Below, in pieces: positions 1 through 64,000 of a stretch of DNA of 64,000 nucleotides. Source of the DNA: Eledone cirrhosa (lineage: Eukaryota); assembly GCA_964016885.1 (NCBI GenBank), contig OZ024743.1, forward strand, positions 38,316,001-38,380,000, in the 5' to 3' direction. Positions within the stretch are counted from its first letter, which is position 1. Each line of letters opens with the position of its first letter. The position numbers and the translations under genes were made by a program. Under the pieces are notes generated by a model. The model ran no database searches. It was not told the DNA's origin and saw only the letters and a list, made by a program, of their open reading frames with translations.

Positions 1-844
1 AAGCATTATCTTATAAGGGAGAGAGCAACTGAAATATGGCTTTATTTGAATAAATATGAATTGAGAATCACAACATTCGTGCTGTTGATTCGATTAAGGA
101 GGGAATTCTCAACGTGTTGAATGGATAAAGTCAATCTGTACAATTACACAATGGGCTTCAACAACAGCTGTAATTGTTGCAGAACGCTTCCACATACTTT
201 GACTTTCACAAAAGGATGTTTTGCAATGCTTTGCGAAATTTAAACATAGCTTCCAATATGTCATTTCCATGAATGCATGATGTAATAAGATATTGTTACT
301 GGAAATTATGTCATTGTACTAAGAATTATACAGATGCAATTGTATGCCACTCGGTCATTGAAAGCATCGAGATTTCAGAATCTGATTTCAATGGCAGTTT
401 TCATTATGACAATACATACATGCATATATAAATCATTGAGTAAAATTTGCCCGTTCTTCACAATATTGCGTGGGTAAGTGTAGTTCTCTCAACCAAAATA
501 TCCCATAAGGCACTACATGACTGACAGACAGTATCAGAAAATATGAAACCATTCAATAGAGTGATGTGTTCCAGCTCTAAATCTTTCTTAACTTTCAAAT
601 AATGTTAGCATTGGAAACCGGAAATATACTGTTGCAAATAATCTAACAAGAATTCACAATAAAATACGTAGACACATTGAAGGAACAGACAGAACCAAAA
701 CACTATCGTGTGTTTCATGCAACGGAATATATATATATATATATATATATACAGTATTTTCCGTAGTGTTGTAATATAAATATTACACACAGTAGATGGA
801 CAGCTCACGTAGAGTTTGCTCGATGGTTCCAGTTGTATTTCCAA

Positions 845-1295
845 AAGTAATCCGGAGAAAAATAGAAGGATTTTAATGGATACAGTTTAGTTAAAAGGAA
901 TTTATTGACACGTGTTTCTATAACAGTTACATAACCTGAAAACAGCTGGTATCTACAAAGTATTAGTTATGCAGACATTCAATATTTCAATGTTATTATC
1001 AACTGTCATTTCATCGGAATAATTTTACTGAGGACCTGTTTGGTTTTTATAGAGAATATTAGGAGGGAGGGGTGAAGTTGTTAGAAGAATAGTTGAGGGA
1101 GTGGTTTTTTGATAGCAGTGAGTAATTAGATTCCCATCTGTTGTTTTGACCAATATATTATTGGTTATTTTTCTAAATCTATAGAAGGATTAGAGATAGT
1201 ATAGATATGCGTGGTTGGTTTTGTGTTTGCACTTAATTAACATTCAGACTTAAATTTTTCTTTCAAGTGTACGTATCCTTTCGCCCAGCATTCAC
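845..1295 (-). mobile_element. Penelope-like element 3' remnant (pLTR region with hammerhead)
   Basis: Minus strand reads a PLE-like C-terminal tail (LIKCKHK near 1240-1220), then a hammerhead motif at 1022-902 followed by AATAAA; lies beside (TA)n at 727-751. Boundaries approximate. Confidence 0.5.
902..1022 (-). ncRNA. Type I hammerhead ribozyme motif with long stem II (U4->C variant)
   Basis: Minus strand: TTATT-CCGATGA-aATGACAGTT...AACTGTTATa-GAAA-CACGTG-TC-AATAA. Stem I TTATT/AATAA, stem II ATGACAGTT/AACTGTTAT, palindromic stem III. Confidence 0.65.
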
Positions 1296-1539
1296 ACACA
1301 AACATATATGCACACCTCTACAAAATACATATACTCACATACACATACTTACATGCTCATACTTACATACATATACACATGCATACATATATATATACAC
1401 ATATATACATGTGCATACATACGCGTTCATGTGTATACATTTTCATACTCAACTTATCTTTATATACACACGTATAGACACTCACATATATACACACATA
1501 CTCCAGTCTATGTGTATATATACATATCGTTCTTAATCG

Positions 1540-2950
1540 GGTGTAGTATTCCCTGGTTACGCGTTCCATATTACAGACACCATTATAGGATATGTTCTCA
1601 TCTATCCCCAGGTATCTGTAGTAGTCTCCATCAGATATCGTGAAACAGTTAGCCCTTTGATGACAATGTTGCTAGATTCTTTTGTTGTTTTTCTCCGCTT
1701 TACACTCATATATGAGCCCTTATCTTGGCTAAACTCCATCCCTATATCCTTTGAGAACGTTGTAACCAGGTCAAGATTTTTTTTCATCCCATCCAGGTTC
1801 TTGGTATAGAGTTTCAGATCATCCACACAGAAATTATGGGTTAGTTTCGTATTTCTGTCCTCCTGTGAGCCAATGATGTATCTTTCACATTTCTTGAGCA
1901 GAAGCGACAAGGCGCTTAATGACAGGATGAGTAATATCACATAGAGACTTGTGTTGTTCTTGTTATCACCAAGATAATGGTTCACTGTCGTTGCTAAGGC
2001 ATATAAACAGGCGTTGATTTGCCAAAATGTTGGGGCTTTTATCCGTCGTAAATATTCATCCCCTATTTCGTCAATAACACGTAATATTTCATTATTTGTT
2101 TTTTTATTAAATATTGTTGTTTTAATACGTTCAGCCACTGAGATTCGTTGAGGGAAATTTTCAATTGTTTATACTTTTGAATATTATCATTATCGATAGT
2201 ATTTTCCACAATAGTCGAAGTATACTTGGATGGTACACGTGGTGTCAAATTTCATCGATTATTATTATTATTTCTTCTATCATTATTATTATCGATAGTG
2301 TTTTCCCCAGCATTCGAGGTAGACTTAGATGGTACACGTGGTGTTAACTTTCTTACAGGCATATTTGTTTCAAGGCACTGTTGGACCTGGCTGCTAGGAA
2401 GTCTAGTAGCATGGCGACCTGCAGCACGTGTTGTTGATCTCATGTTTGTTGTGGGGGTCTTACAATTAATAATATTTATCTTATTTTTACGTTCAACAAA
2501 CGTCGCTTGTTAGCGTAATTGTTTCACTGTGAAGTGATTTAGCTCTGGGTGTATTTCATCCCAGTGTAACTTCATTATGTTCATATAGCTAATTGAAGGA
2601 TTATTTTTGCCATTTTATAACAATTAAATAAATCATCATTAAGTTCGCAATCCAAGAGAAATGCGATTTATAATTTCGGTTTCTTCTGTAGCTACAACTG
2701 AATAAATTTAGTTTACCGTTCTCGTTATTTTTCTTTGGTACTTCCTTAATGTTGCTGTTGTTTATGTTCTGTTCAGCCATGCTGTTTGTAGCAAATCCTT
2801 GTAAAATGAATTATGTATTTAGTCGGATATCTCTACGAATTCGAATATAAGGTGTCTTCAGTAGATATAGTTAGAAGAATAACCAGTTATTCAACATGAC
2901 TGGTAGTTGTGGCAGAACTGTCGGAGATAGTATTCATCTTAAATTTAATG
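1540..2950 (-). mobile_element. Degraded, internally deleted R4/Dong-type non-LTR retrotransposon
   Basis: ORF 1602-2138 ends in the RT segment THNFCVDDLKLYTKNLDGMKKNLDLVTTFSKDIGMEFSQDK, homologous to HLFYMDDLKLFTKN...FSDDIKMEFGLDK of the element at 24.5-28.3 kb. N-terminal-like sequence is joined directly to the RT near 1950. Confidence 0.75.
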
Positions 2951-3268
2951 AATAGTCTCTCACAGGAAAATATGCGACTGATTGCGTTGACTGACTATGT
3001 ATGTATGTATGTAAATACATAAAACCTGCGGCTCAGTAATTACCAGTGTGTGTGTGCGTGTGTGTGTGTGTGTGTCTGTATGTGTGTGTATGTGTGTGTG
3101 TGTGTGTCTATGTCTGTCTGGGAGCGTATATTCCTGATATTCCCAATTTTTGTGAAGACCAGCCTAAAGTGCGAATGTTTTCATAAAACGAAAACCTAAA
3201 ATTTTTTTTAATTTGCAAATATTATCTTTCCACTGTAAGTTTAATATCACTAATCATAATTATTTAAT

Positions 3269-3306
<38 letters not shown>

Positions 3307-3313
<7 letters not shown>

Positions 3314-3667
3314 AAGTTAAATAAAAAGTCACATGATTAAAATTTAGCTTCGTTTATTACTGCTATATATATTTCAGTGACAGCCATCTTTGGCTGTGAC
3401 CTCTTCAGGCAGTTTGAATTAGTATGGTATAGACAAGTACATATGTTGTTGAGGTGTATAATATTGTCAATACTCTGATATGCATACTGGGCATATCAGA
3501 GTATTGACAATATTATACACCTCAACAACATATGTACTTGTCTATACCATACTAATTCAAACTGCCTGAAGAGGTCACAGCCAAATATGGCTGTCACTGA
3601 AATATATATAGCAGTAATAAACGAAGCTAAATTTTAATCATTTGACTTTTTATTTAACTTTATTTTA
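3307..3667. repeat. Near-perfect ~360-bp palindrome (inverted PLE pLTR pair)
   Basis: Arms 3307-3483 and 3491-3667 are reverse complements with about 2 mismatches and a 7-nt spacer ATACTGG; abuts (TA)n at 3272-3308. Confidence 0.95.
3561..3615 (+). ncRNA. Minimal type I hammerhead ribozyme (PLE type), intact core
   Basis: ACTGC-CTGAAGA-GGTcACAGCCA-AATA-TGGCTGTcACT-GAAA-TATATA-TA-GCAGT, followed by AATAAA; mirror copy on the minus strand at 3359-3413. Confidence 0.85.
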
Positions 3668-4780
3668 CACTACTCCGGAGTAACCAAACCAACCTGCGCA
3701 CCTCGTCCAGTGCTCCAGCCTGCATACTGAGGTGTTGGTATACAACCAACATAAACTCAAAATCTCTCTCTATATATATATAGAACTATGGAGATATAAA
3801 AGATACAGAAGCGAAAATGTGTTCTATTATTATTTCTGGCAATATTATAACAATATGACTCTCCCCAAATATATTTCTTCTAATATTTTTTCACTGATTC
3901 TGTGTATATCCAATGCATTTATCATAATTTCTGATTTGATATGGACATTTAACCGACATATCAATAAATTAGGATTACATTAATTCAAACTGCATTGCTG
4001 CTGTTAAAGATATAATATTCAATTGATTTGAGGCAAACATAGCCTACAGAGAATTGTTGAAGCTAGAGCAATGAGTCCATATTTAACTATGTTTAAAATA
4101 TGACATTTAAAATAACTATGGTTTCTTGAGTAAAGTTTCGTCTTTATCTGCTGTGAATGTCACCCACTAAATCACTTTTACTCTTAACACCTGGCAGACA
4201 ATACCTCGGCTTGTCAATTACTAACGTTTTCTTCTGCAACCGGTATTTCACCTGCCTTCCCTACAATAGGCCTTCCCAACAATACATGGAAGTGTCTTGC
4301 ATCGAAATAATCTAAAGTTTATTCATCTCTAAACCTTGCAGGCATTTTCAAATGATTGGCTAGAGTAATTTACTTGAGTGCCTTTCTTGAAGGTGAAAAC
4401 ATAAATATAGCGCTCTTGAGATTATATTTGTAAATTATACTCAGATTGTTCTCACATATGACCACGGAAATCTGTCCAAATATCTCCGGTGGTATAATTT
4501 GTTCAGATTCTAACTAGACTTCTACACATTGGCTACAACAACGAAGTAACGTTTGGCAGGAAACATGTACAACTTATTTTACAAATGTACTTGGTTACTG
4601 TCGGGTTGAACATGAGAGTTATCTACAACTATAATGATTACATACTAAAATGTGAAAATTTAAGAACATATTTTAAGCATTGTCAAAACGATAAAAATAC
4701 AGAGAAAATGATGACGATATAAAGTCTATATCATCATTTTCTCTGAATATTTCCAAGATTCTAACTCTGGGCTCTGTGAT

Positions 4781-5913
4781 GATCTTAAAAACATCAAGGA
4801 TGACATTGCTTATTTGTCAGCTATATTCACAAATTTGAATGAAATTAATTTGCAGTTGCAAGGAAATGATGTCAACCTTATGAAAGTGAAATCTACTATC
4901 TCCACCTTCCTGTCTAAGTGTAAGTTATTGAAATGAAACTTAGCCCGTGATGAACTCTACCAGTTTCCAAGCCTCTCTGACTTGGATAAAGAGAAGAGCA
5001 TATCAGATGATGACCTTCAAGTGTATCGTGCTCACCTGGAAGAGTTGCAAAGAGACATGTCTGAAATATTTCAGGATGTTTTATTGCTTAAAATACCAGA
5101 CTGGGTAATCAATCCATTCTTAGATGTCAGCAGTGAGGAAACAGGAGAGGCAGAGGAAGAATTAGTTTCAATCCAAAACGACATTGAGCTAAGGCCAAAG
5201 TTCAAGAAATCATATCAAGATTTTTGGTTACAAAAAAAAAATCTCTAACTTCTATCCAATATTATGGAAAATGGTGACGATATATTTTATTGCCTTTCCG
5301 ACATCATATTTGGTAGAACGGGGCTTCAGTGCAGTTTCCTTGCTTCTTTCCAAGCAAAGGAACAGACTTAAAATTACCGAACGTGGGGATCTACGACTTC
5401 TTCTTAGTGAGTTCCAGCCTGATGTGGAGAAACTAATATCCATACACCAAGTACACCCATCCCATTAGAAGTAATTGTGAAAATTAAATAAAATGGTTTA
5501 TTAAATTAATTAGTATTTTTCAATACATATTTTGTGTATAATATTGTTGTTTTCAATTTGAAAAAAAAAAAAAAAAATGCTCGCATGTGTGTATTGGGTG
5601 TAATTGTGAAGAACAAAGAAAATGGTTTATTAAATTAATTATTATTTTTGAAAAACATATTTTGTGTTTAATATTGTTGTGTTCAATTTGAAACAAAAAA
5701 AGAATGCTTGCATGTGTAAATTGGCGGTAATTGTGAAGACCAAATAAAATGGTTTATTGAATTAATTACTATTTTTGAAATACATATTTTGTGTTTAATA
5801 TTGTTGTTTTCACTTTGAAAAAAAAAGCTCGGATGTGTATATTGGGAGAGGCGACTCTATGAATCTAACTAGAAGCCAAGGGGGCGCCAGCCTGAAAAGT
5901 TTGGGAAACTCTG
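4781..5913 (+). mobile_element. hAT (Buster/Charlie-like) DNA transposon 3' fragment
   Basis: Frameshifted transposase C-terminus (DIAYLSAIF..LNEINLQLQGN; PDWVINPF; IAFPTSYLVERGFSAV...KQRNRL, the hAT dimerisation motif). Terminal AAGTTTGGGAAACTCTG at 5897-5913 resembles a Charlie-type TIR. Confidence 0.85.
5471..5846 (+). repeat. Three ~128-bp tandem subterminal repeats of the hAT element
   Basis: GTAATTGTGAA...AAATGGTTTATT..ATTAATT unit starts at 5471, 5600 and 5727. Confidence 0.85.
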
Positions 5914-6248
5914 ATATAGACAATGGAGATTGGTATGAGTTTGTTCTTTAAGGCAATCTGGAGAGAAACTGAACATATTAGATCCCCGTAACTACACATA
6001 TTCTAATTAGTTTGCAAGAATTAAACCGTTCAAGACATATAAAATTAAGGAAAATATAAACGATGATTAGAATATTGGAAGTATTGCAGAAGGTACAATA
6101 TCTTAGAGTAGATTGCTGCATGGAAAACAAAAATGGGCCAGCGTCCTGATATGCAATCATTAAGAAACCTGCCGAAACCCACCACTCTCTATGTCGAACA
6201 GCTTGTATTTCATCCAGACCAAGAGTGTCCAGATGGGCGGTAGAAATT

Positions 6249-6392
<144 letters not shown>

Positions 6393-7067
6393 CGGATATT
6401 TAACTGGTACTTTATTTATCGGATTTGACAGAAGGATTCGCAAATTTGAACAATGTGCTGTTTGAGCTCAGAGTACGGGGAGCTGGAACAAATACAACAC
6501 ACTATCCTATATGGCGTTTTAAAGACAATTCACCGCCTTTTATAACGTACGCAAATACTCCGATATATCGAAGTTTCCTATGCAACTAGTAGACATTTTA
6601 AAATCATGCTTCTATCACTACTGTACTTAATATCTCTGCCGTTGTATATTTTGGATAATTATGAATATATAATTCAATTTAAATATTTCTAACACATGAA
6701 ACACCTACATATTTCTTGAACTTTGTAATATTTTTTCTATACTTTTATTCATATAACGATAAAGACGCTTTTAGTAATTCATCAGTGTCATTTTAATTGC
6801 AATGTCTGATGATGTTATGCACTTATTTGGCCAGCGTAAATGTGAGAATTTGACCCGGGAATACATGGGAAAGGAATTCTCAAATGGATATAAATTATTC
6901 CAGTAATATTAAGAACTTATGAGATGGGAGTTAATTATTAGATGTTACTTCGTATAAAGATATCATTTCACAAGAGCGAGAAGCTATTGCAATGAAATAT
7001 TAATTATATTTAAATCTATTTCATATGAAGAACGATGTCATACTACTGAGTCGATCAGAAATGATTA

Positions 7068-7252
7068 AATAATTGTTTCTACATTTGGCACAAGGCCAGA
7101 AATTACCCAGTGCAATACTGGTACTTTATTTTATCGACCCCGTAAGGATGAAAGGCAAAGTTAACCTCGGCGGGATTTGAACTCAGACCGTAAAGGGACG
7201 AAACTATGCTGGAAAGCATGGGTCCGACCCTCTACCGATACTGCCAATCCAC
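7068..7252 (-). mobile_element. tRNA-derived SINE, full length
   Basis: Minus strand has A box TGGCAGTATCGG, B box GAGTTCAAATCC, central GCCTTTCATCCTTACGGGGTCGATAAAATAAAGTACCAG and tail GAAACAATTATT; several copies in the window. Confidence 0.9.
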
Positions 7253-8079
7253 TGTCTTTAACCACGATATACACACACCGACATGTACGCATGTGTGTTC
7301 TATATTCCAGCAAAAATGTTCTATATATTGTTTTCGAAAATGTCCATTATTATGTGATTACATTTTGAAATACACGTATACACTTGTACAGGTATAAACT
7401 ACACACGTCTTATATCAATTAATCTACTTCTTTTTTAAAACTATCAATAAACAATCAACAGATATAAATACCATGTCGTTAAATAGGATAACTCCATCGG
7501 AGGAAAAAGACGAACATACATCTCGCTATTGAATTTCTTCATGTGTTTTTGCTTTTGTTTATCAGAGTTTGAATATTATCTTCATCATACCACGGGAAAC
7601 GGTGTTTATATCCTCACTACTATAAAATGATTAATTAAATTCAGTTTTAATTAAAGTCAGCCCCAAACCCTGAATGACATGCAGACTAGAGAAACGTAAA
7701 AATAAATATTTTGCTAAAGAAAAACCTGGCGCCACCCTATCCGGAGAACAACATAATGATCTCAAGTCTAACAGCTAAACTCGGCCTCAAACCATATGTT
7801 AATGCATTCGTGAGTTTTATATCGAATAATAATAATATTATTAATATTCGATGCGTTTACAAGCAAACAGCTTCATAACGCCATGTGCTTTAGACGACTA
7901 TCGTAATACCTTTGTTCTAGCGGTAGCATAGAGAAACAATCAATAATACTTTCGGGGTTATTGCTCCTTGTCAATATTGTGTATCTTTTTTTCTGTTACA
8001 CACTAGAAGAAAACGATGACGATACCCCTAATGAAGCCGTGTGATCCTCGGCCCTTCTTTCAAGCACGAAGTTTTGTGT

Positions 8080-9530
8080 GCGCTTTTGTTGCTGTGGTTT
8101 TACTTGATTGCGTTTGGGTGATATTGATGGTGATGGTTTTGTTTGTGTTGTTTAGGGAGTGTCTTTGTTTGTTGTAGGTGTGGCGTCTGTGATATCAGCT
8201 GTTTGTGTGTTGTTGTTTTTTTGTTCCTGCGTTATTTGTAGTTTTAGGGGTGGGGTTAGGAGAGCTTTCCTTGTTTTACCCTGGGTAGCCAAAATTAGTG
8301 TTGGCATTTCCGATGGTGTTGCTGTTCCTGGGCCTACCGGTGCTCGTGTTGGTGGTCCCTGCCCTGGCATCTGAAGTAGAGGAGTCTTTCAACCCCTTGT
8401 ATTTTTGAGGGCAGAATGCTACAATGTGAGTTGTTTCGCCTCAGCCGAGTCAGTGAGGCCTTTAGCCCTCTGCAACTACATGTAGAGCGGTCCCATTTTG
8501 GAGACGAATGTACTCCGGGATTTTTCTCAGGTCCTCAGGTCTTATTTGGAGAAGTATCTCCACTTCAACCTAAATCCATTCCTCCCTGGATGTTCTGGTT
8601 ACCGCGATCGGGACGGTATCTGCCTTCTCCGCAATCACGTATCCCAGAAGCTATCACATGTCTAAAGCTGATGAAATCCTGGGAATGCGGATTTTAACAG
8701 TTATTTTTCCCATGTGGGAGAGGTACATAGGGTCCGTGCTGGTTTTGTAGTGAGGGTCTCTGTCTTAAACAACACCGTATGGTGCCGTATTGTCTGCCCC
8801 TCGCTATGTCTTCTGTGTAGTCTCTGATGCATCTCAGTGCAGTGTTGCCTGGGGAGTGTTGGTCGGTTTTTTCATCTATACTGATATTTATTTAAAGACC
8901 ACAGTTCTCCGCTTCACGAATTCTATGACCTATGCTGGGCCAGTTAAATTGAACCAGATTTGATTTTGTTTAATGAGCTTCCCGACGTGCATCAACTTTT
9001 TCTATTTTCTGTGTCGAGTCCAAGCTAAAGCAGGACATATTTTTGGCTGCAGCAGCGAAGTGTTGTTGCTCATCACATTGTCGTTGCTGTTGTTCGTGGA
9101 GGTGTTGTCGTTGGTGTTATTGTTGCTTTAACTTGTTTCCGTTTTCTTGTTGGATGTGATGTTGCTAATATCGTTGTTGAATTTATTTTTTTATGATGCT
9201 GTCTGTTGTGCTTTTAGTAGTTACATTATCCATAATAGTGATGGTGGTTGGGACGAGGTTTTGCTCTCAACTTTTAAGCCGACGTCATTCGACAGGAAAC
9301 TCAAAATTTGGGGTGGTTACACCATATTCTTTTACGATAATTTTTGATTTTTTAAATAAAGTTCTAATGTTTGTGACCAAAGGCCCCAATGTTATGGATG
9401 CACCTTTAAACAAGCATGTAAATAGAATCTTATATAGAGGTTACGAACAAAAAAAAATATTCAACAAATTGCACTTTGAAACAACACAAGATAACCAACT
9501 TTCTGGAGCCGATCTTAACACGTCTGTCGA
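8080..9530 (-). mobile_element. Degraded Tx1/L1-type 5' region and ORF1 remnant
   Basis: Minus-strand translation fragments RGRQYGT and IRLQNGTALHVVAEG match ORF1 of the elements at 32-40 kb (RGQKYGTV, IDLTDGSHLTVIVEG). Confidence 0.65.
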
Positions 9531-9935
9531 AAAACGAGCACCAAAATAACGATAAGTTCTAAAATGATAATATTCATAATAATAATAATAATATATTTTG
9601 CTGATGTCAAATAGTTTCTGCTTTCATGAAGCTCTTTTGCACACATGTCAAAAAAATGTTCAAGTTAAAGACAATTTGCCTCCGGTATATAAGCAAATCT
9701 CCGTACAAATTAGACGCTTTAAGATGGATTTACTCCATGTATACATTGAACCATAAATATAGCTTAAACCTGCATACATACAAGCAAACACTCATACGAA
9801 CACACACGCAAACACACACACGTATATATATATGCGTACATATATCTGTAAGCATGTATGTAAGTATATATATTTGTGTGTGTGTGTATATATATATATA
9901 TACATATATATATGCATATGTATATATATATATGT

Positions 9936-10039
<104 letters not shown>

Positions 10040-10178
10040 ATATGAATATATATATATACAGAGAGAGAGAGGGAGAGGGAGGGAGAGAGAGAGAGAGAGG
10101 GAGAGAAAGAGATGTATATATATTCATACGTTCAAATGAATGTTATATATTAATACCTACAAACCAACACACACACCC

Positions 10179-10263
<85 letters not shown>

Positions 10264-11010
10264 TATATATGTGTGTGTGTGTGTGTTTGGGTTTGAGCGC
10301 GCATGTGTATGTGTATATGTATTACTATATATATAATCCTTTCATTAAAGATGTTTATACATGCATGTGACAACCATTGAAGTAGCAATAATGTACTGAT
10401 ATTTGTTAACATTGATTTTATATATAACGTTTCTAGTATCAGACACTACTCCTGTAGTTGTTGTTTCTTAATTTCGTAATTTTTGTTTCTGTTCATGCTG
10501 TTGTTACGTGTATTCTTGCGTTTGTTCCTGATTTTGTGTTGAATTCTTTTTATGATGATGTTGTTGTTATTGTTTCTCTCGTTGTTGATGTTAAAGTTGT
10601 GGTGTTAGTTAATGCTAATTTTGCAGTGGTTTTATTTTATTTTAATGCAGAGGTAACAAAATTTCCTTTTGCTTTCCTTCATAATTAGAATCTGAGAAAC
10701 CTGAAAGATTGAGAGCAGCACCATATAACAGAAAGGAAAAGTAAGTATATTTCTATATGTTACGTCTATATTCAATATAATTATTTCTACACCCATGGTT
10801 TTTACACAACTTACCACCTTTCTCTCTCTCCCTCTCTCACTCTCTCTCTTAATAGTGAGTCTTCTTACTCTGGTGTTTTGCATGTTTATTAGAGGATAAA
10901 CCCAAGAGTAACAAATCTCATTATTTAGCTTTAATAAAATGAATATACAAAACATAATTCGATATCTAGTTCTGTTTTCTCTCAGCCATAAAGCACATAC
11001 GGATATGTAT

Positions 11011-11140
<130 letters not shown>

Positions 11141-12042
11141 ATATCATATATATATGATTTAAATGTTAATTAGGCTCTAATACTTAAACATTTCAATGAA
11201 TGTATAAAATATACAGATAAAGTATCAATCAGATAAGTAATACTAAGCCAAATAGACAGAACAGATTTTAATCTATTTCATTATATATCTACCTACATCC
11301 CAGGGTAACATTCCCGGAAGAAGCAACTATTGGAAAAGACTAATATTTGTATAATTCACGAATTCATCAGGGGGAGTATTCTTCAATTCAAAGAGACCAT
11401 ATTTCTCATGAAATTCTACATACAGTTCCCGATCCAATATGCTGTAGAAACACACACAAGCGCTAAATGTCTTCAAGGGAATACAACGCGGTCTCACACA
11501 TTTTCACAGATCATTGTAGAAATAACATCCCACAACTATACACACAGAGACGCTAACACAAGCACAAGCACTGAAAGGATACAGAGCATAGTAATACCAG
11601 GTACAGTGAATAAAACATTAGAAGAAAGAGAGAATGGCGGGGAGTAGGTATAGTCATTGTGAATGTCACAGAATGTTTCACTAAAGAGATTTGGGAATTT
11701 TAATATGTGCTCTGTGCACATATAAGCTCAAATATCTTATAAGATGAGGGAAAGAATCGGGTCCAGTCACATTGATTGTATCATTAGCTGCTCTATATCG
11801 AAGCAATTGTAATATGCAAATGAAGTTAGTACAAATGCTGGAACACTGATCTCGTTCCTCTTAAATCTCTCCATAGTTATATATATACATATATATATAT
11901 TGTTATACTTTGGGAGGGTCATGTTGCCAATAAGAAACACACGCACCAGTTGCTTTCACTCGAATTTATTATAAATTAAATTCATAAATCTAAATTTCCG
12001 GTTGTTTGGTTGGTTCCACAGCCGGACATTTGTTCATATATT

Positions 12043-12085
12043 GTCAAAGTTCTTTCGTCACACAGTCTGTGACCTCTTCAGTGAC
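12043..12085 (-). ncRNA. Minimal hammerhead ribozyme in pLTR
   Basis: GTCA-CTGAAGA-gGTCACA-GACTG-TGTGAC-GAAA-GAAC-TT-TGAC; mutated inverted copy at 13188-13230 (+). Confidence 0.75.
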
Positions 12086-12450
12086 TGGGGATTCTTTTCT
12101 TTGTTTTGTGCCACTCCTTTGTTCTGTCCTACGCCATCTTGTTTTTGTGTGTGTTGTGTGCTTAGTTTGCGCATGTGTTACATCCGGGTGTCTGCGTGTG
12201 TTTTTATTTGTTTTATTTATTTGTTTATTTACATGTTACTGGTTGGTTGTTTGTTCTATGTGTGTGTGTGTTTTCATTTTGTCCTTAATTGTAAGTTGTG
12301 ATGTTGCTATTCCATTCATGTTTTCTATTTAATTTTGGTTGGAGTTCATTTATGTTTTCTACCTCTGTGATTTGTCTAAACATTGCGTCTTTTCTGTGTG
12401 TAGATTCTATTTTTATTTCTTTGTTCTCTAATTTCCCCTTATGTTCTATT

Positions 12451-12819
12451 TTAACATGTTGGTGGAGTATTGATGATTCTGTTATTATCTTGAAGCTCTC
12501 GCCAGTGTTCATTTAACCGTTCTCCTATACTACGAGCTGTCTCAACTATGTACACTAGATTCTTATCTTCACATTGTCCTTCAGTACATCTTATGCTATA
12601 TACTACATTTCTACTTTTACAGTTAATATGGGGGATTAGTTTACAGACTATGCATTTCTTATCTATACAGGGATTTCTTTGAAAAGGGTATGTATTACTA
12701 ATAAGTGTTTTTATGGAGGTACCTGGTCTTTCTACAATCATAATATTAAGTTTAAGTTTATCTAGGGCCCTTCTAAATTTGTAAGCTAATTCACCTCTAG
12801 GGGTTGTATTGATGAACAT
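12451..12819 (-). pseudogene. PLE GIY-YIG endonuclease fragment
   Basis: NVVYSIRC...VYIVETARSIGERLNEH motif preceded by a Cys-rich linker; frame-disrupted. Confidence 0.88.
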
Positions 12820-13447
12820 TACACTCTGGTATGTATTGCTATCACATCATGAGGTTATTCTATTAACCTTATTCCTAGTTCTTTCTATTCTATTCCAAAA
12901 TTTGCTCCTATATATTTGTATCATTATGTACCATTTCTCCCATTTGGTTCTGGCTCCTCTATTTACTTTGATCGTAACCAGAGAACTGCATACGGTGGAT
13001 GATGTGTTGTATGTGTGTCTCTAGTTCTTTGGGTTTGCACATGCGGGACACGTTTCTCATCACCCGTAGCAAATCCGTAATCAGTATGTTGATTTTCGTG
13101 CGATCCGAAACAGCTGAGTTTCGGTGGATCAGATATTTGGAAGTCAGGGGTTTGACATAATGGCACAAAACAAAAAAATAATCCCCAGTCAATGAAGAGG
13201 TCACAGAATGTGTGACGGAAGAACTTTGACAATATATGAACAACCGTCCGGTTGTGGAACCAACCAACCAACCAACCAACCGGAAATTTATAAATTTATA
13301 CATTTATAAATTTTATTTATAATAAATTGGAGAGAACGCAACTGGTGCGTGTGTTTCTTATTGGCAACATGACCCGCCCAAAGTATAACGATATCGGTTT
13401 CAACACACGTTTTCAGATAAAGAATCCTGCTAAACAAATTCAGAAAC

Positions 13448-14295
<848 letters not shown>

Positions 14296-14429
14296 TGTAT
14301 GACTCAACAATATGTTTCCATAGTTATGCAGCGAGTTCGCGGTAATTCCTATCCAGGTTAAACTTGGAATAATAATAGTGAAAGAATGAAGTGTAACATG
14401 GTTGGCTGTACAACAAGGGACTTTATTTC

Positions 14430-14544
14430 AAGTACTGATAATTGTTTCATTGATCAGGTGAGTCTAGAGGTCACTAATCGCTTGAAGGTGCATCACTCGA
14501 TCTCCAAACCTTTATTTACCTCTCATAAACACATCAGAGTACTT
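14430..14544 (-). ncRNA. Hammerhead motif with ~80-nt stem II region (A9->U variant)
   Basis: AAGTACT-CTGATGT-[~82 nt]-GAAA-CAATTA-TC-AGTACTT, then AATAAA; perfect 7-bp stem I. Confidence 0.65.
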
Positions 14545-15750
14545 AGATATAAAAATAATTCAATCGAGGCAAGACATATATAGAAGAATAACGTATAATA
14601 AAAAAAATAACATCAATAATAAAATATATATGGTAAATAGGTAGAGAAGTTACAGATGTCAAAAGTAAAAAAAGTAAATATAAGATAGGAAACATTAAAA
14701 AGGTAAGAAAATAAGAAAATGGAAAATATAAATAAATAAATAAGGATAAGTGAGAGCATGTAAGTACAGAGTATGTTTGTGGTGGTTGTGACTAAGTGTT
14801 CTTATAAGGATTCTTTGGTGGGTTTAGTGCTAACATGAAAAACTAAATTCAAAATATACATAGATACGTGTAGAGAGTCCGATGTAGTGACAGATAAAAG
14901 AAAAAAAAGAAAAAAAGCAATAAATTAGAGATTAATTGGGGAATACGAGTATGAGATTTAAGGGCTAGGGGTGGATTGTGAAGGGATGTTTGACAAACGT
15001 GTGTTGTAAATGTTTTGCTGATTGTTCTATCTTAATGGGGTTGATGTTTTTTCAGGGAGAGAGGGTGCAAGAAATGTTCAGAGATTTATGATCCAATGAC
15101 CAGTTGGCCGTTTGAGAGCTAATAGCAGTGTGATGGTGTGTATTTTATATGATAAAATCTAGGTGGTTCAGTTCTAATTTTGGGATTGCTGGTTCAAATC
15201 ATGGTGGTTTGTAGTTTATGAATCTGGTAGCTATTTTATGTCTACAGAAAATTGATCCTTCTATTTTGCTGTTAAGCAGCATCCCATCGTACCTTAAAAT
15301 ATGGAGTAGTTCTAAATTAGAAAGTCCGCAGTGGGACATTCCGTTGCTGTATGCCCTTGCTATCGATCATTTTGACCAGCTAATCTCATATTCTTGGTTT
15401 TTGTTTTTAAGTTGCCAGATTTTATTGGCAAACATCAAGAGTCCTCCAGTCTACTGTTCTTTATGGAGTGTCTGTGGACGTACCACATTTGCTTGAACTC
15501 CCCAGCCATGGAACCTATGTAGTGCCAAGTAGAGTGGCCTGAATTTACAGTACACAGGTACACCATACACGAATCCAGGCATCTATTATGTAGACCCCTT
15601 ATATATATATATATATCCAGGGAGTGTAACTTGGGGTTACTGTAGGAGCACTCGAAGTTCAGTTTCACTTCAGTGTCGAGGTGTAGAGCTAGACAGAGTG
15701 TATTATAGTGAAATAAAATAGCAAGAACGAGTGGATACTCCTTCATTACT

Positions 15751-15958
15751 TTTATTGGTTGGTGACGCGCGTTTCGCCACTGAGCAGCTCAAAGTTCGGT
15801 CTGTATCGATGTGACCCAACTCTGTAATCCGCAGCTCGTCATTTTTCCATTACCATTACAAGGGGTCTGACGAGCCACGGATTACAGAGTCGGGTCAGAT
15901 CGATACAGATCAAACCTTGAGCTGATCAGTGGCGAAAAGCGCATCGCCAACCAATAAA
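15751..15958. repeat. Inverted repeat of a PLE pLTR containing a hammerhead
   Basis: Arms 15751-15841 and 15868-15958, 26-nt spacer, moderately diverged; lies between (TA)n tracts. Confidence 0.9.
15864..15948 (+). ncRNA. Hammerhead motif with 50-nt stem II insertion
   Basis: GGT-CTGACGA-GCCAC-[50 nt]-GTGGC-GAAA-AGCGCA-TC-GCC; the mirror arm retains canonical GAAA-CGCGCG-TC-ACC. Confidence 0.75.
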
Positions 15959-15982
15959 CGTAATCGTCCCTGTTATTTTATT

Positions 15983-16069
<87 letters not shown>

Positions 16070-16074
<5 letters not shown>

Positions 16075-16272
16075 CGAAGGAAATGTGGTAAGGAACCAGA
16101 TGGACCATACGGCACCAAAGTACTCAATACTTAGGGTAGTAGAGTGGGTAATAGGATCGAGTAGGACCCCGACGGCTGAGCTCAAGCCGTTTCGACGGAT
16201 AATTCTGGACTACCAAGTCCAGAATTAGCCGTCGAAACGGCTTGAGCTCAGCCGTCGGGGTCCTACTCGTTT
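16070..16272. mobile_element. PLE-derived fold-back element (54-bp-arm hairpin 16158-16269), same family as 52388-52580
   Basis: Near-perfect hairpin with ACCA loop; each arm contains the hammerhead 3' half GAAA-CGGCTTGAGCTCAGCCG-TC; embedded in (TA)n. Confidence 0.75.
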
Positions 16273-17589
16273 CTATATATATATATATATATATAGTGCA
16301 TTCGTGTAGTGTTTGTTATGTAAGTGCGATTCAGGCAAAGGTAAGAATATTAAGCTACAGGGAGCTGACAGAGAGAAGCGAAAATATGATAGTATGCATT
16401 AAACCTGATAAAACATGTTAACAAAGGTTATATGTTTTCTCTATTATTGTTCGTTATGGTGAAGTTATATGTGTAGAAAAATGAGCGTGTAAGAATTAAT
16501 GTTAGAAATATAATTAGGGTTAGTATTAGAGTTTGAATTAAGATTAGGATTAGTGTTAATATATTTGCCGTGATCGGTCAATATAGGTAAGTGGCCCATA
16601 CTAAGCTAACACCATATGTATATATACATATTTATATATGTATATATAAATATATATATATACATATATGTATGTATATATATATATAAATATACGTATA
16701 TATATATATAAATATACACATATTCCTGGCTCTTGTTTAATATTTTCTTGGCCTTTTGAGAGGGCTATATCTGAAAGGGTGGGCGAGTAACAGCTCGTTT
16801 GACTTGGCATTAGCTATCTCACTTACCAGCTACTACCACATCACCTGGACAACAACAGAAACCACCACAACACCATGAACAAAAGCAGATTCCACACCAT
16901 TACCAATAATCACATCAACAAGTGTCGTAACAGAAATGGCAACAACGAGAGCCATTAATAGTGTCACCAATTTAGTAGTCGGGACTTAAACAACCATAAC
17001 AACAACAGCAACATGAACAGTAGCTATGACAAAAACCGCAACAAAAAAAGCAACTCATATATGAAAACAAACATAGAAATAACCCCAATCTACAAATGTA
17101 TTAACACCATCATCACCATCTGCACACCTACCACCGCCAACACGAATAACACAAAACAAGAACAACAAAAGAATTAACACGAAGAGAACATCCCTTCATT
17201 TAGAATGTTCATGCTGATGCAATGGACATAATCTTGCAAGAAAACATCGACGACTCTAAGTTGAATTGCTGTGTTCATGCTGTGTTTGTTTTGTGTCCTA
17301 CGGGAATCATTTGTTTAACTATTATACAAATATACTTGAAATAGCAATTGGCCTTATTTACAGTGTGTAAGATTTCTCCAATAGGGCAATTGTTAATCCA
17401 TGGATATGTTGATTTCTATTCTGATACATGTAATGACTAATCTAATGATAACTTTAAAGAAGTTGGTCTTAAGGACAGCATTAATGGATAGCACATTGAA
17501 CCAACTGTTATTTGGTGAAGCAGGCAAATCCTAGCGTATTCTTACCACATGGACACCTACAAAAAAAAAAAAGAAAAAAATCGTCATTA

Positions 17590-18370
17590 ACACCATAATA
17601 ATTACGATGGTGAATATGATGATAGCATTGGTGATGACAATGATGTTGATTGTGGTGATGATGATGTTGGTGGAGACGAGGATGATTTTGGTGAGGGTGA
17701 GGATGATAATGGCAATGGAAATAATGGGTTTGATATCATTGAAGTTGGTGATGATGATATGTTCGTGATTGTAGTGAGGATGGTGAAGTGATGTGATGGT
17801 ATTGATGATGTCAATGGTAGTGTTGATGGTGTTGTTATCATTGACGGTGGTGAGTATGATGGTTGTTATGATGACAATAAGGCCGCCTAACATTGTAATT
17901 GTAAGTACGGTGAGTGAGGATAAGATGTACCTGGTGTTCATGTTCATGATGACGATGGTTATAAGGCTGGCAAATAATTAATGGTGGTGTTGCCGATTAT
18001 GTTAATGGTGATGGTGTTTATAATGATGATAATAATGATAATGTTTGCGAAGCAAATGTTTATGGTGATTGTCATGATACTAGTTGTATTGTTGATTTTG
18101 ATAATGATGGTATTTTTGTCAATGATAACGAGGATGATGATGATGCGGAAGATGAAAATGAAGGTGATGAAGAGGGTGATGATGATGATGTTGGAGCTGA
18201 TTATGATTATGATGATGATGATGATGATGTTAATGATGATGATAATGATAACGATGCTAAGGACAGTGAGGTTTGTAACAGTAATGCTGAAGGAGGTTAT
18301 ATTGATGATGGTAACAATGCTGATTGGAATGGTGATGTTAATGACGTTTGTGATGATTATGGTGAGTAAT
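17590..18370. repeat. Degenerate (GAT/GGT)n low-complexity tract
   Basis: Direct reading; generates spurious Ile/Met-rich ORFs. Confidence 0.9.
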
Positions 18371-18632
18371 CTAACCAAACAAACACTTACTAAATAATAC
18401 AATGCTAGTCCGGTCATTCTCCAACAGATAATGCGTTAGTTAAAACAATCCTTTAAAGCGTGAATGCACTGATTTCTGTAAAATAATTAGATCGGTCTAT
18501 ACGTGCAGATAATTGCAAACAACACAGCGACAATTTTATTTTATGCCACATACTTTGATGCGTTGGTTATATAAAGACACAGACAGTGAAGATGTACAAT
18601 TATGTAGAGATATGCATATATATATATATGTA

Positions 18633-18713
<81 letters not shown>

Positions 18714-18787
18714 ATGTAAATATATATATATATATGTATGTATATATAAATATCCACCCCATCCCCTCTCTATATATATCCATCTCT

Positions 18788-18824
<37 letters not shown>

Positions 18825-18862
18825 TCCACCCCATCCCCTCTCTATATATATCCATCTCTTCT

Positions 18863-18935
<73 letters not shown>

Positions 18936-19162
18936 GAAATACGTATATGTATTAAGTTGAGCGTTTAGTAGATGAAGTTTATAAAGAAATTATATCTGTA
19001 TATTTGTAGAAGCACATTACCGGGCAATCGGAGAATATAATTTACTTTGGTATTGAGTATTATTTTCTAGTATTTCTTAAGACTATATATATATATATAT
19101 ATATATAAATATATGTTAATGTGTGTGTGTATATATATATATAAGTATATATATATATATAA

Positions 19163-19218
<56 letters not shown>

Positions 19219-19789
19219 TCGTCTTTAGTTTGTCTGATTTTTTGTTATTTCTACTTTTATGATAGCAAAATTGTTTTTTGGTGGGAGTGTATAACAATAA
19301 AATACATAGAAATATACACAATTTAATGAATGAGTTAAATTCATGCATGAATGATGGGCTCTAAATTAATTAAAAACAAACAAACATTGGAAACGAAGAA
19401 AAACAGAAAAGGAAGGAAAATGCAAGCTCTGTAGTGTCACAGAAGAGTGGGAGTGGGAGGAGGATGGTGGCGGGCTTTGCCCTCGGGCGTGGAGTTAGAA
19501 AAGCATTTCTGCAGGCAATGGGCCGTGCCATCAGCTGCAAAAGCAACCCATCGTTGCTGAGCTCCTACACAGACGCGTTGATAATATTCCGAACTTGCTG
19601 AGGATCTCGGTAACACGGTTGGGCCATGCTGATGGTGATGGTGGGGTGATGATGATGTAGATGATGATCGTGTAGATGATGGTGATGGTGATGGTGGGGT
19701 CAGGATGATGTTCAGGGTGATGGTGCATTGAGCAATGGTGATAGAGGGTAACGAATATGTGTTGGTGGTATAAAAAAAGGAGCAGACTA

Positions 19790-19968
19790 TAGTAGTGGTA
19801 GTAGTACTAGTAGTGGTTGTGGTTAAAGCAGTACTAGTGGTAGCAGTAGTAGTAGTAGCAGTAGCGGTAGTAGTGGTGGTTGTGGTTACTGTAGTAGTAA
19901 AGGTAGCAGTAGTATTAGCTGTAGTAGAAGTAGTGGTGGTTGTGGTTACTGTAGTAGTGGTAGTAGTA

Positions 19969-20036
<68 letters not shown>

Positions 20037-20251
20037 TGTAGTAGTAGTAATATTAGTAGTAGTATTAGTATTAGTATTAGTAGTAGCAGTAGTAGTAGCA
20101 GTATTAGTAGTAGCAGTAGTAGTAGCAGTATTAGTATTAGTAGTAGTAGTAGTAATTGTAATAGTAGAAACAGTTAAAGTAGTAGCAGTAGCAGAAGTAT
20201 TAGTAGTAGCAGTAGTGGTATCAGTAGTAGTAGCAGTAGTAGTAGCAGTAT

Positions 20252-20322
<71 letters not shown>

Positions 20323-20695
20323 TTAGTAGTAGTAATTATTGTAGTATTAGCAGTGATAATAGTAGTAGTGATTGTGGTGGTGGTGATGGTATATTGGTAC
20401 AACAGAGTGCAGTAGTGGTGGTGATGTAGAAGGTCTTGGAAGGAGAACGATAAAGGCAGGTGTTACTAGGTGTAGTAATATTGGCTGTGTTCGTAGTAGT
20501 GTTGGTGGTGGTACTAGTGGTGGTTGTTTTAGTAGTAGTGATAGTGGTAGTGGTGTAGTAGTTTTAGTAATAGTAGTGGTGGTGGTTATAGTGGTGGTAA
20601 TGGTAGTGGTGGTGGTAGTAGCAGTGGTGATAGTAGTAGTAGTTGTAGTGCTTGTGGTGCTTGTAATGGCGGTAGTATTGGTGGTGGCAATAATT

Positions 20696-20761
<66 letters not shown>

Positions 20762-21010
20762 TTAGTGGAGGTTTTAGTAGTAGTGATAGTAACAGTGGTA
20801 GTTGTAGTGGTGCTGGTAGTAGTAGTGGTGGTGGCAGCAGTTGTGTTGGCAGTAATAGTGGTGGTGGTAGTAGTAGTGGTGATGTTGGTAGTAATAGATG
20901 TAGTGGTGGTTGTAGTAGAGGTGGTGGTAGTATTGGTGGTGGTGGTAGTAGTAGTATTGATAGTAGAAGTGCTGGTGCTATTGGATTTCGCTGTGGTGGT
21001 AGAAGTGGTT
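19790..21010. repeat. Long degenerate (GTA/GTG)n trinucleotide tract
   Basis: Direct reading; generates poly-Thr and poly-Val ORFs. Confidence 0.92.
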
Positions 21011-21841
21011 GTTTCTTGAAATAAGTCCGGAATTGATAAAGAGAAGTAATTCGCCTGTCGAATGTATTCTACTACGAAGTTTTTGTTTTCGAAGAAATAT
21101 GTCCGAAGATCTGTTTTCGAAGAATAGTCCGTAAGCGAAATTTGGGGCCGTATCATTCCGAAATTAATTTCCTACCCATTCGGACATGGTACGTTCACTC
21201 TAGTAATTATTTTCTTAATTCAATATTCAGATCAAGCGAAATATGAGCCTGGAGCGTATATTTCATTGACAAAATAAAATAATTTAATTTTGTATCATCT
21301 ATGTTTGTTATTGGTATTTCCCTTTGACTTCCTTTAACACCCACCCTCCCTAAATTAACAGGGAAATATATTTCATAAGTATTAAAGGAAAATTACATTC
21401 TTGCACCAAAACAACGTCTGGTATACTATGAATAATTGATTCTATGTATTTATTGACAATATGTAGATAATGGAAAATCTGAAATAGACTTGGAAATGTT
21501 CTTCAATATTTAGTTTAAAGTACGAACTTTGCTATAATGTTTCGTACATAATTTGCTAAACATTTACCTACAAATATTTTCCAATATATTATTCACTACC
21601 CCTCCTTTATAGAGGTAATAATACAAAATGACTTATTCCGTTAATATTTATATATTTCTAATGCAGGAATAATGTCCTCGCACATGAAAAGCGTTCGCAC
21701 CGAGCAAACAAAGAAATAATATACGAATGAATTCCCAACTTTTGATTCCAAACCACCTAAAACCGGATTTGTTCCTATGAAGGAAATATACACGACTGAA
21801 AGGATTCCAATTTAAATTAAAATGTGTCAACATATTGTCAT

Positions 21842-22032
21842 ATAATTGTTTGTGCCTTTGGCACAAGACCAGCAATTATCCCAGTACATTACTGGTATTT
21901 TATTTTATCGACCCCGTAAGGATGAAAGGCAAAGTTAACCTTGGGGGAATTTGAACTCAGACCGCAAAAGAGCAAAACTCTATGCTGCAAAGCATGATGT
22001 CCAACCCTCTGCCGATACTGCCAATCCAGCGC
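21842..22032 (-). mobile_element. tRNA-derived SINE
   Basis: Same family as 7068-7252. Confidence 0.88.
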
Positions 22033-22317
22033 CCTTGTCATATAATATTCTTTTAAGTTATATACTAATAGGATATATAAATACTGAAATAATTAATCAT
22101 AATAGTAAATCCCAGCATGGTCACAAAATGGTATATATTAAGGAAGCATTTACTATTCATAGTTTCTCCCAAATCTTCAGTTATATTTTCTTATTAGAGC
22201 AATTTCAGTGTATAGAATGATGTGGTATTTTACGAATCTCACAAGATGCTATCGACTAAATACTTATGAGTAATATGGGATTAATACGAAAATCATCATC
22301 ATTATTAAATGTAATAA

Positions 22318-22572
22318 AGTAGCAGTAATGCACTGGGATAATTGCTGGCCTTCTGCCACAAAATAGAAACAATTATTTAGGGCGGTGGATTGGCAGTATC
22401 GGTAGAATTCGCACGCCATGCTTTGCAGCAAAGAGTTAAGGCCCTTTATTGTCTGAGTTCAAATCACGCCGAGGTTAATTTTGCCTTTCATCCTTACGGG
22501 GTCGATAAAATAAAGTACCAGTGGTACACTGGGAAAATTGCTGGCCTTCTGCCAAAAGTAGAAACAATTATT
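22318..22572 (+). mobile_element. tRNA-derived SINE (22379-22572) preceded by an extra SINE tail (22318-22376)
   Basis: GGGCGGTGGATTGGCAGTATCGG head, GAGTTCAAATC B box, tail GAAACAATTATT occurring twice. Confidence 0.88.
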
Positions 22573-23212
22573 AAATGTATTACATTGTAAATTTAGATCA
22601 CAAATATACTCTTTTGTATTATCAACTATATTGAACTCAACAGAAAGTTAGTGTTTATGGATATCTCTGTGCAGGAAGAAGGTGCATGTAATACAGAACA
22701 AGTTACTTGATCATGAAATCGAATAGGCCCTATTCATGCGTATTTAGATCCAGATGACTGTTCCTTCGAATCACTCTTTTCCATGTCAAGTAGTAAATGC
22801 CAACATGTGCATTTAAGGCTCCTATTAGGATATATTCGTTATATTAGGAGTTACGTTCTCCAGTCATGGAATGAAGTAGGCGGAATAAAGTGCAAAAATT
22901 GCAGGAGGAGTGCAGTGACACACCAGATTCAGCATTCTGTCTTTAGAATAGGGGAAGTAGGTGTAAAAGCCAAACTCGGTATCTTCAATTCGATATTCGT
23001 ACCATTCGTACGGTATTCATGACGATATGATCAGGGATCTTGTGTAATGAGGAAAATAATGCGATCGCGAATACCAGCCAGCGAATTAGGGCTCCTGGGA
23101 CTCGGTTTATGAATAATATTACACAATAGAGTGCGGGGCTCGGATGTCAGGTTGTCGCTCCAGGTAGAGCCTGTACTTTTTTCGAATTGAGAGATCACAT
23201 CTGCGATAATAT

Positions 23213-23337
23213 GGAAGAAGAAGAAGAAGAAGAAGAAGAAGAAGAAGAAGAAGAAGAAGAAGAAGAAGAAGAAGAAGAAGAAGAAGAAGAAGAAGAAGAA
23301 GAAGAAGAAGAAGACGACGACGACGACGACGACGACG
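23213..23337. repeat. (GAA)n-(GAC)n compound microsatellite
   Basis: Direct reading. Confidence 0.97.
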
Positions 23338-24334
23338 CAGAATAAGGGAAGAAGACGCACGTGGTGGTAGAAGGTCATGAAATCGCTCCCGTAAGTTTTT
23401 GATTTTTAACATATTTAAATCAATTGTCAAATTACAATTCTTAGTATAAATGATGCATAAACCACCGAATCAAGTCTCATAAAATTTCGGATCCATATTA
23501 TATTGTTATATTGCTCAAATATTCAATATTGTATTATATATTTTGTATTCAAAAAAGAAAATGGTTATAAATGGAAGAAAACACCACCTCTCTACACTAT
23601 ATAGAACAGCCAAATAACAGCAATTTCACCAACACCAGAAACTTGATACACCACCTACCCCATCACACTAAATATAACAGCCAGATAACGGCAATTTCAC
23701 CACCACCACCACCAATCCCAGCATAATAATAATAATAATTACTATTATTATTGTCTCAAGTTTTAACAAAATGTTTAATTCCAATGTTACGACACAAACG
23801 CATAGATACTACAGATCAAACAAAACTAGTTTATTTAACACATATATTAAACATACGCGACACAAACTCATAGATACTACATATCACAAAACTCAGTAAC
23901 GACAATGCCACCGCCGCCACAACTCCATCCATCATTGCTACCACATTCCCACCACCGCCGCCACCACTCCTTCATTGCTACCACCACTACTCCCCTGTTA
24001 ACTTAAGAAAGGGGAAGGTTGCGGTATCACTAGACAAGGGAGAGGCTAGCAAAAGATATAAATAGATTGACTTAGTGACCTGGCGACCGGCCAAACGTCA
24101 ACAACTATGGCACTGCTAGCTCCCTCCTTCCTCACCAACAATATAAAAAGCCCCAGCACCACCACCGACATAGCCAACAACAATAACAGGCAACTTCAGA
24201 AAAAGTATATTATATTATTGTAATGCACTGGGTGATTGCTGGCCTTGTTTCTGGAGTGGAGACAATTATTAATAATTTCATTCTTAAGCCACGCAATGCT
24301 CACATTAAGGAACCACTCATGATAATAACAATTT

Positions 24335-27300
24335 AAAAAAAAAAAAAAAAAAGAAAACCCCGTGACAAAGAAATACCGGGATGGCGGCAGGCGGGGAATA
24401 GCCGTGTCTCTAGGGGAGAACGACCCCTCTAGTCTTGGTTGACACTCGTTCTAGAAGTGGTAACACGAAATGATTACCCCTTGGCGGATAAGGATAAAAC
24501 GCGACAAAATAAAGTAAATGACTAATGATAAAATCTCATACCGGATCGGCCGTCACCCGGGTAAAAAAGGGCCGCGTCCCTCAGAGAGGAACCAGACTGG
24601 GGTCGAAAAATCAGCTAATGGTTCAAACCTTCCCATCACTTCGGAGCTGGAGACCTCCCATAACCGGAATACTCCTACCGTTGGCCCTCCATGCTCACCA
24701 CCAAGAAATCCAAAGAAAAAGAGAGAAAAATGGTCAAGGGAAGATAATTAAGAAGTCCTTGAGGCTTTCTACACTGCCATGTACTACCCATCAAATACAT
24801 CGAATACAGAACAGACATATATCAACTGGAAAAAGAAACATCCCGAAAACAGAGGCTATATTGACAGTAACAAACTCGCCAATATACGAAGAAATATTGT
24901 AAGAAAAAAGTTACTAACTGATATAGAAATTGATCAGATCAAGCTATTAGCACAAAGTCAGCGAAGGGAAAATGAAACATGTGTCAGTGAAAACGAGGTA
25001 AATTGTAACACTTCGAATCCCAGGGTTGGGGCGGAATCACTGGCAACAGAACAAATTAAAGAAAGGATGGAAAAAGTGGTGGGAGTGCATGCTCAGGATG
25101 AAACTCCAAATGAAAATAATGAGATCGTAAATGATAAAGAAATGAATGAGAATGAACTTGCCAGCTTGAAGGATGAAATTATTATCGAATGGATGAAAAT
25201 GAAAGAATCTGACATGGGGCAACAGGATACACCCTCCCTAAGATCCAGAACTCCACACAGAACCAAAAGATAATACAGAAGACTAACATGATTCTCAAAA
25301 ACATTATCATCACAAACAAACTAAACATTACTGATTTAAATCATCTCCATTATGCATCGGCTAAAGTCACCACTCACTTATGTGGTGTGAAGATGAAAAA
25401 ACAAAGCAATTCCCACAAGAAATCTACTTGGCAAGAGAACATCAATCGCCAAATAAACCTTCTCCGATCTGACATAGAAATTTTAACAAACTATAAAGTA
25501 GGTGAACATGTTAAACAAACTAAACTTAGAAAATTGAAAAGAAAGTACAGTATAAAATCAACAAGTGACATAGACATGCTGATAGAAATAATCAAGCAAA
25601 AAGTGTCGGCCAAAGTTGCTCGTATAAGGCGCTTTGAAAAACCATCTAGATTCTATAAGGACAATAATATGTTCAAAAACAACCAAAGAAACTTCTACAG
25701 AAAAATTGGTAAGTCAGCAATAACTGCTTAATCAATACCACCCAAGGAGGAAGTGCAAGAATTCTTGGAAAAGATCTGGGCCGAAGAAAAAGTTCATAAC
25801 ATACATGCCCCATGGATAGACAGACAAATGAAAGATACAGTTCACCTTGAGGAACAAATATGGGAAAATATAACAGTTGAACAGTTGCGCTTGCCTCTAA
25901 GAAAAACCAGCAAATGGAAATCCCCAGGAAAAGACAAAATACAAATGTTTTGGATAAATACCTTCACAGAGTCTCATGAGCTGTTAGCCCAACTTTACAA
26001 TGAAATAGTTAAGGAGCCAGAAAATATGCCATTATGGCTAGTTAACGGCATTACATTCCTGCTTCCGAAGAATGATGAGACAAACAATCCCAAAAATTAC
26101 AGACCGATAACTTGCTTGACCACAATGTATAAAATGTTAACATCAGTCCTAACTGAATACACATATGACCACCTGATAACAAATAACCTATTTCCCATTG
26201 AGCAGAACGGGTGTAAACGAGGCTCATATGGCTGTAAGGATCAGATTTTGGTTAACAAAATGATACTGGAAGATTGTCATAATAGACACAAAAATCTATC
26301 GATTGCTTGGATAGATTATAAAAAATCATTTGATAGTTTGCCACACAGTTGGATTGAAAAATGTTTAGATATTTTCAAAATATCCCCCGTTGTCAGGAGG
26401 TTTGTGTCATTCAGTATGAAGACATGGAAAACGACACTCCTTATGAATAGTGAAACAAAATCACTGGAAGCTGGAGAAGTGAATATTAATTGTGGAATTT
26501 TTCAGTGTGACTCTTTATCACCGCTTTTATTCTGCATCGCACTTATACCATTAAGTAAAATGCTCAATGAAACAAAACATGGATATAAAGTCTATGACAA
26601 AACCATTAATCACTTGTTCTACATGGATGACCTGAAACTATTTACAAAAAATGATGAACAATTGCAAGGGCTATTATCCACTGTGGAGCAGTTCAGTGAT
26701 GACATTAAAATGGAGTTTGGACTAGATAAATGCGCCAAAGCAACGTTCACCAGAGGAAAGCTGCTGAAGAGTTCAGACATTAATCTTGATCGGGGGAACG
26801 TGATAAGAGAACTTGATCAAGAAAAAACTTACAAATATCTAGGTGTTTGTGAAGTAGACGGAATTAAGCACTCGACAATGAGGGAAAGGATAAGGAAGTA
26901 ATGTTACCGCAGAGTAAGAGCAATCTCAAGAACGCAATTGAATGCAAGGAATAGGATCGATGCCATAAACACGCTTGCCATACCAGTAGTAACCTACAGT
27001 TACAATGTCATCAACAGGTCAAGCACAGAGATCCGTAGGTTCGATACAAAAATTCGAAAATTCTTAACCATGCACAGAATGCATCACCCTAAGGCAGATA
27101 TAGATAGAATACATCTCCCTAGGAAAGAAGGAGGACGTGGGTTAATCCAGTTAGACATTGCGTTGAAAACTGCAACAATTGGATTATCTACATATCTAAG
27201 GGAATCACATGATTGGATGATCAAACTCGTTTTGAAACACGAAAGCATCAAAAGATCATATTCAATTACAAAAGATACACAAAGATACAGTAATGGACTA

Positions 27301-28314
27301 CAAATATCAGAAGTCCCATTTACTGCTGAAATGGAAAACACAGAAAAAGCAAAGCAGGTAAAAGTAACTGCAAAGAGAGAATTGCTACAGAAACTGGCTA
27401 AGAAATGGCAAGAAAAGCCTCTGTATGGAAAATACCCAGAACGAGCTAACAATCCTGATGTTGACAAAACTTTCACCCATCAGTGGTTGGCATCCTCTGG
27501 ACTGAAATCGGAGACTGAAGGACTGATTATATCAGCACAAGATCAGTGTCTGCCAACAAAAAATTACGAAGACAACATAATAAAAAATGGATGCAGCCCA
27601 TTATGCCGTGTATGCAAAAAACAATCAGAGACCATTGATCATATAATTTCAATGTGCAGTCCTATAGCTCCAACGGAATACCTAAACAGGCATGACAGAG
27701 CTGCACAATACATACATTGGATAATGTGTAAGCATTTTGACCTGCCCCATCAAAAGAATTGGTGGGAGCATCAACCACCTCCCATACTTGAAAAAGATCA
27801 CATCTCAATCTTGTGGAACTTTAGCATCCAAACAGACCGAAAAATAGATGCAAATAGACCTGATATAATATTGAAGGACTTTAAAAAGAGGGTATGCCTG
27901 CTAATTGATATGTCCGTTCCAATAGACAAGAATGTATCTATAAAAACATTTGAAAAATTGAGCAAGTATAAGGACCTGGAGATAGAAATTGTAAAAATGT
28001 GGAAATTGAGAACTAAAACAATACCAGTGGTTGTAGGGGCTCTGGGAATGATACCTAAGAGGGCTAATGGTTACTTATCGCAAATCCCAGGAAACCCCGC
28101 GTATAGGAGAAATACAAAATATAGTACTAATGGGAACTGCCCATATACTAAGGAAGATTCTGTCAATATAAGTACATCACAAGTCTAAACACTAAAGATG
28201 CATGTGTGAGTATGTATGTTCTTTCTTGAACATGGCGGACCTTGTTGTCTCTTGAGGTCACTGGTTGTGACTTGGTGATAACTCGTATGAACATAAAGCA
28301 AGATAAATGCAACT

Positions 28315-28315
<1 letters not shown>
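24335..28315 (+). mobile_element. Near-full-length R4/Dong-clade non-LTR retrotransposon (RT + restriction-like endonuclease)
   Basis: RT motifs NYRPITCL, WIDYKKSFDS, GIFQCDSLSPLLF, HLFYMDDLK; CCHC (CRVC...ETIDHIISMC), RHD and PD-(D/E)xK (RPDII...IDMSVP...EKLSKY) motifs; 3' end runs into (TAA)n. Confidence 0.93.
24518..28188 (+). pseudogene. R4/Dong single ORF broken by stops and frameshifts
   Basis: ORF pieces 24518-24751, 24779-25273, 25288-25731, 25753-26901 and 26938-28188 are colinear. Confidence 0.9.

Positions 28316-28400
<85 letters not shown>
28316..28400. repeat. (TAA)n tract shared as the 3' junction of the Dong and Tx1 elements
   Basis: Direct reading. Confidence 0.97.
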
Positions 28401-28402
<2 letters not shown>

Positions 28403-31400
28403 ATTCTTTATTAACCACAAGGGTTTACATAAAGTAGACATTAAGGACAGTGCCGGACAATACAGGACGGTACAAATGGGCATTTCTGCGTGTAAAAAAC
28501 AAAAACAGAGGATGTAACAAAAAAATAACAATGAAAATTAACCAATAGGGGGAGACTTCGGAGGGAAATTTGTGGAGAAAGCCCAGTAAAAGGCCACAGT
28601 GACCCTGACCACCAAGGCAAGTGCCCTCTCCCAGTTTTCCACCTTTAATTTACAGATATATACTCAGAGTAGACCCATTCACTCGGACCATTCTTGCTTC
28701 TCTCACCCATCTTTCAACAAAATGCTGGGAAGAGAGCATTTCCCACTCTACTCTGATTTTCCTTTTCAAATGAAATTTGAAAAATTCAATCAGAGCATCA
28801 CCGCAGAGGTAAGTGCTCGTCTTCAGCCCTTTCAAACGTGTCCACCATACTATCTCTTTCGCCATGGCCACCAGACAGATAAAAACTGCCTGACCTTCCC
28901 GGCTAAAGGAGGAGGGCGGGGCAATCCTCACGATGGACTCAGATGATAGCCGGATCCGTCCTACACGCGACAGCAGGTGTTCGACATAAACCCACAAGTC
29001 AGCAATTTTCGGACACTGGAGGAGTGCGTGGTCGGACGGTTTCGTCGCCCTGCGCGCATCTCGGACATGTCCGGCTGACGGCACCTCCATGCCTGTAAAG
29101 TTTATCCCGAACTGGCAAGGCTCCTCGGTAGCACTGCCAGGTCAGAGATTTCTGGAAGTTGTCCATAGGCCCTGGCCCGAAAGTTCTTCCGAAGAGATTG
29201 GCTAGTTGATTTTCGTCGACGCCTAGAGTTTCCCCAAGTACGTCGTCGCTCTTCCCCTCCACTAATCCTCTATAGAACGCCGAGGTGGAGTTTCCACCGA
29301 TCACATTGCCCGATTGGTCGAGGGCTGTGAGCGCCTGAAGACATTCCAGTCTCCAGGCGCTCCCTCTCGGTCTTCGCTTGATCCGTGACTGCAGCTCCGT
29401 CAAGGAAACGAGCTGGGGAAATACGCGTCTAGCAAACGGCGACCGCACCTGATCACCGTCGAGGAAGAGGTGGAGATGTCGTAGCCTGAGCGCGTGCCTG
29501 CGCATCATCAGCCACGGCATGCCCAGCCATCCACGTAGCGGGTGTTAACAACAGATGGACCGCCTGACCATCGGAGCGCGTCCCTTCCACAAAAAGCGAA
29601 AGAGCAAACGCTCCAGCGCAGTCAGGCGAGGCTTAGGACAAGGTACGACGGTCAGGCGGTAGCAGATGACAGACGCGATGTACGCGTTAGCCACCTCCGC
29701 TCGACCTTTCAGGGATCGCTTCCTCTCCGCCCATTTCTGGGTGAGAGAAGCCAACCTGCTCGTCACCTCGTCCCAGTTTTTGTCCGTCTGGAGGTCCGGA
29801 CTGAACCAGACCCCTAGCAATTTAACCGGTCCGTCCGTCCAGCGTCTGACGACGCTGTTGGACGGCATGGACCTGCCTCTCCAGGTGCCGAGCTGCAGGC
29901 CCACTGGCTTTACCTGGTTGATCATTGCTCCTGTCACCGATTCGTATTCTTTTAGTGTAGTGCCGATCGCCTCGATGTGTTTGGCGTTCGACACCACTAC
30001 GGTGACATCGTCCGCATATGCTGACACGGATCTTCCGCATCCTAGTTCGCGCGGGACGCCCCTCAACGTCTCCAGTTTGTGCAGTAATGGCTCGAGAGTC
30101 AATACGTACAAGAGGGACGAGAGGGGACATCCTTGGCGGACCGAGCGCATGATGTTGAACGGTTCCGACAGGTGACCGTTCACTCTCACTACAGAGCAGA
30201 TGTGCATGGCAGCGATCCAGCCTCTGAAGACGGGCCCAAAGCCAGCCGCCCTCAGGACTGCCGCCAGGTAACGATGGTCGACCCTATCGAAGGCTTTCGA
30301 CTGATCTAAATTGATCAAAGACCCACCCGTGCCAGGTTCCCTAGCTACCCTCTCTACGATGTATCGCATGAGGTGGAGGCTGTCGTGGATGGATCTGTCG
30401 GGAATGGCGCATGTCTGTGCCTCTCTCACCAGACCACCAACGACAAGCGCCAACCTCTTTGCTAGCACCTTGGCCAAAATCTTGAACTCTGTGTTTAGCA
30501 GAGTTATGGGCCTAAAATTATCTATGTTATCCCCCTTGTTCGGATCCTTTCTCAGTAGCGCCACCGCTCCTCGGCTCACAGAGCCGGGAATTCTCCCGTT
30601 CTGTTGCCAGTTGCAGTAGACGTCCGCCAAGAGGCCTCCGAACAAGTTTGGCATTTGTACGTAAAGTTCATAGGGCAGACCATCCAAACCAGGCGATTTA
30701 CCCCTTTTGCAACTAGTTATTGCGTCCCGTACTTCAGCGGTTGTTATCGGCTTTTCGCAACACTGCTCCACAGTGGCCGAAAGCCGCGGCAGTCCATCGA
30801 GGTAGACACTAAAGTCCATCCCTCGATCCGGCCCGCCACTGCCCCCGAACAGTTGAGCGAAGTGTCGCTGAAAAGCTTCACACATTTGCCTGGGATCGAG
30901 TAGCATGCGCCCGTCGTGGTCCACCAAAGACCGGATCGTGGCTTTGTTGCCACGGCGCGCCTCCGCCACTCGGGCCCATTGAACGGCTTTCGTCCCCTAG
31001 TGTCTGAGAGCACGCACCCTGTCTCTGACAACGCAGCCTTCGTGCTTTGCATTGAAGAATTGGTCAAGGGCCAATTTCGCCTCAAGCACGTCGGTCGCGA
31101 TGCCTTTGCTAAGCGCCTCATCTAATTTTCTAACTAATTCTCCCTCTGCTCTATTTTTCTCTATTGCTAAAGTCTTACTAAACCTAATGGACTCTATTCT
31201 AATTGCTCTTTTCAGAGCAAACCACCACTTGTTGTTGACGATGGCCCCTGTCAACGCCCGCTTAACTAGTTCGCTAATCCGGTCTCTGTAGGCCTTGCGC
31301 TCTGGTAAGGACGCGTTTAGCTTCCAGTAGCCGGGTACTCGTCTATGAAGCCTATCTAAGTCAAGCACACAGATCACGAATTTGTGGTCCGTGTAGCTGA

Positions 31401-34400
31401 CTATCTTGAATTGTGGACAGCCTATGCTAGACCTATCTATTTCCCTACAAAATACTCTATCTAGATATGATCTGGATGACCTTATGCGATTTGTCCAAGT
31501 CCACATTGGCACATTCGGGAAATCCAATCGGTACCTGTCAGACAGTTCAAAACGCCTGAGCAGGTTGGTGAGGCCCTACACCCTCCACCCCTATCCGCTA
31601 ATCCCACACAGTCCCAGCGTGCATTTAAGATCCCGTTCCAGTCGCCCACTAACACTAAAGAGCGGGACGTTCCAAGAAAGGTCTCCAGACGCCGGAAGAA
31701 ATCAGGCCGCCCTGCTCCTGTCGGGGCATAGACAGTCACTAGCCTGAAAGCTTGTCCGTCTGCTGGTCACGTCCAACACCACCAGCTTACCCTCTGGGTC
31801 CAGGAAGATGGCCCGTATGGCGAGATCCAAACCTCTCCGAAAAAGCACAGCAACTCCTCCCCCCGATCCAGGACGGCTGGGAGATGCGTACACCTCGTAG
31901 CCGCCAAAGATCGGTGCGAAGGCCAGTGCTTCGGAGATTCTGGTCTCGCTGATGGCCACTACATCTATGTTTAGTGACCTGAGGTCGTTGAGCAGGTGGC
32001 CCTGCTTCCATGACGACCCCAAGCCACGCGCATTTATGCTGCCTATTCTGAGTGAGGTCCTGTTTAAAATAAAGTGGAAAAGATGGGAAAGACCACTTAC
32101 CGTACTTTTGGTAGAGGAGGGATGATTTTTACATCCCTTTTCACTTGATCGTCTGTTGAAGTGACCGTTGAATCGTCCCTTCGGCTGGTCGTCGGCTCTT
32201 CTAAGAGAATGTCTGAATATACTCTTCGATTGATAGTTCCTCCTAGGTCCCTGAAATCACCAACTGCGTTGGGGAATTTCGTTTTAATGTTTGTGTATTG
32301 TTTCTGTGCTATTTTTAGCAGTCTTATGTTAGTTGGCGTTTTGATTGGTGCTGGTATAATGTAGTCGTGTTGTGAAATGTCTGTGTGTTCAATTATGTAA
32401 GTCATTAGTTTCTTGTTGTGTGTATTTATTGCCGTGCATTTGTTTTTCTGGGGGTGGGGTGTGGTTCTGCTATTTTCTTGTCGTTGTTGCTGGGTGTGTG
32501 TGTTTTGTTGTTGTGTTTGCGATGTTGGTGCTTGTGGTGGTGGTGTTGAAGGTGTTGTTGGCGGTGGGGTTGTCGCCGGTGGTGATGGTGGTGCTAGTGT
32601 GGGTGGTGATGGTGTTGGTGGTGTTGCTGCTGTGAGTCTCTTTGCAGTAGACTTTACCCTTTTCTCATTTCTTTCCTCCCTTTTCAAAGGCGACGATGCG
32701 CTGCTTCTGCGTTTGTGCCTTCTTAGGACCTTTTGCCATCCCTCTCCCACCTCACACTCCATGTCTGATTCTGTGAGGTCGGGGAGGGGTACCAGCTCCA
32801 CTCTTTCACTTGTTGTTGTTGGTGATGTTTGCACTGGAGTCTCTGTTGCAGCTGCATTTGGTATTGCTGTTGTTGTTGTTAATATTTCCACTGCTGCTGC
32901 TGTTTTAGATTTCCGTGGCGTGGGTATGGGTGCCACGGACCTATCGTTCCTGGTTGCCGCTTGTCCTGTTGCTGGTAGCCGTGGAGCCGGTTTCGGAAGG
33001 AGGGTGGTTTTCTCCTTTCTCAGGGTCTTCTCGTTGCAGAAGGCCCTAAGGCGAGTCTTCGATCCACAGCGAAAGCATTTCGGGCGTTTGCCCTCAACAC
33101 TTATGGGCAGTTGAGTGCCGTTATCGAAGTCTATCACATCCGGGATAGCTTCGATGCACTCCTGGTTGGTTTGGATTAGCATCTCAATGGAGGTGCCGAC
33201 CCAATCTTCTCTTACTTTTTTCTGTACTTGCAGTAGAGTTGTTTTGTCCTCGATTCCGACGAGGACAGACGCGGCCAGCCAAGAAGGGGCCATTCCGGGG
33301 GGGACGTGGGTCAGTTTGACCCTCACAATTTTTTGCCCGCAGTAGGAGGGCACCAACACCATTTCCTCGCTCCTTAGGGTCACTACGGATTGGGCCTTTG
33401 CCTCCTGGGGTGTGGCAAAAAGTACGGTGGCATTTTTATTTGCCTCGGGTGATGTGCGTTTTCCGCTGCCACACAGACCACAAGGCTTTTTGTATTTGAG
33501 CCTCTGTGGATCTTTCCACCCTACGGGATTTTGTACTTACTGTACGGTACGTGACCGTACAGTGCTGTTGGGTTTCGAAAAATTTGTCCGCTGCCTTGCA
33601 GATTGATCGGTGTCCATTCTTTGTCACCATCTTCTTCGCTTCCTCTAATTCCTCATTTGTTATGAGGATTGTTTCCAAGTTTTTCGCAATACCTGCAAAT
33701 GAGATTGGTTTTTCTTTGCTGCTGTTGTTGTTGTTGTCGTCAGAGCTGCTGGTACTTTTGTTGTTGCTGCAGGTACTACGACTACTGCCTCCGCCGCTGT
33801 TGCTGTGGTTGTTGTTGGTGTTGCTGCTGCTAATGATGTTGTTGTTTATGCTGCTGGTGATGCTGTTGCGGCTGCTACTGTTGTTTTCATTGTCACTGTT
33901 GCTGTTGTTATTACGGCTGCTACTGCTATTATTCCTGACGTCAGACGAATGAACTGGGTTTTCGTATTTCCCGCACACCTGTTTCGTCGCTGTCGTCGTC
34001 GTCGTGGAGAAACCTTGCACGCTTTGCACGAGACTTTTCTTTTCTTTCGTCGCTTGCGAAAGAGAAGGGAGGGAGAGAGACACATTTAAAGAAGGGAGGG
34101 AGAGAGACAATCTTCTCTCTGCTGTAGTGATGATTGAGGAAGAAGAAGACGGAATGAGTGGGAGTGACCTATGAAATTTCTTTTTCGTAGCCATGTTGTT
34201 TTTTTTTGTTTAAAATAAATATTGGGTACATAACCCCAATAAGCAGTTATTTAACCCCGAAGGGCCAAATAACGGGCAGAAATACCCCTCTCACGAGGAG
34301 GAGGGTGTTTTTGTCTACAAGTTGGTCTGAGTTTTAAACAATTTACAATTGTTATAGCGTTCAAAATTTACAGTACCTTACAGAGCCGAGCCTCCGTCAA

Positions 34401-34410
34401 CCATAGCATT
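28401..34410 (-). mobile_element. Full-length Tx1/L1-clade LINE, copy A (defective)
   Basis: ORF1 34194-32097 (frameshift near 33430, knuckle CFRCGSKTRLRAFC). ORF2 has APE endonuclease (VVAISET, GDWN, SYLDRVF, TDHK), RT (FRPITLLN, DQSKAFD, QGCPLS, AYADD) and C-terminal CPRC..ET..HA..C. AATAAA then (ATT)n. Confidence 0.93.
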
Positions 34411-34420
34411 CAATAATAAA

Positions 34421-34450
<30 letters not shown>

Positions 34451-34451
<1 letters not shown>

Positions 34452-37400
34452 TTTTCTTTATTAACCACAAGGGTTTACATCAAGTAGACATTAAGGACAG
34501 TACAGGACAATACAGGACGGTACAAATGGGCATTTCTGCGTGTAAAAAAAAACAGAGGATGAAATAAAATAACAAAGAAAAATGCCCCAACAGGGGGGAG
34601 ACTTCCGAGGGACATTTGTGGAGAAAGCCCATTAAAAGACCACAGTGGCCCTGACCACAAAGGCAAGTGCCCTCTCCCAGTTTTCCACCTTTAATTTACA
34701 GACACATACTCAGAGAAGGCCCATTCATTCGGGCCATACTTGCTTCTCTCACCCATCTTTCAACAAAATGCTGGGAAGAGAGCACTTCCCTCTCTACCCT
34801 GATTTTCCTTTTCAGATGAAATTTGAAAAACTTAATCAGGGCATCAACTAAGAGGTAAGTGCTCGTCTTCAGCCCTTTCAAACGTGTCCACCATACTATC
34901 TCTTTCACCATGGCCACCAGACAGATAAAAACTGCCTGCCCTTCCCGGCTAAAGGAAGAGCGCGGGTCAATCCTCACGATGGACTCAGCTGATAGCTGGA
35001 TCCGTCCTACACGTGACAGCAGGTGTTCGACATAAACCCACAAGTCAGCAATGCTCGGACACTGGACCAGTGCGTGCAGGACGGTTTCGTCGCCCTGTGC
35101 GCATCTCGGACATGCCCGGCTGACGGCACCTCCATGCCTGTAAAGTTTATCCCGAACTGGCAAAGCACCCCGGTAACACTGCCAGGCCAGGGATTTTTGG
35201 AAGTTGTCCATAGGCCCCGGCCCGAAAGTCCTTCCGAAGAGATTGACTAGTTGATTTTCGTCGACGCCTAGAGTTTCCCCAAGTACGTCGTCGCTCTTCC
35301 CCTCCACTAATCCCCTATAGAACGCCAAGGTGGAGTTTCCACCGATCACATTGCCCGATTGGTCGAGGGCTGTGAGCGCCTGAAGACATTCCAGTCTCCA
35401 AGCGCTCCCTCTCGGTCTTCGCTTGACCCAGGACTGCAGCTCCGTCAAGGAGACGAGCTGGGGAAAAACGTGTCTAGCAAACGGCGACCACACCTGATCA
35501 CCGTCGAGGAAGAGGTGGAGATGTCGTAGCCTGAGCGCGTGTCTGCGCATCATCAGCCACGGCATGCCCAGCCATCCACGTAGCTGGTGTTGACAGCAGA
35601 TGGACCGCCTGACCATCGGAGCGCGTCCCTTCCACAAGAAGCGAAAGAGCAAACGCTCCAGCGCAGTCAGGCGGGGCTTAGGACAAGGTACGACGGTCAG
35701 GCGGTAGTAGATGACAGACGCGATGTACGCGTTAGCCACCTCCGCTCGACCTTTCAGGGATAGCTTCCTCTCAGCCCATTTCTGGGTGAAAGAAGCCGCC
35801 CTGCTCGTCACCTCGTCCCAGTTTTTGTGCGTCTGGAGGTCTGGACCGAACCAGACCCTTAGCAATTTAACCGGTCCGTCCGTCCAGCGCCCGACGACGC
35901 TGTTGGACGGCATGGACCTGCCTCTCCAGGTGCCGAGCTGCAGGCCCACTGACTTTTTCTGGTTGATCATTGCTCCTGTCACCGCTTCGTATTCTCTTAG
36001 TGTAGTGCCGATCGCCTCGATGTGTTTGGCATTCGACACCACTACGGTGACATCGTCGGCATATACTGACACGGATCTTCCGCATCCTAGTTCGCGCGGG
36101 ATCCACCTCAACGTCTCCAGTTTGTGCAGTAATGGCTCAAGAGTCAATACGTACAATAGGGACGAGAGGGGACATCCTTGGCGGACCGAGCGCATGATGT
36201 TGAACGGTTCCGAAAGGTGACGGTTCACTCTCACTACAGAGCAGATGTGCATGGCAGCGATCCAGCCTCTGAAGACGGGCCCAAAGCCAGCCGCCCTCAG
36301 GACTGCCGCCAGGTAACGATGGTCGACCCTATCGAAGGCTTTCGACTGATCTAAATTGATCAAAGACCCACCCGTGCCAGGTTCCCTAGCTACCCTCTCT
36401 ACGATGTATCGCATGAGGTGGAGGCTGTCGTGGATGGATCTGTCGGGAATGGCGCATGTCTGTGCCTCTCTCACCAGACCACCAACGACAAGCGCCAACC
36501 TCTTTGCTAGCACCTTGGCCAAAATCTTGAACTCTGTGTTTAGCAGAGTTATGGGCCTAAAATTATCTATGATATCCCCCTTGTTCGGATCCTTTCTCAG
36601 TAACGCCACCGCTCCTCGGCTCACAGAGCCGGGAATTCTCCCGTTCTGTTGCCAGTTGCAGTAGACGTCCGCCAAGAGGCCTCCGAACAAGTTTGGCATT
36701 TGTACGTAAAGTTCATAGGGCAGACCATCCAAACCAGGCGATTTACCCCTTGTGCAACCTAGTCATTGCGTCCCGTACTTCAGCGGTTGTTATCGGCTTT
36801 TCGCAACACTGCGCCTCAGTGGCCGAAAGCCGCGGCAGTCCATCGAGGTAGACACTAAAGTCCATCCCTCGATCCGGCCCGCCACTGCCCCCGAACATTT
36901 GAGCGAAGTGTCGCTGAAAAGCTTCACACATTTGCCCGGGATCGAGTAGCATGCGCCCGTCGTGGTCCACCAAAGACCGGATCGTGGCTTTGTTGCCACG
37001 GCGCGCCTCCGCCACTCGGGCCCATTGAACGGCTTTCGTCCCCTAGTGTCTGAGAGCACGCACCCTGTCTCTGACAACGCAGCCTTCGTGCTTTGCATTG
37101 AAGAATTGGTCAAGGGCCAATTTCGCCTCAAGCACGTCGGTCGCGATGCCTTTGCTAAGCGCCTCATCTAATTTTCTAACTAATTCTCCCTCTGCTCTAT
37201 TTTTCTCTATTGCTAAAGTCTTACTAAACCTAATGGACTCTATTCTAATTGCTCTTTTCAGAGCAAACCACCACTTGTTGTTGACGATGGCCCCCGTCAA
37301 CGCCCGCTTAACTAGTTCGCTAATCCGGTCTCTGTAGGCATTGCGCGCTGGTAAGGACGCGTTTAGCTTCCAGTAGCCGGGTACTCGTCTATGAAGCCTA

Positions 37401-40355
37401 TCTAAGTCAAGCACACAGATCACGAATTTGTGGTCCGTGTAGCTGACTATCTTGAATTGTGGACAGCCTATGCTAGACCTATCTATTTCCCTACAAAATA
37501 CTCTATCTAGATATGATCTGGATGACCTTATGCGATTTGTCCAAGTCCACATTGGTACATTCGGGAAATCCTTTCGGTACCTGTCAGACAGTTCAAAACG
37601 TCTGAGCAGGTTGGTGAGACTCTTGCACCCTCCTTCCCTATCCACTAATCCCACACAATCCCAGCGTGCATCTAAGATCCCGTTCCAGTCGCCCACTAAC
37701 ACTAAAGAGCGGGACTCTCCAAGAAAGGTCTCCAGACGCCGGAAAAATCAGGCCGCCGTGCTCCTGTCGGGGCATAGACGCCCACTAACCTGAAAGCTTG
37801 CCCGTCTCCGCTGGTCACGTTCAGCACCACCAACTTACGTTCTGGGTCCAGGAAGATGGCCCGTATGGCAAGATCCAAACCTCTCCGAAAAAGCACAGCA
37901 ACTCCTCCCCCCGATCCTGGACGGCTGGGAGATGCGTACACATCGTAGCCGCCGAAGATCGGTGCAAAAGCCTGTGCTTCGGAGATTCTGGTCTCGCTGA
38001 TGGCCACTACATCTATGTTTAGTGACCTGAGGTCGTTGAGCAGGTGGCCCTGCTTCCATGACGACCCCAAGCCACGCGCATTTATGCTGCCTATTCTGAG
38101 TGAGGTCATGTTGAAAAGGAGTGGAAAAGATGGGAAAGACCACTTACCTTACTTCTCGTAGGGGAAGGACGGTTTTTCCATCCTTTTCACTGCTTGTGGC
38201 CTCCTCAGGAAGGATGTCCTTATAAATCCTCCTGGAGAGTGCTTGTCGGAAGTCTCCGATGTCTTTTGGGAATTTTTGTTTTAGTGTCATGTAGGTTTTC
38301 TGTGTGATGCGAGTGATTTGTATGTGTGGGGGTGGTGTGAATTTTGGGGTTGTTGTGTAGTCTTTTTCTGTGATGCTGGTGTTGTGTTGGATGTAGTGTA
38401 ATAATTGCTTGTTGTTCAAATTTAATGCTGTGTAGTGTGTATCGTTTTGGTTGTTTTGTTTTGTTTGCGTTTGTTGTAGGTTTGTTTCTGTTTCGCATTT
38501 TGGTGACTTTTGTGGTGTAGGTGATGGTTGTGTTGGGGTTAATGATGGTGATGGTGTTGGTGTTTGGGTTGATGGGGTTGGTGATGCTGGTGTGGATGGT
38601 GGCATATCTGTCCTAACTTTTTTGTTTTTTAATTTATTTGTTTCCCTCTCTATTTTGTTTTTGGAGGGGGAAGGAAGAGAATTTTTTTCTTTTTTGGTTT
38701 CTTTTTTTTTTATCCGGATATCGTTTCCCACTCCTCGTCGTCACAAACTGTCTCCAGTTGTGATAGGCCGGGGAGTGGAAAATCCTCCACAGGCGTTAGT
38801 TTTGGTTGTGGCGTGGTGGATGGTGTAGGCGCTGGTGCTAGTTCTGAAGTGTTGGGTGGTGGTGGTGTTGGTTTTGCTGGTGGTGGTGGTGTTGGTTTTG
38901 CTGGTGGTGGTGGTGGTGTTGGTTTTGCTACTGTTGCTGGGGCTGTTGCTGTTATAGTTGCTTCTGTTGTTGCTACTACAGTTGTTGCTGTCATCTCTGC
39001 TACTGGTGGTGTTGATGGTTGTGTCACTGGGGTGGGTAGGAGATGTGGCCTCAACCTTTTAGCCTGAGGGCAGAAAGCCCTTAGGTGGGTTCCTTCACCA
39101 CAAACGACACACCTAGGTCTTCTGCCCTCGACAATTACCGTGAGGTGGCTGCCGTCAGTGAGGTCTATTACCTCTGGGATCTCCTCAATGCTTTTTTGGT
39201 CCGCTTGGATCAGGAGCTCCATCCCAGATCCGGACCAGCTCTCCTGCTTTTCTTTTGCTATTGCTATTATTTTTGTGTTGGCTTCGATGCCGGCGAGGAC
39301 GGCCGCTGTTAGCCAGGGAATTTCGATGGCTGGTGGAACGTGGGTCACCCTGATCTTTACGAGTCTCTGGCCACAATAGCTTGGTACGAGTGTGAAGTCG
39401 TCACTTCTTAATGGGGCCATGGAGTGTTCTCTAGCCTCCTCTGGTGTTTCAAAGAACACGTCCACGGTTCCATACTTTTGCCCACGTCTGATGTGGGTTT
39501 TTTTTGCCCACATATGTCCCAAAGCTTTTTTGGATTTGGGACTCGGATGCCCGTTCCACTCGGCGCGATTTTACCTTTATTGTTCGATACGACACGGTGC
39601 ATAGGCGCCGATGCTCCATTTTATTAGGTGGGGGGGGGGGGAGGCTGACCCTGTACCCATCTTTCTTTACCATTTGTTTGGCATTTTCTAAATCCTCCTG
39701 AGTTACCGTAAATGCTTCGAACTGTTTTGCTACTCTGGCGATACTGAGGGTGGGTTTTATAATGTCATTGTTGTTGTTGTTGCTCTCGTTATTTGTGTTA
39801 ATATTAATTTTAGTTTCAGTTGTGGTGGTGGTGACGTCAGTCGTCTTTGGTGGGGAAGAGTCCATTTTGCTTGATTTCATTTCGACATCACGAGCTAATT
39901 TATTTTTTTCTTCTTTTGTTTCTGTTGTCGCGGTGGCAGTGGGGGTGGTGGTGGAGGCTTTAACACCTGCAGTCATTGGCAATGGCGGGAAATGAATGTC
40001 TGCCTGAGACAAATTTAAAATATTGCTACTGCTTATATTTTTTTTGTGTTGGCAAACGTAGTAACATTTACAATGGTGGTGTCGGTGTGAGGTGTTAATT
40101 TGTGAGGAAGGCTTTCAGCTGCTTGGTGCAGACGTGAATTAGCCATTTTTTTTCAAAGAAATTTTTTGATAATAATAAAAATTTTAATTTTGGGCACAAG
40201 GCACCAATCCTTTTGGGTGTCCTTTTCGGAAAACAATGTATGTGCGCTTATATATGGTTAACAATCAAAATTTTCCATAAATGGCAATTTTTAACAAACG
40301 GAAATAACAAACCTTTGCGGAGCTCACGATGATACGATTTACTACGTAAGTCGCC
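34451..40355 (-). mobile_element. Full-length Tx1/L1-clade LINE, copy B (defective)
   Basis: ORF1 ~40146-38144 (frameshifted; CCHC knuckle CVVCGEGTHLRAFC). ORF2 38109-34696 starts MTSLRIGSINARG, with a 678-aa open RT/C-terminal part. Flanked by (TAA)n on both sides. Confidence 0.93.
34696..38109 (-). pseudogene. Tx1 ORF2 (APE endonuclease-reverse transcriptase), disrupted
   Basis: Frameshifts near 37745 and 36750, in-frame TAG at 37045-37043. Confidence 0.9.
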
Positions 40356-40391
<36 letters not shown>

Positions 40392-41144
40392 TGTTTCTAC
40401 ATTTGGCACAAGGCCAGCAATTACCCAGTGCATTACTGGTACTTTAATAATAATAATAATAATGTAATTAGTAATTAGTAATTAGACATTGTGAATATCA
40501 TATATTTAAGAGAATAACACACTGATGTGAATTTATTAGTAGAAATCTATTTCATATCCCCTGCCAGAATCATTGCAAACAACGACGTAAATCGTAAATT
40601 ATTGAGATTTTTAATTATTTGTCACAAATAGGATTGCCTTGTACCAGGTAAAGAACATTTCCAGGATGAAACTCATAGTTAGCCATGGTCGTACAGATAC
40701 TATGCTAATATCTCTTCTTTTATCTTTATTGTTGCTTAGCCCCTAACCAAACGTGAACAAGCAGACCTACTATGTCAGATCTGGCCGTGGTAATCACCCG
40801 GCTTTTTCAAAATAGACTTCCGATATGTCTTACAAACTTAATGAAATATTTCTGCCCCCATGTCAAAGCAATATATCGACCATATAGTGGCTCTTTTTAG
40901 TCTCTCCATGACATATATAGTTGTATGTATTTTTCATAGCTAGCTATTTTGGTTTGTAAAACCCAATGTGCAAAAGCAGTCTGTAGGTAAAAATCAGGTT
41001 TATTTTTATTTTTCGTTTCTAGTATTACCGGTTATAATACCTTGTTTGTTATCTCTTCTTTTTTAAACGTAGGCTTACTCTTGTCATACTTGTTCTTGCT
41101 CATCTATAGCATCCGATATAGATAATAGGTGGACAACCTACAGG

Positions 41145-41327
41145 TTATGGCAGCATCGGTAGAGGGTCGGACGCCATGCTTTCCAGCATAGTTACGCCCC
41201 TTTACAGTCTGAGTTTAAATCCCGCCGAGGTTAAGTTTGCCTTTCATCATTATGGGGTCGATAAAATTAAGTACCAGTAATGCACTGGATATTGCTGGCC
41301 TTCTGCCAAATGTAGAAACAATTATTA
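41145..41327 (+). mobile_element. tRNA-derived SINE
   Basis: Same family as 7068-7252; TGGCAGCATCGG A box, GAGTTTAAATCC B box. Confidence 0.88.
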
Positions 41328-41585
41328 TCGTCACTTCTTTGTTGTTGTTGTTTAGAATCACGTCTTTCGTGGTTGGGCAGATTTGAAAGCTATTTCATTC
41401 TCTAAATTAGAGTGTCTTTTTTTAAATAATAGATTTGTGAGAGATATAGCTTCTATTTCTAGCAGATAGAGCGACCACGTTGGGTTTCCTGACTGTTGGT
41501 GTTATTGTTGTTATTGTTGTTCAGTACAAGTTACGAATTGATCCAGTCATGTAATGATATTGAAAGGTTTTATTATTTCCTCTTA

Positions 41586-41724
41586 GAGTTACAGCCCTTG
41601 CCATTCTGAGTTCAAATCCCGCCGAGGTTAACTTTGCCTTTCACCCTTACGGGGTCGATAAAATAAAGTACCAGTAATACACTGGGTAATTGCTGGCCTT
41701 GTGCCTAACGTAGAAACAGTTATT
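41586..41724 (+). mobile_element. 5'-truncated tRNA-derived SINE
   Basis: B box through tail of the same family. Confidence 0.85.
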
Positions 41725-43687
41725 TCCTCTTACTTTGTTTAAGACACTATGTGTGTATGCGAGGGAGACGTAGATGTAATTTAATTTATTACAGCTATAG
41801 CCGCAGCTTATAGGTTTATTCGTTCGACATTAATGACGAGATATCAACTTAATCTTGAAATTAAAACGAAATACTATGTTAATTCCCATTAAAGTATTGA
41901 CAAAAAAATTATCTTGTGACACTCGCAAGACATTATATTTAAGCTGCTTGATCCTAGTTCAAAGCAATGTATTAAATATGTATGATTTCTTTTTTTACCT
42001 AAATATATGAGATATGAATATTAGAAAAAATACTTTCTTTCTTGTCAGTAAATTTGTGATTATGACGGCTTCAAACGGTTTCAGATATTTTTAGATATAA
42101 TTCATTATTAACTGTACAGATAGTATTTCGAAATGAAATAAAACTTGAGAAAATCTACTCTTACACACATTTTGAGAACAGAAAGCATTCTGCCATTACA
42201 TATCTAAAAGTTCGGAATTGAATTATGTCATTGGATGGTAATAATTATTCAGGCGATGAAGTTTTAATGCTCGATAAAGTTAGAAATTCCAAGTCACAAA
42301 TTTCGATAAAATAAAGCAAAAACAAGAACGAATTTTAATAAATCTTATTTCTTACGTCATATCCAGTGTTTGCATCTGCTCTAATGTACAATTGTCTCTG
42401 TATTATTGTTTATATAATACTATCAAATATATTTCTCTGTATCTGCAGGGAAGCAAGACTACTTCTTTGTTAGGTATCAGACATTTCGTTTCAAATACAT
42501 TTTAGGTATTAAGATAAACGCATGGATTAATACAATACTTGAAATGTGTTTAAATACAATATGGTTATATAAGTTCTGTTAACCGTGGATGTATAAGATT
42601 CGATATCGCGTACTTCAAGTATATATTATTTTAAATAGTAGACACATTAATCTTTACCAGATTGCAGTGCGTATGGTGGGAAACGTTGGGTAATTTCGGT
42701 CATATTAGACATTTTGGTGACTTTAATGCTTCATTCATATTAAACATATGTTTATTAGTTTTATATGAAATAGCGTATCTGTGTGTCCCTGTAAAGATTC
42801 CCTGGTTTTATTGATAAAGTAAGTCCATCGTCAAATTTGATTGATTAAATACTTTGGAGGTGCTTCCCAGCTACATCCACTCTGTATTACATTTTCATTT
42901 TACAGTTACATACATCTGCAAACACAAGTATACACACATACGCTCACTTTCACACACAACACATACAATATATAGTTCATTCCATTTTTTTATGTTCCCT
43001 AATTGAATTGACTTGTGCCGATTAATACGCATTTATTTAAAGCATGTATTTAGGTTTTTCTTGAATCATTACCATAGCGTGTCCCATTAATACCCTGTAT
43101 TCAATCCTGAATTTCACTCACTATCTTCACCCGGTCTTCCATCTTTTTTTCTCCTGTAGAACAATGATATTTTCCCCAATTACTTTAATAAATATAATTT
43201 ATTTATTTCGTACCATATATACATACATGGTGACTGCCAACTCGTTTTCGAGTACGACCACTACTTTATATCCATGTAGGAGAACCCCTACCGATGCGCT
43301 GAACAAGTGTGACTTTTTAGTCCAGCCAGCGACTTGAAAACTCTGGTACAAACACTACACTTGTGACAATTATTGACACACAGTGCTGGGCCCATGGTAC
43401 CATGTGATGACAAGTGCAGAGAGATCTCCAGATATAAAGCAATGCCTGTGCCGTGAAGCTTTTATAGTGAGCAAAGGCACTGCACAAAGCCAGTCCCACT
43501 CTCTTAACCAAGATGATATTTACCAAAAAGAAGACCAAGTCAACATCATTGGATACCATCAAGGTTGCAGGTGTTATATCAGAGTTTTCCGTCTCCTAGA
43601 ATTATGCGTTGAAAAAGGCTAAGGGGTCATCTCTCCCGGTGATTTTGGATGGCCATTGACTCTTAAGAGCTCCATTGCCCTTTGACA

Positions 43688-43875
43688 GGTTTTGTTTTTA
43701 GTACTGCAGGATGTCCAAAGTCACCCTCCTCACCAAGAAACCTTGGTGGGGTTGCCAGTTTAGTCGCCAACGACCCGACCATGGGACATGTTGTACTGGA
43801 ATACATGTTACATGCACACATACATACATACATACATACATACATACATACATACATACATACATACATACACAT

Positions 43876-43965
<90 letters not shown>

Positions 43966-43974
43966 GTATATGTG

Positions 43975-44008
<34 letters not shown>

Positions 44009-44136
44009 TGCATGTAACATGTATCCCAGTACAATATGTCCGATGGTCGGGTCGTTGGCGACTAAACTGGCAACCCACCAAGGTTTCTTGGTGAGGAAGG
44101 TGCCTTTGGACATCTTGCAGGACTAAAACCAAAACC
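43688..44136. repeat. Palindrome centred on (CATA)n(TA)n(TATG)n; arms are the head of an RTE-like element
   Basis: 43688-43815 mirrors 44010-44136 with scattered mismatches. The left arm continues to ~43230 as RTE-like 5' sequence (minus strand CTAGGAGACGGAAAACTCTGA). Confidence 0.85.
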
Positions 44137-47100
44137 CAACGAAACACCCTTATATCATGACGTTGAATATCATCTCAACACCCTGATATTTTTACCAACG
44201 AGGATGGGAAGTTACAATGCAAGACGGTAAGCAAGGCAATATCGAGTTACTGACATTAAAATCTTACATGTGCGGTTAGATTAGAAAGAAGCACTCTAGT
44301 GTCCATCCCATATTACGTTACCGGCGTATATCACTGAACTACAAATTAAACTGTCATGATAAATATTTGTAAACGTCAGCTTGCGATACACAATTTTCCA
44401 AGAGGTGTCTTCTTATTGATTTGTTTTAGCTTGACAATCTTTTCCTTGTTGACACTGGACTTAGGAAGGATTTCAGAACTGTAATGCGTGTCTTGATGAG
44501 GGAAATCGAAAATACTTCACCATAAAGATTATAGAGCGACGTGGAGAAGTCATCAAATCCGAGCGCAAAAACATACCCTCTCCGTTTCTCAAAGTAATAT
44601 GGTTCCTTCGTAGTTGGTGTGGTTACAATAACTCCATGCTTGGTGTGGCTGCTCTTTGGATAAGGGAAAGAGAATATCTACTACAGTATGCGTGTTGCTT
44701 CATGTCATTTCATATTTTTCACAACTATCTTGAAAATACCATCATATTAGCTATTTTACTCCTACCAAGAATGGATAAGGTAATTTAACTACAAGAAGAG
44801 AATTTTATAAGTGCAATCCATGTAGTTATAGATCGACTCGAACTGACCCAACGTGGGCTGAACCACAACAACAACGGTAAACACAACAACCACATTATTT
44901 TGTGGAAGAATGTAATAGTCAGGGCCATTATAGCATCATATTGTTTATATCAAACAAGTTTAAACTACAACAATATTCTGTCAAATTTTCACACTCAAAT
45001 GAATGAGTTCTGCTATTATTCAAAGAAAGGTTATATTTGTTCTTACAAGTTAATTGATCTGCATTTCACGACCATAAAATTAATTTGATATTTACATTGC
45101 TCAGAAAATGATAATTCCCATTTTTCTTAACTCGGGTGTCGTTCACATCAATATACCATTTCTTATATCTATCTCTTTGATCTATTTGGTTGTTCTCTAA
45201 ATTGTATCTAACATTGAACACGAAGTAATTACAATAACAGTTAAGATGAGACTAATTGACTATTTAATTGTTACTCAGAAGAAATTGTCAAAAAAATCAG
45301 TTAAGACACTATGAAACAACGGGTTTGCTCCAATTATTAAACATCTTATTCCAATTTTTCTGACAACATTAATGTTGCCATGGCAGCAGTAGTATTATAG
45401 ATAGTCGTTTAGTGAACGTAAGCTCTAGGAAGAGAGGAATCTGCCTATTCTGAGAGTATGAGTTAGAATACCTACTTTCAGTATGTTTTCGCGATTTAAA
45501 GATGTGTGGGCGTAATTTGAGAGAGGTATGGATGCTATTTTTAGAGCCTCAACAGATAACATCGATGATAGTCACTTGTTGTTCATCCACTTAAACATTT
45601 CAATACAAGGATGTGACAAGTTTCAAATTACAGAATATCAATACAAAAATATTACGGTAGTATTTTAATCGGAACATCTCATCGGAAATGTTATAAATCT
45701 GTTAATACACGTTATATACTTTTCATAAAGCATATCGTAAAATCAATAACAAATTGATTTTGTTTAACATATGTATATTACTGCAGACATCTCTTAACAC
45801 ATCTCTGATATAAAATCCCATATTCTCTGATATAGTGTGGGTATAGAAATGGAAGTAATCTTTTCAACAGCTAGAACTTCATTATTGAAATTCAAATATT
45901 CCTAGATTTTATCATAACCCTCAAGGGAATACTTACTTTTTAAGGTAAAGGGTACAGTAAAAGCACACATGATTGATTAAAAAGTGACTTGCAATGCAAA
46001 GAGGAAAGGAATGTGGTTAGTGTATAATATTATGAACTTTAGTAAGTACATGTGCAATCAGATGAGAATATTGCCAAGAATATGGTGACATATGTCATCG
46101 GAAAAGATATGATATATAATATATTGTATTGGTATTGCTACCATACAATGTATACTTTCACTAAATAAGTAAACACATATATAGAACTATACATGCATAC
46201 ACACATACTCATATGCACACATATATGCATGGCATACATATATTTATATGTGTGGTGGAGGAGCGCGCAGGCATAGATACAGATTTAGATATAGCTATCT
46301 ACAACTAGAGAGTTAGAGAGCTTGGGAGCGATGATGCATATTTTCTTAAGATGTATGCCATTGGCATAAGCTTTCCAAGATTTACAAAGAATCCTACCTC
46401 TACAGAGACAAATATTTTTCTTCGCCAGATTCTGTTTGGCAGAGAATAGCAAAGAGTCAGTCTTTGTCCTTCCGACAGCAGGATGATTTGAGTGACTAAA
46501 AAGTCATTAACGAATGAAAGGAATATGACTTCTGTGGTAGCGGCGTCGGACGTATCAAAAGAATGAGCTCGATATTGATGTGAAAGTTTAAAAAGAGACG
46601 GAAGAGAGAGAATATGAAGCAATTTAAGAAAATGTAATTTAAGAGTAATTACATCGAGACATAAACTTGGCTCTATATGTATGTGTATGTGTGTGCGTAT
46701 CTATTCCCTCTGTACACAAGAGAATGTACCAACTGTTTAACCAAAAGAAAGGCCTGCTCCATAAATCAAAGTGCAAGGCTGATAGAAAGTTATGTTAGCT
46801 GTGATAAAATATAAACAAAGTTACCTCTAATATCGAGTTCCAAGAGCGAGTTTATCAGGATTCGTAAAATAATAGGAAGATCACAAGGGAACTGTTAAAA
46901 CAGCAACATTTTACCTCAAACGACAGAAATCAGCGGCTACAAGTGTGTTGGACCGCAGCTATTGTAACTTTCTATTGCACGAGCCGTCTATTTTACGTCG
47001 TACTTTCTTTTATTTCGTCGATTGTATTGAACTGCTTGTATGATCTTCTGTAATCCATTTTCTTCCTTTTCTCAATCCTTCGTATCACTTCTGTGGGCCA

Positions 47101-47806
47101 ACCTTCTTCTTGTCACTGATTTCTATAATTGAGGTAAAGTTTTACTGGAATCTGTCATTGACGGCATTCAACAGCTCCCTTATGTTGAGTTCATCCGATT
47201 ATTCTACGAATTCTAATACACTCGCGCTTCAAACACGATGTTGGAGAGAACTTTATATATATACATATATATACTTATGTAATATACTTATGTAATCTGT
47301 AGCCTACATAGAGCACTCTTTTTTTTTGCACCTTATTGAAAGTAATACTTCATTTATATACATATATATATAAATATATATATATGTGGGGTGTGTGTAT
47401 TAATGATATACGTTATGTTTACGAATAAACAATTAGAAAGTCTTCTAGCTATGAATTTTGAAAATTTGACAGCTGGCGGCGTCAAGCGTATTCCTGCAGA
47501 TGTAGCCTAGGACAACTACCAACGTGGCCTTTATCATGGTAATGTTTCCCCTGCTCTCTGCTGGAATTTGAAACAGGCCAGAATATATAGATTTTTCGCC
47601 TATGTAGATTGGCTAATTCGCATCATTGGGATATGTAGCTGTACAGCCAATCTTAACTTGAAAGTACAATTTACAACTGCATATGCTAATGCGGGTAATC
47701 CTTACATTTACATAGGCAGAGAACAGGGGAAACACTGTCCTGATGTCCTCCAGAAGGCTTTCCAGAAGTTTATTCGTAAACATACCATATATCATTTGAT
47801 ATACGA

Positions 47807-47871
<65 letters not shown>

Positions 47872-47878
47872 CTCTCTA

Positions 47879-47943
<65 letters not shown>

Positions 47944-47957
47944 ACACACACATATAC

Positions 47958-47991
<34 letters not shown>

Positions 47992-47992
47992 G

Positions 47993-48060
<68 letters not shown>

Positions 48061-48097
48061 TATATAAATATATATATAGAGAGAGAGAGAAGAGTCG

Positions 48098-48303
48098 TTA
48101 CACAACAGTTAGTTCACCATACCGAGAAGAATTGTTTCACCTTAGCGGAACCCCAGCTTTACGAGTTGAGGATCCGCTAAGGTGAAACAATTGTTCTCAG
48201 TATGGTGAGCTAAAACTAACTGTTGTGTAACCACTTCTACCTAAAAGTCCTATCGACTGAGTGTTCTACCACTACGGAAATTACCTGCCAGCGTTCTACC
48301 ACT
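48098..48303. mobile_element. PLE-derived fold-back hairpin (48098-48230) with hammerhead 3' half
   Basis: Arms contain GGTGAAACAATTGTTC; the right arm extends to (TA)n at 48303. Confidence 0.65.
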
Positions 48304-48339
48304 ATATATATATATGTATACATATATATATATATATAT

Positions 48340-49322
48340 ATGAAAATAAGAAAAACAAGACGATTATTAGGAAGAAAAATATATTGTTTTACTTTTTATA
48401 TTTTTCTATTTTTTCTGGGTTAGAAAATGTTTAAAACAAAATATTTTACTTTGTGTACAGCGTTGAGGTTTTAGTTAATTTATTTATTAATTAACAATGG
48501 CATTTATTTATTTATTTATATATATAATAATTGTCTATTACCGGTTTCACCATTTTATGAATTATCAAAAGGGGGGAATATGTATTGGTGTAAAATGGTG
48601 ATGTGGAACATGTTAAGGAAATGGTGAAGAAAGAATATTGTTATTTACAAACAAGGTTTTTGAAATGAAAAGAAAAAAGAAAAATAGGGGGTAATGTGGA
48701 GCCTAATAGGGTAATGGGAAATAAAAAATAATATTATTTACAGGCATAGTTCTTGAAGATAAGCAGTTCAGAATGTGTTATTATGGCAAGAGTGCTTAGT
48801 TGATCCATGATGGAGGCAAATATCAAACCCCAGTCTACCATTTGCCTCCATTATAGATCAACTAAGCACTCTTGCCATAATAACACATTCTGAACTGCTT
48901 ATCTTCAAGAACTATGCCTGTAAATAATATTCTTTTTTATTTCCCATTACCCCATTAGGCTCCACATTACACTCCTTTTTTTCTTTTTTCTTTTCATTTC
49001 AAAAACCTTGTTTGTAAATAACAATATTCTTTCTTTACCATCTCCTTAAGATGTTCAACATCACCATTTTACACCAATACATATTCCACCCTTTTAATAA
49101 TGCATAAAATGCCATAACCGGTAATAGACAATTATTAAATATATAAATAAATAAATATATGCCAGTGTTAATTAATAAATAAATTAACTAATACCTCAAC
49201 GCTTCACACAAAGTAAAATATTTTGCTTTAAACATTTTCTAACCCAGAAAAAGAGAAAAACAATAAAAAGTAAAACAATATATTTTTCTTCCTAATAATC
49301 GTCTTTTGCTCCATATTTTCAT
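48340..49322. repeat. ~980-bp diverged palindrome (probable inverted PLE 3' end/pLTR)
   Basis: Arms 48340-48821 and 48840-49322, 18-nt spacer; (TA)n on both sides; degenerate TGATAA...GAAA-CCGG-TA motif at 48568-48539 (-). Confidence 0.9.
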
Positions 49323-49370
49323 ATATATATATCCCAACTTGTGTGCCCCTTCACCACATTTTATTACTAT

Positions 49371-49483
<113 letters not shown>

Positions 49484-49827
49484 TAATGTAGGTGATACCA
49501 AACATTGTGAGATATATTGTAACAGAACGATAATTATGTTTAAAGTCGGTACAATACCGTAGAAGGATTCGAGTGTCAAATGATGACAAATGATACAAAA
49601 CAAGGAAATAAGGTTTTACCCAGTGTAAAAAAAATAAAATGAGTCATTAAAGTCTTCTTCCCTAACTCCTCTGTTATGTTGTTTTTCGAACTTTTTCAGC
49701 TTAGAAAATAATAACCCTGAAAAGAAAATAATAACACTGAAATATCACGTTAAAATACATTGCGTATAATATTTTTCTACCGCGTTGTACCGGGTTTTAA
49801 AAAAGAATTTCCGTCTTTCAATTTACA

Positions 49828-49910
<83 letters not shown>

Positions 49911-49918
<8 letters not shown>

Positions 49919-52133
49919 TAATAAACGGAAAGTATATTTTTAAAACCATAATTATTTGATTATATATATTTCAAGGGCAACCAAGGCAAATTTTGGCGCG
50001 TTTTCATCAAATAAAATACAAAATTTGTTTCATGAATGTTGACATACCCGCAAAAGAACAACCTTGGCGGTTGGAGGTTCGCTGGATAGTGGAACACATT
50101 TGTGTTGAGGGTGATTCAAAGTTATGTGGGAGTATGTCAAAGAATGTCCGAAAAAATTGAAGAAACAATTAAACTATCAGATTCTACCACTATGAATTTA
50201 GCACAAAATATAAATAGAATCAATAATAGAAATCTTAAGCAGAATAGCACTAATACCTCTAGCAATACTGTTCCCAATAATATGAATTCTGATAAATGTA
50301 ATTAAATCAAACTGTCGTTTAAATAATAACTGTTTAGTTAAAAATGTGGTCTATAAATGCAATTATTTCACCTATGTTGGCTCTAATTCTACTGACTTCA
50401 AATCTTGTTTCAATAACCATAAATGTTCGTTTAGGAATATTGGTAAAACATCTCCACTTCTCTATCCAGCTTATTATGGAACTTAAAATCCAAGAATATA
50501 AACTATTCTTTATGTTGGAATATTGTTTCGAAAGCACCTGCCTACATAAATACTTCTTTATCCATATTTGCAACCTATGTCGTTGAAGAAATATTCGTTA
50601 TACTTAAGGACTCCATTAATTTGCGTAATAATTTATTTAGTTCTTGTAAACATCGATTAAATTCAACTTTTAAATATATATATATAAAATGTGATTACAC
50701 GTTTAAACTTCCTTACATAATGTTTACTCTATCCAAACACCTATAATCTCATTTCTTAAATTATGTACATATATGTTCAGAAATTTAATGTAATTTTAAT
50801 TACTTCGTAAATATATAATACACTTCTTAAATCTATTATTTACTTCTTAAAACATTTACTTTCTAATATTTCTTCTTCATATATATATATATATATATTT
50901 ACCATATCTATCTTACTTCCAAAAATATCTAATAATCCTTCTGGATTGATTACTTTAAATTTTTGAGGTTTTCTGAATATGGACTTTTAAAATGTTTTAA
51001 TATGTGTTTGAAAATGTTTTTGAAGATGTTTTAAAAGTTATTTAAGAGTGTTAAAGAAAATTATAAAAATTATTCCTTTAGGCTAACTAATATTTTAATA
51101 TTTTCGAAATTAATATTTTTGAAATTTATACTTTCCAATATTCTAAACTCTTTTACATATTTTAAATATTTTAAATATTTGACTACTTCCAAATATTTCT
51201 GAATAGGTTTTAAACATTTTAAATGATGTTTGTTTATCTTGGGAGTTTTCTTAGATTTCTAAAAACACTTAAAAAAAAATCTCATAACACTTCGTTATAG
51301 GTTTTATAATCTTAATTTTTATAGTCAGAATTTCTAAATGGTTTCAGTATATACTTTTAATTAAGTAATTTTTCGTAACCTTGGTGATTTTTTCTAAGTA
51401 TGTAAGATTTGACTTACAACAGGTAATACATTCTGGCTAAATATATTTTTGTCAAACTCATCTCATAATAACTAGTAAATAAACAAATCTTGATCCTCAA
51501 TATTTTTCCAATGTAAAATATTATACATTTAAATAATTTATCATCTATAACATGACATAATTTTGTAATTGAATACTATTTTTAATTTATCATTAGCATT
51601 AATTTATCATTATTTTTATCTTATCATTATTTTTTAATATAAACATAACAAAAACATGTATTTACGAGATATGGATTCATCCCTAGATAAGCTTATTTCT
51701 TCGCTCGTTCTACTTTAACTTTTTTTCATCATTACTCTGCACATGATACTTTTTCTTTTTCTCTTTTTTCTTCCTCTCTCTCTTTCTTTCTTCCCTCTTT
51801 TTCTTTTTCTTTTCTTTTTCTTCCTCTATTTTCTCTGTCTCGTTCTCTCTTTTCTTCTCTTTCTCTCTCTCCTTCCAACAGTATAATTGAAATAAACCGT
51901 TGTTTTTTCAATTTTTTCGGACATTCCTTTGCATACTCACACAACTTTGAATCACCCTAAAAAAAAAATGTTTCCACTATCCAGTGAACCTCCAACTGTC
52001 AAGGTTGTTCTTCTGCGGGTATGTTAACATTTATGAAACAAATTTTGTATCTTATCTGATGAAAGTGCACATGAAATATATATAATAAAATAATTATGGT
52101 TTTATAAATATAGTTTCCATTTATTAATATAAT
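49911..52133 (+). mobile_element. 5'-truncated Penelope-like element with inverted pLTR (third GIY-YIG-bearing family)
   Basis: Plus-strand frameshifted GIY-YIG at 50310-50670 (CLVKNVVYKC..TYVGS..TDFKSCFNNHKCSFR; STSLSSLLWNLKSKNINYSLCWNIVSKAPAY; CNLC.VEE; LRNNLFSSCKH). pLTR 51900-52133 is inverted at 49911-50168; (TA)n at the left flank. Confidence 0.85.
52052..52088 (+). ncRNA. Minimal hammerhead ribozyme in pLTR
   Basis: TTAT-CTGATGA-AAGTGCACAT-GAAA-TATATA-TA-ATAA; the inverted copy at 49957-50014 has TTGATGA and a 31-nt stem II region. Confidence 0.75.
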
Positions 52134-52221
52134 GATTATTTAACCACTAATCTATTGAGTGCTTTATATCAGTTATACATCTTTTAAGTTTGTTGAATTC
52201 CAACAAATTAAATATTACCTT

Positions 52222-52295
<74 letters not shown>

Positions 52296-52387
52296 TATAT
52301 ATATATACACCCACACACCCACACACCCACACACACATACATACACACATATATATAAATATATATAATATATATATATATATATAT

Positions 52388-52580
52388 AACGAAAAAGTGT
52401 GGTAAGGAACCAGATGGACCATAATACACCAGAGTGCTCAATACTTAGGGTAGTAGAGTGGCTAATAGGAAAATGTTTAACCGCGACGGCAGAGCTCAGG
52501 CCGTTTCGATGGTTATTTCTGTATAGAATTAGCCGTCGAAAGGGCCTGAGCTCTGCCGTCGGGGTTAAACATTTTCTTAT
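52388..52580. mobile_element. PLE-derived fold-back element (hairpin 52465-52580), same family as 16070-16272
   Basis: Shared GTGGTAAGGAACCAGATGGACCATA...TCAATACTTAGGGTAGTAGAGTGG flank and hammerhead half-site; embedded in (TA)n. Confidence 0.75.
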
Positions 52581-53956
52581 ATATATATATATATACGCAT
52601 GCACCTTTAACTTTGTTTTCAAAGAGAAGGCTCCAACATTGAATTGTAGCTAGACATGATTTTTATCGCCTGCGTTTACCGAAGCATGATGAAACGAAGT
52701 TTTTTTGTTTTTTCAAGATCAACCAGGGGCTACCCAGAATCAAACTCATGAGTTTACACTCATATTAAGGAATATGTATAAACATATACATACATACACA
52801 CACGTATTCGTTGCGTTCTTAACTTTGTTCCCCTTGAGAGTTATTTTTGTCAGCTGAATGGACAGAAGAAATTTAAAATAACGTGTCTTTTGTGATGAAG
52901 GACAAACCATATCGCCGCAAATCGAAACCTACAACCATACATTCCTGAACCCAGCACCATAACCATTGACCGATGTATATATTAATGTCTTAGATAGTGT
53001 ATGCCTAACATGTTGCATTGCCAACATCACTGCTTGCCATTTTAGTGGTCAAACAGGAATAGAAAAAGTAGAAGCGTCATGAAATGTCAAGAGTAATGGA
53101 AAAAGAAAGTTTTATGATTATCCTTTTATATACATATATATTTAACAATGTGAAATCCGGAAATGTTTCAATGAATTTTACTTCCATAAGCAAAACAATA
53201 TAAACACAAAAGAACACGCTACACGAACAAAATAATACATAACTAAGAATTCCGTTCTCTGGTTAAGATGTTACTATAAGCCATCAACGCGGAGACATTG
53301 ATAAATATCGTTGTAAGTTATCGTATCCTAGTTTTTGGAAAAACAGGAAATTGATATGTGTAGTTATCTGAATACATCAAGCAAATTTTAAAGTATTTAC
53401 GACAATGTTTGCATTTCCCCAGTTCTAAAATATTTCAATAGTTCAAATGAAAAGAGCTTCGAAGATAAAAGTGTATCCAGCTGATTAATATCGATTTCAT
53501 TTTCCCGTTAAACACGGTTCTGACTCTGAATACGTAGATGCTGATACACATACGCGTACAAATACACGAGTAAAGACAGAAACATTCAAACACATACTTA
53601 TATGTATCTGTGTGTGCAGCAAAATGTCTATGTATAATTGTCAGTGTTTTGTTAACTCACGAAACGTTCAATATTGTATTTAGTCACCTTTATATATATA
53701 GCTACACATACACACGCACAAACACACATACATACACACATACACACACACGCACACACACAAATATATATATATATGTGTGTGTGTGTTTGTGTGAGTC
53801 CTGAGTATAATCCGGGGTAACCACAATACGTAAGGTGCTCTGTACTTTAGTAGAGTGTAAACAACACATTTAATATAGATATATTTTCTTCAGGACTATA
53901 AATGTTTCCTTCGAATGAAACAGTTCTAGTCCTGTTGGAGCTATTACATCTATTGT

Positions 53957-54014
<58 letters not shown>

Positions 54015-54603
54015 AAAGGGTATACACACATAAACTAGACAACGCCATATATATATATATATATGTTTTTGGCAACCATTCACGGTGTGGCTCAATGACG
54101 AATTAATTAAATAATTAATAATCAGAGCAATATAGAATCATTAGATAAAATATATACAGTATTTCTTCTCCCAATCAACATAAATCAACCACACAAAAAT
54201 CATTTAAACGAGGCTATAAGTCTGAAATATACCGATGAAGAAACAATAGATAAATGATATATCTTTTTATCCGCGACTCAAGCTACAGAAAATTTACCTA
54301 GTATTTCCGATAGCCTGTAGAAATTGACTAGACATGTAGTTAACCATACATAATTACGTACAAAATCAAAGTTAGAAGTAAAATGTACATAAACATAACA
54401 AAATCATCAAAATATCCCTACCACCGGCGGTTTAATTCCATTTTTTGGGGATATATCCGATCTTGGATAAATCAACGAGGTTGGAAATCATCAGGAGATA
54501 AAATCAATTGGACAAAGATTTTTCTTACTTGATCCCCGCCAGAAACGAATACAAAATGGTTAAGAATCGTCACATGGCTAGTGGTCAAGGCAGAAAGTTT
54601 GTG

Positions 54604-54636
<33 letters not shown>

Positions 54637-56059
54637 CATAAAAGCAAGAGCGGCGGGGGGGGGGGGGGGGCTTTCCTCATCAGTTGTCTACTGGGGTCGT
54701 CGGATATTTCAACGCTTTAAAGACAATATGTCTACCGCCAGAGCGATCAATAACTAGGTAAATTATTGGGGAAATGGAGGAGAGAGGGCAGGAAAATAAG
54801 GAGGAAAAGGGAAAAAAGTGAAGAAAAGAGAAAAACAGCGAAAAAACAACAAACCGGAGAATGTGCGAGCAACTTCAAGAAATAGAATCCAAGTCCACAA
54901 CGGGGCTGAACATAAGTTCTAAAGTGGATGAATGAAAAATACCCGTATGATCCCAGCGAGTGAAAGTAAAAAAAGAACTGCTAGAGGCTCAGGCGAGGGA
55001 AACAGTGAGATGGGTGATAGAGAGAGGGAGAAAGGGAGAGGAAGAAAGAGGGGGAAGAGTAGAACAACGAAATAGGTAGGTAGAAGGAGAGAGATGACGT
55101 GTCACAGCGAAACATGATAAAATAAATGGAGAATAGGAAAGCTGTGTTGTTGCAAGTTAAGGTAGGCTTAAAATTAAGAAGAAAGCAAAGAGGGGGGGGG
55201 GGCTAGTTTTACTCATCAGTTGTATATTGGGGATCTCGGATATTTCAACGCTTTAAAGACAATATATCCACCAACATCGAATGTGGCCCACGGAACTTCA
55301 CTTGGAACTACGTTATGGTGTATGCTCAGCAACATGTAAGCTTAAACCGACTTTACCCTTGATCAAATGACTCGACCATTCGTCGTTTGGACTGTTTCGA
55401 TATCATTCATATTCATAAATGCACATTTATATGTATTATACACACACAATTTTAATTTGATTAAAATCGGTGCCAGGGTATCAGTTGCTGAAAAATCTGT
55501 GCCGTAACTGTTTTGAAAATGAAATAATGCTAAGATTTGCTACACTTCTAGATGCACCACGGTAACATAAAATGTGTGCCTTTGGGAGGGAGATTTGATA
55601 TATGTACTACTTCAGTCATTGCCTTGTGATGTTTGTGTTGGCGTAGAAACAAAACGCCAAATATATTGCTTTGGCTTATTCGCTCAGCTACTCTCACATC
55701 TGAGATCAAATCAGCCTCAGATAAACGTTGCTATTCACAATAACGAGCACGATAATTCAACTAGCAGGCAGGGCTTTGGTTATAACTATCATCTATATAT
55801 AAGTTTCAGTGTATCTGTCACAACACGTAAAGAGAGAGGAGTAGTTTGAGCACCTCACACTACTCCTCTCTCGTTAAGTCTGCTGCCCACGTGAATGCAT
55901 GTGTGTGTAAAAAGAAGGAAGTGTATGGCGAAAAAATAGACGTTAAAAGAGAGGAGTAGTTTGATTACCACAAACTACTCCGACTCTTTATATCTACTGC
56001 CAGTGTAAATGTATGTGAATGTATTTTGCCGTATAAAATATTATAAGGCAAAATAAAAT

Positions 56060-57015
56060 GTTGAGAGCTGTATGGTAGATATATATAGAGAGGGATAGAT
56101 TGGTGATAATTGATATAGCGAGGGGAGTGGGTGGAGATATAGAGATATATAGATAGAGGGAGAGTTTGGTAATGATGGATAGTGTAAGAGGGAAAGAGAG
56201 AGTGTTGTCTGGTAGATACAGAGAAGGGGAGAGTCTGGCGGTAATTTATATATTGATGGGTAACTGATATACTGGAGGGAGAAAGTGTTGTATATTAAAT
56301 ATAGGGAGTGGGAGAGATTGATGTTTGATGATATAGAGAGAGGTATTGTAAGATAGTTCAGTGTAGTAGATATTAGAGAGGGTGGGAGTTTGGCATACAT
56401 TCATATAGAGAGGGGATTAGGAGAAAGTTGTAGTAGATATAAAGAAGGGGAAATTGATATAGAGAGACGGATTGGGAAATATATTTGTTTAGTAGATATG
56501 GAGATGAGGGTTGTGTTAATTGATACAGAAATAGAGATGTGGTTGGGGGAGTATGTTGTATGGTTGCTGTAGAAAGGGAAAGAGTTTTGTGGAAATGAAT
56601 AGAGGCAGATGATTTATAGAGATAGGCCATGTAGTAGATATTGAGAGGGGGTATACTTTGGTAGTGATAGATAGAGTGGGAGGGAATGAGAGAGTCTGTT
56701 GTATGGTAAATATAGAGAGGGGGTTACTTTGGTGATAATAGATATAGAGAGAGGGTTGGGAGAGAGTTTGCTGGTAAGGAATAGAGTGAGGGGATTGATA
56801 GCGATAGGTATTGATAGATATAGAGAGAGGGAGAGTTTGGTAGTCATAGATATAGTGAGAGTTAATGAGAGAGAGATTTGAACGTTTGATATAATGAGGG
56901 GGATAGTTTCCTGGTAATTGCTATAGAGAGGATTGTTGGGGGAGTGTGTTGTATATTACATACAGAGACGTGGCGATATTGAGAGGGGGGAGAGTTTGGT
57001 TTTAATTGATATATA
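56060..57015. repeat. Degenerate purine-rich minisatellite (GATATAGAGAGGGAGAGTTTGGT-like units)
   Basis: Motif recurs many times with indels. Confidence 0.75.
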
Positions 57016-57019
57016 TATT

Positions 57020-58735
57020 TCTATTTATTTGCCACCAGGGCATCAGAGATTGGGACAAATACAAAGGGGGGAGTTTACATACATTTAAAAAGACGTGTAA
57101 AAAACATATAACACATTAAATTTAACAATCGATGTCCTCAATAGGGAGAGGCGTTGACATGGGTCGCACAAACCCCCGAAAAAATGTGCAACCCTCCTCT
57201 TCAGGAGCACAAAGAGCGGGTGCTTCCTTCCTCTTCTCATTCTTCTCCTCTCTCACCTACAGGCTGATATAGAGAGAAGGCCCATTCACTCGGGCCATTC
57301 TCGCTACTTTCACCCATCTTTCATAAAACTTGCTGGGATAGAGCACCTCTCTCTCAATTCTGATCCTGCTTCTAAAGTGGTACTTGAAAAAAAAGACCAG
57401 TTGTTGGCCGGAGAGAAAGGTGTCTGACCTGAGCCCTTTCAACCTTGTCCACCATACAACTTCTTTCGCCATGGCTATCACACAGAGGAAAACCGCCTCT
57501 CCTTCGTTTTTGAAAGGGGGAGGCGGTTTGATCGTGACCATGTTCTCGGTGGTCAACCGGATTGGTCCCACCCGCGACAGTAGTCGTTCTACATAGCCCC
57601 ACAGGTCAGCAACACACGGGAAGTGTACGAATGCGTGTGCGACGGTTTCCTCGTCACGCACGCATCTTGGACAGATCTTCTTCGAGGGGTCCCTACCCGG
57701 GTGCCCGTGTCTGTAGAGCTTGTCCCGAACGGGTAGAGCTCCTGGGTAACATTGCCAAGCCAGGGACTTTTGGAAGTTGTCCATCGGTCCCGGGCCAAAC
57801 GTCCTACCGAACAGACTGGCCAGCTCGTCTTCCTCCATGCCTAGAGCCTCTCCGAGAGCGTCGTCGCACATACTGCGCACCAACCCTTTATAGAATGTTG
57901 ACGTTGAGTCTCCACTGATTGCCGGATCCGCTTGCCAGAGGGCCGTGAGCGCCTGGGCACATTCAATGTACCAGTCGCCCACTTTTCTCGGTCTTTGCTT
58001 GACCCAGGATTGCAGCTCGGTGAGTGAGACGAGTCTCGGAAAGGCTCGCCTCACAAACAGGGCCCACACCGGCTGACCGGTGAGGAATACCTGGAGGTGC
58101 CGTAGCCTTAATGCATGTCTACGCATCGTCAGCCACGGCATCCCAGCCCTCCGTTCGAAGGGTGTTGACAGCAGATGGATCTTCTAACCAAAGGAGCCCG
58201 CTTCTTCCAAAGAAATCGGAAGAGCGCGCGCTCCATTTTGGCGAGTGTTTTCTCTGGGCAAGGCACGACGGTCAAGCGGTAGTAGATGATGGACGCTATA
58301 TAAGCGTTCGCCACCTCAGCTCGACCTTTCAGGGATAGTTTGCACTCGGACCACTTCTGGGCGAGTGCAAAGGGCTTGCCCGTTACCTCGTCCCAGTTTT
58401 TCTCCACCTGGAGGTCCGGTCCGAACCAGACCCCGAGCAGCTTCACCGGTCCCTCCGTCCAGCGTCCGACGATGCCGTCGGAGGGCATCGTTTTGCCCCT
58501 CCACGTCCCGAGTTGCAAACCGACGGACTTGTCCCGGTTCAGCTTGGCTCCTGTAAACCTTTCATATTCCAGTAAGGTGCCGATCTGCCCGATTTCCGAG
58601 GCGCACGACACCATTACTGTCACGTCATCGGCGTAGGCCGACACTGCTTTCCGCAATCCCGGTTCCAAGGGGATGCCCTGCAACAGCTCCAGCTTCCGCA
58701 GTAGTGGCTCCTGAGCCAGCACATACAACAGTCTC
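57020..58735 (-). mobile_element. 5'-truncated Tx1/L1-clade LINE (diverged relative of copies A/B)
   Basis: SAYADDVTV, GLQLGTWRG, LSLKGRAEVANAYIAS, GPMDNFQKSLAWQCY, CPRC..ETVAHAF; AATAAA then an (AT)n end. Confidence 0.92.
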
Positions 58736-59253
58736 AATATTGGGTTGCTCAGGAAATCAGTAATTGCATAGTGTACGTTCGTAAATATGGGATTTCTTGT
58801 AATGTTCTTCTTTTATAATATATAAATTTTTTTTTAATGTAAAATAAAATTATTATTAGATTCCCCAGTTGCTGTATCAATATGAATCACTTACAATAAA
58901 ATTTCGCCGGGGATAAAGTACCAACATTTAATAGGCGGTTGTCGTGTGGGGTTGGAATGAAAACCAGGAGAAGGGGGATATTAGAAACACATTCTGACAA
59001 ATTAATTAGCAGGGGGTGGGGACGATTATTAAAGACCTGAGAGTACGTGAATTATTGATGGACGTAAGAATACCTGAGTAGAATTTAAATATCCATTTAT
59101 TATAGATAAGCCTTGTTACTCTGAAGTCTCACCTGCGTACTCACAGGATCATAAGACAAGACTGGTCATACTGTAAGTGCACACTTGAAATTTTAGAGGA
59201 ACAGAGCTCACCAATAGCCATACAAAATGAATGTGTTTATATATATATATATA

Positions 59254-60017
59254 TATAATAGAATAATCGAGTATCGGAAAATCAGCTCACGAATTAACGA
59301 TAAACAATATCCGATATGAGTGGCAGAGGGCTCAATAATTTGGATAAATCAGAGCTATAACTATCGTTAAATTACCAACACATAGAGATTATGCCTAAAA
59401 TCACCCGTGCAGCCGAAAAAGAACGACCAGGAAGATTCGGGTCACTCAAATAAAATATCAATAAATCAATAATTTAAATGAATGTAAAAAACTTACCCGG
59501 ACCCGCTAGAAGGGTGTTAAATCTAGCTTCTTGGGTTTCTGCAATTCCTTAATCAGTTCACTATCAGCCCACATAAACATATATAAGACTTCTAGGGAAT
59601 GACTGGACCGGAAGAGCTTTATCAACGGGTTCCGTCCGATAATAAAGAAGTGACCTGTAGCCAGACACGCACATGGTGCCCAGCAAGGGAGATAACCTCT
59701 ATATTAGCGAAAACATTTTCGGTAATGTGGAAATCATGTAGGAATACAAAATATCACATATCGAATCAGAGTGCTCAATAGACATGTTAAAATAAACAGG
59801 AGCTATTCATCAGTCAATAGAATCGACAAAAAAATGATCAATAAAATTAACTGGTCAATAGCTAGGTCTAGAGCTAAATATAATAGAATAATCGAGTATC
59901 GGAAAATCAGCTCACGAATTAACGATAAACAATATCCGATATGAGTGGCAGAGGGCTCAATAATTTGGATAAATCAGAGCTATAACTATCGTTAAATTAC
60001 CAACACATAGAGATTAT
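59254..60017. repeat. 764-bp element with identical ~139-bp terminal direct repeats, embedded in (TA)n
   Basis: 59254-59392 equals 59879-60017. Confidence 0.9.
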
Positions 60018-60042
60018 ATATATATATATATATATATACACG

Positions 60043-60076
<34 letters not shown>

Positions 60077-60523
60077 GAGAGAGAGAGAGTAGATCAATAA
60101 ATTGGGTATAATATCAGTTTCTGATCAAATACGAATATTAACGATGTATTAATCGATATATTAACCCCTTTGGAGAGGACACAGGGCATTATTGTTTTTT
60201 ATTATCTATATACAGTAACAGTCGTACTCGGAGGGGGGGGGGTGCTTCTCTGCAATAAGTATATTTTCTCCCCAAACTACCTAAACACACATCTATTTGT
60301 ATATGTGGTACACTTTATGTGCATGTTATGTTTGTAGCATATAGAAGTTTTCTGACCATTTTAGAGTGCAAAGAGCTAAACTAATAACCACAATTTAAAT
60401 GTCACCCCCCCCCCCCCCCCCATTTAGAAATTATTCCACCGCCTCTGAAATGTATGCATATGCACATACACACACGCACAGAGATATACACATATGCGTC
60501 AGTGTATGGAAAAAAAATCTATA

Positions 60524-63100
60524 TATTCTATTCTATTCTAAGGCGGTTAAAATTCCCGAGATCCATGGACGAGTTCTCTCCAGCGGTCTCTGTCCCGCAT
60601 TATCGCTGCCATGCCCTGCGTCTCCAACTGACAAGTGTATGTCCTTAGGGCATCAACATACGTTAACCTTGGTCTTCCTCTTCTAGTGAGTCCATATAGG
60701 GGCTCTCAAAGGAGCACTGAGTGCAATGTCAACTCTGGATGTCGGTGAGCATGTCCAGCTAACCTAAATCTCCTCTGTGTCACTTTTGAGCTGACTTTTG
60801 GGATGCTCCCATACAGCTCTGAGTTTTTCATCCTCAGTGTATACTGATTAATGTTCAGAGCCATCCTCAGCATTCTCGTGTAGCACCCATCCACCATCTG
60901 AGTGAGTTTCTTGGTCAGTGTCCAAGTCTCAGACCCATACAGCAGCACAGACTCCACTACAGCAATGAAGAGGCGGATTTTCAGGTCTTTACGAAGGTCC
61001 GACTTCCACACCGATCTCAAGCTGTGTCACGCCGCTCAGGCTTTGCTCTTCCTCTCAACCACACCATCTTCTGTATTCCCAATCTTTGTTCCCAAATACA
61101 GGAAGTCCTCAACCAATTCTAGCGCCTCCGCGCTTACATTAGTGATCCCCTCTGGCTTCTCAACATTATCTACCAGATATTTTGTTTTAGTCTCATTCAT
61201 TCTCAGTCCCACACTCATCGACGCAGTCTCAACCTCCCGCATCAAATCCTCTGCCCCCTTCACTGTATTTGTCACCAAAACTATGTCGTCGGCAAATTCA
61301 GCATCCGATACCTTTTTCGCCCTAACTCTCCTGCTCTGAGCCGGTGCTACAGTAAAGCAAGAGTCGTGGTGTTTCTCCAGTGCAAGGCGCATACAATAGT
61401 CCACTACGATGATAACAAGGTAGGGAGCCAATGTATCTCCCTGGAGCACTCCAGCCAGTATCTCAAAGAACTCTGTCATCCCATCAGGTGTAATGACATG
61501 GGCTTTGGTGTTGATGTAGAGCAGTGATATCAGGTCCACTATCTTCTTGGGGATTCCATAAGCCTGTAAAAGCTTCATCAGGCAGTAACGGTCCACAGAA
61601 TCAAAGGCCTTCCTGAAGTCAATGAAAACCATGACCGCAGGAAGGCACCTTGCTCTAGCTCCCTCTAATATCCTCCTCAGCATCAGGATGTGACTGGTGG
61701 ATGATCTTCCCTCCCTGAAGCCGTTCTGATTGTCCCTGAGCTTCTTCTCCATCTCAGGCCGGATCCTGTTAAGAATCATCCTGTTGAGGGTCTTTGCCAC
61801 AAGTGACGTCAGTGAGATCCCCCTGTAGTTGTTGTGTTAGAGAGATCTCCCTTCTTTGGCACTGGGACGATGTTACTGATCCTCCACTGATTCGGGGCCA
61901 CTCCTTTCTCCAGTGCCCGGTTACAGAACCCCAGGATGATATCATCAAAATCACACCTCTTCATCACCTCTGATGCCACTCCATTTTCTCCATGAGCCTT
62001 GCCCTCCTTGATCCTCTTCTTGGCTCTCTGAAGTTCCTCTCTGGTGAAGGGCTCTGTCTCAACATCCTGTTCCTCAAACAGCCGCCTGATCTCCCCAGTG
62101 CTCTGCGCTGTGGAGGGTGGCACTGCTAGTAGGGTCCTAAAATGATCTAGCCATTTCCTCTTCCTATCCTCGGGCCCCGTTCCCTGGATCTGACTCGAAT
62201 ACCTTCTCTTCCTCCCTGTGATCTCGTTGATGATCTTCCAGCTCTCCTTACATCCAGATCTGTCAACCGCTCTCTCCACACTTCTGATCTTCTCTATCAG
62301 TGCCTCTTCTCTGAGCTCAGTGTAAGCGGTACAGATTTCTTCCCTCATCACCTCCAAAGTCTCCATCATCTCCTCCGTAGCATCAGCATAGAATTGGTCC
62401 TTGGCAGCTTTCAGGTGTTCTCTGGCTGCACACATTTTTGGGTTTGCAGAGCTGACGTGCTTCCTTTTGTTCTTTTTCCCCGGCACCAGGGCTTCACTTG
62501 CTTCCGCCACTGCATTGGTGAAGTGCCCGTACCTCCGCTTCACACTCTCCTCTGACTCTCCACACAGAGCACTAAACCTGTTTCTCACTTCCACTGTGAA
62601 CCTCTCCTGTAGCTTATCATCTTCCTTGAAAGCTCCCCAGTCATAGATTGCTCTCCGGGGCCGAGCCTTGCTCTTTCTTAAGCTCACCCGGACCTCACTC
62701 ATAGCAAGCCGGTGGTCACTACCCAGTGTACTGAAATAGTTGTATGGTTCTGTGTTCAGAACACTATTCCGCCACTTTTTCCTCACCAGAATGAAATCAA
62801 TCTGGGACTTGGACAGGTGCATATCTGAGATGTAGGTCCACATCTTCCCCAGATTCTTCCTAAACCTTAGGTTGGTCGCTATCAAGTTCGCCTCCAGCAG
62901 GATGTCTCTCAGTAGTCTTCCATTTCGGTTGGTGTTGTTATGGAAGTACCAGCAAGGATCCTCACTGCTCTCCTTACACAGATGTGCATTGAGTCCCCCA
63001 AAACAAGCAGGATATTGTGTGCTTGAGTGGTGTTGACAGCTCTACATACCTCCTCATGGAACTCCTCCGCACTCACATCACTGTCCCTCTCTGTGGCTCT
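60524..63100 (-). mobile_element. 5'-truncated RTE-clade LINE (defective)
   Basis: Endonuclease end (SQIDFILV, GSDHRL), RT (NQNGFREGRS, FIDFRKAFDS, GVLQGDTLAPYL, EFADDIVL, DFLYLGT) and RTE-typical SVLLYGSETWTL, RLAGH; (TAGAA)n tail at 60524-60540. Confidence 0.92.
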
Positions 63101-63244
63101 AAGCCAGCAGAGTCATAACGACCAGGCTGCTCCTTGACAGTGTAATTAGGGGCTCTAACCCTAGTGCTGTTAGATCGACTCTCCATATTTCTTTTCAATG
63201 GCTGACAATACCTTACCGGCGCCACTCGAATAAGGTAGTTATTT

Positions 63245-63395
63245 AGCCCATAAATGGAGCCCTAACAGGTACTACTACCCCGGGCCAGGGCAGACCTGGG
63301 AGTCATTACAACTAAGGGGTATCTCCACATTCCCCACAACTCCTGAACTCTCGAACTGGAGCCTTGCCACTGGATGTAGTTTAATGTCATACCTA
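63245..63395 (+). mobile_element. Short interspersed repeat fragment
   Basis: CCCTAACAGGTACTACTACCCCGGGCCAGGGCAGACCTGGGAG...ACTGGAGCC resembles an abundant octopod repeat as recalled; single copy here, unverified. Confidence 0.45.
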
Positions 63396-64000
63396 TATAT
63401 ATGTTTCTTAATTTCTCTGTCTCGCATGGATTGAAATCAGTTGTGTTCAGGCTTGGAGTGGGAAGGGATCAGTCAGTTTAGACACCCAATTGACACTATA
63501 TATCACAACGGCATCCCTTTGACTCCATCAGGTTGTAAGGCATATGCACGTGATGTTTGTATTATGGTGTTATTTTGCGGGAAGGGGTGATTGTTTTTCC
63601 CATATGCTATAAGATTTGTTGCCGAATACAGATAGTGAAGAATATATACTCTGCTATATCGATTGGTTGTTGATTCCAAAAGACACAATCTCTTTGATAA
63701 TGTTTTGTTGGTTAAGGTCAGTTAAATCCTATGCACACGATGTCTTGAGTTATGTTCTTCAGTTGAATAGGGTTTGCGTAGGTTGTTACCATGGTGCAGC
63801 CTGTATTTCTATGTGTGTGTTTAACATTATGAAATTTGTAACATTTTATATCAAAAGGCTTGTATTCGTTGTCGTCTTTGTTTCCTCTTATTCATCTACT
63901 TCCCCTTCTTTATCTCATTCTCCTTTTTCTTCTCTTTGCAATCAAACTCCCAGCCTCTTTCTATTTTTTATTTTCCTCCTCTGATTATGATCATTATCTT

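Follow-up and report, generated by a model that had tools for sequence, protein, structure and literature searches.

Palindromic insertions apparently derived from a Hydra-clade Penelope-like element in Eledone cirrhosa end within its predicted hammerhead ribozyme

Several described systems share traits with the hairpin repeat examined here. The closest are Penelope-like elements (PLEs) of the Hydra clade, including Hydra-1_Obim of Octopus bimaculoides, which, according to the accessible part of the study that lists them, possess a DKT motif, an RWK-like motif, a CxCX5C linker, and CxxC and CxH motifs within a C-terminal GIY-YIG endonuclease (EN) that has no CCHH; they insert in (TA)n, carry a hammerhead near the 3′ end, and display an inverted 5′-truncated copy at the head and a one-sided tail (PMC8557442). 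PAc, a Poseidon element of Anolis with an AT-rich target, resembles the present element in that both target strands are cut and extended in vitro and two reverse transcriptase (RT) start sites bracket the tail; its ribozyme, by the available portion of the report, is not needed for insertion, a further point of likeness (PMC11167929). The Penelope elements of Adineta vaga similarly have head-to-head pLTRs with palindromes at their junctions, as well as TATA- and Inr-like motifs within the pLTRs (PMC3846280, available sections). Cercyon of Schistosoma is comparable in its U3-A8 core, large helix II, palindromic loop III, and motif pairs that lie on opposite strands 100-700 bp apart (PMC4209133, available sections). 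In their accessible text, two of these sources describe the origin of tandem and inverted PLE ends, and the role of the hammerhead, as open (PMC8557442, PMC11167929). Head-to-head PLE ends, tails, pLTR hammerheads, U3-A8 cores, Octopus Hydra elements and the self-priming idea are thus already in print. A literature search that covered few subscription papers found no account of ribozyme-truncated fold-backs in PLEs, nor of twin priming or strong-stop DNA in these elements; the accessible part of a bioRxiv retrozyme paper concerns tandem retrozymes (10.64898/2026.07.22.740005).

The window, a 64,000-nt stretch of E. cirrhosa contig OZ024743.1, contains a hairpin whose inverted arms (16151-16211 and 16216-16276) are 61 nt each, display 95% complementarity and are spaced by 4 nt (Table 1). 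The hairpin is real, with a predicted folding energy of -116.8 kcal/mol (z = -19.9), a stability equaled by none of 200 shuffles. By its sequence features, it is best described as a 5′-truncated head-to-head insertion of a Hydra-clade PLE in (TA)n, within which any target-site duplication is unreadable. Positions in the element are numbered from the first A of AATTAGCC (position 0; window 16204, minus strand), the sense orientation of the tailed arm (16073-16212) being the minus strand. The A of an initiator-like TTAGTC is at 16211 (position -7), and the predicted ribozyme cut falls between 16171 and 16170; in the short arm, GAAA is at 16234-16237 and the cleavage C at 16256. The outer end of the tail is the putative distal RT start site, that of the short arm a probable proximal one, and in full-length units the tail runs on into the ORF leader. 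An Rfam scan of the window at E≤1 returned no hammerhead and only low-complexity miRNA-type matches, as expected because this copy holds half a ribozyme and lacks the 5′ half of the core. Contigs from two sequencing runs of a single study show joints and loose ends at 16216, and do not amount to independent support.

Table 1. Coordinates of the hairpin and its component parts in the window
Feature	Position	Strand	Basis or remark
(TA)n target microsatellite, left	15987..16069	.	sequence
PLE tail, about +54 to +131, left arm only	16073..16150	-	without partner in the other arm; 78 nt
Tailed (long) arm, hammerhead 3′ half, positions -8 to +53	16151..16212	-	arm mapping
Parent stem II, 3′ strand	16194..16212	-	comparison with parents
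GAAAC core half, stem III (palindromic GAGCTC loop), GUC cleavage triplet, stem I 3′ strand	16166..16193	-	
3-nt junction insert CCA, untemplated, forming the axis	16213..16215	+	absent from parents; varies from copy to copy
Short inverted arm, positions -7 to +53	16216..16276	+	arm mapping
(TA)n target microsatellite, right	16277..16295	.	sequence

The hairpin belongs to a very large family. A 203-nt query against the 3.0-Gb genome gave 3,292 first-look candidates, of which 40 were scored, all with at least 93% identity; the best 30 copies all reside in (TA)n, with the loop as their main point of difference. An exact two-arm pattern occurs at 12,477 loci, a lower bound on the number of fold-backs given that matching was exact, and a control pattern at none. 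Exact patterns anchored in the tail divide the family into subfamilies, with 7,594 loci for S2 (to which the window copy belongs), 2,312 for S1, and 2,779 for S3 and its relatives. The window holds another, more diverged fold-back of this PLE family at 52388-52580, which has a tail and an axis close to 52522 and is flanked by (TA)n. Elsewhere (L004, L035 and L038), copies are nested in other PLE-like fold-backs, at the centre or the (TA)n end, forming palindrome clusters.

Un-inverted parent copies were reached by way of a longer copy in L003, and 25 of 149 S2 copies read through into the parent. The parent unit is 3,531 nt, occurs in full length in head-to-tail arrays, and contains a 784-aa open frame with RT (YRDD) and C-terminal GIY-YIG (VIY..YIG) motifs that are kept in 12 homologues. 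A Pfam scan of this frame found no family, and the RT and endonuclease assignments are based on these motifs. A single ORF of this composition is characteristic of EN+ PLEs, as are the tandem or partial tandem units, the inverted 5′-truncated copy and the one-sided tail, all of which are present. The frame also contains, by eye, SDKT, RLRWR, CNCPDRSIC, CNLC and CKH, which, together with the preference for (TA)n, points to the Hydra clade, an assignment made by motif comparison rather than by RT tree. Neptune, an initial guess, was dropped after comparison with the Hydra motifs given in the accessible text of PMC8557442. At 3.5 kb, the unit is larger than the Hydra families listed there, most of which are below 3 kb (PMC8557442, available part).

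These parents also bear on an interpretation of the hairpin as a DNA-transposon MITE with terminal inverted repeats. Although the hairpin is short, palindromic, TA-flanked and present in high copy number, the repeat is not terminal, since a 78-nt tail lies outside it on one side, and its sequence comes from the 3′ end of a unit that encodes an RT; the MITE reading is refuted by the parent element and retains next to no probability, in agreement with the first-pass annotation.

The predicted ribozyme of the parent is of type I with an enlarged stem II, and consists, in order, of ACCCC, the core, G10.1, a stem II that has two parts and spans about 55 nt, GAAAC, a stem III whose loop is palindromic, GUC and GGGGU. 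The first-pass annotation had proposed that the hairpin contains the 3′ half of a PLE hammerhead with such an enlarged stem; its listed motifs (central stem, GAAA, stem III arms, TC and GGGGT) are indeed in place, and the ACCCC that it predicted as the 5′ strand of stem I is found in the parents. Its expectation of CTGANGA 5′ of the central stem did not hold, as none of 12 close-upstream matches is a parent. The S2 parent cores are instead TTGAGAA (12 of 25), CTGAGAA (12 of 25) and ATGAGAA (1 of 25), that of S1 is TTGACAA, and that of S3 is TTGATAA in 68 of 75 matches, by eye. The core is thus mostly UUGAnAA, departing from the canonical CUGAnGA, with N7 varying among C, G and T. The type I core features (3-8 pair, GAAA, A15.1-U16.1 and cleavage triplet) are present with the 3-8 pair as a U3-A8 variant, and are incomplete in the C3.A8 copies (12 of 25). 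CpG decay was ruled out as the origin of this unusual core, which is fixed in copies that are 98-99% identical. The CUGAGAA core, with its C3.A8 mismatch, occurs in half of the S2 parents (L129, L154 and others) and is mostly tied to one tail variant; conceivably, the ribozyme of this very successful lineage is inactive or cleaved in trans.

Across stems I-III, 90% of 441 cells are paired and 4 pairs show double changes, and lower stem II has three compensatory pairs between subfamilies; a covariation score as high was reached in none of 500 shuffles, although the sequences are related. The hammerhead fold is that of minimum free energy (MFE) in the young array L273, lies within 1.1-1.5 kcal of it in four S1/S2a copies, and trails it by as much as 15 kcal in decayed copies. 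Apical stem II (-20 to -11) is more variable between parent copies than its flanks. The 5′ strand of stem II in the parent differs from GACGGCTAATT, and therefore the perfect central stem of the hairpin is a product of inversion. The combination of a U3-A8 core with a stem II of about 55 nt departs from the canonical hammerheads of File S2, and the ribozyme differs from that of Hydra-1_Obim (PMC8557442, accessible sections). Unlike the Cercyon hammerheads, it has a full stem III and a two-part stem II, and half-ribozyme fold-backs are not described in the accessible part of that study (PMC4209133).

The two arms of the fold-backs appear to have arisen separately. In a comparison of 60 copies from contig 1, from which the nested junction L186 was left out, 24 have a tailed arm that extends further 5′, 25 a short arm that does so, and 11 two arms of equal reach; the short arm leads by at least 5 nt in 15. 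In L209, L212 and L238, for example, the tailed arm starts at the cut site, and the short arm reaches -6 to -10. Because it so often extends further 5′, the short arm is not a copy of the tailed cDNA. This contradicts snap-back, favored by the first-pass annotation and, in the available text, proposed as self-priming for A. vaga (PMC3846280), in which a single cDNA pauses after stem II and copies itself, with the junctions later eroded by breakage at the hairpin centre. Snap-back does predict the perfect arms and their membership in the same subfamily (all but one, L179, of 102), and many junctions are mini-hairpins with 3-6-nt loops, 2-3 of the 102 overlapping on the self-complementary loop AAAATTTT like true fold-overs. 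However, the same junctions are also found in mirror image, and +53, the outer end of 91 of 104 inverted short arms (+51 in 9), is also the 3′ end of kilobase-long copies, contradicting snap-back for long insertions. Fast erosion of palindrome centres after insertion is argued against solely by the tandemly duplicated copies L017 and L018, whose loops are identical. Altogether, we regard snap-back as improbable, and twin priming of the two arms as very probable.

Longer insertions display the same asymmetry of ends. Nine of 10 longer inverted pairs combine one tailed and one short end, the arm lengths being rough for divergent subfamilies. A 16-kb array ends at the short site (+53) and has a tailed inverted partner of 287 nt, and in L077 the short-start arm is at least 1.37 kb, with a tailed arm reaching only -99. 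The junctions themselves are diverse, with 94 distinct among 102 and the commonest seen 3 times; they comprise 59 inserts, 31 microhomologies and 12 blunt joints. Inserts include re-copied pieces of the arms and A/T runs, the latter being confined to one side in 9 of 11 cases (124 copies). In the window copy, -8 of the tailed arm is joined to -7 of the short arm with a 3-nt insert, and hence the ACCA at its centre is not the parent's loop; the A (16212) is templated, and the rest specific to this copy. The axis does lie in the stem II region, as had been noted. This diversity also bears on whether the fold-back is itself a self-propagating, non-autonomous SINE- or MITE-like unit that descends from a few hairpin masters and has a hypermutable centre. 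The very high copy number and uniform outer ends would suit such a unit, which nevertheless seems even less credible than snap-back in view of the distinct junctions, the separate fold-backs present for each parent subfamily, and the loops kept in duplicated copies.

Other observations concern what cDNA ends can do. Inspection by eye of the first 100 rows among 261 short-gap matches placed the fold at the cut site in about 25, and many others are centred on the stem III palindrome; self-complementary ends therefore do pair. In L360, unit positions 8-963 are followed by 6-148, with similar arrangements in L246 and L256, indicating that cDNAs can jump after stopping. L246 (1250-1900) also contains a tandem of ~280-nt units that run from -10 across the tail and into the beginning of the ORF; this repeat is retrozyme-like and lacks the 5′ ribozyme half. 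At the head of the array L276 (C1:91.47-91.49 Mb), ~50 near-perfect tandem copies of a 55-nt ORF piece precede the array, perhaps as a result of reiterative copying by the RT.

Both arms end at a sharp edge within stem II. The tailed arms were surveyed in 87 consecutive contig 1 copies, the first 87 listed of the 7,594 S2 loci, anchored downstream of the ribozyme. Read-through is seen in 10; otherwise, ends fall at -17 (1), -11 to -4 (47), -3 to +12 (14), +13 to +31 (3), +32 to +35 (9) and +36 to +39 (3). In the same contig 1 sample, all 60 short arms stop at or 3′ of -11. The S1 edge is at -7. In the scripted mapping no tailed arm among 30 passes it, though one reaches -8 by eye, and of 26 S1 short arms 24 do not extend past it; in S3, 8 of 14 arms end at -7/-6, with 3 further and 3 shorter. 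An A-stutter can mimic ends at -8 to -10. In all three subfamilies, most ends fall at or just 3′ of one initiator-like motif rather than at the loop: the 3,531-nt unit contains a single TYAGTY, whose A is at -7, and three TCAKTY, one of which has its A at -11. These motifs resemble the Drosophila initiator consensus, which may not be the consensus of the host. The predicted apical loop spans -17 to -11 in S2 and -24 to -19 in S3, where the stop is 12 nt 3′ of it; since the loop shifts between subfamilies, the edge tracks sequence, and a causal role for the loop that the first-pass annotation had placed at the axis is not supported. Stubs truncated inside the ribozyme dominate here, unlike in the Hydra families described in the accessible part of PMC8557442.

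Given twin priming, we think it fairly likely that the edge at -7 (or -11 in S2) marks the RNA start, or cap site, at an initiator-like A. This reading relies on the coincidence of the edge with a motif. An internal promoter with Inr and DPE has been described in the pLTR of D. virilis Penelope (PMC2377424, available sections); the present element contains no match to DPE, and a TATA-like stretch 29-31 nt upstream exists in S1 and young arrays and is absent in S3. By eye, a G that might derive from a cap directly precedes -7 in 6 of 13 cases. A splice acceptor at TTTAG was ruled out, as arms keep the AG and share no common upstream exon.

Twin priming may also be combined with a different kind of stop, namely a roadblock formed by structure or by a protein, cutting by a nuclease, or a 5′-3′ decay boundary in the enlarged stem II. 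The edge does lie within a conserved helix, the -11/-10 ends of S2 coincide with the 3′ edge of its predicted loop, which counts against a start site, and the putative cap, with no DPE or conserved TATA beside it, is read from sequence. However, the edge falls in a 3′ bulge in S3 and at an upper-stem mismatch in S2, the -11 edge is common only in S2, which has the second initiator-like motif, and a helix this weak and AU-rich seems unlikely to halt most cDNAs. A stop of any of these kinds is considered rather doubtful, and the start-site reading is preferred.

A minority of copies end at about +34, which would correspond to the ribozyme cut. Nine of the 15 ends within +13 to +39 fall on +32 to +35 (p = 7e-5), a cluster that GTC repeats near +31 may inflate. 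Copies whose tail runs into the ORF leader (45 matches, four of them from one array, with counts corrected by eye) start at the edge in 6 cases, at the cut site in 5, upstream in 27 and elsewhere in 7. The accessible portion of the PAc study reports no RNA reads ending at the cut site (PMC11167929), whereas genomic copies start there in the present family.

On balance, we lean toward a mechanism in which each stub consists of two cDNAs, primed separately, each of which runs off the 5′ end of the RNA, at a start inside stem II of the hammerhead, before the two are end-joined. The GIY-YIG endonuclease would nick both strands of (TA)n. One strand would prime at about +131/+134, the fixed outer end of the tailed arm, and the other at +53, the fixed end of the short arm. 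Each of the two cDNAs stops at -7 (-11 in S2), the presumed cap site, or just 3′ of it, apart from a minority that stop at +34, where the RNA may have been cleaved. The two 3′ ends would then be trimmed and joined by a repair process that could account for the microhomologies, the untemplated and templated inserts, and the A-stutter seen at junctions. Priming from two sites on both strands would fit the PAc biochemistry, as given in the available text (PMC11167929). The tail of ~78 nt is longer than the 30-40 nt of PAc, whose inverted arms are left unexplained and whose cDNA stops are unmapped in that part of the study (PMC11167929).

The proposed scheme has partial parallels among other retroelements. 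In L1 twin priming, two primers are provided by the two target strands; here, in contrast, both cDNAs would copy the same RNA segment, yielding duplication and not inversion. Retroviruses and LTR elements make minus-strand strong-stop DNA, a short cDNA that is primed near the RNA 5′ end and runs off; priming here would be from the target, with no tRNA primer. As a tentative extension, the element could follow a retrovirus-like cycle in which the ribozyme replaces the poly(A) site. The start inside stem II would disarm the 5′ copy of the ribozyme, and the intact ribozyme of the next repeat would cut the RNA 41 nt downstream of the start, so that it carries a terminal redundancy (R). Target-primed strong-stop cDNA made on the 5′ copy could then jump to the 3′ end to generate pLTRs and multi-unit tandems, and the 12,000+ hairpins would be untransferred strong-stop pairs.

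The window harbors further elements. The fold-back at 15745-15964, of which L289 is a second copy, belongs to another hammerhead family, one whose core is canonical and whose stem II is very long; the axis lies outside stem II, on the 5′ side of the core, and the sense arm starts at an initiator-like TCATTT, as judged from these two copies only. A third-family fold-back at 3300-3680 contains canonical CTGAAGA hammerheads on both strands (3372-3408 and 3566-3602), with its axis ~80 nt upstream of the core. Broken ORFs of non-LTR retrotransposons are found at 24752-28188 (+), 28650-40114 (-), 57257-58812 (-) and 61036-63041 (-); from their motifs, we take one to be of the restriction-like-endonuclease type, several to be L1/Tx1-like, and one to be RTE-like.

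With thousands of independent insertion junctions, this family allows self-priming to be told apart from twin priming and would make an unexplained PLE copying mechanism testable. Its cDNAs stop at two exact positions, the ribozyme cut site, which would be an indirect sign of cleavage in vivo, and a candidate start inside the ribozyme. If the retrovirus-like cycle is true, the hairpins would preserve a fossil record of both the cap site and the position of the ribozyme cut. The element has also seeded the genome with more than 12,000 near-perfect inverted repeats of 50-60 bp, which may be a source of double-stranded RNA for editing or small-RNA pathways.
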